From positions 12,708-76,707 of the forward strand of contig CAXRFT010000015.1 of assembly GCA_964230135.1 (NCBI GenBank): DNA of 64,000 nt, given 5' to 3'. Position 1 is the first letter of the stretch. The number at the start of each line of letters is the position of its first letter. The position numbers were made by a program, and so were the translations under genes. A model generated the notes under the pieces. The model did not search any database and was not told where the DNA came from. It saw nothing but the letters and a program-made list of their open reading frames with translations. Below are positions 1 to 64,000 of the stretch, in pieces. Source of the stretch: Porticoccaceae bacterium. GTDB lineage: Bacteria > Pseudomonadota > Gammaproteobacteria > Pseudomonadales > Porticoccaceae.

Positions 1-472
1 ATAAATAAATGCCGGTAATCCACAACACAAACAGACCGATGCCGGCAGGCAGAAACACCCACAACTTGACCCAATCAGCAAAAAAACTGCCGTCGTGAAT
101 CGACTCAATAACATCGCTGCGGCGCTGAGCAACTGACAAAATCTCAGCGGTGTGAGTATCCACCTGCACTTCCCAATTGGTCTTAGAGACAAACTTTATG
201 ATCCCTTTGCCAGGTTTTAAATCAGCTCGTTGAAGCTCGTCCCAGCGAGTAAACCCGGCAACCTCAACAGTTAGGGCAGCATCAAATAAATCTTGCATTG
301 AGGCCATGGGCACTAGCTCTCTCTCTATACCCTTCTGGCTGGGAGGTTGAATCCAATCAAATTCCTTTTTAACCATGAGGAGCACGCCGGCACCTATCAT
401 GATGATCAGTGGAAGTGATATTGAGAAAGAGCCCCAATAGTGAATCTTTCTCAATAAAATAGGTGTTCGCAT
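1..472 (-). CDS. PepSY-associated TM helix protein, C-terminally truncated by the window edge
   Basis: My own minus-strand translation from the ATG at 470-472 gives MRTPILLRKIHYWGSFSISLPLIIMIGAGVLLMVKKEF...ESIHDGSFFADWVKLWVFLPAGIGLFVLWITGIYL, with no stop before base 1. It is absent from the ORF track because it is open-ended. The N-terminal 'KIHYW' TM helix and C-terminal 'IHDG..F' TM helix are typical of small PepSY-TM proteins. Confidence 0.55.
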   Translation of the reverse strand, partial: MRTPILLRKIHYWGSFSISLPLIIMIGAGVLLMVKKEFDWIQPPSQKGIERELVPMASMQDLFDAALTVEVAGFTRWDELQRADLKPGKGIIKFVSKTNWEVQVDTHTAEILSVAQRRSDVIESIHDGSFFADWVKLWVFLPAGIGLFVLWITGIYL

Positions 473-511
473 TTAGATTTTCACCTCAATCAACAGATGA
501 CTAAACACCGC

Positions 512-3500
512 TTAGTCCGTCTCCATCAGATCATCGGCAGAGACTTCTATCCCACCGCTGGGCAGCCAAGGCGCACCGGCATCTAATAGCGCCTGCTTAA
601 ACGCTGGAAAATCTGTTTCGAACAAATTATCCAACTGCGGCTGTAGCTCTCCTAGTGCATCTTTCACGTAAACCATCTGCTGCCGCTGAGTAGAGGTCAG
701 ACCCCAAGTATTCACTCCAGCGAGTTCAATCACAGATAGACGACTTGAAATTGTGGCTGGCACGGCGCCAAATCTAAAACTGGAGCGTTTCCCATTAATC
801 ATCTCTTCCAGAGTGAAAACTATTCTTCGCAGTTGCTCATAATGCACTTCTAAGTCGCCAGCGACGGCAGATGAGCGATCCAACGCTACTCGGAAGGATT
901 TTAATTGAGTTTTTAAATCGCTTACTTGGCTGATTGCTTTAGACAGGCTGCGTCTTAGCTCAGCCACTTCCAGTAACATAGAAGAGTATTGCTGAGGAGA
1001 CAGGCCTCCCTCTTCCGTTTCTTGATGAAGTGGTTTAACGTTGAAACTGACCGCTTCAGTGAGCTCTCTCGTCTCTCCATTGACTGTGCTAAACAAGGTA
1101 GCTGTATAGATGCCTGGTGACACCAACGGCCCCACATCATCTGCACTACCAGAATTGAGAGCCCTAGATGAGGAGAAGCGTAAATCCCATGTCACTCGGT
1201 GCAGGCCTTTACCAACCTTCGCATCCACTTTGCGCACTGGATTACCCTGATCATCTTTAATAATCAGATAAACCGCAGGTTTTGACTCCCTCAATTCTGT
1301 TTCTACCTCTTCCCACGAGGGGTACAGAGGAAAGTCACCTTTTTCTTCTGCACTCTTTTCTTTCTCCTCGCGCTGTTCAGTCAGTGATTTTATGCCATCC
1401 CGTAAATAATAGGTGAAGGTGGCACCAAATTCTGGATTATCTGCGCGGTATCCAAAATCTCCCTCTGTGCTGGTATGGAATCTCTCAGGAAGATACCAGA
1501 GCGCATCTCGTGATGGAAATAGCAATGCTTCTCGCTTTAAACTCTCGCTGTTAATGTCACGCAACGGTGAGAAGTCATCCAGTATATAAATCCCTCGACC
1601 AAAACTACCGGCGACAAGATCATCTTCTCGGCGCTGAATTTTTACGTCACGGAAAGAAATGGTTGGCACACCTCCGGTCAATTTAGTCCACTGTTCACCA
1701 CCATCAACTGTAAAAAATAATCCGAACTCAGTGCCGACAAAGAATAAGTGTTGGTTCTCGTGGTCTTGAACAATACGCCACACCAAATGTTTATCGGGCA
1801 AGTTGGACGCAATAGACTTCCACGACTTTCCTCGATTGGTGCTCTTTATTAAATAGGGTTTGTAATCTCCTTGCTTATGGTCGTCCAAAGCCGCATAAAC
1901 TGTATCTTTATCAAACAAATCAGCCCGTATATCGTTAACATACGCTGTATCTGGGATACCTTTTATCTTACCAATCTCGTATTTTGTCCAGTCTTTACCA
2001 CCGTTAGAACTCACTTGGATCAAACCGTCATCAGTGCCGACATAAAGAAGATCAGGATCTAGCGGTGACTCAGCTATATTTGCAATGGTGTTAAAATTAG
2101 ACATTGCATAGAGATCGAAGCCTGAGTTAACTGACCAGGTTCGATCCATCACCGGCATGTGCATGCGGTTTTGATCTTTGGTCAAATCACCCGAAATCGC
2201 ACGCCAACTATTGCCTCGATCATCAGATCGCCACAATCGCTGAGATGCATGATATAAACGCTTTGGATCATGGCTTGACACAACTATGGGTGCGTCCCAG
2301 TTGAATCTCTCAGCGGGTTCATCCGGTGCCGCTTGGGGCTGAATGAAAACAATTTCACCGGTTTTGCGATGATAACGTGCAAGATTACCCTGTTGCCACT
2401 GACCGTAGACTATGTCAGGGTTTCCCGGCTCCGTGGCTGGCTGATGACCATCGCCCCACAGGATCAAAAACCAATCATTGCTCTTTATTCCGTGCTCTTT
2501 GGTTGTGCGCGATGGACCTCCTTGAGAGCTGTTATCTTGAGTGCCGCCATAAACATAATAGAAAGGTTCACTGTCATCGACAGCAATCTTGTAAAACTGA
2601 GTGATTGGCAGGTTACCTTGAAAACGCCACTTTTTCATATCGTCACGCGTTTCGTAAACGCCACCGTCGCTGCCAACCAACATGAAATTTCTATCTGTCG
2701 GATGAAATGCTATAGCGTGATCATCAACGTGCTTGTTTTCAAGGTTGAAAGGCGTCCAGGTTCTACCACCATCATCGCTGTATTTACTGTAGTTACTCAC
2801 CATATAGATGCGATCGAAACGGTGAGGATCGGCAAACAATTCTTGATAGTAGTGTGGTCCGGTTCCCCCGCCCACTTCATCGGACATCTTCTCCCAACTG
2901 GCACCTTGATTAGCTGAGCGGTAAACCCCGCCTTTACGCTGATTTAGCTCGATGGCCGCATACACCACGTCCGGATCAATCTTAGAAATAGCTAGCCCAA
3001 TTTTACCCATATCCGTTTCTGGCAGACCATTCGTCAGTTTACGCCAGGTCTCGCCACCGTCGTCAGAGGTGTGAATTGCGGAGCCGGGTCCGGTTCCCAC
3101 ATAAGTAGGTAAGGTGCGCTGTCGCTGCCAGGTTGCCGCGTAGAGTTTGTCTGGATTGCTCGAATCCATAACCAAGGAAGTCACACCAGTCCATTCATCA
3201 GTTTCAAGAACATTAATCCAGGTCTCACCAGCATCAATGGTTTTAAATAAGCCCCGCTCACCACCTTTTGACCAAAGTGGTCCCTGTGAAGACACCCAAA
3301 CAGTATTGGAATCCTGTGGATGAACAATGATGTCTGAAATATGCTCAGATTTAGTAAGACCTTTGTTTTCCCAAGTCTGACCACCATCTAGCGAGCGATA
3401 AACACCATCACCAAAAGAGATGTGTCTGCCGCCGTTATTTTCTCCCGTGCCCACCCAGATAATGTTGGAATTGCTCGGATCAATGGTGACATCACCGGTT

Positions 3501-3781
3501 GAGAAAACCGACTGTTTGTCGAAAATTGGTGCCCACGTAATTCCAGCGTTTGTGGTCTTCCACACACCACCCGAACCCACTGCAAGATACCAAATTGAAG
3601 GATTTTTAGCGTCTACCTCAATATCAGCAATGCGACCAGACATGTAAGCTGGGCCAATGCTGCGCAGCTTCATAGCAGAGAACAACTCTTCCGTCATTAC
3701 ATCGGACTTATCTTTCTTTGCCGCGCTTATCGAGGTCGACATCAAGGCCGTTAAAGCCACTAAAATAACAAAAAATCGCAT
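512..3781 (-). CDS. Large exported BNR/Asp-box repeat protein (sortilin/VPS10-like beta-propeller)
   Basis: Nine or more Asp-box motifs (SxDxGxTW type): SLDGGQTW, TIDAGETW, SDDGGETW, SANQGASW, SDDGGRTW, SDDRGNSW, SSNGGKDW, STNRGKSW, TVDGGEQW. The start is trimmed to the internal Met (MRFFVILVALTALMSTSISAAKK), which gives a Sec signal peptide; 'cat' verified at 3779-3781. Confidence 0.85.
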   Translation of the reverse strand: MRFFVILVALTALMSTSISAAKKDKSDVMTEELFSAMKLRSIGPAYMSGRIADIEVDAKNPSIWYLAVGSGGVWKTTNAGITWAPIFDKQSVFSTGDVTIDPSNSNIIWVGTGENNGGRHISFGDGVYRSLDGGQTWENKGLTKSEHISDIIVHPQDSNTVWVSSQGPLWSKGGERGLFKTIDAGETWINVLETDEWTGVTSLVMDSSNPDKLYAATWQRQRTLPTYVGTGPGSAIHTSDDGGETWRKLTNGLPETDMGKIGLAISKIDPDVVYAAIELNQRKGGVYRSANQGASWEKMSDEVGGGTGPHYYQELFADPHRFDRIYMVSNYSKYSDDGGRTWTPFNLENKHVDDHAIAFHPTDRNFMLVGSDGGVYETRDDMKKWRFQGNLPITQFYKIAVDDSEPFYYVYGGTQDNSSQGGPSRTTKEHGIKSNDWFLILWGDGHQPATEPGNPDIVYGQWQQGNLARYHRKTGEIVFIQPQAAPDEPAERFNWDAPIVVSSHDPKRLYHASQRLWRSDDRGNSWRAISGDLTKDQNRMHMPVMDRTWSVNSGFDLYAMSNFNTIANIAESPLDPDLLYVGTDDGLIQVSSNGGKDWTKYEIGKIKGIPDTAYVNDIRADLFDKDTVYAALDDHKQGDYKPYLIKSTNRGKSWKSIASNLPDKHLVWRIVQDHENQHLFFVGTEFGLFFTVDGGEQWTKLTGGVPTISFRDVKIQRREDDLVAGSFGRGIYILDDFSPLRDINSESLKREALLFPSRDALWYLPERFHTSTEGDFGYRADNPEFGATFTYYLRDGIKSLTEQREEKEKSAEEKGDFPLYPSWEEVETELRESKPAVYLIIKDDQGNPVRKVDAKVGKGLHRVTWDLRFSSSRALNSGSADDVGPLVSPGIYTATLFSTVNGETRELTEAVSFNVKPLHQETEEGGLSPQQYSSMLLEVAELRRSLSKAISQVSDLKTQLKSFRVALDRSSAVAGDLEVHYEQLRRIVFTLEEMINGKRSSFRFGAVPATISSRLSVIELAGVNTWGLTSTQRQQMVYVKDALGELQPQLDNLFETDFPAFKQALLDAGAPWLPSGGIEVSADDLMETD

Positions 3782-4100
3782 ATGAAATTTCCTATAGATG
3801 GTGCAAAATTTGGTTTTTATTGGGTCGTCGAGGGGTTGACCTACTCCAGAGCAACGGAACACACATCACCGCGTCCCACATTTTCTGTGAGGGTAACACA
3901 GAGAAGTCGTTTTTGCATAAACAGCCTTAAACGCAACCTCAAAACAAACACAGAGAACCGCTAGAAAATTCAGCGAAAACCAACGATTGATTCCCTTGAA
4001 TATCATGTGACTGCACTCAAATATGCCCCTCTCCATCCAACCTGCTGAAGATGGTTGCTACAAAAACGGGAAGAACCTAGAACAAAAATGGTTGTCTCAA

Positions 4101-6287
4101 TCAGTCTTTGATCCCGTGAGCCAGCAAGGTAAACACATACTCTTCGGCATAATCTTTCAGGCGTCCGTAACGTCCACTGTTGGCAAAGTGGCCCGCTCCC
4201 ATGTTCATACGCATCAACAGAAGATTATTATCGGTCTTAGTACTGCGCATCTTAGCCGTCCACTTTGCTGGTTCCCAGTAGGTTACCCTAGGATCGTTTA
4301 ACCCCCCAGAAACAAACATCGGTGGATATTCCCGAGCAATTATGTTGTCATAAGGTGAGTAATTTTTAAGCAAGTTAAAGGCCTCTGGACTCTCGATGGG
4401 GTTGCCCCACTCCTTCCACTCGGGCGGGGTCAATGGAAGACTGGCGTCGAGCATAGTATTGAGCACATCCACAAAGGGCACTCCCAAATTCACCGAGCGC
4501 CACAGTTCGGGAGCCTGAATGACAGCGGCACCCATAAGTTCTCCTCCAGCACTGCGTCCTGAAATCGAAATATTTCCCCCACTGGTATAGTTTTCTGCAG
4601 CGAGGAACCTGGCTATATCGACAAAGTCATTAAAGGTATTCTCTCGCTTTTCTAATTTACCATCCAGGTACCACTGATAACCCATCATAGCACCGCCTCT
4701 GACATGGGCGATGGCATAGACAAAACCTCGATCGAGCAAACTCAGGCGCAACGTAGAAAACGACGGCGATATTGTAGCGCCATAAGCACCATAACCGTAA
4801 AGTAACATGGGTGCACTGCCATCAAGATCAACATCTTTGCGGTACACCAAAGATACCGGTATGAAGATACCATCACGAGAGGGAGCCATCAGTCGCTCAG
4901 TTGTGTACAGCGACTTGTCATAGCCACTGGGAATTCTCTGTACCTTGCGGGAATCAAGTTTTCTCTTGTCCAGATGGTAATCAAAGATCGTCGACGGAGT
5001 GACCATCGACGTATAACGCAGACGCACGAATGACTGATCAAACTGTGGATTGTTACCAATGTTCAACGTCGCAATGGACTCAGGGAAGTCCACAGTATGC
5101 TGATCTCCGGAGTACATTCGGATACGAATCGCATCCACGCCTGATGTACGCTGCTTAATAGCAATGAAATCATCGAACGCTTGAAGATCCATGAGATAAA
5201 CATCATCTGAACCTTCCTCTATGGTTTGCCAGTGCTTATATTGGGGTTGTTGATCGGATACTTTGGCAAAACGAAAATTTTTGTGTGTGTCGTTTGCCAA
5301 TATATAAAAATTTCCGTGGGCATGATCCACTGAGAGGGTAAATCCAGCATTGCGATCGACCATTTTAACCGGCTCAGCATAGAAATTATCCGCAGGTAAC
5401 ACATAGGTTTCCTGCACCTCACCTTGGCTACTCACCACTACCAAAAACCTCTCATCACTGGTGAGACCAAAACCCAGAAAATAGCCATCATCCTGCTCAA
5501 AGTAAATAGTTTTATCCAGCGCTTGTGGCTCCCCCAGACGGTGAACTACGAGTTCCTTCGCATGCCATCGGTCCACCTCTAGACGCGCATAAACAAGGCT
5601 CTTGCCATCGCCGCTGAACTCAATAGAGCCTTGAACATCCTCGAGTTTATCAGTCAAATAATCGCCGGTATTTAAATCGACAATACGCAACTGGTAACGT
5701 TCATCACCCTCGGTATCAAAGGTGTAAGCAAGCAAGTTGTTATCTGGACTGACTCGCCAATCGCCAATGACAAAATAGTCATAACCTGCCGCCAGTGCAG
5801 ACTCGTCTAAAATGATCTGTTCTTCTCCTGTTTTTAGATACTTGCGACTGTAGGTTCTGTAGTCATCACCAGGACGAAAATACCAGCGATACTGATAATC
5901 ATTTTTAATGTAAGGCACCGATTCCTCAGTTTCATCAGTCCGTCCCTTGAATTCCTCAAATACCGTATCAACAAGTGCTCTATTAGGCTCTAAAAAAGCC
6001 GCGTAATAATCGTTCTCCTCGGTGAGGTAATCCAATACAGGCTGATCGTCAATCTCAGGGTATCCCTGATCTTTGAGCCAAAAATAATCATCCGATAAGG
6101 TCTGACCATGGTAGGTGGCTTGGTGAGGGTGCTTTGCGGCTTCAGGTGCTGGAATGGAGAGCTCCTGAAGACGTGAAAAATTGGCTGGATCTGATCCCAC
6201 AACAACCTCCTTCTTTTCTGAGTTACAAGCCACCAAAAAAGCCATTGATATGAGTATCAAGTACTTGCCTGACATAGGTTTCTCCAT
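4101..6287 (-). CDS. ptrB: Oligopeptidase B (protease II, S9A prolyl-oligopeptidase family), lipoprotein-type signal
   Basis: The N-terminal region (HGQTLSDDYFWLKD...VLDYLTEENDYY...VPYIKNDYQYRWY) is collinear with E. coli PtrB. The catalytic serine is in GRSAGGELMG. The leader LILISMAFLVAC has a lipobox-like Cys. Confidence 0.88.
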   Translation of the reverse strand: MEKPMSGKYLILISMAFLVACNSEKKEVVVGSDPANFSRLQELSIPAPEAAKHPHQATYHGQTLSDDYFWLKDQGYPEIDDQPVLDYLTEENDYYAAFLEPNRALVDTVFEEFKGRTDETEESVPYIKNDYQYRWYFRPGDDYRTYSRKYLKTGEEQIILDESALAAGYDYFVIGDWRVSPDNNLLAYTFDTEGDERYQLRIVDLNTGDYLTDKLEDVQGSIEFSGDGKSLVYARLEVDRWHAKELVVHRLGEPQALDKTIYFEQDDGYFLGFGLTSDERFLVVVSSQGEVQETYVLPADNFYAEPVKMVDRNAGFTLSVDHAHGNFYILANDTHKNFRFAKVSDQQPQYKHWQTIEEGSDDVYLMDLQAFDDFIAIKQRTSGVDAIRIRMYSGDQHTVDFPESIATLNIGNNPQFDQSFVRLRYTSMVTPSTIFDYHLDKRKLDSRKVQRIPSGYDKSLYTTERLMAPSRDGIFIPVSLVYRKDVDLDGSAPMLLYGYGAYGATISPSFSTLRLSLLDRGFVYAIAHVRGGAMMGYQWYLDGKLEKRENTFNDFVDIARFLAAENYTSGGNISISGRSAGGELMGAAVIQAPELWRSVNLGVPFVDVLNTMLDASLPLTPPEWKEWGNPIESPEAFNLLKNYSPYDNIIAREYPPMFVSGGLNDPRVTYWEPAKWTAKMRSTKTDNNLLLMRMNMGAGHFANSGRYGRLKDYAEEYVFTLLAHGIKD

Positions 6288-6420
6288 TTTGAATTAAAAA
6301 AATAACTTGAGACAATCGCTGTTATTTTTACTTGAAAATTTTCCTTAGTGAGTCAATCAAAGAGGTTCTGTTAGGCACATAACGCTCACAGATGAAGCGT
6401 CGGCATCGCTGGAAAAGCGT

Positions 6421-6675
6421 TTAGAGTAGTAACAAAAAATCAATACCCAGGAGAACAAACATACCGCGAACCATTAGCTTGGTCTTTTTATCGAGCTCAG
6501 CATAGGCGTTTTTTAACTGATCAATTTCCTCTTTAGCCAGATCGCCACCCTGCTTAATCTGAATGGCGCTGTTGGCTATGAGAGCTGCAGACGCTCCGGC
6601 AGAAGCGCTCGCGAACTTTTTAATGAAGTCCCTTCGTCCCTCTAATGTTGCAGTAGGCTGCATTGTTGTCTCCAA
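6421..6675 (-). CDS. Small (84 aa) protein with a twin-arginine signal motif and a C-terminal TM helix; function unknown
   Basis: GRRDFIKKFASASAGASAALIA matches the Tat consensus (S/T)RRxFLK plus an h-region. The C-terminus MFVLLGIDFLLLL is hydrophobic. No family was recognised. Confidence 0.45.
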   Translation of the reverse strand: METTMQPTATLEGRRDFIKKFASASAGASAALIANSAIQIKQGGDLAKEEIDQLKNAYAELDKKTKLMVRGMFVLLGIDFLLLL

Positions 6676-6735
6676 ATAGCGGTTGCCGAAAACAGTAGTG
6701 ATGTAAATCGTAACGCAAAAATAACTCCAGTGCCA

Positions 6736-7194
6736 TTATCTCACTTCAATTTCTATAACCTCTGAGATCACCGGTGGATCATGGGGAATATGTACCTGAT
6801 TGCCCAGAATCAACTGCAACCGATGCTTACCTGGTGGCAATTTGAGGCTGGTGCTAGTTTGACCTTTTCCAAAATGAAGAACCTGATCCGATGCTGGTAG
6901 TGGCGCATTAAGGTTTGGTAGTTGGTCAAGGTTTATCAACAAATGGTGGTGCCCCGAATTTGGCGTTCCTACACCTGCGGGCGCCACTTGCATACCCTTT
7001 AGCCCAAATACAACGGTGATCTGCTGATTTTCATCACGATCAATAATATCGCCATTTACAGGCTTAATGAAGTAGACAGCCGCATCATCAGGTGCTGTCA
7101 TATTTGGCATTTGTGCGTCTACAGAATACGCTGATAGGACAGATACTACACAGACTAGAAGTTGAAATAATCGAAGCATAATTTGTTTACTCAA
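6736..7194 (-). CDS. DUF4399 domain protein, periplasmic
   Basis: Signal peptide (LLVCVVSVLSAYSVDAQ) and the characteristic 'GHHHLLINLD' block of DUF4399. Confidence 0.7.
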   Translation of the reverse strand: MSKQIMLRLFQLLVCVVSVLSAYSVDAQMPNMTAPDDAAVYFIKPVNGDIIDRDENQQITVVFGLKGMQVAPAGVGTPNSGHHHLLINLDQLPNLNAPLPASDQVLHFGKGQTSTSLKLPPGKHRLQLILGNQVHIPHDPPVISEVIEIEVR

Positions 7195-7386
7195 TTAGCT
7201 AAGTAATAAGCTAACCCAATCTGATGAAAAAAACTATCCCACTGATCCTCTATTATTTATAAAACAATAGCAAATCATTTCGCAGTGACATCAATCCCAA
7301 TCCCTTAAGTTGTTGTTATGTATTCTGTTGTATTAGCAAGTTTTCGGATACCATAAAGACTAATATAACAATACCAAGATTATCCT

Positions 7387-8043
7387 ATGCTAATTCTTCA
7401 CGGTTTTGCCATGTCCAATTATTACAACATGGTCAAGCACGCACTGATGGTAAAGCACTGCGACTTTACCGAGAACAAAGTTTATCCACAAACAGAAGAC
7501 ATTCTGGCGATCACTCCCACCGGAAAAGTACCGGCAATTACCACCGAAGAGGGATCAAATCTTTCTGAAACCTCAGTCATACTCGATTACTTGGAAGATT
7601 TACACCCAGAGCCTGCACTCTACCCTTTGACTGTGGACAAGCGGGCCAGAGTCAAGATGCTTATTAAAGTGACCGAGCTCTATCTTGAGTTGCCGTCACG
7701 TCGGTTAATGAAGGATTACTTTGCAAGACAAGAGCCCGACGCAGTGATGGCCAATGAAGTAAAAACATCCTTTATTAAGGGCTGCGAGATCATTAATCAG
7801 ATGACTGATATCGAACCCTATTTACTTGGCGATCAGCTGTCCATGGCTGATATTTTTATGTATTACGCGCTGGTAATCCCATCCATGGTGGGGCCCAGAT
7901 TAATAAACTTTGATCCAGTGGCTGCGGTAGAGGGCTTGGCAAACTGGCACAATCTTATGTCTGACTGCCCAATTTCAAAGAAAATTGAGACCGATAAAAG
8001 AGAAAATGCACCAGAATTCATGGCCAAGATTGGCGCTCGGTAG
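7387..8043 (+). CDS. Glutathione S-transferase family protein
   Basis: 218 aa. The N-terminal thioredoxin-like part contains GKVPAI..E.....SE..VILDYLED, the GSH-binding cis-Pro/Ser-Glu region. The C-terminal part is helical. Confidence 0.8.
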   Translation: MLILHGFAMSNYYNMVKHALMVKHCDFTENKVYPQTEDILAITPTGKVPAITTEEGSNLSETSVILDYLEDLHPEPALYPLTVDKRARVKMLIKVTELYLELPSRRLMKDYFARQEPDAVMANEVKTSFIKGCEIINQMTDIEPYLLGDQLSMADIFMYYALVIPSMVGPRLINFDPVAAVEGLANWHNLMSDCPISKKIETDKRENAPEFMAKIGAR

Positions 8044-8206
8044 AATGACTATTTAACCGATCTAAAAAACACAGGGGTGGCAATAAAACAAAGCGCGCTC
8101 AGTCTGTTTGCTTGGGCTTGCTTAGTCCGGCTATCCTCAGAGTGAATTGCCAAAAAGTCATAACTGATGAGCTAGATAGCGGACCGAAGCTGACGTTCAA
8201 TGCCTG

Positions 8207-8401
8207 TTAGAGATATTTACCGCAGCATTTTTTGAATTTTCGACCATTGCCACAGGGACAGGGGTCATTGCGCCCAATTTTTGGTTGATGGCGCACAAAG
8301 GGATCAGACGGACCGCAACAACTGGCTTCTGAGCAGCAGGATTGCTTCTCAGCGGCCAGGTCTGACTCAACGGTTTGATCATCATCTCCTACCATAGCCA
8401 C
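8207..8401 (-). CDS. Cys-rich SEC-C motif miniprotein (64 aa)
   Basis: The C-terminal [19 protein letters not shown] is the canonical SEC-C metal-binding motif (CPCGSGKKYKxCC type). An additional CCSEASCC block gives 8 Cys in 64 aa. Confidence 0.7.
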
Positions 8402-8414
8402 AGGATTATCCTCG

Positions 8415-8783
8415 TTATGATTCAGGCATTTTAGACGAGTGGTGTTCGATAATCACCCAGCCATCACCTTGTCGATGATAGACAAAGGTATACCTTGCTT
8501 GTACCTCTGTTTGATCGTCAAAGGAAAAAGTATAGACACCTGAATTTATCGCCAAATGATCAAAAACACGGATATTGGATTGATCAATTTTACCACTGGG
8601 ACCTTTGGCGACGAAATCGACAAAGTAACTTTCAATCTCTTGAGGGTTATGGCGCACCTGATTAGACACCGTGGGCAATAAAATCGCATCAGACGCGTAG
8701 AGCGCCACAACTTTGCTGGGATCTCGACTTTTGAGTGCCGCATTCCAATCATCAAACAAAGACGCAATTACTGTTTCGCTCAC
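8415..8783 (-). CDS. NTF2-like fold protein (SgcJ/EcaC / DUF4440-like)
   Basis: 122 aa. The opening F..WN.A....D...V..LY..DA.L.PT resembles the SgcJ/EcaC / CaMKII-association-domain family. It lies 13 bp upstream of the SEC-C gene. Confidence 0.6.
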
Positions 8784-8860
8784 TTCAAATAACCTCTGCT
8801 AAATCTTACTCATACAGCTCCGGCGGCATAATCAACCAGAGCTCTTCAATATTATAGACG

Positions 8861-9769
8861 TTAGCGGAATTTTTGATCCACCGCCACAGCGTCATGGGCG
8901 TGCAGACTCTCGCGGTGCTGTATCTTGAGCCAGTAATCAGTAACAGACTGCATACCCTCTAAACCCAACTTCACTCGCTTGGCCGCATCTTCACAAAACA
9001 TAAGATTCTCCGCATTCAACCGGGCAAACTCTTGTTCATCGCTGCGCTTGACGGCAGTTTGAACAGGGGTGCCAATGAGGTTTTCAAGCTCAACCACCAA
9101 TGAGGGTAAATGAGGCCATTCATTTGTTCCCAGCACCATTTTTATATAGGCATAGGATCTCTGGCTATGAGGTGTAGCGACAGAACCGGCCTGCGACTGC
9201 ACCCACTCCATCAACTCACCCTTTTCCACCGTTGAATCGGGGAATTGCTGATTAATCGCATTGGCGTAAAGCTGTCGTGCCAAGGCTGCGGAACAAGGGC
9301 AGGTACTGGAATACGGAATAGTAACTTCCAACTCACAACTCAATTGGGTCCCATGCAGTTCAGCGCGCAGAACCACAGGGTAAGTCTGGAATCCAATCTC
9401 CCCACTTAGTAGTGCAGGCTTTTTTAACAGCAAATCGAAGCTAAGCTCAATTTTTGCATTTTGACTAATACCTTCCTGAGAGTTAACCATTTCCTCGAGT
9501 AAATCATTGATGCTGTTTTGATTACACTCGCGCTCAGCTAATTTATTCAGCGCCAGATGCAGCCGTGACATGTGAATCCCTTTTGCCTCGGGCTTTTCGA
9601 GGCTGACAAACACATTAGCTTTGGCTGATAGTTGCTGCAATTTTTCCTCTTGTAATGTCATCGAAATAGGCACGGCAATCTGCTCCATTCCCACCCATTG
9701 AAGAGTTGCTGGGCTTGCACTCGCTACATCAGATGTCACATCAGGCATCGGTATTGATAACATAGTCAT
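8861..9769 (-). CDS. folE2: GTP cyclohydrolase I type 2 (FolE2 / GCYH-IB), the zinc-independent paralogue
   Basis: About 300 aa with the N-terminal 'MPDV' box, KGIHMSR, and STCPCSAA (the conserved Cys pair of GCYH-IB). The Zur-cluster context fits. Confidence 0.88.
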   Translation of the reverse strand: MTMLSIPMPDVTSDVASASPATLQWVGMEQIAVPISMTLQEEKLQQLSAKANVFVSLEKPEAKGIHMSRLHLALNKLAERECNQNSINDLLEEMVNSQEGISQNAKIELSFDLLLKKPALLSGEIGFQTYPVVLRAELHGTQLSCELEVTIPYSSTCPCSAALARQLYANAINQQFPDSTVEKGELMEWVQSQAGSVATPHSQRSYAYIKMVLGTNEWPHLPSLVVELENLIGTPVQTAVKRSDEQEFARLNAENLMFCEDAAKRVKLGLEGMQSVTDYWLKIQHRESLHAHDAVAVDQKFR

Positions 9770-9889
9770 TCCTAGTTTATCTATTGAAATTTTAAAAAAT
9801 ATCGTTCAGTTTGTAATCGATTCACTCTCTCAAGCGAGGAAGAGCATAATTAACCTCGCCACGAAGGTAGAGTAAAGGGCATTTTAACC

Positions 9890-10291
9890 TCAGTGAGCAC
9901 AGCCTTCAGGGCCACTTCGTCGGCACAAACGAAAATTCAGCAAATGCCCAACGGTAACAAAACCAGCGCCCAATATGGTCAGCAGTTTTTCGCCATTTTC
10001 CCCCAACAGAGTCTCACCCACCACCAAGGCAGCAACCAGCAACGCCAGGCCAATGACCCCAGATATCATCACATGATAGCGTTTGTGCTGTTTACATCCC
10101 AGTGTCAACGCAAACACACTGACAGGTATTACCACTACAATCATCCAGAAGTGGAAAGCTTCATTCTGCAGAAAAAACGCCACTGCACTGGGCAAAAGTA
10201 CCAACAATGATGGCATGGCCAAGCACTGCATAACACAGAGTATGGAGAGACCTATGGCTAAATTGTCTGTTACTACTTGCTCTTTTTTCAT
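9890..10291 (-). CDS. MerC-family membrane protein (4 TM)
   Basis: 133 aa and four hydrophobic helices. The first helix carries LCVMQCLAMP, a CxxC-like pair as in MerC. It lies 26 bp downstream of zur. Confidence 0.6.
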   Translation of the reverse strand: MKKEQVVTDNLAIGLSILCVMQCLAMPSLLVLLPSAVAFFLQNEAFHFWMIVVVIPVSVFALTLGCKQHKRYHVMISGVIGLALLVAALVVGETLLGENGEKLLTILGAGFVTVGHLLNFRLCRRSGPEGCAH

Positions 10292-10317
10292 TTTCTCTAC
10301 CTAGTTTTGTACACTAC

Positions 10318-10770
10318 TTACACGAGACAGTCATCGCAGAGGCCATTCATCTCCAGCTGCGAGGTGATGAGTTTGTAGCCTACATTTGATGCAGCTGAAG
10401 TTAAATCTGCAATAAGCGCAGTATCAATGTTAATTTCCTTGACTTTACTGCAGGAGGCACAGATCAAAAACTGAGGTGTTGCATGGGCATGATCACAACT
10501 GACATGCGCACAGGCCACATATTTATTGGCGAGGTTAAGCTTATGCACCAACTGCTCACCCTCTAAAAAGGCCAAAATCCGATACACCGACATTGGTGTG
10601 ATAGCCTCACCGGTTTGCGCCTGATATATGTCAACCAGTTCATAAGCGGACAAGGCTCTTTTGGAGCTAGCCAGTCCTGCCAGAACTAATTTGCGCTTTT
10701 CCGTCAAGCGCGACCCATGAACCTTACAGCGCTGTTCAGCGCGACTAATGATTGCATCAATGCTTGTCAT
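10318..10770 (-). CDS. zur: Fur-family transcriptional regulator, zinc uptake regulator Zur
   Basis: 150 aa with a winged-helix N-terminus (SAYELVD...MSVYRILAFLE). Two CxxC pairs (CASC and CDDC) and a CAHVSCDHAH block are present. It is flanked by classic Zur-regulon genes (folE2, cobW-like, DUF1826). Confidence 0.85.
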   Translation of the reverse strand: MTSIDAIISRAEQRCKVHGSRLTEKRKLVLAGLASSKRALSAYELVDIYQAQTGEAITPMSVYRILAFLEGEQLVHKLNLANKYVACAHVSCDHAHATPQFLICASCSKVKEINIDTALIADLTSAASNVGYKLITSQLEMNGLCDDCLV

Positions 10771-10857
10771 AACTCATACCCCAGTGAACCATGTCAATCT
10801 AGTGAGTCATTTAGACGCTCATTAACGCCCAATTCTGCTGAGCCCCTACCTACGCCA

Positions 10858-10887
10858 CCATATGATACAGCATAACATAGTATATGG
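10858..10887. promoter_or_regulatory. Candidate Zur operator upstream of zur
   Basis: The sequence is ccATATGATACAGCATAACATagtatatgg, with outer arms CCATAT/ATATGG as an inverted repeat. The 19-nt core at 10860-10878 matches the site at 12869-12887 (reverse strand) at 16 of 19 positions, including an identical 10-mer, ATATGATACA. Confidence 0.5.
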
Positions 10888-10927
10888 ATTAACTTTTTAG
10901 CCTATTCTTATCGGCTAAACACTGAAA

Positions 10928-11608
10928 TTAGTCGGCGAAATCTAGCGTCAGCAATACACGACGCTCTCCCTGCTTTAGAGCGGGTGATCGATGAACCAAA
11001 CCAGCACCTTTGTTATTCGGCCAGGATTCACCTTTAATCAAAGCCACATCACCGCAGCTAAGCTTTTGAATATCACTTTCACACTGATAGAGTCCTGACT
11101 CGGCATCGGTAAGCCCAATACTTCCCCGACCTAACTTGGAGCGATCTACCACGTCATGGGGTAACCATTGGGTTGCGCTACCCTTATAGGTACAAACCAA
11201 TCTACAGGCGACACCGTCAACATGGAATTTTGGACACATTGCTCTATTCAGCACCGTTAAACGCAATCCTGCGCGCTCCAAATCAAACAGGCAACAATAC
11301 ATATCTACGAGCTCGGCCATATCTTCAGCCAATGGCTGATACTCTGGTGAACCTAGGACATTGAGAAGCTGCGTCAATGCAGACTCTGGAGAAACAGTCA
11401 ACAAACTGCTGAAATTCGGGTAAGTATGAGTAAATTGCTCGGTGCAGCTCTCTATACTAGGCACTAGCGTCCTTTGCAGAGCCACAATATTAGTGTCACT
11501 TTGATAAATTTCAGTGAGCACTCTGGTATCAAAGCCCCGCACAAAACGTCGTGTGTCTGCAACTGAATTTGATACACCTTGCGCCGATTCCATAGTTAGG
11601 GAAGTCAT
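10928..11608 (-). CDS. DUF1826 domain protein
   Basis: About 226 aa. Its position immediately downstream of a CobW-type GTPase is the usual DUF1826 context. I chose the Met at 11608 (MTSLTMES...), which leaves a 2-nt gap to the upstream stop rather than a 19-nt overlap. Confidence 0.7.
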
Positions 11609-12813
11609 GCACTTCTCTCCCAATCGGGGAACGGATCCTCAAGAGTTTGCCAGTAGGCTTTTCCAGCCAACAATTCCTGTTCATCTAACAGACACTGATC
11701 AAGCTCTTGAATGATACCTTTCTGATCGAGATTTTGACCGATAAAAACCAACTCTTGTCGCATATCGCCAAAGGGTTCCACCCATTTTTCTGCAATAGAC
11801 TCGAGATATTCTTCATCATGTGGCCAGTTTTCCTTGGGAACCGCTTTCCAGAACATTCCGGCAAAACCATAGCGGGCAATACCACCCGCTTGACTCCATT
11901 GACCTGCAAACTCCGGTCGAGACGCCAACCAAAAATAACCTTTAGAGCGGATCAGTTTGCCGTACTTTTCTGTGTTGTGCAGAAATCGATGAAACTTCGC
12001 CGGATTAAAAGGACGGCGTGCGCGGTAGGTAAAGCTGGCAATACCGTACTCCTCTGTCTCCGGCACGTGCTCTCCTCGCATCTCTTTCAACCACCCCGGT
12101 GATTGCTGTGCCCGATCAAAATCAAACAGGCCAGTACTCAATACTGCGTCAACACTGACTCGACCATGGTGAATAGGGATAATTCGTGCGTGAGTATTTA
12201 GTGTTTGTAAAATTGCCGATAACCGGCTTATATCTTTGTGATCGGCTAAGTCAGTTTTGCTTATCAAGATGACATCGGCAAACTCCACCTGATCGAGCAA
12301 TAAATCGGACACACTGCGCTCATCCTCCTCGCCCAGGGACTGGTCTGTATCTTGTAAATATTTAGCTTCGTCAAAATCTTTTAAGAAATTTACTGCATCA
12401 ACTACTGTCACCATGGTGTCCAACTCAGCCACGTCAGACAGAGAAACACCGTCTTCGTCAGCGAATGTGAAGGTTTCAGCAACGGGCAATGGCTCGGAGA
12501 TACCGGTAGATTCAATCACCAAATAGTCAAAACGGCCCTCCTTTGCCAATTTTGTCACCTCTTCCAACAAATCCTCGCGCAAGGTACAGCATATACAGCC
12601 ATTGCTCATTTCCACTAGCTTTTCTTCACTGCGATTAAGTGAAACATCACTTTGCACAATGGTCGCATCGATATTGATCTCACTCATATCATTGACAATA
12701 ACCGCTACTTTTTTCCCCTCACGATTATTGAGTATATGGCTTAATACCGTGGTCTTTCCTGCACCGAGAAATCCAGATAACACAGTGACAGGTAGCTTTT
12801 GTAATTGAGACAT
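11605..12813 (-). CDS. CobW/COG0523-family GTPase, zinc metallochaperone type (ZigA/YeiR-like)
   Basis: P-loop GFLGAGKTT, metal-binding CICCTL (CxCC) and a CobW C-terminal domain. The start is trimmed to [12 protein letters not shown] ('cat' at 12811-12813). The longer ORF-track start would run through the putative operator. Confidence 0.9.
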
Positions 12814-12868
12814 AGTGTCGCTCTTGTGGTTGAAATACCCACCAAAGTATACCGAAAAAAAGATTATA

Positions 12869-12887
12869 ATGATACGTTGTATCATAT
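12869..12887. promoter_or_regulatory. Candidate Zur operator upstream of the cobW-like/DUF1826 operon
   Basis: ATGATAC-gtt-GTATCAT is a perfect 7-3-7 inverted repeat at 12869-12885, 56-74 bp upstream of the chosen start. It shares the 10-mer ATATGATACA (reverse strand, 12878-12887) with the site upstream of zur. Confidence 0.5.
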
Positions 12888-12939
12888 CTTCAAGTGGAAA
12901 ATATCGGAAGGGTTTGGCCTGTATCCTGTTCGCTATAAC

Positions 12940-14739
12940 CTAGTCTTGAGACGCTGCGCCGGCGCCCTGACGTCGCGGATCTGAGGCGCCAAATGTGCCA
13001 TTTTTAGGGGCGCGTTGAATGCTTTGCGTGGAGCCCATAATGCGCGGCTTGCTCCCCACCACATGCCCCATAGCTTGTAAAAGCTGAAGCGTATCGGCGG
13101 ATAACCCAGATTCATAGACCACCCGGTCGGGCAACCACTGATGGTGAATTCTCGGTGCTGCCGATGCCTCGGCAATACCCATGTCAAACGTCAAAACATT
13201 GAGGATGATTTGCATCACAATAGTAATAATCGTGCTGCCGCCGGGACTGCCAGTCGCTAACAATGGCGCACCATCAGCATCAAAGACAATGGTTGGCGTC
13301 ATAGACGACAGTGGCCGTTTCCCCGGCTCGATGGCATTGGCAACACCACCAATCAAACCGTAGCCATTGGGCGATCCGGGCTTGGCAGAAAAATCATCCA
13401 TCTCGTTGTTCAACAAAAATCCCGCACCGTCAACGGATATACCGTTGCCGTAAGAAAAGTTTAACGTAGTGGTGGTACTGACTACATTCCCCCACTGATC
13501 CCAAGTGGAATAGTGCGTCGTTTCGACGGATTCTTTTTCCGCTAACCGTGCGCCTCGGGTTAGAGAATCAGGATCTATACCAAGACCTGGCTTTACGTCA
13601 CTTGACAGACTGGCTTTCGTCAAATCAATTGTCTTGCGCAGTGACGCCGCGTATTTCTTATCAACTATTTGCCCGACAGGTACAACAAAATAATCTGGAT
13701 CACCCAGATAGGCACTGCGATCAGCATAGGCCCGACGCATCACTTCCACCAACCGATGGATATAAGCCGCGCTGTTGTGACCCAGTGCTTGCAAGTCCCA
13801 ACCCTCCAGCATATTCAGCATCTGTACCAAATGAACACCACCACTGGAGGGCGGGGGCATAGCACAGACCTTGTTTTGATGGTATCGACCGCAAACGGGC
13901 TCACGACTGACCACTTTGTAATTGTTTAGATCCTCCTGCGTTATCAAGCCACCGGAGCGCTGCATCTCCGCGACAATGAGGTCAGCTGTTTTTCCTTGAT
14001 AGAAGCCCGCGCGACCATCAATGGCGATGCGCTTGAGCGTTTCTGCTAAATCTAGCTGGCGCAGAATGTCACCAGGTTGATAGGCACGTCCATCGGGCTT
14101 GTAAAAATATCTCCTCGACGCAGCATTGTTGCTCATCCGTGATAATCTTGAGACGAGAGAAGACGAGAGATCAACTGTCACCTCAAACCCCTCGGTAGCA
14201 AGCTCAATTGCCGGTGCAATAACATCGGCGAAATCTAAAATACCATAGTTGTCATGGGCGTGAAGCAAACCCGCAACAGAGCCTGGTACACCGGATGATG
14301 CAATACCGAACCAAGCCTTTTGATTATCCACCTCACCAGCTTGATTTAAAAACATATCTCTGCTCGCCGCAGCTGGAGCCATCTCACGGTAATCCAACGC
14401 AGTAGTTTTACCTTGTTCGGCGAGATGAATCATCATAAAGCCACCACCACCGAGGTTACCCGCTCTCGGAAGGGTAACTGCCAGTGCAAACCCTGTGGCG
14501 ACGGCAGCATCAATTGCATTACCACCACGATTCAAGATATCAGCACCAACTTGACTGGCGAGCATCTCTTGCGAAACAACCATACCTTTTTTACTATAGA
14601 CTGGGTGAAATCTTGCGCTGGGATCAATAATTGCCGCTTCTTTTGCATTGGGAAAGGAGGCCGATAAAAAAAAGCTGGCTACCAAGCAAACCTTTATTTT
14701 TGTCACCACCATGGAGAGAATCCGAGGTAATTTATTCAT
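12940..14739 (-). CDS. ggt: Gamma-glutamyltransferase
   Basis: The autoprocessing/nucleophile Thr context is ESVETTHYS. GGGGFMM and the SSGG blocks are present. The start is trimmed to MNKLPRILSM... (signal peptide; 'cat' at 14737-14739). Confidence 0.9.
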   Translation of the reverse strand: MNKLPRILSMVVTKIKVCLVASFFLSASFPNAKEAAIIDPSARFHPVYSKKGMVVSQEMLASQVGADILNRGGNAIDAAVATGFALAVTLPRAGNLGGGGFMMIHLAEQGKTTALDYREMAPAAASRDMFLNQAGEVDNQKAWFGIASSGVPGSVAGLLHAHDNYGILDFADVIAPAIELATEGFEVTVDLSSSLVSRLSRMSNNAASRRYFYKPDGRAYQPGDILRQLDLAETLKRIAIDGRAGFYQGKTADLIVAEMQRSGGLITQEDLNNYKVVSREPVCGRYHQNKVCAMPPPSSGGVHLVQMLNMLEGWDLQALGHNSAAYIHRLVEVMRRAYADRSAYLGDPDYFVVPVGQIVDKKYAASLRKTIDLTKASLSSDVKPGLGIDPDSLTRGARLAEKESVETTHYSTWDQWGNVVSTTTTLNFSYGNGISVDGAGFLLNNEMDDFSAKPGSPNGYGLIGGVANAIEPGKRPLSSMTPTIVFDADGAPLLATGSPGGSTIITIVMQIILNVLTFDMGIAEASAAPRIHHQWLPDRVVYESGLSADTLQLLQAMGHVVGSKPRIMGSTQSIQRAPKNGTFGASDPRRQGAGAASQD

Positions 14740-14951
14740 TGTATGTCTCCTGCCACCCTGCGGTGAATTCTTAACAATCCAGTCTACCAAGTCATAATTA
14801 ATCAACATAGACTTTTTCCAACTGTCCCGGCAAGTAACCCCTCTGACATGTAAGAACAGCGTTCATTTTTATACTTTAATCACCTGGACATAGAAGCAGG
14901 CGTTGGAGCTAATTGACACTTAAAACAAAATATTAAATTTAAAGTGAATAC

Positions 14952-15575
14952 TCACTTACGGCAAGAACCCCAATAATTATAACCGGCAAATTTTGGTGTA
15001 CTGGGAAGGTACATCTCATCCATAGTATCGATCGTCAGTCCTGCAGATCGGATCAATTTAGGAATATCTCGATTAAGATGACAGCCACCGGCAATCATTC
15101 CCCACAGAGGATCAATGCGCCCCTGCCATTTAGCCACAGACTGATCCGGCGCCAAACCATGTTCACAAAACAATATCTTACCTTCAGGCTTAAGTACACG
15201 GCGCATTTCTTTGGCTGCACGTACTGCATCTGGAATAGTGCAGAGTGTGTAGGTCACCAGCACTGTATCCACATGATCATCTGGTAAGTCAATTGTCTCG
15301 GCACTGGCAAGAACAAATTCCACACTTAAGCCTAATTCAGCCGCAGTTTTTTCGGCCATAGCGTTGAGTTCAGGAGAGGGATCGAGTCCGATTATTCTAG
15401 TTACTTTATCACCACTGTAGTAAGGTAAATTAAGACCGGAACCTATACCAATTTCAAGAACCACACCCTCCGCATGGGGAACTATTTTCTCACGTTGATA
15501 GCGAACTGGTTTACTACCACAGGCACAATTTAAGACACTGGGCAAAATGTATTTGTCATAAAATCCCATACTCAA
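14952..15575 (-). CDS. Class I SAM-dependent methyltransferase (Methyltransf_11 type)
   Basis: SAM motif I VLEIGIGSGLN, post-I acidic residue (GLDPS) and motif II/III (DTVLVTYTLC...LKPEGKILFCEHG). Confidence 0.85.
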   Translation of the reverse strand: MSMGFYDKYILPSVLNCACGSKPVRYQREKIVPHAEGVVLEIGIGSGLNLPYYSGDKVTRIIGLDPSPELNAMAEKTAAELGLSVEFVLASAETIDLPDDHVDTVLVTYTLCTIPDAVRAAKEMRRVLKPEGKILFCEHGLAPDQSVAKWQGRIDPLWGMIAGGCHLNRDIPKLIRSAGLTIDTMDEMYLPSTPKFAGYNYWGSCRK

Positions 15576-15594
15576 CCCTCTCAGTAGACGTCGC

Positions 15595-15966
15595 TTACAC
15601 TAGATCGATAGCATAATCGCTCAGAATTGACAAAGGTACAACCTGAAGTGCCTGTTGGTTTGTACGCTTGATATAGACCCTCGGAGCCACTCCAGCTTGA
15701 TGAGCCTCAAGCCAGCGCGATGCACACAGGCACCAAGCTTGGCCAGCAACAAGCCCAGGAAACTCAACCTCCGGTCTCGACGTCACCAGATCATTACCTT
15801 GAGACAACGAAAAATCAAGAAAGCTGTCTGTAATTAGTGCGCAGATTGTGTGAGATCCAGCATCGTAGCGAGAAGTATTGCAATAGCCATCACGAAAGTA
15901 ACCTGTGACAGGATGACAACCACACTCTTCGAGCGGCTCACCCAAAACATTGATTTGTGCTGACAT
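15595..15966 (-). CDS. DUF2237 family protein
   Basis: 123 aa. NVLGEPLE.CGCHPVTGYFRDGYCNT......GSHTICA is the characteristic DUF2237 N-terminus. It is separated by 3 nt from the upstream halogenase stop. Confidence 0.72.
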   Translation of the reverse strand: MSAQINVLGEPLEECGCHPVTGYFRDGYCNTSRYDAGSHTICALITDSFLDFSLSQGNDLVTSRPEVEFPGLVAGQAWCLCASRWLEAHQAGVAPRVYIKRTNQQALQVVPLSILSDYAIDLV

Positions 15967-15969
15967 ACC

Positions 15970-17466
15970 TTAGCCCGCTGAAACCGTTTGTGCGGGACAG
16001 TAACGCGCTAAAAATTCTTCATGGGAAGGTAACTGCTTGACCACCTGATCAACAGATATCTTCAAGCTAAGTAAAAAGCTCTCTAACTCACGTTCACTCA
16101 TCATGTTGACTATGGGATGATACTGCTCGGGCGTAAGACCCTGGCCTAACATAACTTGAGTCCAGCTATTTTCCGCAAAGACATCACCTTCTCCGTGAAA
16201 CACTCGCCCGGATTGCTTAAATAAATCTAGTCGATGAGACAGTGTCTCTGGAATATCCATGGTTCTACAGTGACGCCAAAATGCTGTGTCATCTCGCTCG
16301 GTCACATGGTAGTGCATGATAATAAAATCACGGATGAAGTAGTACTCATCGCTCATCTGCCGGTTAAACTCGTCTCGATCTGCATCTGTGATACCCTGTA
16401 ACGGGAACATTTGCATCAGTCGAATAATACCTCGCTGGATCAGATGAATACTGGTGGATTCTAAAGGCTCCAGAAATCCTGCCGCCAAACCCAGAGATAC
16501 ACAATTCTTATTCCACTGCTGTCGCCGTTGACCGGTGCGGAATTTAATCACTCTCGGCGTGGTTAAGACCTCACCTTCAACATTGTCGAGTAATATCGAG
16601 ATAGCTTCATCCTCACTCAAATAGTCACTACTGTAGACCATTCCATTGCCAACTCTCGACTGTAGAGGAATACGCCATTGCCAACCAAAATCTCGGGCAA
16701 TGGATCTGGTGTAGGGAATTGGCGGTGCCACTGATGCGGTTTGCACCGCCACTGCACGATCGCAGGGTAACCAATTTGACCAATCCTGGTACTCAGTCTG
16801 AAGTGTTTTTCCGATAAGCAAGGCGGCGAAACCGGAACAATCTACGAAAAGATCACCAGATACCGACAGGCCAGATTCGAGAACAACATCAGATAAGTCC
16901 CCGGATTCATGCTGATTCACCGTAACAATCTTACCTTCAACACGCCGGACACCATTCTGCTCTGCCATTCTCCGCAGAAATTTAGCGTAGGCACTGGCAT
17001 CCAGGTGATAGGCATAATTCAGTGCATTCTGCTTTAACAAGCCAAACTTATTTGCTTTAGCTGCCATCAGCTCTGGCGAATAGTGACTGTATTCTTCGCT
17101 AATTCCAAGAGATTTACCCTTGAGCCAAAAATGCTGAAATCCCGCAGCCCAACAGGATTTACCTGTGTAGCCGAATGCATGTATATAGTCTTCACCCAAC
17201 TGCTTCCAGTTTTCAAAGGAAATTCCGAGTTTGATGGTTCCCTGAACTTCGGCGAGAAATTTCGCCTCATCAATTTTAAGCAACTGATGCAAAGCAAAAA
17301 AGGTTGGTATGGTTGCTTCGCCGACTCCGACAGTGCCAATTTCATCGGACTCGATCAACGTAACGTCAAGATCTCGACCTATGAGTTTTGCCAAAGAGAC
17401 AGCGCACATCCAACCGGCGGTACCTCCACCAACCACGACCACTCGTTTAACCTTCTGACCTGTCAA
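15970..17466 (-). CDS. Flavin-dependent halogenase homologue ('tryptophan halogenase' family), copy 1
   Basis: FAD motif VVVGGGTAGW and VGVGEATIP are present. A Lys-containing block GTIKLGISFENW sits at the expected position of the catalytic Lys. WxWxIP is intact (GWQWRIPL), as is GFLEPLESTSI. Confidence 0.85.
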   Translation of the reverse strand: MTGQKVKRVVVVGGGTAGWMCAVSLAKLIGRDLDVTLIESDEIGTVGVGEATIPTFFALHQLLKIDEAKFLAEVQGTIKLGISFENWKQLGEDYIHAFGYTGKSCWAAGFQHFWLKGKSLGISEEYSHYSPELMAAKANKFGLLKQNALNYAYHLDASAYAKFLRRMAEQNGVRRVEGKIVTVNQHESGDLSDVVLESGLSVSGDLFVDCSGFAALLIGKTLQTEYQDWSNWLPCDRAVAVQTASVAPPIPYTRSIARDFGWQWRIPLQSRVGNGMVYSSDYLSEDEAISILLDNVEGEVLTTPRVIKFRTGQRRQQWNKNCVSLGLAAGFLEPLESTSIHLIQRGIIRLMQMFPLQGITDADRDEFNRQMSDEYYFIRDFIIMHYHVTERDDTAFWRHCRTMDIPETLSHRLDLFKQSGRVFHGEGDVFAENSWTQVMLGQGLTPEQYHPIVNMMSERELESFLLSLKISVDQVVKQLPSHEEFLARYCPAQTVSAG

Positions 17467-17492
17467 ATTAAATCCTCCACCATAACCGACTA

Positions 17493-18503
17493 TTATCTTA
17501 GCTTGTCAACGATCACACTGCGTATCTGTTGAGCTGTACCTTCGTCCATAGGATTCAAAGCCCCTCGCGCGGCCTCGGGTATATGCTCAAAATGTTCTCG
17601 CTTCGGATTGAACACGTAGTGATCAAACAAATTCTTCCATACGGCCCGTTGCTCATCGGGCAAATCACGCAAGCCAACCATAGCATGTTGCAAGACACTC
17701 AATGGCGGACCCATATAAGAAGGTGTATTACGCCACCAATAATTGACCAACACATTGACCGGATCTAGCGCTTCCACATGATGCCACCACATACTGGGCA
17801 CTAAAATTGCGTCACCGGGCTCAAGGTCGGCGACTTGAGCATATTTCAATGCAGCTTTAAACCGCGGGAACTTAACAAAGTCCGGCTGGGCGAAATCCAC
17901 CATACTAATCGGTTGACCTGCCGGAGTGAAATCCACGGGACCCACATAAAGGTTCTCTAACTGCTCAGGCGGAAACAGGGTGAAGCGACGATGACCCGCG
18001 ACTGAGCAAGCTATATTGGTGGGAAAATCATAATGCGCCGCCACGCGACTTTGATTACCAATCCACAGGGAAGCCAAAGGTGCCTGAGCATGCAGATTAA
18101 TATCATTTTCAGCTCTGAAGCCTGGCAACCAATTATCAATATTTGTCGAACCGACGTATATCATTGGCGGCCTCTCTTCAGACTGATACTGCTCGAGCCT
18201 ATCAAATACTTCATCTAGGAGGAGCCGACAATAATCAATATTGAGAGATTTACAATCCTCCGAGTAGAAAATTCGCCCTCTAATGCTCGGGCCTCCGACC
18301 ATTGCTGTCAAAGCCTTGCCACTGTCAAATTGACGCAGATAGTTAATCGCATGACCATAGGATTTAGCTGCTTCTTTCACCATCGGCCAATGAGCAACCA
18401 AACCCTTGAGCACCACTGGCTCGGTTGCATTCAGGAGGTCATGAGACAATTGATGGGAATCAACATCTCTGATCTGCTTCACTCTTGTGTCAACCTTGGT
18501 CAT
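17493..18503 (-). CDS. Cupin-like / JmjC-domain protein (putative Fe(II)/2-oxoglutarate oxygenase)
   Basis: The HxD...H facial-triad pattern is present: AAHYDFP followed by SMWWHHVEAL. The length and layout fit the Cupin_8/JmjC family. Confidence 0.78.
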   Translation of the reverse strand: MTKVDTRVKQIRDVDSHQLSHDLLNATEPVVLKGLVAHWPMVKEAAKSYGHAINYLRQFDSGKALTAMVGGPSIRGRIFYSEDCKSLNIDYCRLLLDEVFDRLEQYQSEERPPMIYVGSTNIDNWLPGFRAENDINLHAQAPLASLWIGNQSRVAAHYDFPTNIACSVAGHRRFTLFPPEQLENLYVGPVDFTPAGQPISMVDFAQPDFVKFPRFKAALKYAQVADLEPGDAILVPSMWWHHVEALDPVNVLVNYWWRNTPSYMGPPLSVLQHAMVGLRDLPDEQRAVWKNLFDHYVFNPKREHFEHIPEAARGALNPMDEGTAQQIRSVIVDKLR

Positions 18504-18544
18504 CGATGACTATCCCTGACGAAACCAAATAAATTTTACGGTTA

Positions 18545-19264
18545 TTATTCAACAGCACTCTTTTTTTCCACTATGGGGCGAAGGCGAGCGTGGGAAGCCA
18601 CGGCCATAAATATAGCCTGAAGAAATCCTTGCTTGTTTAAAGACTGCAATGTGCTGCCATCTAATTGATACAAGTTGGTCTCTTTAATGGTATAAAAACC
18701 GGTCAACTGATTCCGCGTTCCATTTCTGAGCGTCACCTCGAGCGTGAATGCTTCAAGAAGATCATGCTCCACAAGAGTCTGAATGAATCCTTTATTGTGC
18801 TCATGTCCCGCATGGATGGATTCCAAAATACTTATCATCTCAGTCAAATAGGGTGATGCCGAGCCATCATCATAAAATAACCTCTCCCCATCACCCTCTG
18901 CCACACGCGGATTATCCATATCTATAGAGACCACCGGCCTTCTACCATCAGGTTGTTGATCATCGGCTTGGAAACCAATTAGAAATGGATGCCTGCGCAT
19001 AGACATGGGAATGTATGTGGCATCCCATCCGTCATCAGTAAGAAACAAATTTTCCTGTTGTTCCAGACCAAAGAGCGCCACGGGATAGAAACTTCCCGAT
19101 TCCGCGTCTTTACAAAAAAATATCGGATAACATGATTGAATATCACGGAATTCAGCAGGGAATGTCATGGCATGCATCACATTATCACCATAGTGCTTGC
19201 CACGAGTAGTGATCACACGCACTCCATTGTGTATATCTTTATTAAGTACTTTGTAGTCAGTCAT
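18545..19264 (-). CDS. SapC family protein
   Basis: 239 aa. The N-terminus ...H........Y......M.....EF......YPIFF.KD...G.F.PVALFGL is typical of SapC-related proteins that accompany TBDR/halogenase loci. Confidence 0.7.
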   Translation of the reverse strand: MTDYKVLNKDIHNGVRVITTRGKHYGDNVMHAMTFPAEFRDIQSCYPIFFCKDAESGSFYPVALFGLEQQENLFLTDDGWDATYIPMSMRRHPFLIGFQADDQQPDGRRPVVSIDMDNPRVAEGDGERLFYDDGSASPYLTEMISILESIHAGHEHNKGFIQTLVEHDLLEAFTLEVTLRNGTRNQLTGFYTIKETNLYQLDGSTLQSLNKQGFLQAIFMAVASHARLRPIVEKKSAVE

Positions 19265-19303
19265 AAAACTCGAATTCCGATTATCCCCATTGGTGTTCCT
19301 ATT

Positions 19304-20884
19304 CTATATCCTTTGTAGACCATGGATGTGGATTTTATTGATCAACTCCCTATTCGAAGGCATGGTGGAAACAAGTTGTTGTGTTTGCTTGGCATTTTCC
19401 GAAAATAAAGCCTCCGCATCTCGACTAAATTCAGCATCACTTTTTCGATAGGTAGTGTGTGCCTGAGTGACAAATCCCATACCGTAGAGCACGTACTGAT
19501 AACTTGCTGAGGGGAACATTTCGTCCACATGAGTGGTATCGCGATGCCAGGGGCTCTGCCAACGCCACAGTTCAAGTAGTTCCACCAATGCACTGGGAAT
19601 AGAGCTGATATCGACATTGTCTCGCCAGTAATCACTGTCTGATCGCTGGCTAAGCACATAATGGAGTTTTAGGAACTCAATAATTTTGTTCCATCGATAA
19701 AGAAATTTATCATTAAATCGTGTCGCAACGGCGTCCATCACTTTTCTATTGCTGGGAAACTGTTCAGCGATCATCGCAGCGGACAATTCCACCAATACCA
19801 GAGCTGAAGCTTCCAGTGGCTCTATGAAACCTGCTGACATACCAATGGCAACACAATTTTTGTGCCAAAACTTTGCTCTGTGCCCCGGATTAAAACTAAC
19901 TTTTCTGAAGGAAGTTGATTTTGCTATCTCTTCACCGGCAGTGGCGGCAATGTAGGACTGCAGCGAGTCAGCCACCTGATCGTCTGTGGTATGCGCACTG
20001 GAATACACATGCCCAACACCACGCCGGGTCGGCAGCCCTATGTCCCACACCCAACCATAGGGCTGAGCACAAGAAATAGTACTAGAGGCAATGGGATCCG
20101 ATTCATGCCGATAAGCTACTTGAGAAGCCAACGCACTATCGTTAAATAAAAACTGTTTCTTCGAGCAAAAAGGAATATCAAAATGCTCACCCAACAGTAG
20201 TGCTCGGGTACCACTACAGTCTATGAAAAGATCACCGTGAACATCACCATGGGCATCGGTGACCAAAGAGGCAATGTCACCATTATCTTCTGAATTCACG
20301 GCGACTACGTTGGCCATCAGATGAGTCACACCCAGATTTTTTGTACAGTGCTCAGTTAATAACTGTGCAAATTTGGCGGCATTAAGGTGGTAACCGTAAT
20401 TAACATTAAAGGCGTATTCCGGTGTTGATATTTGTTTCGGTGCCAAATTTTCGAACATCAACCGATTCTGTGCCGATACCGCCTCGGCGAAAGAAACCTT
20501 ATCTCTAAAAGGCTGCCATTGCATGGCCAAATTAGTTTCAGCATAACCTCTGGGTACCGTAAACGGGTGGGTATAAGAATCACTGCTGCCGGTTTTCCAA
20601 TTTTGAAAAAGTGTGCCCTGTTTAAAGCTAGCATCGCAGGCAGTGATAAATTCAGTTTCAGAGATACCAATCTTTTTCAGCGTGGAACGCATCGACGGCC
20701 AGGTGCCTTCACCAACACCGATGGTGCTTATGTCAGGGGACTCAATGAGGATAACTTCCACTGAGGGCAGTGCTTGGTTACCGCTGGGCGCACAGTGTTC
20801 CGCAGCCAGAACCCCAGCTGTCAACCAGCCGGCAGTGCCTCCACCAACTATAACGATACGATTAATAGATTGATTTGACATCAT
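19304..20884 (-). CDS. Flavin-dependent halogenase homologue, copy 2 (divergent WxWxIP)
   Basis: Contains IVIVGGGTAGW, IGVGEGTWP, the Lys block ASFKQGTLFQNW and GFIEPLEASAL. The WxWxIP motif is degenerate (GWVWDIGL, Pro to Gly). The start is trimmed to MMSNQSINR ('cat' at 20882-20884). Confidence 0.85.
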   Translation of the reverse strand: MMSNQSINRIVIVGGGTAGWLTAGVLAAEHCAPSGNQALPSVEVILIESPDISTIGVGEGTWPSMRSTLKKIGISETEFITACDASFKQGTLFQNWKTGSSDSYTHPFTVPRGYAETNLAMQWQPFRDKVSFAEAVSAQNRLMFENLAPKQISTPEYAFNVNYGYHLNAAKFAQLLTEHCTKNLGVTHLMANVVAVNSEDNGDIASLVTDAHGDVHGDLFIDCSGTRALLLGEHFDIPFCSKKQFLFNDSALASQVAYRHESDPIASSTISCAQPYGWVWDIGLPTRRGVGHVYSSAHTTDDQVADSLQSYIAATAGEEIAKSTSFRKVSFNPGHRAKFWHKNCVAIGMSAGFIEPLEASALVLVELSAAMIAEQFPSNRKVMDAVATRFNDKFLYRWNKIIEFLKLHYVLSQRSDSDYWRDNVDISSIPSALVELLELWRWQSPWHRDTTHVDEMFPSASYQYVLYGMGFVTQAHTTYRKSDAEFSRDAEALFSENAKQTQQLVSTMPSNRELINKIHIHGLQRI

Positions 20885-21000
20885 AGTTTCACGACAACTC
20901 AGATACCTTGTATATGACCCCAACGTGATTGACACAACAAGTGCCTGCTCAATTCAAAGCCTGGTGTTAATTTCCAATATCGACTCAGTATCATACGATA

Positions 21001-21034
21001 GAAACAAAGAAGCCGCTCAAAATTAAGCGGCTTC
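21001..21034 (-). terminator. Rho-independent terminator after the TBDR gene
   Basis: A 9-bp perfect stem, GAAGCCGCT/AGCGGCTTC (21009-21017 and 21026-21034), with an 8-nt loop. On the minus strand it is followed by TTTGTTTC. Confidence 0.6.
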
Positions 21035-21059
21035 ACTGCGTGCTATAAGGTAGTGTTTC

Positions 21060-24041
21060 TTAAAAAAGTTTATACCTGATCGCCAGATCATAGCGAGCTC
21101 CGCCCTGAACTGCTTGTAGCACTTGGTCTTCTGACAGACCGTAAACGTGCGTGGTCTCCTCGGTAATATTCAAACCAGAGGCATAGATGGTTATATTTTC
21201 ATTGAGTTCATAAGTAACACCCAAATCAAGCTGACCATAAGCCTTGACGTGGGTCGGGTTAGTTGTCGTACCCTGCCCTTGACCAACACCCGCGAGAAAA
21301 TCATCCCGCCAGTTGTAAGCCAGTCTCACTGATAAACCGTCTTTATCATAAAAACCCACCAAGTTGGCCGAGTCACTTAATCCTTCGAGGACGAACTGAC
21401 CCTCGAGGGAATTCATGTAGTCGTAACCGACGTCAGCACTGGCAAAGGTAGCATTGGCGATAAACCCATAACCGCTGTCACCGAAATTGTGTTGCAGATT
21501 AATCTCGACACCATCGACACTGGCTCTCTTCTGGTTGACTGGCTCCGTAACCTGCCACAGGACGCTTGGATCACCGGGAGCTCCGTATATGGTATCTCCG
21601 TCAACGTACTCACTGTCCTGATAGTTGTCCAAAATAAATTGACCAATCTGCGTATACTGACTTGGGTCGATACCACTTTCAGCCACCGCCTGATCCCAGA
21701 GGGCACCTCCGATGATATTAGGGATGTAACCCAAGTCCCGCAGGCTGACACCAGATCCAATAAACTTGTCTACGTCCTTGTCAAAGTAGCCAACAGAAAA
21801 GTAGCTACTATCTCCGTAATACCACTCGGCGGACAGATCTATATTGGTCGATTCAATCGGTTCTAAGTCTGGGTTACCTGATGCCGCAGCTGGTGGTACC
21901 CCTGGATAGAATTGCGAGCTGTTCGCTACAAGCCCGCCTTTAATGTCGCCATAACTTGGTCGCGTCACCGTTTTACTAAAGGAGGCTCGCAAAATAACAT
22001 CATCAACCACCTCAATATCAAAATCTATCACTGGCAAGAGGAAATCGTAGTTACCCTTGGAGCCATAGACGGCGAAGCTTCCATCGGCTGATGTAACATA
22101 AAGCTCATTACCTGCCTTAGACCAGCTACTACCGGTGTATTCGGAGCTCACTGCCTCAGAGTAAACGTCGGTTTCCTCATAGCGCAAACCGACATGTAAA
22201 TTAACCGGCATATCCGAAAGTTCTGTGCTCAGATTGTAGCTAATGTAAGCCGCAGTGGATTCTTCCAGCGTGTAAATATTGTTAAAGCCATTGACATTAC
22301 TGCCTGACCACTCCGTGGATGCACAATAACCAGTACCACAATCACCCGTGGCTTCGTAGTCATCTCCACTGGCCACATAAGCAGCCTCACCAGCCGCAAT
22401 TAGATCCTCGAGTGACGCTGTGAAGAATTCAGTTTGCAGATCGGGATGGTCACTGCCTGACAATTCATCGAATTGACCATCAATGCTTGAGCGAACAACA
22501 ACATCGGCTAGATCTCCTGGATTGGTAATTCCACCCCAATTGTTTAATTGAACAAAGTTAGACACCGATCGGTTGGCAACTTCTGAGATCTGAACACCGA
22601 AATCAATACTTGCTTCATCGGAGAAATCCCACGTGCCGCTGATTTTAGTTTGCTCCAAATCCATCTTTGCAGCATCGTTGCTGAACGTACTTCCTGTAAT
22701 GATCATGTCATTCTTATACATCGGTCGATTAGCTTCACCACCGGAATTCAAATCCAACACCATCACTGGCATTTCACTACCAGTTATGATGGTCTGGCCG
22801 ACTTTGTTAAATGACGCCATAGTAATTAGCGCACTGGTTCCATAAGGCCCATTGGCACCTGTCTCTGCAGATGAGTCATGCCAATCTAAATTAAGGTTTA
22901 GTTCGTCATTGACCTGCCAGTCGAGGTTAAGACCTAGGGATTTATTAGTGTTAGTGCGTCCGTCTTCACCTGTACCCATAGCGAAATCGGCATTATCAAC
23001 CACTTCACTGTAGAAAACTGGGCTGGAAATTGGTCCCGCAGTCCACTCGCTCGATTGAGATACTGCAGCGGTATTCGAGAACCATGCTGACATGTCGCTG
23101 TAGGAGCGCTCGAGATCAAATTCAGATTGAATGTAATCCACAGTCATCGTCACCGAATCCGATGGAGCCATCTGCAACACCACCTGATTGTTTGTTCTCT
23201 CGCTTCGGTACTCGGCGATGTTGTAAGCCATCGACTGAGGAAGAGAATAATTTGAGTCAGCTGTGGTTGGCCGGTTCACTTGGTTTTCATCATTTGCAAG
23301 CTTTGCATCCTTCGAACCACTGGGAAGAATGTCGTCACCGGGTCGGGTGTACCATCCGCCTACACTGGCTCCATTAACGCCGTTATTGCGCTCTTGACGG
23401 CTAGCAATAATAGCTATACCGATAGTGTCGTCAGCAAAAGTATCCATGTAGATGCCAGAGAATTCAGGGGTATATTCATCGCCGGCTCGGGTCGAAGTAT
23501 CGTTTACTGCCTTGATACCAAAACTTGCGGTGGCATCCGCTTCCAGTGGTTTTGGCGTGGAAATATTAATAGTGGAACCCACACCCCCAGACGGAACATC
23601 TGCTCGCCCTGTTTTGTAGACCTGAACACCGGCCACGCCCTCTGAGGCCAGATCACCAAAATCGAAAGATCGGCTTTCACCGTAGTGAGTCGGCATTTGA
23701 CGGCCGTTTAGGGTTACTAGATTGTATTCAGGTCCAAATCCTCGCACCGTAACCTGACTACCTTCACCGCGTTGCCGTGAGATAGAAACACCGGTGATTC
23801 TCTGAAGAGACTCAGCTAGGTTAGCATCAGGGAACTTACCAATATCTTCAGCGGAGATCGCATCAACGACCCCGGTGGAATCTCTCTTGATATCCATTGA
23901 TTGCTTGAGACTGGCGCGAATACCGCCTTGTACAATTATTTCCTCTATGACAGCACCGCCTTCCTGGGCAAGCGCGGGTGTCGAAACACCTACCAATGCC
24001 AGAGCTACGCTAGATGAAAGCAAACTTTTTCTGAATACCAT
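21060..24041 (-). CDS. TonB-dependent outer-membrane receptor (about 993 aa)
   Basis: Signal peptide MVFRKSLLSSSVALALVGVSTPALAQ, then the TonB-box/plug region IEEIIVQGGIRASL...DAISAEDIGKFPD.NLAESLQRITGV. The C-terminus is aromatic (RYKLF). The start is trimmed ('cat' at 24039-24041). Confidence 0.9.
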   Translation of the reverse strand: MVFRKSLLSSSVALALVGVSTPALAQEGGAVIEEIIVQGGIRASLKQSMDIKRDSTGVVDAISAEDIGKFPDANLAESLQRITGVSISRQRGEGSQVTVRGFGPEYNLVTLNGRQMPTHYGESRSFDFGDLASEGVAGVQVYKTGRADVPSGGVGSTINISTPKPLEADATASFGIKAVNDTSTRAGDEYTPEFSGIYMDTFADDTIGIAIIASRQERNNGVNGASVGGWYTRPGDDILPSGSKDAKLANDENQVNRPTTADSNYSLPQSMAYNIAEYRSERTNNQVVLQMAPSDSVTMTVDYIQSEFDLERSYSDMSAWFSNTAAVSQSSEWTAGPISSPVFYSEVVDNADFAMGTGEDGRTNTNKSLGLNLDWQVNDELNLNLDWHDSSAETGANGPYGTSALITMASFNKVGQTIITGSEMPVMVLDLNSGGEANRPMYKNDMIITGSTFSNDAAKMDLEQTKISGTWDFSDEASIDFGVQISEVANRSVSNFVQLNNWGGITNPGDLADVVVRSSIDGQFDELSGSDHPDLQTEFFTASLEDLIAAGEAAYVASGDDYEATGDCGTGYCASTEWSGSNVNGFNNIYTLEESTAAYISYNLSTELSDMPVNLHVGLRYEETDVYSEAVSSEYTGSSWSKAGNELYVTSADGSFAVYGSKGNYDFLLPVIDFDIEVVDDVILRASFSKTVTRPSYGDIKGGLVANSSQFYPGVPPAAASGNPDLEPIESTNIDLSAEWYYGDSSYFSVGYFDKDVDKFIGSGVSLRDLGYIPNIIGGALWDQAVAESGIDPSQYTQIGQFILDNYQDSEYVDGDTIYGAPGDPSVLWQVTEPVNQKRASVDGVEINLQHNFGDSGYGFIANATFASADVGYDYMNSLEGQFVLEGLSDSANLVGFYDKDGLSVRLAYNWRDDFLAGVGQGQGTTTNPTHVKAYGQLDLGVTYELNENITIYASGLNITEETTHVYGLSEDQVLQAVQGGARYDLAIRYKLF

Positions 24042-24636
24042 GTTATGACCCCTGAGATTTATGTTCGAACTACTTATTATGTGTAAGGTCTTCGGCGGCA
24101 TTAACAACTCAAGCTCGTTTGTGCCGCAAATTTGACCCGATTGTAAGAGTAAAACACTAGGCTCCGTCAAACCCCCAGTTTGAGATTAAAGGCACTAAAT
24201 ATGAGATAAAGTGGCGTATTTTTCACCGAAGTGTAAAAATACACCGGATTGCCAAATAACCGCCACTGAAATTGTTAAGAATAACAGCGGTATGAAGAAT
24301 TTTTAACCTTGTTTGAAGAGATTAGGCGTCCCGACCAAAATCTTCTTCAATGCCTGTTTTATGCCTCTCAGAGCCGAAACGCGAGCAAGATTGGACAACA
24401 ATGATAACTTTGAAATCGGCAACTAACCGTTATTAGGTGCAGTTTACTCAACAAGAGCTGCCAACTGTCTCAGACCCTAAAAGCTGTCGGTCGCTGAGCT
24501 GATCAGGTTAAGTGGAGAATAGTTTCAATAAATCAACTAACATTAACGATTTATAGCTTAAAAAATACATCGGGCCACTTTTATTAGCAGCATCCTAAAT
24601 TATTTCTCATTTATAATTAATCCTTAAAATTGCCGA

Positions 24637-27339
24637 GTGAAAACAATGAGAAGATCAATATTTAATGGAGCAGAAAGCGACTCGGACCCTTCAGAAACAA
24701 GAGAATGGGTCGATGCCATGAAGGCTCTCACGTCGGTTCAAGGAGCGGAAAGAGCACAGTATATTATGGCTCAACTAGAAGAGGTTATCCGCAATAAAAG
24801 TTTTACTGCAAGCGGCAGGCCCTTTTCGGCGTATCGCAACTCCATCCCGGTTGAGCAGCAGGGGGCCTATCCTGGTGATCTTGAACTAGAACAGCGAATC
24901 ACATCAATTAATCGATGGAACGCACTGGCAATGGTAATGCGAGCGAACAAGGCCTACGGAGGTTTAGGCGGGCACATCGCCAGTTATGCCTCCGCCGCTG
25001 AAATATTTGAAACAGGGTTTAATCATTTCTTTCGCGCAGGCACAGAGTCTCACGGTGGTGATCTAGTATACTTCCAACCGCATTCAGCACCAGGAATCTA
25101 TGCCCGTGCCTTTTTGGAAGGTCGCTTGTCGGAAAAACAACTCGCTAACTATCGTCAAGAAATCAGCGGTCATGGACTCTGCTCCTATCCTCATCCTTGG
25201 CTAATGCCTGATTTTTGGCAGTTCCCCACCGGCTCAATGGGGATAGGACCCATCAACGCGATCTATCAGGCGCGCTACATGCGCTATCTGCAGGATCGGG
25301 GACTAACTGAAACAAAGGATCGTCATGTTTGGGGAGTCTTTGGCGACGGTGAAATGGATGAACCAGAGTCTATCGCCGGCTTAACCTTGGCAGCACGCGA
25401 GGGATTAGATAACTGCACGTTTATAATAAACTGTAATCTGCAACGTCTTGATGGACCGGTGCGCGGCAATGGACAAATTATACAAGAGTTGGAGAGCCTG
25501 TTCATTGGCGCCGGCTGGAATGTATTAAAAGTTCTGTGGGGTTCTGAATGGGATGCTCTGTTCGCAAGAGATTCCGAGCAAGTTTTACTGCGACGGTTCG
25601 CCGAAACCGTCGACGGTGAGTATCAAGATCTTGGATCAAAAGACGGTGACTACAATCGCAATAAATTTTTTGATGCAGATCCAGCGTCGGCAGCACTGGT
25701 TGCTCACATGACAGATACTGAGATTAATAAATTGACTCGTGGTGGTCACGACCTGCGCAAACTTCACGCCGCATTTACCTCAGCACTAAGGCATAAAGGC
25801 AAACCTACGGTGATTCTAGCGAAAACAAAAAAGGGCTTTGGCATGGGCGGCGCCGGAGAGAGCCGCATGACGTCGCATCAAGCAAAGAGCCTAGATATGG
25901 ATGCGCTCTGCGCTTTTCGTGATCGCTTCAAAATACCGTTGAGCGACCGAGATTTAGAGGATTTAAACTTTTATCACCCAGGAAAAAATAGTGCTGAACT
26001 CCACTATTTACAACAAAAACGTCAAGATCTGGGTGGCCCAGTGCCAAAGAGAAGAACATCTTCAAACCCGTTGTCGGCACCAGGGGAGACAATTACCATT
26101 CCAAGCGCTGCAGCTTATGCAAAATTTGCCCTACAAGCAGAAGAAAAATCCATGTCCACCACCATGGCCGCGGTTCGCATGCTGAGCGGCCTACTCAAAG
26201 ATAAAAATCTTGGGCCCAGAGTAGTTCCCATCGTCGCCGACGAGGCCCGAACATTTGGCATGGACAATTTATTTCGACAAGTGGGCATATACTCACCAAT
26301 GGGGCAGACATACCGACCAGAGGACGCCGATGCCATGCTCTACTATAAGGAGGCAGTGAACGGGCAACTTCTGGAAGAGGGTATCAATGAGGCGGGAGCC
26401 CTCTCCTCTTGGGCTGCAGCCGCGACCTCCTACTCAGTGCATAACCAACCCATGCTGCCATTTTATATCTACTATTCCATGTTTGGGTTTCAGCGTGTTG
26501 GAGACTTAATCTGGGCCGCCGCAGACCAGCGAGCACGAGGATTTTTACTGGGCGCTACAGCGGGAAGAACGACATTGTCAGGAGAGGGCTTGCAGCATCA
26601 AGATGGCAGTAGTCAACTCATAGCATCCACGGTCCCTAATTGTCGAGCCTATGATCCGGCCTATGCCTATGAAGTCGCAGTTATCATGCACCATGGTATG
26701 GAACAGATGATGGAACATCAGGTTGATGAGTTCTATTACATTACGCTAATGAATGAAAATAGCGCACAACCAAGCTTGCCAGAAAATGTCTCTGAGGGAA
26801 TTATTAAAGGTCTTTACAAAATCCAAAGCCATGGTGAAACTAATAGTCCGATGAGTGTTCGCCTATTGGGATCTGGGACCATATTGAAGGAAGTAATCGC
26901 AGCCGCTGACCTTCTTTATCGTGACTATGGAATCAGCAGTGAGGTTTTCAGCGCCACCAGTTTTTCAGAACTTGCTCGCCAAGCTCGCATGCTAGAGCGA
27001 CAGAATCGCTTGATGCTATCCTCAACTGAAGAGAGTCACATCGAAAAATGTTTGCCTGGCGACAATCCAATTATCGCCGCCACGGACTATGTTGTTGCCT
27101 TACCTCAATTAATCGCACCCTATGTATCCGCGCGCTTCGTGGCCTTGGGTACCGATGGGTTTGGTCGCAGTGATCAACGGGCAGTACTGCGAGACTTTTT
27201 TGAAGTGGATAGCAAGCATATTGTCATCGCAGCCATTGAGTCCCTGGTCAGGATCCAACAGGTGGATAGGGAAGTTTTGAAAAAAGCATTGAATGATCTT
27301 TCAATTACAGCATCAGCTGTGCCTCCCTGGCTACGTTAA
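24637..27339 (+). CDS. aceE: Pyruvate dehydrogenase E1 component, homodimeric type (AceE family), with no E2/E3 genes adjacent
   Basis: About 897-900 aa. The N-terminus is DPSETREWVDAMKAL, and the ThDP motif FGDGEMDEPESIAGL is present. It appears collinear with AceE throughout. The start is GTG at 24637 or ATG at 24646. Confidence 0.88.
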   Translation: MKTMRRSIFNGAESDSDPSETREWVDAMKALTSVQGAERAQYIMAQLEEVIRNKSFTASGRPFSAYRNSIPVEQQGAYPGDLELEQRITSINRWNALAMVMRANKAYGGLGGHIASYASAAEIFETGFNHFFRAGTESHGGDLVYFQPHSAPGIYARAFLEGRLSEKQLANYRQEISGHGLCSYPHPWLMPDFWQFPTGSMGIGPINAIYQARYMRYLQDRGLTETKDRHVWGVFGDGEMDEPESIAGLTLAAREGLDNCTFIINCNLQRLDGPVRGNGQIIQELESLFIGAGWNVLKVLWGSEWDALFARDSEQVLLRRFAETVDGEYQDLGSKDGDYNRNKFFDADPASAALVAHMTDTEINKLTRGGHDLRKLHAAFTSALRHKGKPTVILAKTKKGFGMGGAGESRMTSHQAKSLDMDALCAFRDRFKIPLSDRDLEDLNFYHPGKNSAELHYLQQKRQDLGGPVPKRRTSSNPLSAPGETITIPSAAAYAKFALQAEEKSMSTTMAAVRMLSGLLKDKNLGPRVVPIVADEARTFGMDNLFRQVGIYSPMGQTYRPEDADAMLYYKEAVNGQLLEEGINEAGALSSWAAAATSYSVHNQPMLPFYIYYSMFGFQRVGDLIWAAADQRARGFLLGATAGRTTLSGEGLQHQDGSSQLIASTVPNCRAYDPAYAYEVAVIMHHGMEQMMEHQVDEFYYITLMNENSAQPSLPENVSEGIIKGLYKIQSHGETNSPMSVRLLGSGTILKEVIAAADLLYRDYGISSEVFSATSFSELARQARMLERQNRLMLSSTEESHIEKCLPGDNPIIAATDYVVALPQLIAPYVSARFVALGTDGFGRSDQRAVLRDFFEVDSKHIVIAAIESLVRIQQVDREVLKKALNDLSITASAVPPWLR

Positions 27340-27497
27340 TACTCCGCAGAACTGTTGCGGCCCTTGCTCACGTAAAATAGCCATGGCTGTGCTGAATATT
27401 CGCCGTACATAGCTATACCTGACAACCAATCTTTTTTATACTTCGCGCACGCAAAAACCGCGTGTTTCGAAAACCTTGATCCCCTTGTAAGGAAAAT

Positions 27498-28271
27498 ATG
27501 GCAAAGTTAATCAGCGAGACGGTGACCAGTGTTCACCATTGGAATGACACTCTATTTAGCTTCAAAACCACTCGAGATGCAGGTTTTAGATTTAAAAACG
27601 GGCACTTCGTGATGATCGGCCTCGAGCACGAGGGCAGACCTCTGATGCGAGCTTATTCAATTGCCAGCGCAAACTATGAGGATGAACTAGAGTTTCTTAG
27701 CATCAAGGTACAGAACGGTCCGCTTACCTCGAAACTTCAGCATCTCCAGCCAGGCGATAAAATCCTCTTGGGTAAAAAACCAACAGGGACACTCGTCACC
27801 GACCAAATGCTGCCGGGAAAACATCTGTACCTAATTGGCACCGGTACGGGTCTAGCACCCTTTATGAGTATTATCAAAGATCCTGAGGTATACGAGCAGT
27901 TTGACAAAATTATTCTCGCTCACGGTGTTCGCTATATCTCTGAATTAGCCTACAAAGACTACATTGAAAAAGAATTACCCGACCACGAATATTTCGGGGA
28001 GTTTGTAAAACAGAAACTCATCTATTATCCACTGGTCACCAGAGAACCCTTTAAAAATACTGGTCGCATCACCGAGGTAATGACCTGTGGCAAACTCTTT
28101 ATCGATCTAAAGCTGCCCCTACCTAACGTCCAAGATGATAGGTTCATGTTGTGCGGCAGCCCCAGCATGCTAAAAGATATGTGCCAAATTTTGGATGATC
28201 GAGGATTTTCTGAAGCACGCAACAGCCAGATGGGCGAATATGTCATTGAACGCGCATTTGTTGAGAAATGA
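27498..28271 (+). CDS. fpr: Ferredoxin-NADP+ reductase (bacterial Fpr type)
   Basis: 257 aa with V.SV.HWNDTLFSF...RD.GFRF.NG.F.MIGL, RAYSIAS (FAD RxYS motif), GTGLAPF (NADP motif) and MLCGSPSM. Confidence 0.9.
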   Translation: MAKLISETVTSVHHWNDTLFSFKTTRDAGFRFKNGHFVMIGLEHEGRPLMRAYSIASANYEDELEFLSIKVQNGPLTSKLQHLQPGDKILLGKKPTGTLVTDQMLPGKHLYLIGTGTGLAPFMSIIKDPEVYEQFDKIILAHGVRYISELAYKDYIEKELPDHEYFGEFVKQKLIYYPLVTREPFKNTGRITEVMTCGKLFIDLKLPLPNVQDDRFMLCGSPSMLKDMCQILDDRGFSEARNSQMGEYVIERAFVEK

Positions 28272-28286
28272 CAAATTTTTGCGCAT

Positions 28287-28320
28287 AAAAAAGGCCGCTA
28301 TAGCGACCTTCTTTGTTTTT
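28287..28320. terminator. Probable bidirectional terminator between fpr and azurin
   Basis: The hairpin AAGGCCGC-tata-GCGACCTT has one mismatch. It is flanked by an A-run upstream and CTTTGTTTTT downstream. Confidence 0.5.
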
Positions 28321-28330
28321 CTGACTCCGC

Positions 28331-28783
28331 TCAGGGCGCGAGGTTAAACACGCCGCGCATACTGTAGGAATGCCCGGGAAACGAGCAAAAGAAGGTATAA
28401 GCCTCACCACTCGCAAGTCCCTCAGTGGAAAACGTCAGGCTTGTTTTCTCTCCGCCACCAATGACCGCCGAATAAGCTAGAACCCGATCATCACCAGGTG
28501 GCACATAGCTGGCGGCAAGACCTGCGCTCATCCCTGCTGTTGCGAGAGCCTGCACATCGGCAGTTTTTGATAAGACCCAATTGTGCCCCATAATCTTCGC
28601 CGGCAACTTACCACTATGGATGAGGTTCACAGTGACTGACTCGCAACTCTTCTCCGCTGTCATTTCAGTGGAACTAAATTTCAAATAATCACCAACTTCC
28701 ACATCGAAGGAACAGGCCGCCTGAGCCAAATGAGCAAAAGCAAACACAACTGTAAACACCGAAAGTTTCAAAACATTTTTCAT
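28331..28783 (-). CDS. azu: Azurin (blue copper protein)
   Basis: The mature part AACSFDVEV...KSCESVTVNL.HSG.LP...MGHNWVLS...FFCSFPGHSYSMRG aligns with P. aeruginosa azurin, including the Cu ligands (His in MGHNWV, and Cys, His, Met in CSFPGHSYSM). The start is trimmed to MKNVLKLSVF ('cat' at 28781-28783). Confidence 0.92.
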   Translation of the reverse strand: MKNVLKLSVFTVVFAFAHLAQAACSFDVEVGDYLKFSSTEMTAEKSCESVTVNLIHSGKLPAKIMGHNWVLSKTADVQALATAGMSAGLAASYVPPGDDRVLAYSAVIGGGEKTSLTFSTEGLASGEAYTFFCSFPGHSYSMRGVFNLAP

Positions 28784-28891
28784 AATCACTCCACAAATCA
28801 ACTCACTAAAATAGTAGGTAACACTACGCAATCCACTCGTCCATAGATCCACAGAAGGATCAAATAGTTGACAGCCATCAATAACCCTTTA

Positions 28892-29203
28892 CTAATGGCC
28901 TATCATCCTGCCGACAAACTGACCAAACGGAAATTTAAGCCTATAAACAACCTTGCCAACAATGGATTTAAATGAGTGAGGACGATCACAACAGGACGAT
29001 GCCAACCGTGGGTTATCTCCCACGAGTGTCACATTGTCAGATCCTAATCGGTGGATTCTCTTGACAATCAGTCCAGCATCATCCGTGTTGACCACCACAA
29101 CATCACCCACAGCTGGCAACAGTACTCTTCGGGTGAGCAAGAGATCACCCGGCGAGTAAGTAGGCTGCATGCTGTTGCCGGATACGCGAAATAGTTTAAG
29201 CAC
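28892..29203 (-). CDS. sodX: NiSOD maturation peptidase SodX (S26 signal-peptidase-like)
   Basis: 103 aa with the catalytic Ser box VSGNSMQPT. It overlaps the sodN stop by 8 nt. Confidence 0.8.
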   Translation of the reverse strand: MLKLFRVSGNSMQPTYSPGDLLLTRRVLLPAVGDVVVVNTDDAGLIVKRIHRLGSDNVTLVGDNPRLASSCCDRPHSFKSIVGKVVYRLKFPFGQFVGRMIGH

Positions 29204-29666
29204 TCGCCAACACGGGCTGAACCACAGCCATAGCTGGTGGGTAAGGTGCTATCACTGAGGTCGTCGCCACCCCCTTGGTAGCCCAAAATATTTCAGCAAA
29301 TCGATTGACACTAGCCAACAGATTCTCGCCATTCTCCCTCGCAATGCCTTGCTTGCATTTTGAAGCTTGCTGCATGATGGTGTGCACCAACTCATGAACT
29401 TCAGGGAACGCTTCAATCTGAGGAGCTTTGAAATAATCACCCCATATGGTTGCCACATCGTGCTTGACAGCAGCCGCATGAGTTTCTTTCTGCTCGATGA
29501 GTCGAACCAATTGTGCTGAATCAGAAGCTGAAGTCACGGGGTCACCCAATTCGTGGATCAAATCCAACAATCTGATCACACTCAGCACTGCAATTTGCGC
29601 AGTCGCTGGATCATAGATCTTACAGGGGATATCGCAGTGTGCTTGTACGTTAGTTATTCCAAACAT
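29196..29666 (-). CDS. sodN: Nickel-containing superoxide dismutase precursor
   Basis: A 9-aa leader (MFGITNVQA) is followed by the Ni-hook HCDIPCKIYDP (consensus HCDLPCGVYDP). Confidence 0.92.
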   Translation of the reverse strand: MFGITNVQAHCDIPCKIYDPATAQIAVLSVIRLLDLIHELGDPVTSASDSAQLVRLIEQKETHAAAVKHDVATIWGDYFKAPQIEAFPEVHELVHTIMQQASKCKQGIARENGENLLASVNRFAEIFWATKGVATTSVIAPYPPAMAVVQPVLASA

Positions 29667-29689
29667 GTAAAATTTTCCTGTCTAGTCAA

Positions 29690-29911
29690 TTAATTTTCAT
29701 TGGAGTGATGTTTATTGTCCGATGTCTTTTGCTCAATACTATTGGTACGCAGTGATCTCAACACAATCATAGTCAGGCCCGAAAGCGCGAGCACAAGCAC
29801 AAGTGCCTGAGCCAGAACTCCGTGGTCATGCCAAATACCGTTGTGGTCGCCTGTATGAGCAAATACTGCACTCGACACTAGCAGTAATACTACTGTTGAT
29901 AGAAATTTCAT
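29690..29911 (-). CDS. His-rich small membrane protein (73 aa), probably co-transcribed with sodN
   Basis: A signal peptide (LLLVSSAVFA) is followed directly by HTGDHNGIWHDHG, then one TM helix and a KHHSNEN tail. It ends 23 nt upstream of the sodN start. Confidence 0.5.
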   Translation of the reverse strand: MKFLSTVVLLLVSSAVFAHTGDHNGIWHDHGVLAQALVLVLALSGLTMIVLRSLRTNSIEQKTSDNKHHSNEN

Positions 29912-30118
29912 TATCGTTAGTTCCTTGTAATAAGAAGTCTTTATTTATAAGCCCTAGCAGATACACCAAATAACTGCCGATTAACAGGCCAGCAATCAAT
30001 GATTCGTCCGTTAGCTTGCAACAAAATCATAGTGTTAAATGAATACAAAGACAATCACCCATTTATCAATTATTATCATGGCGGCAAAACTATCTTGTTC
30101 TACAACAGCCGTTTCGGA

Positions 30119-30508
30119 TCATAAAACAATCAGTGGCATCACACTCAGCACCAAAATAGCCAACGTCATTGAGACACTAGCGAAATGAAGCAAACGGAAA
30201 CGGTTTTGCTTACCCTCATCTCTAGCTCTGTTAGTGCTTGGAATTATTACGTAACAGCTCGTCGCTAAAATAATTTGACTTGCGCTGAGCAACATACTAA
30301 CAGTGTGACCAAGGTAAATTGATAGCACTGCACTAATGAAACCCACGATAGCCAGAAATATAAAAAATTTTGGGAACACCATGCGCAAAAAAGGGCCGGC
30401 CTGCTCAGCGGCGAAGCCTTTGAAAATCGTAGGAGCAATGACTGTAGTCTGGAACAGAATTATCCCAATTGAAATACCGCTACACAGAATTATAGCGCTT
30501 AACAGCAT
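30119..30508 (-). CDS. DUF4149/TMEM205-like membrane protein
   Basis: Four predicted TM helices. The FQTTVIAPTIFK...FLRMVFPKFF pattern resembles DUF4149. The start is trimmed to MLLSAIIL ('cat' at 30506-30508). Confidence 0.5.
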   Translation of the reverse strand: MLLSAIILCSGISIGIILFQTTVIAPTIFKGFAAEQAGPFLRMVFPKFFIFLAIVGFISAVLSIYLGHTVSMLLSASQIILATSCYVIIPSTNRARDEGKQNRFRLLHFASVSMTLAILVLSVMPLIVL

Positions 30509-30783
30509 GACGTTGACGTCCTCAATAGTGGTTTGCTGTGCGATCACAGCAACATGGTTGTGCACTTAAAACAGAGGGCGCGTAATCAAGCCTAGGAGTG
30601 CAACAACAGGGTACTTGGTCTATACGTTTAGACCGAGGGTTTTGGTCTGCAATTTCAATTAGGTTAATTTAACAGATTTACGGTTTGCGCCATGCGGGCC
30701 AAACTCAAAGGTTGTATTCGCTCGGATACGACAGCCGTCTGTTGTTTAGGTTATTTTTACCCTGATCAGAAGTAAATGCTTAA

Positions 30784-31014
30784 TTATAATGCGCTGTGCA
30801 TGGATTTTCTCAGAGTAACTGTGTTAGTTCTGTGCAACCTTATCGCACGGATTAAACGAGGAACCACCAACAGAACCATAGCGCAGGTAAAAGCGCCTAA
30901 GGATAGCTGTGCAATCAGGTTAGCTGAAGAAGACAAATAGTTTACTGCTGACAACAAAAATCCAGTAAGGCTCGTCCAGGCTGAGAGGTCATTCATAGCA
31001 ATAATTATCTCCAC
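30784..31014 (-). CDS. Hypothetical small membrane protein (76 aa, 2 TM)
   Basis: Supported only by the ORF and its hydrophobicity. No family was recognised. Confidence 0.3.
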   Translation of the reverse strand: MEIIIAMNDLSAWTSLTGFLLSAVNYLSSSANLIAQLSLGAFTCAMVLLVVPRLIRAIRLHRTNTVTLRKSMHSAL

Positions 31015-31144
31015 AATAAGTCTGTTTGTTCTTGCAAGAGTATTTCAGACCCACCGAAAACGAAAAAGTTCCAAAGGATAAGCGATGACAAGCAGAACCT
31101 ATTTGCATTGCGTAAAAACGGCACCATGCGCTAACGAATTCTAT

Positions 31145-32524
31145 TTAATCCTGCCTAAAATTTCCTTCAATGTTTGCAGCCATCCACACGAAGGCGGCAT
31201 AGGCTGCCACATTTTGGGCGATATCCGCTGGTTGAATTTTATCCAACGTATCATCTGGTGTGTGATGCAGATCGAAGTAATCCCATCCATTTTGCTTGAG
31301 GGTCACCACTGGCATACCCAAGGCTCGTAAAGGTCCCATATCAGGACCTCCGGAGGCATTGTTATCGCCCATCGCTATACCAAGAGGCTCTAGAACTTTT
31401 TGCATTTCTCGGCCAATGGACAATTTGCTCTCGTCAAAATTTGTTTCAAAGCGCCAAATTTTTCCTGCACCAAAATCTGATTCCGCACCAACCACATGCT
31501 TTGAAATCTGATCTTTGTAGCGCTCTGCATAGGCTCTGGCGCCAACTAATCCCACCTCCTCAGCACCGAACATCACCACCCTGATTGTACGTCTTGGAGT
31601 CTTACCCATGGCCATGATCATTTTCGCCGCAGCCACAGTAATGCCGATGCCGGCTGCATCGTCCACGGCACCGGTACCCAAGTCCCAACTATCTAAATGG
31701 CCGCCGATGATGACAACCTCATCAGTCATCCCCGGGATCTCTCCAATCACATTACCCGACTGTCGTTCACCGGGAGACGTCACATCCAGCAGCAGCTTGA
31801 CTTCCACGTCTCCACGAGTCAGAGCGCGCTGAAGCTGATCAGCATCGGGTGGAGAGAGTGCGGCAATTGGCACCTTGTGCACTGAATCTTCGTATTGCAT
31901 TTGACCCGTGTGCGGAAAACGATGATGGTCAGTTCCCACCGAGCGAATAAGTGCCGCCAGGGCACCCCGTCGCCCCGCCTCATTGGCCGCACCAGAGCGT
32001 TTTTGCACCGCAGCGCCATAGCCTGTCCCGTCCTGTGTTCTCGTCATAAACTCATCGACGAAGACAATTTTCCCCTCTAGACCCTCCATTGGTGCATCGC
32101 GTAGAGATTGCATTGTAGGAAATCTAACAATCTTGCCCACCACACCACCGGGCTCAGTCGCAACACTTCCACCAAGAGCGGTGATAACCAGCTGTTGTGG
32201 GAAAGGCGCAGTAATTTCAGCAACCTCGGCATGGCGCTCCCAATAGGTCACCGGGAAGGTTTCAATACGCACATTTTTAAAGTCCAGCGCCTCTAGTTTT
32301 TTAACCCCCCAGTCTCTGGCGCGCGCCTCGGCCTCACTTCCGGCCAAACGCTGACCCACTTCAGTCGTCAAGCTCTCGATAATATCGTAACCTAGACCAC
32401 TCTCAAGGCTAACCGCCATAAGCTCAGCCGCTTCTCTTTGCAACGACTCATCGATACTCTTTGCCAAGGAACATAGTGACAGAAAGCAAAACCACAAAAC
32501 CATCAATACTTTTAAGACTCTCAT
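31145..32524 (-). CDS. M28 family metallopeptidase with PA domain
   Basis: Contains GGHLDSWD.GTGA.DD..G (Zn ligands), FGAEE.GL.G and a final HHTPDD block. The start is trimmed to the signal peptide MRVLKVLMVLWF ('cat' at 32522-32524). Confidence 0.85.
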   Translation of the reverse strand: MRVLKVLMVLWFCFLSLCSLAKSIDESLQREAAELMAVSLESGLGYDIIESLTTEVGQRLAGSEAEARARDWGVKKLEALDFKNVRIETFPVTYWERHAEVAEITAPFPQQLVITALGGSVATEPGGVVGKIVRFPTMQSLRDAPMEGLEGKIVFVDEFMTRTQDGTGYGAAVQKRSGAANEAGRRGALAALIRSVGTDHHRFPHTGQMQYEDSVHKVPIAALSPPDADQLQRALTRGDVEVKLLLDVTSPGERQSGNVIGEIPGMTDEVVIIGGHLDSWDLGTGAVDDAAGIGITVAAAKMIMAMGKTPRRTIRVVMFGAEEVGLVGARAYAERYKDQISKHVVGAESDFGAGKIWRFETNFDESKLSIGREMQKVLEPLGIAMGDNNASGGPDMGPLRALGMPVVTLKQNGWDYFDLHHTPDDTLDKIQPADIAQNVAAYAAFVWMAANIEGNFRQD

Positions 32525-32639
32525 ATAATAGATCCTGGTAACAATTTTCATCCCTTTGGCGTTAATCCCACCCTCTATCAAAAAAACCAACTCACTGCCG
32601 CGCGATGAACCTCAGGGCATCTATGGAACATTCTAGCAC

Positions 32640-34115
32640 TCAGTAAACAATAGTCTGTATTGCCCGCGCCGGAATAGTCAACTGTGACTGGATTTCCCCG
32701 ACAAAAAAATTGTAGTTGATCGCTTCATCTGTATGGTTCATGACAATAGTAGCCATCTGACCATCATCGTTTACAAAGGATGTTGCCAACAGAAAGCTTC
32801 GACTGCTACTGGTGCTCATGCGCTGCGCGTTGGGCTTAACAAATTTCGAGAAATGGCCGATGTAGTAATACGTGGGGGTGTATATCAACTCGTCGGTTCG
32901 AGTATCTCCATGAATTGGAGCGAAACAAAAATTTTGTACGTGATTGGGACCACCTGTGTGATCCAATAATATGTTCCAATCGGTCCAACCCACTGTTCCC
33001 CGATTAAAATCATTGATCATAGAGTGCCCATAGCGCTCGGCGTTGGGCCAGTACTGGTAGCGATCGGCCCTGAAATTTTCATTGGTACCCTCAGTAAACA
33101 GTAAGTTCTTAGTCGGGTACGATTCATGAACCAGTGCGAGATTATCATGCATGGTCTCCCCTCCCGCCCAGGTTTCATACCAATGAAAGCCAATGCCCCA
33201 GGCGTATTTTGCCGCCTCGGGATCTTCAAAGATCACGTTAGCACGTCGCGTAATCAGATCTCGATTGTGATCCCAAACGACAATTTTCTTATCGCCCAAG
33301 CCCTCTTGTTCCAGTGTTGGCCCCAGATGGTTTTTGAGGAAATCCCGCTCTTCCTCTGCGGTATAAATCATGGACTCCCACCGCTGCACTGCCATGGGCT
33401 CGTTCTGAATGGTAACGCCCCAAACTGGAATGTCTTCTTCCTCATAAGCCTTGATAAATTTGGCAAAATACTGCGCCCAGGTATCATAGTACTCGGGCAA
33501 TAATTTGCCTCCCTGGAGCATATTATTGTTCGTTTTCATAAACGCCGGCGCACTCCAAGGACTGGCATAAAAAGTCAGTTCTCCACCAGCGGTCTCCATA
33601 GCGCGCTTGATCAGCGGAATCCTAAATTCGCGGTCTTTTTCGATACTGAAGGTGGCCAGAGATTTGTCACCCTCTTCGATATAAGTGTGACTGCCACTAC
33701 CAAAGTCTGCACTGTGAATCGACGTGCGCACCAAGGTGTAGCCGATACCTTCATCCTTATCGAAATAAGCCTTGAGAACCTCTTCTTGATTCTCTGGTGA
33801 GAGCTTGGCGAACACTTCTGAACTAGCATCCGTAATGGCACCACCAAACCCAAGCACTTTTTGGTAGCGCTTGTTGGGATTAACAAACACCGAGACTTCT
33901 GACTCAAACGGCTGTATGCTGGGTTTGAACTCCAAATGATCAGTCAGAGACAAACGTTTATCCGTATCTTTCGCCGTGGTGTAGACCCGCGCACTCAATT
34001 CTCCGGCTGCGAAATAATCGGCCATTTTATGCTCCATCTCTGAATTCGGTGACTGCTCCTGACAGGCTAATAGGAAAATTATTGACGAAAGTATCGCTAG
34101 TCTTATTTTGGTCAT
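32640..34115 (-). CDS. Glycoside hydrolase family 30 (glucosylceramidase / beta-1,6-glucanase-like), lipoprotein
   Basis: Lipobox IIFLLAC, FGGAITDAS, the acid/base TIQNEP and the nucleophile region LLFTEGT. Confidence 0.86.
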   Translation of the reverse strand: MTKIRLAILSSIIFLLACQEQSPNSEMEHKMADYFAAGELSARVYTTAKDTDKRLSLTDHLEFKPSIQPFESEVSVFVNPNKRYQKVLGFGGAITDASSEVFAKLSPENQEEVLKAYFDKDEGIGYTLVRTSIHSADFGSGSHTYIEEGDKSLATFSIEKDREFRIPLIKRAMETAGGELTFYASPWSAPAFMKTNNNMLQGGKLLPEYYDTWAQYFAKFIKAYEEEDIPVWGVTIQNEPMAVQRWESMIYTAEEERDFLKNHLGPTLEQEGLGDKKIVVWDHNRDLITRRANVIFEDPEAAKYAWGIGFHWYETWAGGETMHDNLALVHESYPTKNLLFTEGTNENFRADRYQYWPNAERYGHSMINDFNRGTVGWTDWNILLDHTGGPNHVQNFCFAPIHGDTRTDELIYTPTYYYIGHFSKFVKPNAQRMSTSSSRSFLLATSFVNDDGQMATIVMNHTDEAINYNFFVGEIQSQLTIPARAIQTIVY

Positions 34116-34247
34116 GTACTGATCTACCCATCACTGCGTTTAACAAAAAAATGGTGCTTTAAAATTTTTTAGCAAAATATTTTGCTGACGTTACAGAATT
34201 CAAGTCACCTACCCTAAAAGAAAATATTAATCTGCATGATTGCCGAT

Positions 34248-35039
34248 TTAGTGCCCGTCCAACATACGACCAAGACCACCAAGTACCGAGCCCTCTCCTT
34301 TATCAGAGCCTCCAAAACTTGGAGCGCTACTGATAACCCTGTCCGCCAATCTGGAGAACGGCAAACTCTGCAGGTACACCTTTCCCGTTCCTCGAAGTGT
34401 GGCTAAAAACAATCCCTCACCTCCAAAAAACATCGACTTCAGCCCTCCAGCTCTCTCGATACTATAGTCAATACCCGGGGTGAACCCTACAATACAGCCG
34501 GTATCAACCCGAATCGTCTCACCACGAAGTTCCCGCTCCACGATGGTGCCACCAGCGTGTACGAAAGCCATGCCGTCCCCACGAAGGCGCTGCAAAATAA
34601 AACCCTCACCACCAAAAAATCCCGCCCCAAGACGTTGATTAAACGTGATGCTCACTTCTGTACCTAGGGCAGCACATAAAAATGCGTCCTTCTGACAAAT
34701 AAAATCACCACCGAGGGTATTCATGTCCAGCGCAATAATCTTGCCTGGATAGGGAGCAGCAAAAGCGACACATTTTTTACCCACTCCAACATTACTGAAG
34801 TGGGTCATAAAAATAGATTCACCGGTAAGGGCCCGTTTACCCACGTCCAATAAACTTCCAAACAAACCCTTGTCAGGTTGAGATCCATCTCCCATTTTTG
34901 CCTCGAAAGCAACACCGTCATCCATCCAATTCATGGCTCCGGCTTCGGCTATCACTGTTTCGGAGGGGTCCAATTCCACCTCTACTACTTGCATGTCATC
35001 GCCAAAAATTTCGTAATCAATTTTGTGGCACTTCATCAT
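34248..35039 (-). CDS. AIM24 / TIGR00266 (DUF124) family protein
   Basis: Y.I.G...Q.V.V.L.P.E.V.AE.GAM.WM is the typical N-terminus. The C-terminus is glycine-rich. Confidence 0.82.
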
Positions 35040-35234
35040 AAACTCCTTTTAAGTTTTCCATAGTTATTTAGATTACTAACTTGGCCGAAAACTATACACG
35101 CCTATATAGTTATAATAAAGTGAGTGGCGTCAGAGAAAGAGACACCTCGGCACAGGCAAGCAATGCACAAGGATATAGTAAAGATGTGTGCATGCCTGCG
35201 GAGCGTCAGGATGATGGGAGAAACTCAGTCAATA

Positions 35235-36443
35235 ATGAGTCTGAAAAGAAAAAAAATCTCTACGGCCCAGCTAGAGGTTGGGATGTTCGTGAATAAACTT
35301 TGTGCTCCCTGGTGGCAACATCCCTTTTGGCGATCAAAATTTATCATCACTTCATCAACACAAATCGACAAGATACTCGCCAGTGGTATCGAGCAAGTCA
35401 TTATTGACATGCACAAGGGAGCTGATATTTCCCATCCAAGCACAACCAAACCCTTGGAACAGAGCGAGACTTCAAAAACCAGCGATGCACCAACTGAAGT
35501 GCCAATGGAACAGGAGTTGGATCGAGCAATTGCGGTGTATGATCAATCCAAACAGGCAATACGAAGTATGTTTGACGATATTCGTATGGGTAAATCAGTC
35601 ACGATTGAGACAGCCACATCTATGGTGTCTGCCATTTCAGAATCAGTGATGAGCAATTCCAGTGCTCTAATTAGTATTGTCAGATTAAAAACAGCGGACG
35701 AGTATACCTATATGCACTCAGTGGCAGTCTGCGCATTGATGATCGCTCTGGCGAAAGCCTGCGGCTATGATCAAAAAGCTTGCAAAGAAGTGGGTCTTGC
35801 CGGTCTACTCCATGATATTGGCAAAGTGACAATCCCCAATGCGATTATTAACAAGGCGGGGGCCCTTACTGAGGAAGAATTCCGTATTATGCGAACACAT
35901 CCACAGCGAGGGTACGACATTTTAAAGACCCAATATCAAGTATCAGAGGCGATACTCGATGTTTGTCTGCACCATCATGAGCGGATTGATGGTCAGGGCT
36001 ATCCCAATAAGTTAGTTGGTGACCAGATTAGTCAACTGACCAAAATGGCCTCCATCTGCGACGTCTACGATGCGGTAACATCAACTCGACCCTATAAAGC
36101 AGGCTGGAATCCCTCTAAAGCATTAAAAGAAATGGCTAAATGGGATGGACACTTCGACAACAAACTATTTCAGACCTTTGTAAAAATGATCGGCATCTAC
36201 CCAGTGGGGTCCTTTGTCCGGTTACAGAGTGACAAAATGGGTGTCGTGATCGAGCAACACAAGGATTCGTTACTGACTCCTCGAGTAAAGGTATTTTACT
36301 CGGCCACAAGCCACTCATTCATCAATGAAGAAATTATTGACCTGTCCTCTAAAAAGGCCAATGACAGTATAGTGGGCCCAGAAAATCCCGTTGACTGGGA
36401 CATCTTCAACATTGAGAAATACTGGGCGGTCAGCACTGGCTGA
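35235..36443 (+). CDS. HD-GYP domain phosphodiesterase with N-terminal DUF3391
   Basis: Contains HSVAV, LLHDIGK and HHERIDGQGYP. The N-terminus I....L..GMFV.KL..PW..HPFW matches the DUF3391 pattern. The start is trimmed to MSLKRKK (ATG at 35235). Confidence 0.86.
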   Translation: MSLKRKKISTAQLEVGMFVNKLCAPWWQHPFWRSKFIITSSTQIDKILASGIEQVIIDMHKGADISHPSTTKPLEQSETSKTSDAPTEVPMEQELDRAIAVYDQSKQAIRSMFDDIRMGKSVTIETATSMVSAISESVMSNSSALISIVRLKTADEYTYMHSVAVCALMIALAKACGYDQKACKEVGLAGLLHDIGKVTIPNAIINKAGALTEEEFRIMRTHPQRGYDILKTQYQVSEAILDVCLHHHERIDGQGYPNKLVGDQISQLTKMASICDVYDAVTSTRPYKAGWNPSKALKEMAKWDGHFDNKLFQTFVKMIGIYPVGSFVRLQSDKMGVVIEQHKDSLLTPRVKVFYSATSHSFINEEIIDLSSKKANDSIVGPENPVDWDIFNIEKYWAVSTG

Positions 36444-36464
36444 GCCGACAGATCTTTATTGTCA

Positions 36465-38384
36465 CTATGGAAGCTCAGTGACAGCTCGATGTGCCTGCTC
36501 AACTGCAGACTCCAACATTGCGCTGGCGCCAGCATCTGCATTAGCGATAGTGATGCGATTAAAGGGTTGTCTCGCTTTTACATGCGGATATCTGGGATCA
36601 TCGTAATCATCGTAGAGCGTATCAAACAGCATGTGCGATGAAATATCATATGCATAGCCGTGCGCCCAGCGATTGACCGTAATTGCTTGGATGTCCTCTA
36701 CCGGATCAAAGTCAGTGCCGTCGAGCAACCCTACTAACTGATAACGAGTATAACGCTCGATATCTTCAAATGAGGTAGTCAGCAGCTCGTAGCGTGCCTG
36801 ACGATATTGTTGTTTAGCATTTAAACCCTGATTATTGACATGAGGGAAACGCCACAAGTTAATCACTACTGGGCTCTCGGGACCATCAGTAAATTGATAG
36901 TCATCAAAATTTACCGGGTAAGCAATCTGTACACCCACGTAATAGGAGCCTGGGCACATTACTGAGCCGATACCCAATTGCTTGAGAGCACTCCAACGGC
37001 GCAGTGCAACACGGGTGAACAGGATAGGCTGCTTAACTTGATCAGCTAAGGCATCCTTCTGTGATGCGGGCAGTGATGGACAAAGATACGGAATCATTGA
37101 ATTATTGCAGGCCAATACACAGCGGTGAGCGTTAATTCGGAAAGCCCTGTTTTCAGAGACATAACTAATTGCCACAAGCTTGTCCGCCTCGACATTCTGA
37201 TGTTCCACATTCACCACCGTAGCATTGAGTCGCAAGCGTGTTTTCGACGACGGCAAGTCGAGCTTGGTATAGTCAAATGTGGCGCGGACAATATCATCCA
37301 TGGTCGATCCAGGTGCAACACCGGCAATCAGCTTGCGCACTAACAGACGAGCTATGGATGCGTTCCCATCAGGAAATCGATGAATCGGTGGTTTATAGCT
37401 GGCGCTGTTTTTTTTCGGTAATCCAGCCGCATCCCATCCGGGCAATCGTGAGTAGGATAGAGCAGAAAAGGCATCCACCGCTTCTATACCTAATCCATTG
37501 TCCACCGTGAAGTCTTGTAGAAGTTGGAAAATTTCCGGTTGCCTAATGTTTAAATCATCAGCTAGAAAATCTCGATAGCTGATACTCGATAAATACGCAT
37601 ATTTGTCCTCAGGCGCTATATGCGAAATTTGATCCTCTTCAATACTTAACAAATGCAAAAGTTCTTGTTTTGCAGCCTCTGAAATGGGCAGTAATTCGAA
37701 CGATTCGCTCAATTTTAAAGGTCCGTCAACCGTCAGTGGATGGCCGAAATAACCTTTTGGAAAGGCTACTGTTCGGTTTACACCCCAATCTTTTTTATTG
37801 AAATACAAACCTCCTGCCAAACGGTGACGTGAGAAAAAATCTCTATCGAATGTCTCTGTGAAACGATCAAAGTTAATCCCTAGATCGGTCATGAGCTCCT
37901 TAACAATGTCACTATAGCCTGAAGGATTTACCAAATAGGAGCTGCCACCGTAACTGATAAGCTCTCTGTCACCCACGGTAAATTCATTTCTCTTGGCATG
38001 CCCGCCGAAATCGTCGTGATTGTCAATAATCAGGATACGCGCCTGCGGATTATTTTTGCGATAGAAGTGGGCTGCAGACAAACCACTTATACCAGCACCC
38101 ACCACCACCAAGTCATAGATTTCAGCATCGGGTTCGCTGACTTCACCCCAGTTGGAGCGACCAGCCCGGGCGAGCTGATGCGCCACCTCAAAGGACCCCG
38201 GATGGTTACCCCGCATACCAATGCGCGCCGGTGGATAGCGGCGGTCAATTTTCGGGGCGGGCCGGGGATACGTTTTCAGCTTACTGATTGTTGACCAGGT
38301 AGGACTGGACACTAAGGCACTCGACGTTGCTGTGACGGCGGCAAATCCCTGAACGATGTCACGCCGGGAAATATCCGCGCGCAT
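36465..38384 (-). CDS. Tat-exported FAD-dependent amine-oxidase-like oxidoreductase (spermidine dehydrogenase-like)
   Basis: Tat motif SRRDIVQGFAAVTATSSALV and dinucleotide fold YDLVVVGAGISGLSAA...IIDNHDDFGGH. The start is trimmed to MRADISRRD ('cat' at 38382-38384). The subfamily assignment is tentative. Confidence 0.75.
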   Translation of the reverse strand: MRADISRRDIVQGFAAVTATSSALVSSPTWSTISKLKTYPRPAPKIDRRYPPARIGMRGNHPGSFEVAHQLARAGRSNWGEVSEPDAEIYDLVVVGAGISGLSAAHFYRKNNPQARILIIDNHDDFGGHAKRNEFTVGDRELISYGGSSYLVNPSGYSDIVKELMTDLGINFDRFTETFDRDFFSRHRLAGGLYFNKKDWGVNRTVAFPKGYFGHPLTVDGPLKLSESFELLPISEAAKQELLHLLSIEEDQISHIAPEDKYAYLSSISYRDFLADDLNIRQPEIFQLLQDFTVDNGLGIEAVDAFSALSYSRLPGWDAAGLPKKNSASYKPPIHRFPDGNASIARLLVRKLIAGVAPGSTMDDIVRATFDYTKLDLPSSKTRLRLNATVVNVEHQNVEADKLVAISYVSENRAFRINAHRCVLACNNSMIPYLCPSLPASQKDALADQVKQPILFTRVALRRWSALKQLGIGSVMCPGSYYVGVQIAYPVNFDDYQFTDGPESPVVINLWRFPHVNNQGLNAKQQYRQARYELLTTSFEDIERYTRYQLVGLLDGTDFDPVEDIQAITVNRWAHGYAYDISSHMLFDTLYDDYDDPRYPHVKARQPFNRITIANADAGASAMLESAVEQAHRAVTELP

Positions 38385-38582
38385 ACCCAAATCACACTCT
38401 GATTTAACCATAACTAACAACCACTGAGATGCAGAAACGAGGACCAAGAAGTGCCCGATAGTAATTGATCAACGATAAGTGATGCAACCGCACCGACAAG
38501 CACAGTCACACCGAATCGGTGACATTGATTCTAGATCGCCAGCGGTTAGGGATCACATTTCAACCATTGACGCCTGATTGCA

Positions 38583-38936
38583 CTAGCTAGCCATCAACAT
38601 ATCGACCTTTGCTGCACATATAAAATCATTGATGGATAAGCCATCAATTTCATGTGTGCTGAACTTAACCACGCAGTATCCCCAGCCAAAATTAATATCA
38701 GGGTGATGTCCCTGTTGATCTCCCAACCATGCGATCACGTTGGCTGTTTGCAGCGCTTTGGCAAAACCTTTAAAGCGAAATACTCGCACAAGCTGCCTCT
38801 GCTCTATGTCGGCTATCCAGTCTTGATGAATCTCCTTGAGCGACCTAGCTATGTCGGCTTCACTCAATTTGGCGATATTTTTTTGATCCTTGTCGCAGAC
38901 TCTCTCAGCGAGTCCCATAGCATTATTATTGATCAT
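38583..38936 (-). CDS. phhB: Pterin-4-alpha-carbinolamine dehydratase
   Basis: Contains F.F..F..A......V..... .Q.HHPDI....Y..V...STH. It lies directly downstream of phhA. The start is trimmed to MINNNAMG to avoid overlapping phhA. Confidence 0.82.
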   Translation of the reverse strand: MINNNAMGLAERVCDKDQKNIAKLSEADIARSLKEIHQDWIADIEQRQLVRVFRFKGFAKALQTANVIAWLGDQQGHHPDINFGWGYCVVKFSTHEIDGLSINDFICAAKVDMLMAS

Positions 38937-38949
38937 CACTTTTGTCCTT

Positions 38950-39756
38950 TTAGTTATTATTTTTACTATCCATAGTTTCTGAATAAGCCGGTTCATATAA
39001 CCCTAACTGTTGCGCAGTTGTCAAATCGGCCATGAGCGATTTTTCTGTTACCCCCAAAAGATCATCGATATGTTCCAGTACATAGTAAATTGGTTGATGA
39101 ATATCTATTCGATAGGGTGTGCGCAAAATATTCACAACATTGAATGGTCGTCGGTCAGGGACTTTGCTATCGACTGCGTAGATTAGTTCAGTAGGTGAGG
39201 AATTCAATCCAGACCCAAGCGCTTTGCACTTGTTGCCATGCTGCAGCAGACCAAATTCAATGGTGAACCAATAAAGACGAATGATCCATCCATAGTCCTT
39301 GGGATCTGCTTGTCTACCAATGGCTCCAATGGTCTGCGAAAACTGTGCAATCCGAGGATCCGCCAACAAGGGAGTATGACCAAAGATCTCGTGGAAAATA
39401 TCTGGCTCCTGAATATAATCGAAGTCACCTCTGGAGCGAATAAAAGAAGCCGCAGGAAATGTTTTTTCTGACAGCATGGTAAAAAAACGCTGAAAGCCGA
39501 TTAACGCAGGAACCGGCTGAACAGACCATCCGGTCAACGGCGTCAAACAATCGTTAATCTCTTGACACTGTGGAATTCTACTGGTGGATATGGCCAAAGA
39601 AGCCAACCCCTTCAAGTAAATATCAGCGGCGTAATCCTGTACCGAGAGAAGCTGCCTTTCATAGAGGTGCTTCCAAATCTCGTGCTCAGTGTCCGTGTAA
39701 TGAATATAACCGTCGCCATCCGCTTGTTTAGCGACATAACTGGTGCTTTTCCCCAC
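38950..39756 (-). CDS. phhA: Phenylalanine 4-monooxygenase
   Basis: 268 aa with the Fe ligands in PDIFHEIFGHTPLL and WFTIEFGL, which are typical of bacterial PhhA. Confidence 0.92.
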   Translation of the reverse strand: MGKSTSYVAKQADGDGYIHYTDTEHEIWKHLYERQLLSVQDYAADIYLKGLASLAISTSRIPQCQEINDCLTPLTGWSVQPVPALIGFQRFFTMLSEKTFPAASFIRSRGDFDYIQEPDIFHEIFGHTPLLADPRIAQFSQTIGAIGRQADPKDYGWIIRLYWFTIEFGLLQHGNKCKALGSGLNSSPTELIYAVDSKVPDRRPFNVVNILRTPYRIDIHQPIYYVLEHIDDLLGVTEKSLMADLTTAQQLGLYEPAYSETMDSKNNN

Positions 39757-39854
39757 ATCAGCACTCCTTCTTATTTTTTAAAAATTATTATCTATAATTG
39801 GAGATAATACGTTTCTAATTTGTTCATTTATCGTCATATATAGGTAATAATTAC

Positions 39855-39874
39855 CCTTAATTTATTAATTAAGG
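39855..39874. promoter_or_regulatory. Perfect 8-4-8 palindrome abutting the lrp-family gene RBS (candidate operator)
   Basis: CCTTAATT-tatt-AATTAAGG. A second inverted repeat, TTATCT-ataattgg-AGATAA, lies at 39788-39807 in the same 131-bp AT-rich divergent region. Confidence 0.35.
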
Positions 39875-39887
39875 AAAAATTTTTACA

Positions 39888-40340
39888 ATGGACGCCTATG
39901 ACCGCAACATCCTCAATGCATTGCAAAACAATGGCAAACTGGGAAATCAAACATTGGCTAAAAAAGTCAATCTATCCAACTCTCCCTGCTGGCGCAGGGT
40001 AAAAAAACTCGAAGAGACTGGCGTCATCGATAAATATGTGGCGCTACTAAATCCAAAATCCTTGGGGCTTACGGCAATGGCCTATGTGCATATCGCTCTC
40101 CTCGACCACACACAGCAGACCATCTCAACACTGATTGATTTCATTGATACAAAACCACAAATTATCGAATGTTGTTCAATCACTGGATCGAATGATTACA
40201 TGCTTAAAGTCATTGAAAAAGACACGGAGAGTCTTGAGCGATTTATCATGCAGGAGCTACTGAGATTGGGCATTGTCCGATCATCGGTGACTAACCTCAT
40301 CCTGCGTCAACAAAAGTTCACCACAAAAATGCCCGTGTAG
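39888..40340 (+). CDS. Lrp/AsnC family transcriptional regulator
   Basis: 150 aa. The HTH region is D..D..IL..LQ.NG......LA..V.LS.SPC.RRVK.LEE.GVI, followed by a C-terminal RAM/AsnC_trans_reg domain. Confidence 0.9.
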   Translation: MDAYDRNILNALQNNGKLGNQTLAKKVNLSNSPCWRRVKKLEETGVIDKYVALLNPKSLGLTAMAYVHIALLDHTQQTISTLIDFIDTKPQIIECCSITGSNDYMLKVIEKDTESLERFIMQELLRLGIVRSSVTNLILRQQKFTTKMPV

Positions 40341-40503
40341 TGAACTCAAGGACATGGGCAAAATGTGAATGTTGGCTGCGAAAAAACCTCAGCGAGTACA
40401 ACTCACTATACAAAGCACCCAATGCAAACTCAGCTCTAGGCGATTTTCATTGCAACACAACCTTGTGCTATCCTGATTTTTCCACAATTACCTATGGCGC
40501 ATC

Positions 40504-42084
40504 ATGGATAACAATAATTACACGCAGTCTGAACCCGAGGTAGATTGGGCTGTTTTCATTCCCGCAGTGATCATTGTCTTGATCTGCGCTATTCCTCTGA
40601 TGGTATTCCCCGACAGCGCTGCTGCCGCGCTCAGCGAGGGCAGGGCAATCATCATGAGTAACTTTTTGTGGCTTTATTTAAGTGTTGGCGTCGGTGCTTT
40701 TGGCTTCTGCCTATGGCTGGCATTCGGTCGTTTCGCCCATGTTAAATTAGGCGCCGAAGGGGAAGCGCCAGAGTACTCCGATGGCCACTGGGCAGCCATG
40801 ATGTTCACTGCCGCTATTGGTGCCGCCGTTCTGGCTTGGGGTTTTGCCGAACCTATCTATTACCTGCAAACGCCCCCCTTAGGTATTGAGGTGGGCAGTT
40901 CAAAATCTTTTGAATGGGCGCATATGTATCCGATGTTGCACTGGGGCATAGTGCCCTGGTCAATTTATGCAGTCCCCGCAGTGCCCATTGCCTATATGCT
41001 GTATGTCAAGCGCTATAAAGTCCTGCGCATCAGTAGTGCCTGTGATGGTGCTCTGCCACAGCAGGGACGCAATCGAATAAAAACCGGTATAGATATCCTA
41101 ATCATCTTGGGCATTGTCGGTGGCGTTACCACATCTCTCGGTCTGGTGGTGCCTCTTTTGTCGGCTATGTTGGCAACCTTGTTTGATATTGAAGACAGCA
41201 TGGTAATTAAACTAGCGGTGCTGGCAATGTGGACAATGCTATTTGGAGCCAGTGTCTATCGTGGCCTAAAATCCGGCATTAAGGTGTTAGCTGACATCAA
41301 TATGGTGTTAGCCATTTTTGCGGTAATCTTTATTTTGGTGGCGGGCCCTGGCGTGTTCATACTCGATCTCACGGTGAACAGTGTCGGCCTGATGTTTAAC
41401 AATTTTATCAGCGCCGCTACCTGGACAGATCCAATTAATAACGGCAGTTTTCCTGAGGACTGGACAGGCTTTTACTGGGCGTGGTGGCTTGCTTACACCG
41501 GTATGATTGCCCTATTTTTTGGTCGCATCTCTCGCGGTCGAACCATTCGTCAACTGGTGTTGGGTGTTATCGGTTGGGGTTCCTTGGGAACTTGGACAGT
41601 ACTCGCGGTTATGGGAGGCTACTCACTCTATTTAGAGTCCAATGGCATTTTAAATGTCTCAGAGATTTTAAATAATCGGGGCATGTCCTATGTCAATGCG
41701 TTAGTCATCAAAAGTTTACCCCTAGGCAAGATTACCCTGACAATATTTATTATCTTGTCCGTGGTCTTCTCGGCGACCACCATCGACTCATCAGCCTATG
41801 TTATCTCTAGCATCTGTGCAAAAAATCTACCCAGTACCGATGAACCCAAACGCTGGAGTCGGGTGGCATGGGCAGTGCTTTTGGCATTGATAACCGCCGG
41901 CATTTTGCAATCTGGTGCACTCGACACGGTTCTCTCCATTACAGTGCTAAGTTCTGTACCCATGATTCCCATCATGATCTTGCTCTGTGTATCTCTCGTC
42001 CATTGGTTAAATAGAGACTTTGGCCACTTAGTCCAGCAAAAGGAACTCACACTGCCCACCGACAAAATAAGTGAGGGAGGCTGA
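40504..42084 (+). CDS. BCCT family (betaine/carnitine/choline) transporter
   Basis: About 12 TM helices. The BCCT signature region is DWTGFYWAWWLAYTGMIALFFGRISRGRTIRQ. Confidence 0.9.
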   Translation: MDNNNYTQSEPEVDWAVFIPAVIIVLICAIPLMVFPDSAAAALSEGRAIIMSNFLWLYLSVGVGAFGFCLWLAFGRFAHVKLGAEGEAPEYSDGHWAAMMFTAAIGAAVLAWGFAEPIYYLQTPPLGIEVGSSKSFEWAHMYPMLHWGIVPWSIYAVPAVPIAYMLYVKRYKVLRISSACDGALPQQGRNRIKTGIDILIILGIVGGVTTSLGLVVPLLSAMLATLFDIEDSMVIKLAVLAMWTMLFGASVYRGLKSGIKVLADINMVLAIFAVIFILVAGPGVFILDLTVNSVGLMFNNFISAATWTDPINNGSFPEDWTGFYWAWWLAYTGMIALFFGRISRGRTIRQLVLGVIGWGSLGTWTVLAVMGGYSLYLESNGILNVSEILNNRGMSYVNALVIKSLPLGKITLTIFIILSVVFSATTIDSSAYVISSICAKNLPSTDEPKRWSRVAWAVLLALITAGILQSGALDTVLSITVLSSVPMIPIMILLCVSLVHWLNRDFGHLVQQKELTLPTDKISEGG

Positions 42085-42198
42085 AAATCTCTACAAACTC
42101 ATAGTTTTGCTCAGTGTGAAGGGTTAACATTTAATTTGGCATTGATAGTGTCATAATTTTTCGATACGCTTGTGAGATTGATTGATAGGATCACAGCC

Positions 42199-43056
42199 AT
42201 GAGAAAAACCATTGCTAAACTGTTACTCTCTGCCCTTGGGGCTCTCGTCATTGCGGCAATAGCAATGCCAAACATCCTGCGCAGCGCAGGCCTCCATCCC
42301 GACTACACTGGTGAAATTCATTCTGTGCCCTCAGGAAAGAAAGCACTCATCATTGGAACCAATCATGGCATCTTGAACCAGCTGGGAGAAACTACCGGAG
42401 ATGCCACGGGGGTAGCCATCTCTGAGGTTTCACATCCTTACTACACTTTTCTAGATGCCGGCATGACCGTCGATATTGCCAGTATCAATGGTGGGAACAT
42501 CCCGGTAGATCCACAAACGCTGTCACGCATGATCATTACCGAGCACGACAAACGCTATTTGAAAGATCCTTCGCTGCAAGCAAAAATGCGCCACTCTATT
42601 CCCATCGGTGATCTGAAAATATCAGACTACACTGTTATCTTCATTGCCGGGGGCTGGGGTGCAGCTTACGATTTGGGGCAATCAGAATTACTTGGAGAAA
42701 AAATGTCTGAGGCTTATTACGCCGGCAACATTTTTATTGGTGCAGTCTGTCATGGTGTTCTGGGATTAATAAAGGCCAAAGATAAAGATGGTAATCTGTT
42801 AGTTGCCGGACGCGAGATGACCGGTGTCACCGACAAGCAAATTGATGAATTGGGCATCACCTCCACACCATTACATCCAGAGAGCGAGTTGCGCAAGGCC
42901 GGAGCGATTTTTAAATCTGAAACTGCATTTCGCGATGTATTTGCCACCCTGGTCACCGTGGACCGAGAAAAACGCTTCATTACTGGTCAAAATCAAAATT
43001 CTGGTTTGGCGGCTGCGCACAAAATCCTCGAGTTGATTGCCGCATCCAGCCAGTGA
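42199..43056 (+). CDS. DJ-1/PfpI (type 1 glutamine amidotransferase-like) protein with N-terminal signal/anchor
   Basis: The nucleophile elbow is IGAVCHGVLGL. The N-terminus MRKTIAKLLLSALGALVIAAIA is hydrophobic (ATG at 42199). Confidence 0.78.
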   Translation: MRKTIAKLLLSALGALVIAAIAMPNILRSAGLHPDYTGEIHSVPSGKKALIIGTNHGILNQLGETTGDATGVAISEVSHPYYTFLDAGMTVDIASINGGNIPVDPQTLSRMIITEHDKRYLKDPSLQAKMRHSIPIGDLKISDYTVIFIAGGWGAAYDLGQSELLGEKMSEAYYAGNIFIGAVCHGVLGLIKAKDKDGNLLVAGREMTGVTDKQIDELGITSTPLHPESELRKAGAIFKSETAFRDVFATLVTVDREKRFITGQNQNSGLAAAHKILELIAASSQ

Positions 43057-43084
43057 CTAAACAGCACGACTAACGGAGACTTAA

Positions 43085-43462
43085 ATGAACAAATTGACTC
43101 GCGTTCTGGCGGTTGTACCTGCATTAATTCTTCTGTTTACCGGCGTGCGCCTGATTGTTGACCCCGCTGCGACGGTGGAAGAACTGGGAATGCCACTACT
43201 TGATCCCCTAGCCAGATCCACTCAGCTGGGAGATTTAACCGCGTTTTTCTTCACCGCCAGTCTTTCTGCATTAATCGGCATCAGCACAGAACAACGTTTT
43301 TGGTTTTATCCCGCCGCAATGCTGACCGGCTTGGCTGCACTGTTCAGGCTACTGGCCTGGCTACTTCATGACGCGGCTCTAACGACACAATTTATTGTCA
43401 TGGAAATGGTATTTTGCTCGTTGTTTTTGCTCGCCGCGCGCCAAATCGGACGGGATAGCTAG
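43085..43462 (+). CDS. Small 4-TM membrane protein (DUF4345-like)
   Basis: 125 aa and four hydrophobic segments. The family assignment is tentative. Confidence 0.45.
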   Translation: MNKLTRVLAVVPALILLFTGVRLIVDPAATVEELGMPLLDPLARSTQLGDLTAFFFTASLSALIGISTEQRFWFYPAAMLTGLAALFRLLAWLLHDAALTTQFIVMEMVFCSLFLLAARQIGRDS

Positions 43463-43465
43463 TTT

Positions 43466-45286
43466 ATGGTGCACCTTAGGTCAATGCGAGAGTTGAGCTC
43501 CCTGCTGTGCTTGGCAATACTCAGTTTCTCAGTGCTCACCGAGCAAGCTAAAGCAAAGAGCATTCGTGACAATTCTCAAACTGCAAGACCTAATATTGTG
43601 CTGCTGTTGGCAGACGATCTCGGCTTCACCGACATTGCCCCTTTTGGCAGTGAAATCAGCACACCTAACCTCAGTGCACTGGCAGACAACGGGGTTATTT
43701 ATACCAACTACCACTCGGCGGCAAACTGCGCACCGGCGCGCGCAATGTTGCTCACTGGAGTGCAAAGTCATCGCGCTGGTGTGCCCAATATTCCAGAAAT
43801 GATTCCGGCAGCTCAACGCCAAGCCGAACACTACCAAGGTGTACTCAGCAGGAATGTCGCCACTGTAGCCAGTCTTCTACAAACTGATGGCTACCACACT
43901 TATATCGCTGGAAAGTGGCATTTAGGCCATAGTAAAGACTTACTTCCGTCAAACCGTGGGTTTGAACGAAGTGTTGCTCTGGCAGATTCTGGCGCGGACA
44001 ACTGGGAGCAAAAACCTTACTTACCAATTTATGAAAAGGCCAATTGGTATGCCGATGGCGAACCATTCTCGCTGCCCGAGGATTTTTACTCGTCGCGATT
44101 TTTGGTGGATAAAACGATTGAATTTATCAACAGTAACAAAAATAGTCAGCGTCCTTTTTTCGCCTATGTGCCCTTCCAAGCAGTGCATATTCCAGTTCAG
44201 GCACCACAGGAATTTATTGACAACTACATGAATACCTATGAACAGGGTTGGCATCAATTGCGACAAGCGAGACTCAAGCGAGCTCTTTCTATGGGTATTG
44301 TTCCACAGACAACGCGCATGCAAGAAATGGCCACGACAGAAAAATGGTCTGACTTATCCCCTGAGCGCAAGCATTATGAAGCCAAGCGCATGGCGGTTTA
44401 TGCAGCGATGGTAGAAGCGATGGATCATCATATTGGTCGTTTGATTGACTACCTAAAGGACATTGACCAATACCACAACACTGTCTTTATTTTCACCTCA
44501 GACAATGGCAGTGAGGTGTCCGGACATCCAAACCCACAGCATCCGCTGGTTCGCTTTGCCATGAATCGCCAGGGCTACTCCACTGATTACGATAACCTAG
44601 GCCTCAAGGGAAGCTTTAACTCCATCAGTCCCAGTTTTGCCAGCGCATCGGCGTCACCACTGGCTTACTATAAGTTTTTTGTCGGTGAAGGCGGCCTGCG
44701 CGTGCCTCTGATTATCGCCGGAGCCGGTGTCACTGCCAGAGGACAAAAATCTGACACCCTTAGCCATGTTACCGATGTCACTCCCACCATATTGAGTTTG
44801 TCCAAGGTTCTGCAACCCAACGGTTATTTTGGTGGTCGAGCAGTGGAAAAAATCGTCGGCAGAGATCTCAGCGAGACGCTGAGTAATCCCAACACCAAAA
44901 TTCGTCAACAACGCGACCAAGACGCCATCGGCTATGAACTCGCTGGTAATGCAGCTCTTTTCTTAGGTGATTATAAAATCGTACTGACCAAAGCATCTCC
45001 CGGCAATGGACAATGGCAACTTTTCAATATTGCCAAAGACCCAGGAGAAACCCGTGATTTAAGTAGCAAGGAGCCATTGAGGCTGCAACAGATGCTCAAC
45101 CTCTACGCTCAATATGAACGTGATAATGGTATTCTGCCCATTCCTAAAGGTTTTGATAGAAACCGACAGGTGGCGATCAATGGTCTGCAGGCACGAGCCA
45201 AGCTGCCACTGCTAAACCTACTGATTGTTTCTGTCATTTTGTTGCCCTTTATTTGGGTTTACCGTCTACGAAAAACATTCAATTAA
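43466..45286 (+). CDS. Arylsulfatase-family sulfatase (formylglycine type) with signal peptide and C-terminal TM helix
   Basis: Contains LLLADDLGF.D and the CxPxR motif in SAANCAPARAMLLTG. SDNG is present. The C-terminal LPLLNLLIVSVILLPFIWVY is a hydrophobic helix. Confidence 0.9.
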   Translation: MVHLRSMRELSSLLCLAILSFSVLTEQAKAKSIRDNSQTARPNIVLLLADDLGFTDIAPFGSEISTPNLSALADNGVIYTNYHSAANCAPARAMLLTGVQSHRAGVPNIPEMIPAAQRQAEHYQGVLSRNVATVASLLQTDGYHTYIAGKWHLGHSKDLLPSNRGFERSVALADSGADNWEQKPYLPIYEKANWYADGEPFSLPEDFYSSRFLVDKTIEFINSNKNSQRPFFAYVPFQAVHIPVQAPQEFIDNYMNTYEQGWHQLRQARLKRALSMGIVPQTTRMQEMATTEKWSDLSPERKHYEAKRMAVYAAMVEAMDHHIGRLIDYLKDIDQYHNTVFIFTSDNGSEVSGHPNPQHPLVRFAMNRQGYSTDYDNLGLKGSFNSISPSFASASASPLAYYKFFVGEGGLRVPLIIAGAGVTARGQKSDTLSHVTDVTPTILSLSKVLQPNGYFGGRAVEKIVGRDLSETLSNPNTKIRQQRDQDAIGYELAGNAALFLGDYKIVLTKASPGNGQWQLFNIAKDPGETRDLSSKEPLRLQQMLNLYAQYERDNGILPIPKGFDRNRQVAINGLQARAKLPLLNLLIVSVILLPFIWVYRLRKTFN

Positions 45287-45326
45287 CACTCCAACATACC
45301 ACCACTAATTAAAATGAGGAGACACC

Positions 45327-45998
45327 ATGGACTTTACTGCCTTTTCTGAATCTCGAAAGAGTGTTCGAGGTTTTCTTGACAAACCAGTATCCAAATCAAC
45401 CATTGACGAGATCATTAACACAGCTAAATGGGCGCCCTCATCTTACAATACACAAACCTGGCACATCCATGCTGTCACGGGCGATGTTCTAACTAAAATA
45501 CGTGAAGGTAACGTAAAAAATACCCTCGCTGGAAAACCTCATGTGCGTGATTTTCCCTACAAAGAAAAGTACGAGGGTGAACATCGTCAACGTCAAATAG
45601 ATGTCGCCATCCAGCTCTTCGAAGCTATGGGAATCGAACGCGACGACAAAGAAAAGCGCACTGACTGGATGCTGCGAGGATTCCGTCAATTCGATGCACC
45701 CGTGTCTCTTGTTCTGACCTACGACAAGTACCTGGAACCTGCGGCCATTAGTCATTTCGGCCTCGGCTCTTTGGCCTATGGCATTGTTCTCGCCGCCTGG
45801 GAACGAGGTATAGGTTGCGTCATTAATGGACAGGGCATTATGCAATCTGATGTGGTTCGCGAGCACGCGCAAATTCCCGACGACCAGAATATAATGATTT
45901 GCATTGCCATGGGCTACCCCGATGATAGTTTTGCTGCCAACGGCGTGCGCTCAGTACGCGCCGATAATAGTGACTTTGTCACCTATGTTGGTTTCTAA
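45327..45998 (+). CDS. Nitroreductase family protein
   Basis: Contains RKSVRGF.DKPV....I.EI...A.WAPS..N.Q.W, the nitroreductase N-terminus. 223 aa. Confidence 0.85.
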   Translation: MDFTAFSESRKSVRGFLDKPVSKSTIDEIINTAKWAPSSYNTQTWHIHAVTGDVLTKIREGNVKNTLAGKPHVRDFPYKEKYEGEHRQRQIDVAIQLFEAMGIERDDKEKRTDWMLRGFRQFDAPVSLVLTYDKYLEPAAISHFGLGSLAYGIVLAAWERGIGCVINGQGIMQSDVVREHAQIPDDQNIMICIAMGYPDDSFAANGVRSVRADNSDFVTYVGF

Positions 45999-46123
45999 AC
46001 CTCATTGAGTGCCGATTTATAAAGCTACTGTAACAATAAAAAACCCGGCGATGTTTGACCCATCGCTGGGTTGCCTATAATCTCTATGATTGATTTAAGC
46101 AGTCAACGAAATCAAGGCATGAG

Positions 46124-47065
46124 ATGAGTGAGTTCCCCAAATTTAGACAGGCTGATTACCCGACGTTGTATCTTGAGCAAACTGATCAAGATTTGTCTAA
46201 AAGTGCTCATCCCAGTCTTCGCTATGCCTATTTTAAAACCATTGCTAAAGGGGGTAAGTCCCTTATCCAGTCTTGCAAAGATCTGCATTTGGGACGCGTG
46301 GTTTGCTATAAGTCTTTGCGCTCAGAGTTTGCCAATGATCCCATTGAGCAAAAACGCCTGCTGCGCGAAGCGCGCATTTCCGCCATGTTGCAGCATCCAA
46401 ATACCATGCCCACCTATGAACTGGGACGGGATCGCCAAGGGCATTATTATTTCACCATGAAGCTGGTTCATGGCTACACCTTCAGAGAAATTATTAACTA
46501 CCGAGAGCGCTACGATCTCTCGCAGCTAATGGACATTTTAATTCAAGTGGCCTACGCCTTGGAATATGCCCACACCCATGGTGTGGTGCACCGCGATATC
46601 AAGCCTGAAAACATCTTAGTTGGGCCATTCGGAGAGGTCCTGCTACTGGACTGGGGATTGGCAAAAGTACGCAGTAAAGACGGAGACCTGAGCGATATCG
46701 AGATCGAGCCAACGGACGTTATGGATCAAAACAAAACCATGACCGGCTTCCAAAAACTCCAGGGAACCATTAGCTATATGTCGCCAGAGCAGATCAACAA
46801 AGACCCCAACATAGATGCTAGAACCGATATTTATAGCCTTGCCGCCTTGTTGTACGAGGGTTTATCTGGCCGCACACCGGCATCTGGTAACACCATGGAC
46901 GAATTATTGCAGAGCACATTGCACAGTACGTCACCGGATATTGCCGATATAAGCAGTATGCCACTACCCAAAGTCCAGGCCTCAACCATAATGCAATGTC
47001 TTGAAAAAAATCCCGATCAACGGGTTCAAAGCATTGCTGAAATGATAAGACTTTTAAAACAGTAA
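46124..47065 (+). CDS. Hanks-type serine/threonine protein kinase, catalytic domain only
   Basis: Contains the VCYKSL Lys, the catalytic loop HRDIKPENIL, DWGLAK (a DFG variant) and SYMSPEQ (APE-like). At 313 aa it has no TM segment or sensor domain. Confidence 0.86.
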   Translation: MSEFPKFRQADYPTLYLEQTDQDLSKSAHPSLRYAYFKTIAKGGKSLIQSCKDLHLGRVVCYKSLRSEFANDPIEQKRLLREARISAMLQHPNTMPTYELGRDRQGHYYFTMKLVHGYTFREIINYRERYDLSQLMDILIQVAYALEYAHTHGVVHRDIKPENILVGPFGEVLLLDWGLAKVRSKDGDLSDIEIEPTDVMDQNKTMTGFQKLQGTISYMSPEQINKDPNIDARTDIYSLAALLYEGLSGRTPASGNTMDELLQSTLHSTSPDIADISSMPLPKVQASTIMQCLEKNPDQRVQSIAEMIRLLKQ

Positions 47066-47074
47066 TCTTGTAAT

Positions 47075-47818
47075 TTAATTAGAAACCACTTCCACTAAAA
47101 CAAAGGATATATTGTCCTGTCCACCACAATCCAGTGCACGCTCCAAAAGCCTGTCTGCACAAGCGTCTAAACTGCTTTCCACACAGGCATATTCCAGCAA
47201 CAAAGGATCTGGAACACGATCTGTGAGCCCGTCAGTACACATTAGCAACAAGTCTCCTGATACCAGATTACTGGAGCCTGTATCTGGCTGAATCAACAAG
47301 ATGGATCCAACTTTTTGAGTCAGAATACTGGGTGCGCGACGATAAAGATCTGGCGCCAACTTGGGATCAATTTTACTGCGATCCAGGGTGTGATCTCTGG
47401 TCAACATCTGGATGGTATTGTCTTTTCGACTTATTCGGTAAATTCTTGAGTCACCCACCCAAGAGTAATGCAACTGATCGCCCAACAACATCATACAGCT
47501 AAGCGTTGTACCCATAGTCCGATACTTTTCTTCGTTGCGCTGGATGGCAATAATCGCTTCATTTGCATACTTCACCGCATTACTGATTTCGCGCCCTGGC
47601 TTTTCCAACCTACGGTATTCATCGACATTTTGCAGATACTCAACGCAAGCGTCCACCGCCAGTTGACTGGCTACTTCACCATATGCCTCACCACCCATCC
47701 CGTCAGCAACGGCTATTACCTGATTGGCCTCATCAATAACCAGCGCATCTTCATTATTGCGCCTGACTTTTCCAGTGTGGGTACGGGAACAGAAGTTGAG
47801 ATGAAAAACAGTGTCCAT
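47075..47818 (-). CDS. PP2C-family serine/threonine phosphatase
   Basis: Contains R.NNED, VADGMGGE, TDGLTD and GGQDNISFVLV. Confidence 0.88.
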   Translation of the reverse strand: MDTVFHLNFCSRTHTGKVRRNNEDALVIDEANQVIAVADGMGGEAYGEVASQLAVDACVEYLQNVDEYRRLEKPGREISNAVKYANEAIIAIQRNEEKYRTMGTTLSCMMLLGDQLHYSWVGDSRIYRISRKDNTIQMLTRDHTLDRSKIDPKLAPDLYRRAPSILTQKVGSILLIQPDTGSSNLVSGDLLLMCTDGLTDRVPDPLLLEYACVESSLDACADRLLERALDCGGQDNISFVLVEVVSN

Positions 47819-48026
47819 AAACAGCAGTGTAACCTAACTCGAGCGGGGTACAACAAACAAAATATCGTCCATCTTACCTAGGTGAAAAACTATTGCTCTA
47901 AGGACAATTATTTGATTATGATGCCAATGATTCGGTCTAACACCATTAACGGTCAAGGCCGTTCCAACTCGACAAGCTTGTGTACATCAATGTGCATTAA
48001 AAAAAGAATAATATGTTGGATAATCT

Positions 48027-49388
48027 ATGGGGTCGATCACTGAAGCAGCTCGTCAAACGCCTGTCATTCACCATACAGAGGTATTGGTGGTGGGCAGTGG
48101 TCCCGGTGGACTGGCGGCGGCAATTGCAGCGGCACGAGCAGGTGCTGAAACCACTTTACTGGAGCGCTACGGTTGTTTCGGTGGAAATCTTACCCAGGTA
48201 GGCGTGGAGGGAGTAGCCTGGTACCGTCACGAAAATACGGTGGACAGTGAAGGCATCGGTATTGAATTTGAACAGCGGGCCAAAGCCATGGGTGCTGCAA
48301 ATCCTGAACCCCAATCAAATAGCCATGCCATTGATGGTGAAGCCTTCAAGTACGTTGCTGATGTCTTGGTTGAAGAAGCAGGAATCACTCCTATGCTGCA
48401 CCGAACCATGGTTGCAGCCATTGTCGAGGGTGGTGTTATCAAGGGTGTCATTGTAGAGAGTAAGGCGGGTCGCGAAGCAATCTTGGCCCAGCGAGTGATC
48501 GACGCCACCGGTGATGCAGACATTGCCTACCGCGCCGGTGCTTTAGTGAAAAAAACACCAGTAGAGGACATGATGGCAGCATCGGTAATGTTTTCCATCA
48601 ACGGTGTCGATCGGCATCGCTTTATCGAAGACGTCAAAGCCAATGCTCATACCTATAGTGATTGGTGTGGGCCCGACTGGTCAATGCAGACCTCAGGGAA
48701 AGAAGACCAGATGTTTTCTCCCTATTTAAAGAAGCCCTTTGAAAAAGCCATTGCCTCTGGCCTGATCCCGGAAAACTTAAATACCATCACCGGAACCTGG
48801 GGTGCCATCAGTGAACAGGGTGATCTCAGCTATTTAAATCTCATTCACTTAGCTGGTTTAGACGCCACTAATCCTGATCATCTGACAAGAGGGGAAATTG
48901 AGGGACGCCGGCAAGCGATGCTCGCCATTGAGGCTCTAAAGAAATTCAATCCCGGCTGTGAAAATGCCAAATTGAGAAACTTTGGCATGACGCTCGGTGT
49001 TCGCGACACACGAAAAATCGACGCTATCTACAATATGACCGCAGAGGATGTGCGCAACCAGGGAAAATTTGATGATTCAATTGGCATATTCCCGGAGTTT
49101 ATCGACGGCTATGGCATCTTGATTCTGCCCACCACTGGTCGCTATTTTCAACTGCCCTATCGCGCCATGTTACCCAAGGGTGTAAAACATCTATTGGTGA
49201 CAGGGCGCAGTGTTGGCGGTGATCGCGATTCCCATGCAGCGGTGCGCAACATGATGTGTTGTGCGGTCAATGGCCAGGGGGCTGGAGTCGCTGCCGCCGT
49301 CTCAATCCGATCACAGGTAGACGTCGCCGAGGTCAATATAAAAGAAGTACAGAAAACACTGATTAGTCAGGGTGCACGGATTCAGTAG
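48027..49388 (+). CDS. FAD-dependent oxidoreductase (FAD_oxidored/GIDA-like fold), function unknown
   Basis: Contains VLVVGSGPGGLAAAIAAARAGA.T.LLER....GG and DATGDADIA. It is the first gene of the carnitine-type operon. Confidence 0.78.
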   Translation: MGSITEAARQTPVIHHTEVLVVGSGPGGLAAAIAAARAGAETTLLERYGCFGGNLTQVGVEGVAWYRHENTVDSEGIGIEFEQRAKAMGAANPEPQSNSHAIDGEAFKYVADVLVEEAGITPMLHRTMVAAIVEGGVIKGVIVESKAGREAILAQRVIDATGDADIAYRAGALVKKTPVEDMMAASVMFSINGVDRHRFIEDVKANAHTYSDWCGPDWSMQTSGKEDQMFSPYLKKPFEKAIASGLIPENLNTITGTWGAISEQGDLSYLNLIHLAGLDATNPDHLTRGEIEGRRQAMLAIEALKKFNPGCENAKLRNFGMTLGVRDTRKIDAIYNMTAEDVRNQGKFDDSIGIFPEFIDGYGILILPTTGRYFQLPYRAMLPKGVKHLLVTGRSVGGDRDSHAAVRNMMCCAVNGQGAGVAAAVSIRSQVDVAEVNIKEVQKTLISQGARIQ

Positions 49389-49446
49389 ATGATCAATTTA
49401 CCGGCTTTACAAAAACTCCTATTTTTCTCGATAAAAGAGGTCGCTC

Positions 49447-50355
49447 ATGCCCTTAAGTATAACTTCAGATGTCTTTATTACCTGTGCCATCACAGGATCT
49501 GGTAGCACCCAAGATCGCAGCGATAAAGTCCCGCGATCACCTGCACAAATTGCCGAAAGTGCCATTGCCGCTGCCCGTGCCGGAGCTGCCGTGGTTCACT
49601 GCCATGTGCGCGATCCAGAGACGGGCGTTCCCTCCAGGGATCCTAAACTTTACCGAGAGCTCACCGATCGTATCCGCGACTCAGACACTGATGTGGTGTT
49701 AAATCTCACCGCCGGAATGGGTGGTGATATGGTATTTGGCCCCCCCTCTGCGCCACTGCCTCTGCAGGCTGGCACCGACATGGGTAGCGCCGAGAGTCGC
49801 ATAGAACCCATTGCAGAGTGCTTACCGGAAATCTGCACGCTGGACTGTGGCACCATGAATTTTGCCGAAGCCGACTATGTCATGACCAACACCCCGGGAA
49901 TGTTGAGAGCCATGGGCAGTATGATGACCTCACTGGGTGTGAAACCTGAAATTGAAGCCTTTGACACAGGTCACCTTTGGTTTGCCCACCAGCTGGTTAA
50001 AGAGGGTGTTATTGATGATCCTGTACTGGTGCAACTTTGCATGGGCATACCCTGGGGTGCACCCAATGATCTAAACACCTTTATGGCCATGGTGAACAAC
50101 ATCCCCGCCAATTGGAACTGGTCCTCTTTTTCCATTGGTCGCGACCAAATGCCCTACGTTGCCGCCTCGGTTCTTGCCGGAGGAAACGTAAGAGTTGGTC
50201 TCGAAGATAATCTTTGGTTGAAAAAGGGTGTCCTGGCGACCAATGCTGATCTTGTTAACAAAGCCAGCAGCATTATTCACGGCATGGGAGCAAAATTGAT
50301 GGACCCGCAACAAGTTCGCAAGAAATTAGGTTTAACTAAGCGAGCGCCGAGATGA
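49447..50355 (+). CDS. BKACE family enzyme (3-keto-5-aminohexanoate cleavage-like; probable dehydrocarnitine cleavage enzyme)
   Basis: Contains ITCAITGS and the Zn ligands in VVHCHVRDPETG. The length is about 300 aa. It overlaps the downstream carnitine dehydrogenase gene by 4 nt (ATGA). Confidence 0.85.
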   Translation: MPLSITSDVFITCAITGSGSTQDRSDKVPRSPAQIAESAIAAARAGAAVVHCHVRDPETGVPSRDPKLYRELTDRIRDSDTDVVLNLTAGMGGDMVFGPPSAPLPLQAGTDMGSAESRIEPIAECLPEICTLDCGTMNFAEADYVMTNTPGMLRAMGSMMTSLGVKPEIEAFDTGHLWFAHQLVKEGVIDDPVLVQLCMGIPWGAPNDLNTFMAMVNNIPANWNWSSFSIGRDQMPYVAASVLAGGNVRVGLEDNLWLKKGVLATNADLVNKASSIIHGMGAKLMDPQQVRKKLGLTKRAPR

Positions 50356-51791
50356 ATTCAGTGGCAGAATCTGCACATCAGTCTACCTCTATGCCGTCAT
50401 CCTTTGCTGTCATCGGCGGCGGCGTCATCGGCGGTGGCTGGATTGCGCGATTTTTGGTCATGGGTTGCAATGTTAAGGTCTATGATCCCGACCCGCAGGC
50501 CGAACGAAAAATAAACCAAATCGTATCCAACGCACGGCGGTCGCTCCCGGGTTTATATGAGCATGTTCTACCAAAAGAAGGCACACTGCACATCTGCGAC
50601 AGTATTGAAGAAGCCGTGTCAGACGCTCAGTGGATTGGGGAATCAGTCCCCGAGCGTTTAGATGTAAAGCATCAAATCTTCAGAGAAATACAATGCCACT
50701 GCAAAGACGATGCCATTATCGCCTCATCGACATCCGGCTTTAAGCCATCACAATTACAGCAAGAATCATGCAATCCCGAACAAATTATTGTCGCCCATCC
50801 ATTCAATCCGGTGTATTTAATTCCCCTGGTTGAGCTGGTAGGAGACAGAGAAACTACAACTGCAGCTGCAAAAATCTTGTCACAACTGGGTATGCACCCA
50901 CTTACCCTGCGCAAAGAGATTGATGCGCATATTGCCGACCGACTGCTGGAGGCTGTGTGGCGTGAGGGTCTCTGGCTGATCAATGACGGTATTGCCACCA
51001 CCGCTGAGATCGATGATGTCATTCGCTATGGATTTGGTCTGCGTTGGGCTCAAATGGGTATGTTTGAAACCTATAGAATCGCTGGTGGCGAAGCCGGGAT
51101 GAAACATTTCATTGAACAATTTGGTCCGGCCTTGAAATGGCCCTGGACAAAACTTATGGATGTGCCTGAGCTGTCAGATGAATTGATCTCTGCCATAGCT
51201 AATCAATCCGATGAGCAATCTGGACAACACTCAATTAACGATCTTGAACAGATTCGAGATGACAATTTGGTTGCCATGATGAGGTCGCTCAAACTCAAAG
51301 ACTGGGCGGCGGGTGATCTACTTAACAAGGTTGATCATCGGCTGGAGGCCAGTGCAGTGCTGGCGTCTCAAACCCCCTATCAACGCAATAATGTGCAGAC
51401 CATCCACCGTGTCATTCCCAGCAGCTGGCTGGATTTTAATGGTCATATGAATGACAGTCACTACGCTGAAGTTTTCTCAAAAGCCAGTGACATTATTCTC
51501 AGGCGCTTAGGCGCAGATCCCAACTATGTGGCCAGAGGTTACAGCTATTTTACTGTGGACATGAAAATAGATTACATCGACGAATGCCATGCCGGTGATG
51601 AAGTTAAAGTCTTTACCAGTATCAAGCTGGCCGACGGTAAAAAGCTAGACCTATACCATGAGTTGAAAGATACCGCGGGTAACCTTCGCGCCACGGCCAG
51701 CCAATTTTTGCTGCATGTGGATCTTCAGTCTCGTAAGTCCTGCGAGCCAGTGGAGCCGCTGGCAACTCATTTGAAACGATTAAAAGACTAA
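50352..51791 (+). CDS. lcdH: L-carnitine dehydrogenase fused to a C-terminal hotdog thioesterase domain
   Basis: The N-terminal 3-hydroxyacyl-CoA-dehydrogenase Rossmann fold is FAVIGGGVIGGGWIARF. The C-terminal roughly 140 aa (WLDFNGHMNDSHYAEVFS...) resembles a 4HBT-type thioesterase. The gene context fits. Confidence 0.78.
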   Translation: MNSVAESAHQSTSMPSSFAVIGGGVIGGGWIARFLVMGCNVKVYDPDPQAERKINQIVSNARRSLPGLYEHVLPKEGTLHICDSIEEAVSDAQWIGESVPERLDVKHQIFREIQCHCKDDAIIASSTSGFKPSQLQQESCNPEQIIVAHPFNPVYLIPLVELVGDRETTTAAAKILSQLGMHPLTLRKEIDAHIADRLLEAVWREGLWLINDGIATTAEIDDVIRYGFGLRWAQMGMFETYRIAGGEAGMKHFIEQFGPALKWPWTKLMDVPELSDELISAIANQSDEQSGQHSINDLEQIRDDNLVAMMRSLKLKDWAAGDLLNKVDHRLEASAVLASQTPYQRNNVQTIHRVIPSSWLDFNGHMNDSHYAEVFSKASDIILRRLGADPNYVARGYSYFTVDMKIDYIDECHAGDEVKVFTSIKLADGKKLDLYHELKDTAGNLRATASQFLLHVDLQSRKSCEPVEPLATHLKRLKD

Positions 51792-51822
51792 ACAAACGTA
51801 TTGACAACATGGAGTCATCACC

Positions 51823-53001
51823 ATGCAAATACATAACAATATCGCTACCCCTGACAACCTTTACTGGCCTATAAGTGAATCTCTTATCTCAGTTCAAATC
51901 GTCAACAAATCTCTGATAGTTCACTGGAGCGATGGTCAACAATCGACGCTGCATCCTATCTGGCTGCGGGAAAACTGCTGTTGCCATAAATGTCTCAATC
52001 CAGTGACTCGAGAACATCTGGTGGACTTGCGCGACATACCGGCCGATATTAGACCTATATCAGCTGATGTTGACGAGCGAGGAGCTCTTGTGGTGATTTG
52101 GTCACATGAAAATCATCGCAGTCATTATAATCCCCACTGGCTTTATGCCCACAGTACCAACAGAGGATCTGAGAGGGATGATAAGATTAGACCATGGAAT
52201 ACCACTGATCTGCAGGAGCCGCTGAGTTTCAATACAGTGAACGGTATCATTGACGATGACGTCTTATATGAGGTGTTGTTAACCATCCTCCGCTATGGCG
52301 TAGCACGAGTACGGGCGCTTCCGGTAGATGAAAGACAAGTCGAAGATCTAGCGTTGCGCATAGGGCCCATAAGAGAAACCCACTTCGATCGCATTTTTGA
52401 CGTGGTTTCAAAGGCCGACAGTGACACACTTGCCAATACCAGTCACTATTTAGCTGCACACACAGATATACCAACACGGGAGTCACCTCCAGGAATTCAG
52501 TTACTACATTGCCGTATTGCTGAGGCCAAGGGTGGCCACAGCACGCTAACTGACGGATTTAAAGTTGCGATGGATATCAAACAACAATTTCCGGCCTACT
52601 ATAAGATTCTTACCACTGTGAAGTGGTGTCATGCCAACCGAGCTGGACCCACAGACTATCGCTGGGAAGCGCCGATCATCGGATTAGACCAGCAAGGTGA
52701 GCTCCGAGAGGTGCGGCTGTTGCCCTTCTCCAGAGCGCCACTTAAGGCCGACTACGATTACATGGATGACATCTACGCAGCGCTCAAATGTTTTATGGAG
52801 ATGGTTAATTCTCCCGAGTATCAAATGACCTTTCCATTCAAGGCTGGGGATCTAATTATGTTTGACAACCGCCGATTATTACATGGGCGAGGAGAGTTCT
52901 ACCCGAAAACCGGTGATAGAGCCCTGCGTGGCACCTATATTGAACGAGATGACGTGTTGTCAAAGATTCGGCAGATCGAACAGCAGCGTTGTCGATTATA
53001 A
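51823..53001 (+). CDS. Gamma-butyrobetaine dioxygenase-like (TauD/TfdA family with N-terminal DUF971 zinc domain)
   Basis: The N-terminal Zn cluster is NCCCHKC...H. The Fe(II) triad is AAHTDIP...LLHGR. Confidence 0.82.
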   Translation: MQIHNNIATPDNLYWPISESLISVQIVNKSLIVHWSDGQQSTLHPIWLRENCCCHKCLNPVTREHLVDLRDIPADIRPISADVDERGALVVIWSHENHRSHYNPHWLYAHSTNRGSERDDKIRPWNTTDLQEPLSFNTVNGIIDDDVLYEVLLTILRYGVARVRALPVDERQVEDLALRIGPIRETHFDRIFDVVSKADSDTLANTSHYLAAHTDIPTRESPPGIQLLHCRIAEAKGGHSTLTDGFKVAMDIKQQFPAYYKILTTVKWCHANRAGPTDYRWEAPIIGLDQQGELREVRLLPFSRAPLKADYDYMDDIYAALKCFMEMVNSPEYQMTFPFKAGDLIMFDNRRLLHGRGEFYPKTGDRALRGTYIERDDVLSKIRQIEQQRCRL

Positions 53002-53011
53002 AAGAAAGAAT

Positions 53012-53041
53012 AAAAAAGGGCGCCAAATAGGCGCCCTTTTT
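53012..53041. terminator. Bidirectional Rho-independent terminator (convergent BBOX-like gene / TBDR)
   Basis: AAAAAA-GGGCGCC-aaata-GGCGCCC-TTTTT, a perfect 7-bp GC stem flanked by A and T runs. Confidence 0.8.
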
Positions 53042-53055
53042 AAGTCCTAAAGAGC

Positions 53056-55536
53056 TTAGAACTTTAGGCCCACTCGGAACCCAAGGGTCCGTGGACGATT
53101 TGTCATGATACGCGCATCCCAGTTCACCGCATTGCGGAAAACTTCGCCACGCTCATCAAACAAGTTACGAACATACAGCTCGGCAGTCCAGGTATCCATA
53201 TCTTTACCCACTGCCACATTCATGATTTGGTAATCATCCTGTTTGAAACGCTTGGTAGGAATGGTTCCACCGTCATACAGATTATTGTATGAGGATCCAG
53301 TGTAGATATAGCTAGCCTGAGCAAACCAATTGGACTCTAACTCGTATCGCGAGGACAGATTCCATTTAGTCTTTGGCACTCTGGGTAAGGATGTACCTGA
53401 AGCGGCCGTGGGCGCATCCAAGCCACTGCTTTGATAGTAATCTTCACTCAGCTCAGCCTCGATATATGAGAAAGCTCCGGACAACGTCCAATTTTCAGCC
53501 AACATCGCTGTAAAATCTGCTTCTATACCATCCGACTTCGCCTGACCAATGTTGTACGTCAAGGTTACCGGTGATATCGAAGTGTCCAATCGAGAGAACT
53601 GGAAATCGTCCCAGTCTTGCATAAAGGCCGCAGCGTTAAATACCATTCGTCCATCCATCAATGAACCCTTCATACCGATCTCAAGAGAGGTCAAGAAATC
53701 CGGCACGAAATCACATCGGGCTCCAGTAGTATCGTCTCGTCCCTGGCCACCGTAATCAGCCTCATTGCCCACCGAACAGAAGCGGTTCAAACCACCGGGA
53801 CGGTAACCTTCACCCCAGGCCGTGTAGAGCATCAGATCATCGCTCATCGACCACTCTGCGGTTAGACGGTAAACCTCATCTTTCGATGCGGTAATGCGGT
53901 TAGCATCAGCACAGTCAGCGCCGTAGTTGTTGGTGGGCCTATAGTTTCCCGAGGCCTCTTGCGCAGCAGCACTAGGGCCACCGCCACAGGGCCACCAGAC
54001 AGTTCCAGAAAATCCATCGAGGTAGCTCTCAGCATCAAACTGTCGAGCACTGGCAGCTAACGTCAGGTTTTCCGTAACATCGTAGGCAATCTCACCAAAA
54101 AAAGCCTGTTCCTCATAACTTCTTCTGAAATCAGTTGTCCAGTAGATGTCTGGGCCATCAATGGCAGTTACCATACCCAGATCGGCTAAACCGAGCACAT
54201 GCCACTCAGCATCATCTCGGTTTTTAACGTCGACAGAGTAGTAGCCTGCCTGCCATCGGAAAGGTTTAGTTGGATCTGATGCATAGCGCAATTCTATGGT
54301 TTCACGCTGATAGTTGGCATGATCTTCGTAGAGAGTTCTTGGGTCTGAACAACCATAGTAGGCTGCGTAGCAAGAGTAGTAGGGCTGAACATAACCGGCA
54401 GAAACATAGAAGTCACTGTAGAGTGAATAATCCGCATCCACTTCATAATCACGATCTAAATCACCATAATTAAACGTCAGTGTACCGCCTGCAACATCGC
54501 CCTCTACTTTAAGAGAATACTGAGTCCACTCATCGTCAAGACTATCAGGTAACATTCTCATGACCTGAAGATCTCCCACTGTTGGATCATGATCCCAAAC
54601 ACCTTTTGACTCGAGGTCCTGATGCATGACCGATGCGGTGGCAGTCCAACTATCATTGAGATCCACACTAAGGGCAGCCCTAAAGCCCGTTGTATCTGCC
54701 GTATTGAAATTCTCCTCTGCAACATCACCTATATCACCTGAGGTATAGTTGTTGTAGGTAAAATCAGGCGCCATGGCCATAGCCTCTGCTTCGGTGGCGC
54801 CATCGGCCACTAGTGCATTTCTGATATAACCATGTTTAAAGGTATATTCACCTTGCACGTTATCGATAAAGCCTCCCTCGCGCTTTGAATAACCGACAAC
54901 GCGCAGAGCAGCTTTCTCAGTGAGCGGGATATTGACAAAACCCTCAACGGTTTCACCGAAATCGCCACTCTTTGGCTGACTTACATCCAGATTAAGCCCT
55001 GCAGAAAATGCAGTGGGATCTGGCTGATTAGTGATAATACGCATGGCACCAGACTGGGCATTTGCTCCGAACAGCGTACCCTGCGGACCAGCCAATACCT
55101 CGATACGCGCCACATCATAAATATGTGGATTGAGATATGCTCCAGTAGCAGTCACTGGTTGGTCATCGAGGTACACCGCAACACTAGGGTTTGCCCCCAA
55201 TGAGCTTTCGCCACCCGATGAGATGCCACGGATGTAAACGTTACCGTTACCAGGGCCGAGGGTTATGTAACTGACATTTGGTAACATTGTTACATAATCT
55301 TCTAAATCAGTAATGTTTAAATCACTCAAAGTCTCCCCACCCAGCACAGAGATTGCCATGGGAATATCTTGAGCGCTTTCTGTTCTCTTCGTCGCTGTAA
55401 CGATAACTTCTTCGACTTGCTGTGCCAGTGCGATGGGCGTCATGCCTACCGACAGTGCAGCAACCATTGCAGCAAGGGGTTTTGACGACCACCGCTTGCC
55501 TTGTGATGATTCACGCTTGTCTCCTGAATTAATCAT
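53056..55536 (-). CDS. TonB-dependent receptor (about 826 aa)
   Basis: Signal peptide ...MVAALSVGMTPIALAQQ, TonB box/plug EEVIVTATKR.ESAQDIPMAISV and a terminal Phe (VGLKF). The start is trimmed to MINSGDK ('cat' at 55534-55536). Confidence 0.9.
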   Translation of the reverse strand: MINSGDKRESSQGKRWSSKPLAAMVAALSVGMTPIALAQQVEEVIVTATKRTESAQDIPMAISVLGGETLSDLNITDLEDYVTMLPNVSYITLGPGNGNVYIRGISSGGESSLGANPSVAVYLDDQPVTATGAYLNPHIYDVARIEVLAGPQGTLFGANAQSGAMRIITNQPDPTAFSAGLNLDVSQPKSGDFGETVEGFVNIPLTEKAALRVVGYSKREGGFIDNVQGEYTFKHGYIRNALVADGATEAEAMAMAPDFTYNNYTSGDIGDVAEENFNTADTTGFRAALSVDLNDSWTATASVMHQDLESKGVWDHDPTVGDLQVMRMLPDSLDDEWTQYSLKVEGDVAGGTLTFNYGDLDRDYEVDADYSLYSDFYVSAGYVQPYYSCYAAYYGCSDPRTLYEDHANYQRETIELRYASDPTKPFRWQAGYYSVDVKNRDDAEWHVLGLADLGMVTAIDGPDIYWTTDFRRSYEEQAFFGEIAYDVTENLTLAASARQFDAESYLDGFSGTVWWPCGGGPSAAAQEASGNYRPTNNYGADCADANRITASKDEVYRLTAEWSMSDDLMLYTAWGEGYRPGGLNRFCSVGNEADYGGQGRDDTTGARCDFVPDFLTSLEIGMKGSLMDGRMVFNAAAFMQDWDDFQFSRLDTSISPVTLTYNIGQAKSDGIEADFTAMLAENWTLSGAFSYIEAELSEDYYQSSGLDAPTAASGTSLPRVPKTKWNLSSRYELESNWFAQASYIYTGSSYNNLYDGGTIPTKRFKQDDYQIMNVAVGKDMDTWTAELYVRNLFDERGEVFRNAVNWDARIMTNRPRTLGFRVGLKF

Positions 55537-55692
55537 TTCGTACACCCTTTTGATATCAACTATTTTTAAATAATTATTATGTTTCACCTCTACCAACGAT
55601 ACCACAAGAATGTTGGCATGAACATATTTACATAATCCATCGACAAAATCTTAAAAAGAGAGACTACACTCTTGGTGTGACAAAAATAAGAC

Positions 55693-55708
55693 ATGTTGAC
55701 GTCAACAT
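55693..55708. promoter_or_regulatory. Perfect 16-bp palindrome upstream of the TBDR gene (candidate operator)
   Basis: ATGTTGAC|GTCAACAT sits 157-172 bp upstream of the TBDR start, in the 260-bp gap after the sulfotransferase gene. Confidence 0.4.
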
Positions 55709-55796
55709 CCCTCGATTAGAATCAATGGAGAAATAATCAGTGCTTTTTTAATGGTCTAGTCACAGAGGGAAGTTCACTGATAGCTCAACCAACGAT

Positions 55797-57788
55797 TTAT
55801 AAAATGTCCTGGTAGTATTCTCCAAGCACATCCTTTAATGAAGTCAGCTGACTATCGTAGTTCTGCCACTGGTTGAGCCCGGATTGAAAAATTGGCTGTC
55901 GAACTTGTTCCGAGCTGGCAGAGCGAACGGCTCTATTGTTCTCGTGGAAATTCACACACTGCTGCTGAAAAGGAAGATCACAGTATTCCAGTAGGCGTAC
56001 CACCTGAGTTTCTAAATCCTGTACAACATCCTCATAATTAACCGTCAAGCTATATCCGGGAAGCACTTCGTCTAAATGTTTCATAAGACGAAGATAGTCG
56101 ACATAGTAACGACCAATATCTTCCAGACTGTAGGTAAACGCCTGTCCCTCTGCGAATAGCTGTTTAAAATTGGCAAAACAAGCCGCCATCGGCGCCCTGC
56201 GTGCGTCGATAATCGATGCATTGGGCAAAATTGCACGAATCAATGGAATATGCATGAAATTATTAGGCAACTTATCAATAAAGCGTTTTTCGTGCTTGCG
56301 ATGAGCAGCGCAGGCATCTAGATATTGTTGACCCAAAGCGATCCGCTGAGACTCACTCAGGTCGGACAAAAGCTGCGGGTAACGCCTTGCATCCCCGCGC
56401 TTTCTAGTACCCTCTAGTTGGGCCGCAATACGGCTAATGAAGTGGAGTTCTGCAGTGGCCTCCACATCGGAGTGACTGGCCAAAATCTGCTCCAACAGGG
56501 TAGATCCAGAGCGAGGTAATCCAAGGATAAAAATGGGACTGTTATCTTGATGTCCGCCGGTGTCAAATCCAGACATAAAGGGTGCATCGCAAACGCTAAT
56601 AATATGGTCAACCCGCCGGGTAGTCTCATCGGCATCATAACCACTGAACTGATGTTTAATTTTGTTACCTAACTCATAGGCCTTATAAGAACCTACGTAA
56701 TCTTTTTTGTCTTCAAGAGCCTTACCCAATGCGAAGGCCAAATGATACTTATCTTCGCCATCAGTACTCTCCGACGCCAGTTGTGCTCGCATGGCTGTTA
56801 CTTCACTCTCCGTAAAGGTCACCGTTTTAAGGTTGGCCAAACTCCAATAGGCATCGCCATGCTCCGGATCACTGGCAATAGCGCGACGATAAACCTCCGC
56901 AGCTCGATCGCCTCGACCTGCATAACGCAGTGAGTGACCATAACTGGTTAAAATACTGACATCATCAGGAATTCTGGCGATCACATCCTCGTAGATCTTG
57001 TGGGCCTCATCGTAGCGACCAGCACTAGACGCTACCGCAGCATGCAGTGTCTTGTAACCTACATTGTTGTTATCTAACTTCAACAGTTGATTGACTTGAG
57101 TCATAGCGGCATCAAATTTATCCTGCTTTGACAAGGCCAAGGCATATTTGTGCCGCGCCATGGTGTAGTCTGGAGCAAGCGTTAAACATCGTTCATACAG
57201 TTGCACAGCATCTTTCATCAGACCCAGTTTGTATCCAATGTCCGCAAGCAGTCTGATGGCGTTGACGTCTGTGGGATGTAGTCGAAGATACTCTCGGCAG
57301 ATGCCTTCAGCCACACCGATACGACCAGAAGCGAACAGTTCAGATGCCTGTTTCAGAGCAGGATCAACATCCTTTGCTAAATGAGTTCTTGCATGTGCCT
57401 GAGCCGCTCCATCTGCGTCGCCCTTGGTGATAAGAACTTCTGACAATACCCGCCACGCACTTACAAACCCAGCATCTAATTTCACTGCACGGCGCAGAGC
57501 ACTCTCAGCAGGTGCTAGCTGATCATTAGCGTAATAGGCCAGCCCTAACTCGTAGTGACCCTGGGGCACATTGGGCTGCAGCGCGATAAATGCAGTCAGC
57601 TGATGAATAGCCTCGGTTTGAAAACCATTGAGCCTCAGGGCCACACCTAATAAAAACACTGCCGGAGGATGCCCCGCATCCAGAGCAATAGCTCTACGAG
57701 CAAGAGCTAAGGCTTCGGCAATCTCCCCCTTCTGCAGAGAAGATCGAGTATCTTCAACCAACTGCGCCACACTATGTTTATTTTGCAT
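55797..57788 (-). CDS. TPR-repeat protein fused to a sulfotransferase domain
   Basis: The N-terminal roughly 400 aa consists of repeated TPR-like helices. The C-terminal domain carries the PAPS 5'-PSB loop LGLPRSGSTLLEQIL and a downstream IIDARR.P....FANF block. There is no signal peptide. Confidence 0.85.
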   Translation of the reverse strand: MQNKHSVAQLVEDTRSSLQKGEIAEALALARRAIALDAGHPPAVFLLGVALRLNGFQTEAIHQLTAFIALQPNVPQGHYELGLAYYANDQLAPAESALRRAVKLDAGFVSAWRVLSEVLITKGDADGAAQAHARTHLAKDVDPALKQASELFASGRIGVAEGICREYLRLHPTDVNAIRLLADIGYKLGLMKDAVQLYERCLTLAPDYTMARHKYALALSKQDKFDAAMTQVNQLLKLDNNNVGYKTLHAAVASSAGRYDEAHKIYEDVIARIPDDVSILTSYGHSLRYAGRGDRAAEVYRRAIASDPEHGDAYWSLANLKTVTFTESEVTAMRAQLASESTDGEDKYHLAFALGKALEDKKDYVGSYKAYELGNKIKHQFSGYDADETTRRVDHIISVCDAPFMSGFDTGGHQDNSPIFILGLPRSGSTLLEQILASHSDVEATAELHFISRIAAQLEGTRKRGDARRYPQLLSDLSESQRIALGQQYLDACAAHRKHEKRFIDKLPNNFMHIPLIRAILPNASIIDARRAPMAACFANFKQLFAEGQAFTYSLEDIGRYYVDYLRLMKHLDEVLPGYSLTVNYEDVVQDLETQVVRLLEYCDLPFQQQCVNFHENNRAVRSASSEQVRQPIFQSGLNQWQNYDSQLTSLKDVLGEYYQDIL

Positions 57789-57887
57789 AGTTCTCTAGTG
57801 CCCTTTTGAAAGAAAGCTTTTAAAACGCCACTGCCTCAAAATAGTAATACCAATGTGAAATCTATATCTGAGGTCTATGGCTAACAA

Positions 57888-59573
57888 CTACTGCCCTCGG
57901 ACAGCATTCCTCTGTCGCTGTCGCTCCTGCCAATGCTGATCGACAAAATAGTCGAACAGTGCCGGATCGCTGAGTTGTCTACCCCTAATCAGATCAGCGC
58001 CACGTTCGGCCACCATCATCGTCGGCGCATTCAAATTTCCATTGGGAATAGTCGGAAAAACCGATGAGTCAATGACGCGCAAGCGGTCTAGACCATGTAC
58101 CTTTAACTCCGGGTCAACCACCGCCATCGCGTCAGTTCCCATTTTACAGGAGCACGACGGGTGATAGGCACTGTCCACTGCCTGCCGAATGAACGCATCG
58201 ATCTGCTCATCAGTCTGCACCTCTTCCAACGGTTGAATGACTTCACCACGGAAAGGGTCCATAGCCGGCTGCTGCATGATCTCACGGGTTAATCGAACAC
58301 AATCGCGAAAGCCTTGCCGATCTTCCTCTGTTGCCAGATAATTAAACTGGATTTGGGGGTGCTGCCTTACGTCAGCTGAAACGGCCTTGATAAAGCCCCG
58401 GCTAGTGGGCTTGTTGTGTCCTGCATGCACCTGAAAACCGTGGCCTTTGAAAGCAACCGAACCATCATAAGTGATGGCGCCAGGAAGGAAATGATACTGA
58501 ATATCCGGCCACTTGACTCCCGCTCTGGAACGGATAAAGGCACAGGCCTCAAAATGATTGGTACGGCCAAGACCGGTCTTGAATAACAACCACCGGGCTC
58601 CGATCAATGCCTTGCTGAACAATCCCAGCTTACCATTCAATGAAATCGGCTGTTTGCACCTATATTGGAAATTAAACTCCAAGTGATCCTGCAAATTTTC
58701 ACCGACACCGGGTAGCTGATGCACAAGCTCAATTCCCGCTGCGTCGAGAGTCTCTTTGGCACCTACACCCGATACTTGTAAAAGGTGGGGTGACCCCACT
58801 GCACCGGCACTGAGAATAATTTCCTTGTCGGCATTAAACTGTCGTAGCTCACCATTCACTTGGCACTGCACACCGGTGGCAGTTTTACCCTCGAACAGGA
58901 TTTTGGTTACCAACGCCCGTTTGATGATACGGAGATTGGAACGAGGTTTGGCATGCCTGAGATAAGCATGACTACTGGACGCTCGGACACCTCCATCGAC
59001 ATTCATAAACTTCTGGCCAAACCCCTCTTGCTGATAACCGTTATAATCTTGGGTTTCATCATAGCCCGCCTCTACCCCAGCTTTTATAAAGGCTCGGTAA
59101 AGAGGGTTGGCCATGTCATTGCCTCCGCTGACAACCACTGGGCCTTTATCTCCAGCATAATCAGAAGAAACACACTGATGACTCTCCAATTTCTTAAAAT
59201 AAGGTAGACAATTCTGGTAATTCCAGCCCCTCGCTCCTGCCGCCTCCCATTCATCAAAGTCCAGCGCGTGACCTCGCACATAGACCATTCCATTAATGGA
59301 GGAAGAACCTCCAACAACTTTGCCGCGCGGACAGTTCATTTCGCGATTATCAAGATGAGGTTCGGGCAATGACTGGAAACCCCAATTGTATTTTTTGGTA
59401 TTCATGGGGATACCTAAAGCAGTGGGCATACGGATAAAGATGCTTTTATCACCACCCCCGTACTCCAACAACAAAACACTGCAATTGGAATCCTCACTGA
59501 GACGTGACGCGACAATAGCGCCCGCAGAACCAGCGCCCACTACTATATAATCGTAATTCTGATGATTCCCCAT
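57888..59573 (-). CDS. betA: Choline dehydrogenase (GMC oxidoreductase)
   Basis: The N-terminus is [22 protein letters not shown]. It is collinear with E. coli BetA in long blocks ([23 protein letters not shown]....WP.IQYHFLP, REIM.QPA.D..RG.EI.P......TDEQ.D.F.R......YHP..CKMG). Confidence 0.88.
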
Positions 59574-59801
59574 GACGGCAAACTTACCTTATTTTAAAAC
59601 CTGGGCTCTCACCGCATTATCCTCTAAATGTTGATAAAAAACAGCAACTCGAGGCATGTAATCTAATCAATTGACAATAACAAAATTGCTGTTGACTGAT
59701 ATACGAACGAATGCTCACACGAATTAATAGTCATGCTATTATCCGCTCTGTTGATGAAAATAATGTAAACCATGGTTTGACACCCGACACTAGGAGCTAA
59801 C

Positions 59802-60827
59802 GTGAGAATAATAATAATGCTCTTCCTCGTGGCCGCCTTTAATCTGACCGTAGCCGAACAAAGTAGAATGCCAAACGGTATTCAGTTTGATTCTCTGGGG
59901 CCCACTGTGCACCAACTCACCACCAAAGATGGACGAAAAATCCACTACATAGACGATGGTAGACCGGGTGATATTCCAGTGGTCTTCACTGGCGGACTAG
60001 GAACATCAGTGCGCGCGATAAGATTACTAGATTTTCTTAGAACGATGCGCAAACAGTTAAACCTCCGCTTTATCAGCGTCGAGCGAAACGGCTTCGGCCA
60101 AACAGCCTTTAACAAGACACTGACTATGTCTGACTATGTCTCAGATGTAGAACAGGTCCTCGATCATCTGAAGATTGGTAAATTCTCACTTTTTGGCATT
60201 TCCGGGGGCGGGCCATACACCGCTAAAATTGCCTCGAGAAATGTACAACGACTAAGATCTGTGCATATGGCAGCCACATCACCACTTATTGGCGATGCCT
60301 CCTGGTGTGAAAACACTGAAAATGCCCTTGGATACCGCATGCTTATTGGTCAACCGATGCAGTTTTTCGGCTTCCCCAGTAGCAGCGCCATGCACCAAGT
60401 GGAAGGTTTTCAAGATACTGCCTATGATGAAGCCGCGCGCGCACATTTTGTCGGTGGACAATTAGCCAATCCTGCTGCTCTTGATCACGAGATGAGTCTC
60501 TACTGCAAAGAGTCATTGGATACCACGGGTGTCACATCAAAACTCTATGTCTATCGTGGGGAAGCAGATTCGCTACTTATGCACGAAAAGCCGGACACCT
60601 GGCGTCATCATTATTCAAAAGCGTCGATTATTGTGCGCAACTATCCACGAGAAGGTCATGATGTTCAGTATCGACACTTAGATCAAATTCTACTTGATAT
60701 TAGCAATCTCAGTGAGGATATCCTTATTTGCACCCAGGGCAAGCAACAGCAAGTAACCCATAGCGAGCTAGACAACTATTTGGATCGAGGCGCACATCTG
60801 GGTCTTTGTCTTTGGCAAGCCTCTTAA
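59802..60827 (+). CDS. Secreted alpha/beta-hydrolase fold protein
   Basis: Signal peptide MRIIIMLFLVAAFNLTVA, oxyanion region VVFTGGLG and nucleophile elbow GISGGG. The start codon is GTG. It ends 27 nt upstream of betB. Confidence 0.78.
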   Translation: MRIIIMLFLVAAFNLTVAEQSRMPNGIQFDSLGPTVHQLTTKDGRKIHYIDDGRPGDIPVVFTGGLGTSVRAIRLLDFLRTMRKQLNLRFISVERNGFGQTAFNKTLTMSDYVSDVEQVLDHLKIGKFSLFGISGGGPYTAKIASRNVQRLRSVHMAATSPLIGDASWCENTENALGYRMLIGQPMQFFGFPSSSAMHQVEGFQDTAYDEAARAHFVGGQLANPAALDHEMSLYCKESLDTTGVTSKLYVYRGEADSLLMHEKPDTWRHHYSKASIIVRNYPREGHDVQYRHLDQILLDISNLSEDILICTQGKQQQVTHSELDNYLDRGAHLGLCLWQAS

Positions 60828-60854
60828 ATTTAAAACCACAGACGGGGAGAAACT

Positions 60855-62309
60855 ATGGACACACAGCCAATCGCCAGTCACTTTATCGATGGCCACTACG
60901 TAGAGGATGATAAGGGAGAACCTATTGATGTTATCTACCCTGCAACCGGAGAAATCATCGGGCGGGTTTTCGCTGCAACGCCGGCAATTATTGAGAGAGC
61001 CATTGCCAGTGCATTAAAAGCGCAACAGGAATGGGCGGCAATGTCAGGAACCGAGCGCGGACGCATACTGCGCACCGCAGCCGACATTATCCGCCAGCGC
61101 AATCGCGAACTCTCTATTTTAGAAACTTACGACACTGGAAAGCCGCTGTCAGAAACCCTCTACGTAGACGCCACCAGTGGTGCTGACTGTCTGGAATACT
61201 TTGGTGGTCTCGCGGCATCTATTACCGGTGAGCATATTCCTCTTAGCGATGGCAACTGGGCCTATACCAAGCGAGAACCACTGGGCCTCTGTGTCGGCAT
61301 AGGTGCCTGGAATTACCCAACACAAATTGCCTGCTGGAAGGGTGCCCCAGCATTGGCCTGCGGCAACGCGATGATATTCAAACCATCGGAAACTACTCCG
61401 CTGTGCGCGCTAAAGATTGCTGAAATCTTAACCGAAGCCGGTCTGCCGCCAGGCCTTTACAATGTGGTACAAGGCCTTGGTGACGTTGGCAATGCGCTTG
61501 TGTCGGACCCGCGAGTTGATAAAGTCTCACTCACGGGCTCTGTGCCCACTGGGCGCAAAGTCTACGCCACGGCAGCTCAGCAAATGAAACATGTGACCAT
61601 GGAGCTAGGTGGCAAATCACCCCTCATTATTTTTGATGACGCCAATATTGATAACGCTGTCAGCGGAGCCATCCTGGCCAATTTTTATTCCACTGGTCAA
61701 ATTTGCTCCAATGGCACTCGTGTATTCGTCCACCGTGACATCCACGACGAATTTTTACGATGCATAACGAAAAGGTTGGAAACCGCCGCCATAGGTGATC
61801 CTATGAATGAAGAAACCAACTTCGGCCCAATGGTAAGTAAGCGCCAACTAGAGATCGTTCTCGACTATATCAAGAAAGGAAAATCAGAAGGTGCGAAATT
61901 GATCACCGGCGGCAATAAACTGGAGGGAGATGGCTATTTTTTACAACCCACCGTATTTGCCAATGTCACCGATGAGATGACAATTGCCAGAGAAGAAGTG
62001 TTTGGACCACTGATGTCAGTGTTGTCTTTTGAAGACGAGGAGGATGTTATCCGAAGAGCCAATGCCACTGATTTTGGTCTGGCAGCTGGTGTGTTTACTC
62101 AAGACATCAACCGCGCTCACAGGCTAGTTAGTGCCCTAGATGCAGGAACCTGCTTCATCAATTCATACAACGATGCGCCAGTGGAAGTCCCTTTCGGTGG
62201 ATATAAGCTATCGGGTGTTGGCAAAGAAAACTCAAAAGCAGCGATTACACACTATTCTCAATTAAAATCGGTGTTTGTGCGCATGAATGCTGTTGAGGCA
62301 CCCTTTTAA
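60855..62309 (+). CDS. betB: Betaine-aldehyde dehydrogenase
   Basis: It is near-collinear with E. coli BetB: REPLG.. .[59 protein letters not shown] and EE.FGP.MS.L....E.EVIRRAN.TD.GLAAG. Confidence 0.92.
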
Positions 62310-62464
62310 CCCCATGACTTCAGAAATTTGTGCAAATTTTATAAATAATCACATATAAAAAATGAACTTATCTGAAATAGGGTGTCAAAAGTAAGGCAAG
62401 TGATGATTGCATATACTCTCCCCTGAGTTAGAAGTGTAAGTGTTAGACCTCAAGTAGCGAAAAA

Positions 62465-62499
62465 CCTCCAGCCTTAGCGGCTGGGGGTTTTTTGTTTTT
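62465..62499 (+). terminator. Rho-independent terminator about 155 nt downstream of the betB stop
   Basis: CCTCCAGCC-ttagc-GGCTGGGGG forms a 9-bp stem with one G-U pair, followed by TTTTTTGTTTTT. Confidence 0.8.
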
Positions 62500-62615
62500 A
62501 GCCCACTAAAAGGTGCAAGTTTCTCCAACTGTCAGAGTAGACCGCGGATCAACATAATAAACTCGAGAGAAAATCAATGGTGTGCTGTTGACTCAATTAC
62601 CTTAGTCTTTGGATA

Positions 62616-63167
62616 ATGTATCGGGTATCAATGACTGCAAAGGAGCACAGCTTGAAAAATTGGTTTACATTTATTTTGTTAAACGTCTTCATCTCTTCTC
62701 TGGCCATGGCGGAAAATTTCAGCGATTCAGATTCGGCAAATCCCTGCGTGTCTTCAGATGAGAACATCGGTGATTCTGCTTTTTGGGCCAGCACCGCTGT
62801 GCAATATTTCGCCAATCAAGACTATGAAAAGGCGATTGCCACCGTCGATGCCTGTTTTGACCGGTGGGCCCCCGATGCCGGACATCAACAGAAAAAAATG
62901 AATAGCAAACGCCAAGAATGCCCACCAGTGGGTAAAGTGAAAGCCAGAACCAAGCGTAAAATTGAGAAGAATTTTCTAATTAATGACGTCTCTATGGCTC
63001 TCTGGGCAAAGGCTCGCTCACAGCACGAATCAGAGGGAGCCAACGCCGCGATAGAAAGCTACAGTCAATGTGTCTACATGGCCTGTGGTCGAGCTTGGGA
63101 TCCAAAAGGTTGGTTTTGGAGCCCCGCAGAGGACTGTGCCAATAAGGTTAGCGAACTGATACAGTAA
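62616..63167 (+). CDS. Hypothetical secreted protein
   Basis: It has a signal peptide (WFTFILLNVFISSLAMA) and six Cys residues. No family was recognised. The start could instead be the Met at 62631. Confidence 0.45.
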   Translation: MYRVSMTAKEHSLKNWFTFILLNVFISSLAMAENFSDSDSANPCVSSDENIGDSAFWASTAVQYFANQDYEKAIATVDACFDRWAPDAGHQQKKMNSKRQECPPVGKVKARTKRKIEKNFLINDVSMALWAKARSQHESEGANAAIESYSQCVYMACGRAWDPKGWFWSPAEDCANKVSELIQ

Positions 63168-63209
63168 TCCTGCGTTATAACGCCTCAAAATCTACCATCT
63201 TTTGCGACG

Positions 63210-64000
63210 CTATCGGGTGTAGTATAAGTTTCTTACCATGATGCGCTTTTGCTCGGCGCGCTCGCGGCTCAAAAATGACAAAATGCCGGTAACATTTTGC
63301 ATGTCTGTACCGTTATTGAGTTTTGCTATGGGTAGTTTGACGGTTCTCCACTCTTCAGTCAGGGGATACTCGGTTCCTTCGCCCACGGCGACGAAACTGT
63401 TGACTTGATTGCCCTCTAAGAATCGTCCAGTTTGGAAACCCATATTAAAGGTGATGCTTTCATCTCCCTTAATGTCAAAGTGCAGATGGCCGGATTGGAA
63501 GTTGCTCAGATTTTCACCCTCGTCCGCCTGAAACTCGAGACTGGCTCCCCACCAATCAGCAGACCTGGTTTCGACAATGACAACACCCTGAGGTGACATC
63601 TCGATGCTGCTGGTCCCCTCCCAGGGAATCAACTTGATCGCCGCACTTGGATAGGTCATATCGTTGTCTACCGAAGGTACCAGGGCTGCATTGGCGACTA
63701 CGTAGGTTTTTGCTGTCACCGGCTCACCCGCCATGGCTTCGGGGTTTACAGTAGAAATTTTGCGCACTGGCATAGTGCTCTTAAAGGGTGGTTTAAGTAC
63801 ATCGGCAAGCAGAGCATTTTCATCACCGCCATAACTTTTTATCAACGGCTTTCCATCTCGCGTCAAACCATCAAAACTCCCATCATCCATTAACTCCCAA
63901 AGGGCATACTTGACTTCGTTATTCAGTCGAATCAAGCCAAAGTGGTTTTCCGAACCCTGCCCATCGTTGGCATCTTTCCATTTCTCGTCAAAGGCCTCAA
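63210..64000 (-). CDS. Partial CDS with the N-terminus outside the window; C-terminal beta-sandwich (carbohydrate-binding-like) domain protein
   Basis: The 'start' in the ORF track is a TTG. My translation upstream continues without a stop to the window edge (EAFDEKWKDANDGQGSENHFG-LIRLNNEV...). The C-terminal roughly 150 aa (WWGASLEF...GHLHFDIKGD...) suggests a galactose-binding-like domain. The family is not determined. Confidence 0.55.
   Translation of the reverse strand, partial: EAFDEKWKDANDGQGSENHFGLIRLNNEVKYALWELMDDGSFDGLTRDGKPLIKSYGGDENALLADVLKPPFKSTMPVRKISTVNPEAMAGEPVTAKTYVVANAALVPSVDNDMTYPSAAIKLIPWEGTSSIEMSPQGVVIVETRSADWWGASLEFQADEGENLSNFQSGHLHFDIKGDESITFNMGFQTGRFLEGNQVNSFVAVGEGTEYPLTEEWRTVKLPIAKLNNGTDMQNVTGILSFLSRERAEQKRIMVRNLYYTR

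Follow-up and report, generated by a model that had tools for sequence, protein, structure and literature searches.

The carnitine-type operon in this stretch of Porticoccaceae DNA (64,000 nucleotides, hereafter the window) is probably composite, combining a self-sufficient carnitine module with a mobile accessory flavoprotein that serves a further compound of the same nutritional class. The operon and its surroundings contain the following features.

45327-45998, plus strand: nitroreductase-family flavoprotein (PF00881)
47075-47818, minus strand: PP2C gene (ORF and Pfam)
47908-47922, plus strand: conserved 15-nt element TTATTTGATTATGAT (motif comparison upstream of the flavoprotein gene)
48027-49388, plus strand: PF12831 FAD-dependent oxidoreductase, the flavoprotein, 453 aa (ORF and Pfam)
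49447-50355, plus strand: BKACE, 302 aa (PF05853 at 328 bits, HCHVRD motif)
50352-51791, plus strand: carnitine 3-dehydrogenase (LcdH) fused to a 4HBT-type thioesterase, 479 aa (NF005716)
51823-53001, plus strand: GBBH-like Fe(II)/2-oxoglutarate dioxygenase with an N-terminal zinc domain, 392 aa (GBBH-like_N and TauD)
53013-53041, no strand: bidirectional intrinsic terminator (12-bp stem, A-run and T-run)
53056-55605, minus strand: TonB-dependent receptor, TBDR (Pfam)
55797-57788, minus strand: TPR-sulfotransferase, SulfoT (Pfam)

The four plus-strand genes were found as an earlier note on this DNA had described them, with intergenic distances of 58, -4 and 31 nt by ORF coordinates (the last 4 nt of the BKACE gene overlap the dehydrogenase gene) and a bidirectional terminator at the end. 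This terminator, AAAAAGGGCGCC-TATTT-GGCGCCCTTTTT at 53013-53041, has 7 GC pairs in its 12-bp stem, a loop of 5 nt, A5 before and T5 after. Because the stem is flanked by an A-run and a T-run, it should be able to act both ways, and it is predicted to be common to the operon and the convergent TonB-receptor gene. The PP2C gene does diverge from the operon, across a spacer of 208 nt. The gene order given earlier had to be corrected: it is flavoprotein, BKACE, dehydrogenase-thioesterase, dioxygenase, and therefore the first enzyme of the pathway is the last to be encoded. The host is a marine SAR92-type bacterium of the family Porticoccaceae.

In the proposed scheme, the GBBH-like dioxygenase would hydroxylate gamma-butyrobetaine, or a trimethylammonium compound close to it, to give L-carnitine, which the NAD-dependent dehydrogenase domain would oxidise to 3-dehydrocarnitine. 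BKACE would then use acetyl-CoA to cleave 3-dehydrocarnitine to betainyl-CoA and acetoacetate, and the fused thioesterase would release glycine betaine from betainyl-CoA. The best-supported part of this scheme is the pair formed by BKACE and the fused LcdH/thioesterase, which sequence evidence places on the known route from L-carnitine to glycine betaine, as had been proposed. The fused protein matches NF005716 (carnitine 3-dehydrogenase) over residues 16-477 of 479, its 682 bits exceeding the cut-off of 592, and has the Pfam domains 3HCDH_N (19-180), 3HCDH (194-260) and 4HBT_2 (358-466); the last of these is the likely site of betainyl-CoA hydrolysis. The fusion itself, singled out in the earlier note, is present but not special, being the standard length and architecture of NF005716. 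The HxHxRD zinc site expected of BKACE reads HCHVRD. Every NCBIfam equivalog scores below its cut-off against BKACE, and gene context suggests its substrate: BKACE adjoins LcdH in all relatives compared. BKACE and LcdH/thioesterase are kept as one block in eight Porticoccaceae loci, and the block that also has GBBH is kept in L003, L007, L008, L012, L013, L085 and L086.

The dioxygenase is probably a trimethylammonium-compound hydroxylase, judging by its sequence. It resembles human BBOX1 (PDB 3O2G) and TIGR02409 (GBBH) in its N-terminal zinc domain of three Cys and one His, its HxD...H iron triad and its C-terminal Arg, and the Cys-x-Cys-x2-Cys...His and HxD...H residues align with BBOX1. However, TIGR02409, although the best NCBIfam match, scores only 303 bits against a cut-off of 414.75, while three genomes of the same order hold bona fide members at 421-438 bits; the TmpA equivalog scores 275 bits (cut-off 400). 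The BBOX1 positions Asn191, Tyr194 and Asn292, which are substrate-contact residues (PMC4497603), read Thr, Asn and Leu here, and the motif DTLANT stands where bona fide GBBH has SNAYT. Against the PDB, the dioxygenase scores equally with BBOX1, TmpA and DfmD; the latter two, which act on 2-trimethylaminoethylphosphonate, are thus as similar to it as BBOX1 is. Because the GBBH and TmpA cut-offs are missed and three substrate-contact residues are lost, gamma-butyrobetaine is a reading from context, and the substrate may be another compound.

The reported lack of AraC and TetR regulators holds among the window ORFs scanned, from 31 kb to 64 kb, but a GbdR-like gene lies on another contig of the genome (G000:C16:5651-6640; 434.6 bits, cut-off 480). 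A DJ-1/PfpI ORF at 42172-43056 was considered as a GbdR remnant and rejected, since it has no HTH domain.

The 15-nt element at 47908-47922, ahead of the flavoprotein gene, may be a promoter or an operator for the operon. It lies about 105 nt before the flavoprotein start and is the sole match in the window at one mismatch or fewer; the genome has one more. Allowing 0-2 mismatches, the motif ATATTTGATTATGAT is present 49-107 nt ahead of the flavoprotein gene in six loci (L001, L003, L007, L008, L011 and L013), in each of which BKACE follows the flavoprotein, and it was not found at the remaining 74 of the 80 species loci compared. The gap between flavoprotein and BKACE genes, 58 nt in the window and 27 nt in L012, has no terminator-like site, and the only promoter-like hexamers in it would, by our reading, overlap the BKACE ribosome-binding site. 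The flavoprotein gene is therefore probably co-transcribed with BKACE and the downstream genes.

The flavoprotein is a cytoplasmic member of a very conserved, uncharacterised orthologue group that crosses phyla, with 66-98% identity across Gammaproteobacteria, Labrys, Ruegeria and Ilumatobacter. It matches PF12831 (FAD_oxidored) at 285 bits, carries the GSGPGG and DATGDAD motifs noted earlier, and reaches the cut-off of no NCBIfam model. Neither curated families nor the literature nor solved structures were found to name it or a relative, in agreement with the claim that it has no place in the known route. The best folds for its AF2 model (pLDDT 78, pTM 0.85) are FixC of the Fix/EtfABCX system (PDB 7KOE; Z 19.0, 314 residues aligned) and geranylgeranyl-reductase (GGR)-like flavoproteins (Z 18.5, 290 residues), followed by halogenases or UbiI at Z 16-17. 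Identity to the FixC and GGR-like proteins is 16-17%, and the window has no adjacent FixA, FixB or FixX genes. These matches to the predicted model are not specific: FixC and GGR types lead halogenases, UbiI and DAO-type oxidases by no more than 2-4 Z units, so the fold class points to no function.

The distribution of the flavoprotein is patchy: it was found in 10 of the 251 genomes in an even sample of the order over 57 families. LcdH is present in 8 of these 10 genomes and in 3 of the 241 others, a raw contrast that overstates the association, because genomes within one family are non-independent. At the family level, the four flavoprotein-positive families all fall among the seven with LcdH (hypergeometric probability about 9e-5 by our own arithmetic). 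In 5 of the 10 genomes, LcdH lies within 12 kb of the flavoprotein. Gene islands recur as well: the flavoprotein stands with SulfoT, LcdH/thioesterase, a GbdR-like regulator and GMC in L089, with GDPD, NPP, GMC, BCCT-like, LcdH, BKACE and GBBH-like genes in L090, and with GDPD, LcdH/thioesterase and two GBBH-like genes in L048. Elsewhere it is also found near GMC/ALDH genes, MFS/BCCT transporters and esterases. The suggested link to quaternary-amine catabolism is thus sustained.

This link is not an obligate one. When the neighbourhoods of the 80 species loci were compared, the flavoprotein adjoined BKACE/lcdH in only seven, with other contexts in 73, so that it is not always tied to these genes. 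The sister genomes G001 and G003 have a block of BKACE, LcdH/thioesterase, GBBH, TBDR and SulfoT without it; their flavoprotein gene is at a separate locus, where its neighbours are an Xsc-like TPP enzyme, Pta and a further SulfoT/TBDR pair. Conversely, SAR86 single-cell genomes and one Arenicella genome have the flavoprotein, and LcdH was not found in them; the SAR86 assemblies, at only 1.3-1.4 Mb, could be incomplete. The flavoprotein is not obligate for the known carnitine route.

A composite operon would accommodate these observations. The sequence data establish the gene identities at the level of families, the conservation of the module and the figures for distribution and co-occurrence; the substrates, the co-transcription and the chemistry of the flavoprotein are readings built on them. 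The orthologue group would be horizontally mobile and belong to an accessory gene pool for scavenging quaternary-amine and other onium compounds; in this sub-lineage, its gene would have been inserted between the promoter-like element and BKACE. The flavoprotein, dispensable for the core route, would most likely oxidise or otherwise redox-convert another small compound, taken up by BCCT or MFS carriers.

The carnitine tie could be indirect, since linkage of the flavoprotein to SulfoT/TBDR is at least as strong as that to LcdH: a SulfoT copy lies within 12 kb in 6 of the 10 genomes, and SulfoT or TBDR is nearby in about 15 of the 80 loci, from several lineages. It is possible, if rather unlikely, that the flavoprotein belongs functionally to TBDR/TPR-sulfotransferase cassettes, and that it came to stand before BKACE only because both modules dock next to such cassettes. 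Paralogous SulfoT/TBDR pairs stand beside the flavoprotein in L002, L089 and L092; SulfoT is on the same strand, 58 bp upstream, in L089, while in L002 an AspH-like cupin, SulfoT and TBDR come after the flavoprotein. The window genome also holds a 30% paralogue of the flavoprotein, followed by paralogous SulfoT and TBDR genes (L087). However, TPR-sulfotransferases are common, being encoded in 61 of the 251 genomes, some of which have four copies or more, and their association is therefore less specific than that of LcdH with its background of 3/241. Many flavoprotein loci (SAR86, Arenicella, Labrys) have no SulfoT/TBDR pair within 8 kb, and a pair also adjoins BKACE-LcdH-GBBH in L085 and L086, where the flavoprotein is absent, so the two readings are not exclusive. 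Both the flavoprotein and the carnitine module repeatedly have such a pair as neighbour; a functional tie is putative.

A distinctly doubtful proposal is that the flavoprotein is a dehydrogenase or oxidase of small secondary or tertiary amines, X-CH2-N(CH3)n, whose aldehyde product X-CHO is used by a neighbouring enzyme, making it a PF12831 analogue of PbfB/C/D. Methylated taurine, methylated 2-aminoethylphosphonate and sarcosine- or dimethylglycine-like compounds would be candidate substrates. In different lineages, enzymes that use aldehydes of this kind are indeed encoded close by on the same strand: four loci have malate synthase (glyoxylate) immediately upstream, and an Xsc-like TPP enzyme with Pta (sulfoacetaldehyde) precedes the flavoprotein in L002, L004, L006 and L015, in a stretch with a MocR-type regulator and no aminotransferase. 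GMC and ALDH genes are nearby in about ten loci, and DAO-type amine oxidases align with the AF2 model at Z 15-16. By the established chemistry of flavin amine oxidases, however, quaternary amines cannot be oxidised in this way, and 66-88% identity across these contexts makes four different substrates unlikely. The window genome lacks Xsc, and two SoxB-like genes and one DMGDH-like gene are present in it already. There is precedent for FAD enzymes replacing transaminases in such clusters (PMC10590968), but the Pbf enzymes concerned belong to PF01266, to which the flavoprotein has no match, its best folds being of FixC/GGR types.

The earlier note's own proposal, in which a stereoisomer or analogue enters the operon's pathway directly through the flavoprotein, now appears improbable. 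Conversion of D-carnitine to 3-dehydrocarnitine, of crotonobetaine to or from gamma-butyrobetaine, or of a sulfonium analogue might be guessed at. The position of the gene as first in the operon, in the same order in seven Porticoccaceae loci, and the co-occurrence with LcdH are consistent with direct feeding, and the motifs flanking the FAD site resemble, by our reading and by partial N-terminal NCBIfam matches, C=C oxidoreductases of the fumarate-reductase/KstD type. Yet structures of the fumarate-reductase type align over the FAD domain only (219-227 residues), the sister genomes retain the pathway with no flavoprotein in the module, some genomes have the flavoprotein without LcdH, and its presence and that of GBBH form no complementary pattern.

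Finally, it is very improbable that the flavoprotein acts as the oxygenase in a two-component system, hydroxylating or otherwise oxygenating its substrate with reduced flavin from a nitroreductase-family neighbour. In favour of this, L001 and L025 have such a gene immediately upstream (gaps of 221 nt and 32 nt), the distant L070 and L078 have one immediately downstream, touching or overlapping (53-54% identity), genome co-occurrence is 6/10 against 8/241, and the best folds include flavin-dependent halogenases and UbiI-type hydroxylases. Against it, four of the six genomes with both genes carry them on different contigs, a nitroreductase gene is missing near the flavoprotein in most loci, and by established chemistry flavin hydroperoxides do not hydroxylate unactivated aliphatic carbons.

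The composite operon can be compared with several known systems. In Pseudomonas aeruginosa, the thioesterase of the carnitine route is a separate gene, whereas that of the window is fused as in NF005716. The window resembles cdhCAB (LcdH-BKACE-thioesterase) of that species in its NAD-dependent LcdH of the 3-hydroxyacyl-CoA-dehydrogenase type, its BKACE partner and its 4HBT thioesterase; it differs in having no CdhR regulator, CaiX binding protein or DhcAB genes, and in adding the GBBH-like gene and the PF12831 flavoprotein to the operon. The P. aeruginosa route to glycine betaine is summarised in PMC12482172.

The same enzyme set has been described in the glycine betaine genomic island of Arctic SAR11 (mBio 2025, PMC12421898), also marine, where carnitine dehydrogenase, BKACE, gamma-butyrobetaine-dioxygenase-like genes, choline dehydrogenase and ALDH share one neighbourhood. 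Its glycerophosphodiester phosphodiesterase has a counterpart in the relatives L048 and L090. By contrast, the 17 genes listed for the island include no FAD_oxidored-type flavoprotein, TonB receptor or TPR-sulfotransferase, its thioesterase (ACOT) is encoded separately, and an ABC system, rather than BCCT, serves for uptake (PMC12421898).

For the flavoprotein, the comparison is with PbfB, PbfC and PbfD (iScience 2023, PMC10590968). These are amine oxidoreductases of PF01266 (the DAO family), unlike the PF12831 protein of the window. Both are recurrent accessory flavoproteins of small-zwitterion catabolic clusters, where the Pbf enzymes widen the substrate range, and both share a patchy distribution and horizontal spread.

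Among the major labile nitrogen and carbon compounds of seawater are carnitine, gamma-butyrobetaine, choline and glycine betaine. The operon concerned with them here lies in a genome of 2.38 Mb that is 96% complete and has Porticoccaceae/SAR92 genomes as its nearest relatives. Its four plus-strand open reading frames, with gaps of 58, -4 and 31 nt, were verified as the earlier note had described them. The same is true of the bidirectional terminator, a 12-bp GC-rich hairpin with A5/T5 flanks between the dioxygenase gene and the convergent TonB-receptor gene, and all motifs quoted in that note were found in the translations. The features are as follows.

47908-47922, upstream of the flavoprotein gene: conserved 15-nt element, kept only where BKACE follows the flavoprotein
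48027-49388, plus strand: flavoprotein, a PF12831 FAD-dependent oxidoreductase of 453 aa
49447-50355, plus strand: BKACE enzyme
50352-51791, plus strand: LcdH/TE, carnitine 3-dehydrogenase fused to a 4HBT-type thioesterase
51823-53001, plus strand: GBBH-like dioxygenase
53013-53041: bidirectional terminator
53056-55605, minus strand: TonB-dependent receptor (TBDR)
55797-57788, minus strand: TPR-sulfotransferase

The BKACE and LcdH/TE genes overlap by 4 nt and are paired in every relative examined. LcdH/TE scores 682.2 bits against NF005716 (cut-off 592), with residues 16-477 on model positions 5-474 of 495, and consists of 3HCDH_N (residues 19-180), 3HCDH (194-260) and, last, the hot-dog thioesterase domain 4HBT_2 (358-466). 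It is predicted from its sequence to carry out both NAD-dependent L-carnitine oxidation and betainyl-CoA hydrolysis. The dehydrogenase-thioesterase fusion to which the earlier note drew attention is present, but it is unremarkable: the NCBIfam model is built on this very domain order, and therefore there is no novelty in it. BKACE matches PF05853 at 327.8 bits over residues 9-296, and its HxHxRD zinc-site motif reads VVHCHVRDPETG in the translation. All four NCBIfam equivalogs for this family score below their cut-offs, and the dehydrocarnitine-cleaving subgroup has no curated model. The putative specificity for 3-dehydrocarnitine is read solely from the 4-nt overlap and the constant pairing with LcdH. 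The chemistry of carnitine dehydrogenase and BKACE is summarised in PMC12482172.

The identification of the fourth gene as a gamma-butyrobetaine dioxygenase holds in part. The protein has GBBH-like_N and TauD domains, and it aligns with His202, Asp204 and His347 of human BBOX1, with the 2-oxoglutarate Arg, and with the zinc-site residues Cys38, Cys40, Cys43 and His82 (numbering counted off the PDB alignment). However, it scores 303.2 bits against TIGR02409, under the cut-off of 414.75, while three homologues, found in three genomes of the same order, pass with 420.7-437.6 bits. It is also under the cut-off for TmpA (NF049936; 275.4 bits against 400). No TmpB partner is encoded nearby; the sole HD protein of the window (35124-36443; DUF3391 plus HD_5) is 15 kb off in another transcription unit. 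In the PDB, the best matches are nearly equal, namely DfmD (160 bits), TmpA (153 bits) and human BBOX1 (150 bits), all of which act on trimethylammonium compounds. In BBOX1, Asn191 and Asn292 bind the substrate carboxylate and Tyr194 belongs to the aromatic cage (PMC4497603). The window protein has Thr, Leu and Asn at the positions of Asn191, Asn292 and Tyr194, respectively. Its motif is DTLANT, as opposed to SNAYT or NTAAYT in bacterial members above the TIGR02409 cut-off, and the Asn292 region is Leu-Pro throughout the Porticoccaceae clade. The equivalents of Asn191 and Tyr194 are lost in the window and in three related loci (L003, L007, L012), and retained, as DSNAYT, in four others (L008, L013, L085, L086). 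Both variants adjoin LcdH and BKACE. The split may, judging by these residues, mark a shift in substrate. Because the linkage to LcdH and BKACE is constant, L-carnitine is the most economical product, and gamma-butyrobetaine is favoured as the substrate by a narrow margin over even chances.

The flavoprotein and BKACE genes are likely co-transcribed, to judge from the layout: no terminator-like site was found in the 58-nt gap before BKACE, and in our reading this gap is too short for a promoter plus leader. Among relatives the spacer (49389-49446 in the window) varies from 27 to 131 nt and is unconserved. The conserved block in the upstream region (47819-48026) has the form ATATTTTA-TTCTCTATT-N6-ATATTTGATTAT. 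The 15-nt element was rejected as the mark of a regulon, having one other site in the genome at up to one mismatch. The idea that the flavoprotein gene had been inserted behind the BKACE promoter of the sister genomes was dropped, as the upstream regions give no convincing alignment. A search of 46000-54000 against Rfam gave no match. Only three public RNA runs contain parts of this stretch (shares of 0.05-0.37). One oligo-dT metatranscriptome yields short identical contigs within the flavoprotein and dioxygenase genes, and the sole contig that spans the junction of flavoprotein and BKACE belongs to a relative and stems from what is probably a DNA run.

The earlier note had pointed to the absence of a regulator. 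Among the window ORFs scanned, there is indeed no AraC regulator with a DJ-1/PfpI-type N-domain, but the same genome encodes a GbdR-like protein on contig C16 (NF052371, 434.6 bits against a cut-off of 480). It is 62% identical to the GbdR-like AraC regulator found inside a related island (L089), and may act in trans on the window genes. On this 6.7-kb contig (G000:C16:1-6692), the gene stands beside genes for a methyl-THF:corrinoid methyltransferase-like protein and a RamA/AcsV-like corrinoid reductive activase. This gene set probably serves the demethylation of glycine betaine by an MtgB-type system. The window itself has a DJ-1/PfpI-family ORF (42172-43056) with a hydrophobic N-terminus and no DNA-binding domain; a decayed GbdR was rejected for it, since BLASTP against the GbdR-like DJ-1-type domain gives an E of 0.018 over 45 residues.

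The first gene was said to have no role in the known scheme, and this stands: no curated family, structure or literature names its reaction. The flavoprotein matches PF12831 (FAD_oxidored) at 285.1 bits, above the gathering score, with residues 18-445 on model positions 1-416 of 416, and none of the NCBIfam models comes near its cut-off. The PF01266 DAO domain is absent from the eight families that match at E<=0.001. The amine oxidoreductases PbfB, PbfC and PbfD are defined on PF01266 (PMC10590968); therefore, the flavoprotein is not one of these enzymes. Sequence and profile searches of the PDB matched only the first ~170 residues, which form the FAD-binding region, and mostly residues ~10-70. 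An AF2 model (pLDDT 78, pTM 0.85) scores highest with FixC (7KOE chain G, Z 19.0) and a geranylgeranyl-reductase-like protein (Z 18.5); FasV, halogenases and UbiI follow at Z 16-18, and DAO-type oxidases at Z 15-16. The list runs on without a break, FixC being only ~0.5 Z over the next unrelated family, and Foldseek and VIA-align likewise return generic two-domain flavoprotein folds. No ETF or ferredoxin-like gene lies next to the flavoprotein gene. The ESM Atlas holds only clusters of 'putative FAD-dependent oxidoreductase', and a literature search on PF12831 yielded no name for this protein. Searches on combinations of carnitine, flavoprotein, nitroreductase, sulfotransferase and TonB brought nothing relevant, and a paper on DMSP in SAR92 mentions neither FAD, carnitine nor betaine.

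The flavoprotein is both highly conserved and patchily distributed. Among its best 120 clusters (drawn at 90%), homologues are 76-98% identical, and some clusters hold hundreds of sequences, up to 1368 in a single cluster. Relatives occur in 183 species genomes, the best 80 of which show 66-89% identity and include Labrys, Ruegeria and Ilumatobacter; the mean column identity over 20 diverse members is 81%. Within the order the gene is rare (10 of 251 evenly drawn genomes from 57 families, and one of three further genomes of the window's genus). Such conservation in a gene of scattered occurrence is in keeping with an accessory gene that spreads by transfer.

Its neighbourhood varies between lineages. 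The flavoprotein is not always linked to BKACE and lcdH: it directly precedes BKACE in seven of 80 species loci, all of them Porticoccaceae. In sister Porticoccaceae, genes for a symporter of the sodium:alanine type, a MocR-type regulator, an Xsc-like TPP enzyme and Pta lie upstream, and an AspH-like cupin gene lies downstream along with those of a TPR-sulfotransferase and a TBDR. In four of these loci (L002, L004, L006, L015), the upstream genes make up a sulfoacetaldehyde-type cluster with the flavoprotein 0.3-2 kb downstream; no taurine aminotransferase or TauXY was found in the fetched stretch. The SAR86 context consists of YdjM-like, tyrosine-phosphatase-like and LCM-methyltransferase genes, and that of Arenicella of an M1 peptidase and a molybdopterin enzyme. 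In Steroidobacteraceae-like genomes, an MFS carrier lies directly 3' of the flavoprotein, often together with malate synthase upstream, ALDH and GMC oxidoreductase genes in the vicinity, and a TBDR/sulfotransferase pair. Four high-GC gammaproteobacterial genomes (L055, L056, L058, L068) have malate synthase immediately 5' on the same strand, which hints at glyoxylate as a pathway product there; the first three have the MFS carrier immediately 3'.

Close same-strand neighbours of the flavoprotein gene (65 neighbours, SAR86 and window types left out)
MFS: 7
PAF-AH/PETase-like hydrolase: 5
Malate synthase: 4
Beta-lactamase family: 3
Nitroreductase: 3
FAD-linked oxidase: 3
GMC: 2
Arylsulfotransferase: 2

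A nitroreductase-family gene (45327-45998 in the window) adjoins the flavoprotein in L001 and L025, and lies directly downstream of it in L070 and L078, at 53-54% identity. The two co-occur in six of ten flavoprotein-positive genomes against 8 of 241 others, mostly unlinked, and the nitroreductase-family protein could at most be a possible redox partner.

Two sister genomes (G001, G003) have the order BKACE, LcdH/TE, GBBH, TBDR and sulfotransferase with no leading flavoprotein and keep their own copy elsewhere; the flavoprotein is therefore dispensable for the module. At the level of genomes, the association is strong. A homologue of LcdH (E<=1e-100) is present in 8 of 10 flavoprotein-positive genomes and in 3 of 241 negative ones. 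Of the 57 families, seven are LcdH-positive, and these include all four that have the flavoprotein (f1, f6, f37, f53); our own arithmetic gives a hypergeometric probability of ~9e-5 for this. Ten further flavoprotein-positive genomes from other lineages include seven with LcdH; the other three, a pair of SAR86 assemblies of small size and a genome of Arenicella, lack it.

The two also meet in quaternary-amine scavenging islands. L089 (f37) has a TBDR and a sulfotransferase, then, after a gap of 58 bp, the flavoprotein, which is followed by BCCT-like, PAF-AH-like hydrolase, LcdH/TE, GbdR-like AraC regulator and GMC genes. In L090 (f53), the flavoprotein is found among PhyH, a beta-lactamase-family hydrolase, BCCT-like, GMC, MFS and an NPP phosphodiesterase, along with a 2OG oxygenase, GDPD, LcdH, BKACE and a GBBH-like gene. 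In the Halieaceae locus L048, LcdH/TE and GDPD precede the flavoprotein, and a beta-lactamase-family gene and GMC follow it. The flavoprotein is a real, widespread enzyme that is statistically tied to carnitine-type catabolic islands. Tentatively, and with the balance of probability somewhat against it, we propose that it is a new enzyme in the breakdown of quaternary amines or onium compounds in sea and soil, which would open a route for an abundant compound, outside present schemes, together with a BCCT or MFS carrier. The TonB-receptor/TPR-sulfotransferase pair possibly takes part. Candidate substrates are a methylated amino-sulfonate or amino-phosphonate, a betaine-lipid head group and a carnitine analogue. 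Such a route would account for the 66-98% conservation and the spread by transfer among SAR92, SAR86, Arenicella, Steroidobacteraceae, Labrys, Ruegeria and Ilumatobacter.

The main rival reading is that the flavoprotein belongs to sulfotransferase/TonB-receptor cassettes, and it is retained because these associations recur. TPR-sulfotransferase homologues occur in 10 of 10 flavoprotein-positive genomes; 51 of 241 others also have them, frequently as multiple copies. In 6 of the 10, the flavoprotein has such a copy within 12 kb. A second locus of the window genome (L087, G000:C36:18000-33714) has a 30%-identical flavoprotein paralogue of 451 aa among three GcvT-family and two amine-oxidase-like genes, followed by paralogues of the sulfotransferase and the receptor. 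The carnitine module is itself joined to such a pair in L085 and L086.

Of the 251 genomes of the order, 61 encode TPR-sulfotransferases, and four or more copies in one genome are common. On the minus strand of the window (53056-59573), a betA-like GMC oxidoreductase, the sulfotransferase and the TonB receptor are co-directional, at distances of 99 and 191 nt. GMC genes also stand beside sulfotransferase/TBDR pairs in L089, L090 and L092.

A further reading fares less well. The Xsc/Pta context in sister Porticoccaceae suggests that the flavoprotein yields X-CH2-CHO aldehydes from methylated amines. However, the window genome has no Xsc homologue, which also led us to reject a general taurine-oxidising partner of Xsc, and it already has homologues of sarcosine and dimethylglycine oxidases (two SoxB-like genes and a DAO+GCV_T protein), so that the flavoprotein does not fill an absent step of this kind. 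Substitution for GBBH was discarded, as the two show no complementary pattern of presence and absence across genomes.

The flavoprotein is the sharper target: one orthologue group, abundant in ocean metagenomes, without known reaction, structure or curated family, which co-occurs with carnitine dehydrogenase far over background and recurs in osmolyte-scavenging islands. Its reaction, once assigned, would close a gap in the turnover of osmolytes or onium compounds in sea and soil, and would annotate thousands of genes now labelled 'FAD-dependent oxidoreductase' or, in error, 'thiazole synthase'. A lesser lead is the GBBH-like enzyme with its altered pocket (DTLANT versus SNAYT). Having the PF12831 flavoprotein at its head makes this operon a lineage-specific variant. 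The operon core is an ordinary module, a new member of a known pathway and only one more example of its route. In Arctic SAR11, a genomic island has been described that combines carnitine dehydrogenase and BKACE with a gamma-butyrobetaine-dioxygenase-like gene, choline dehydrogenase and ALDH (PMC12421898).
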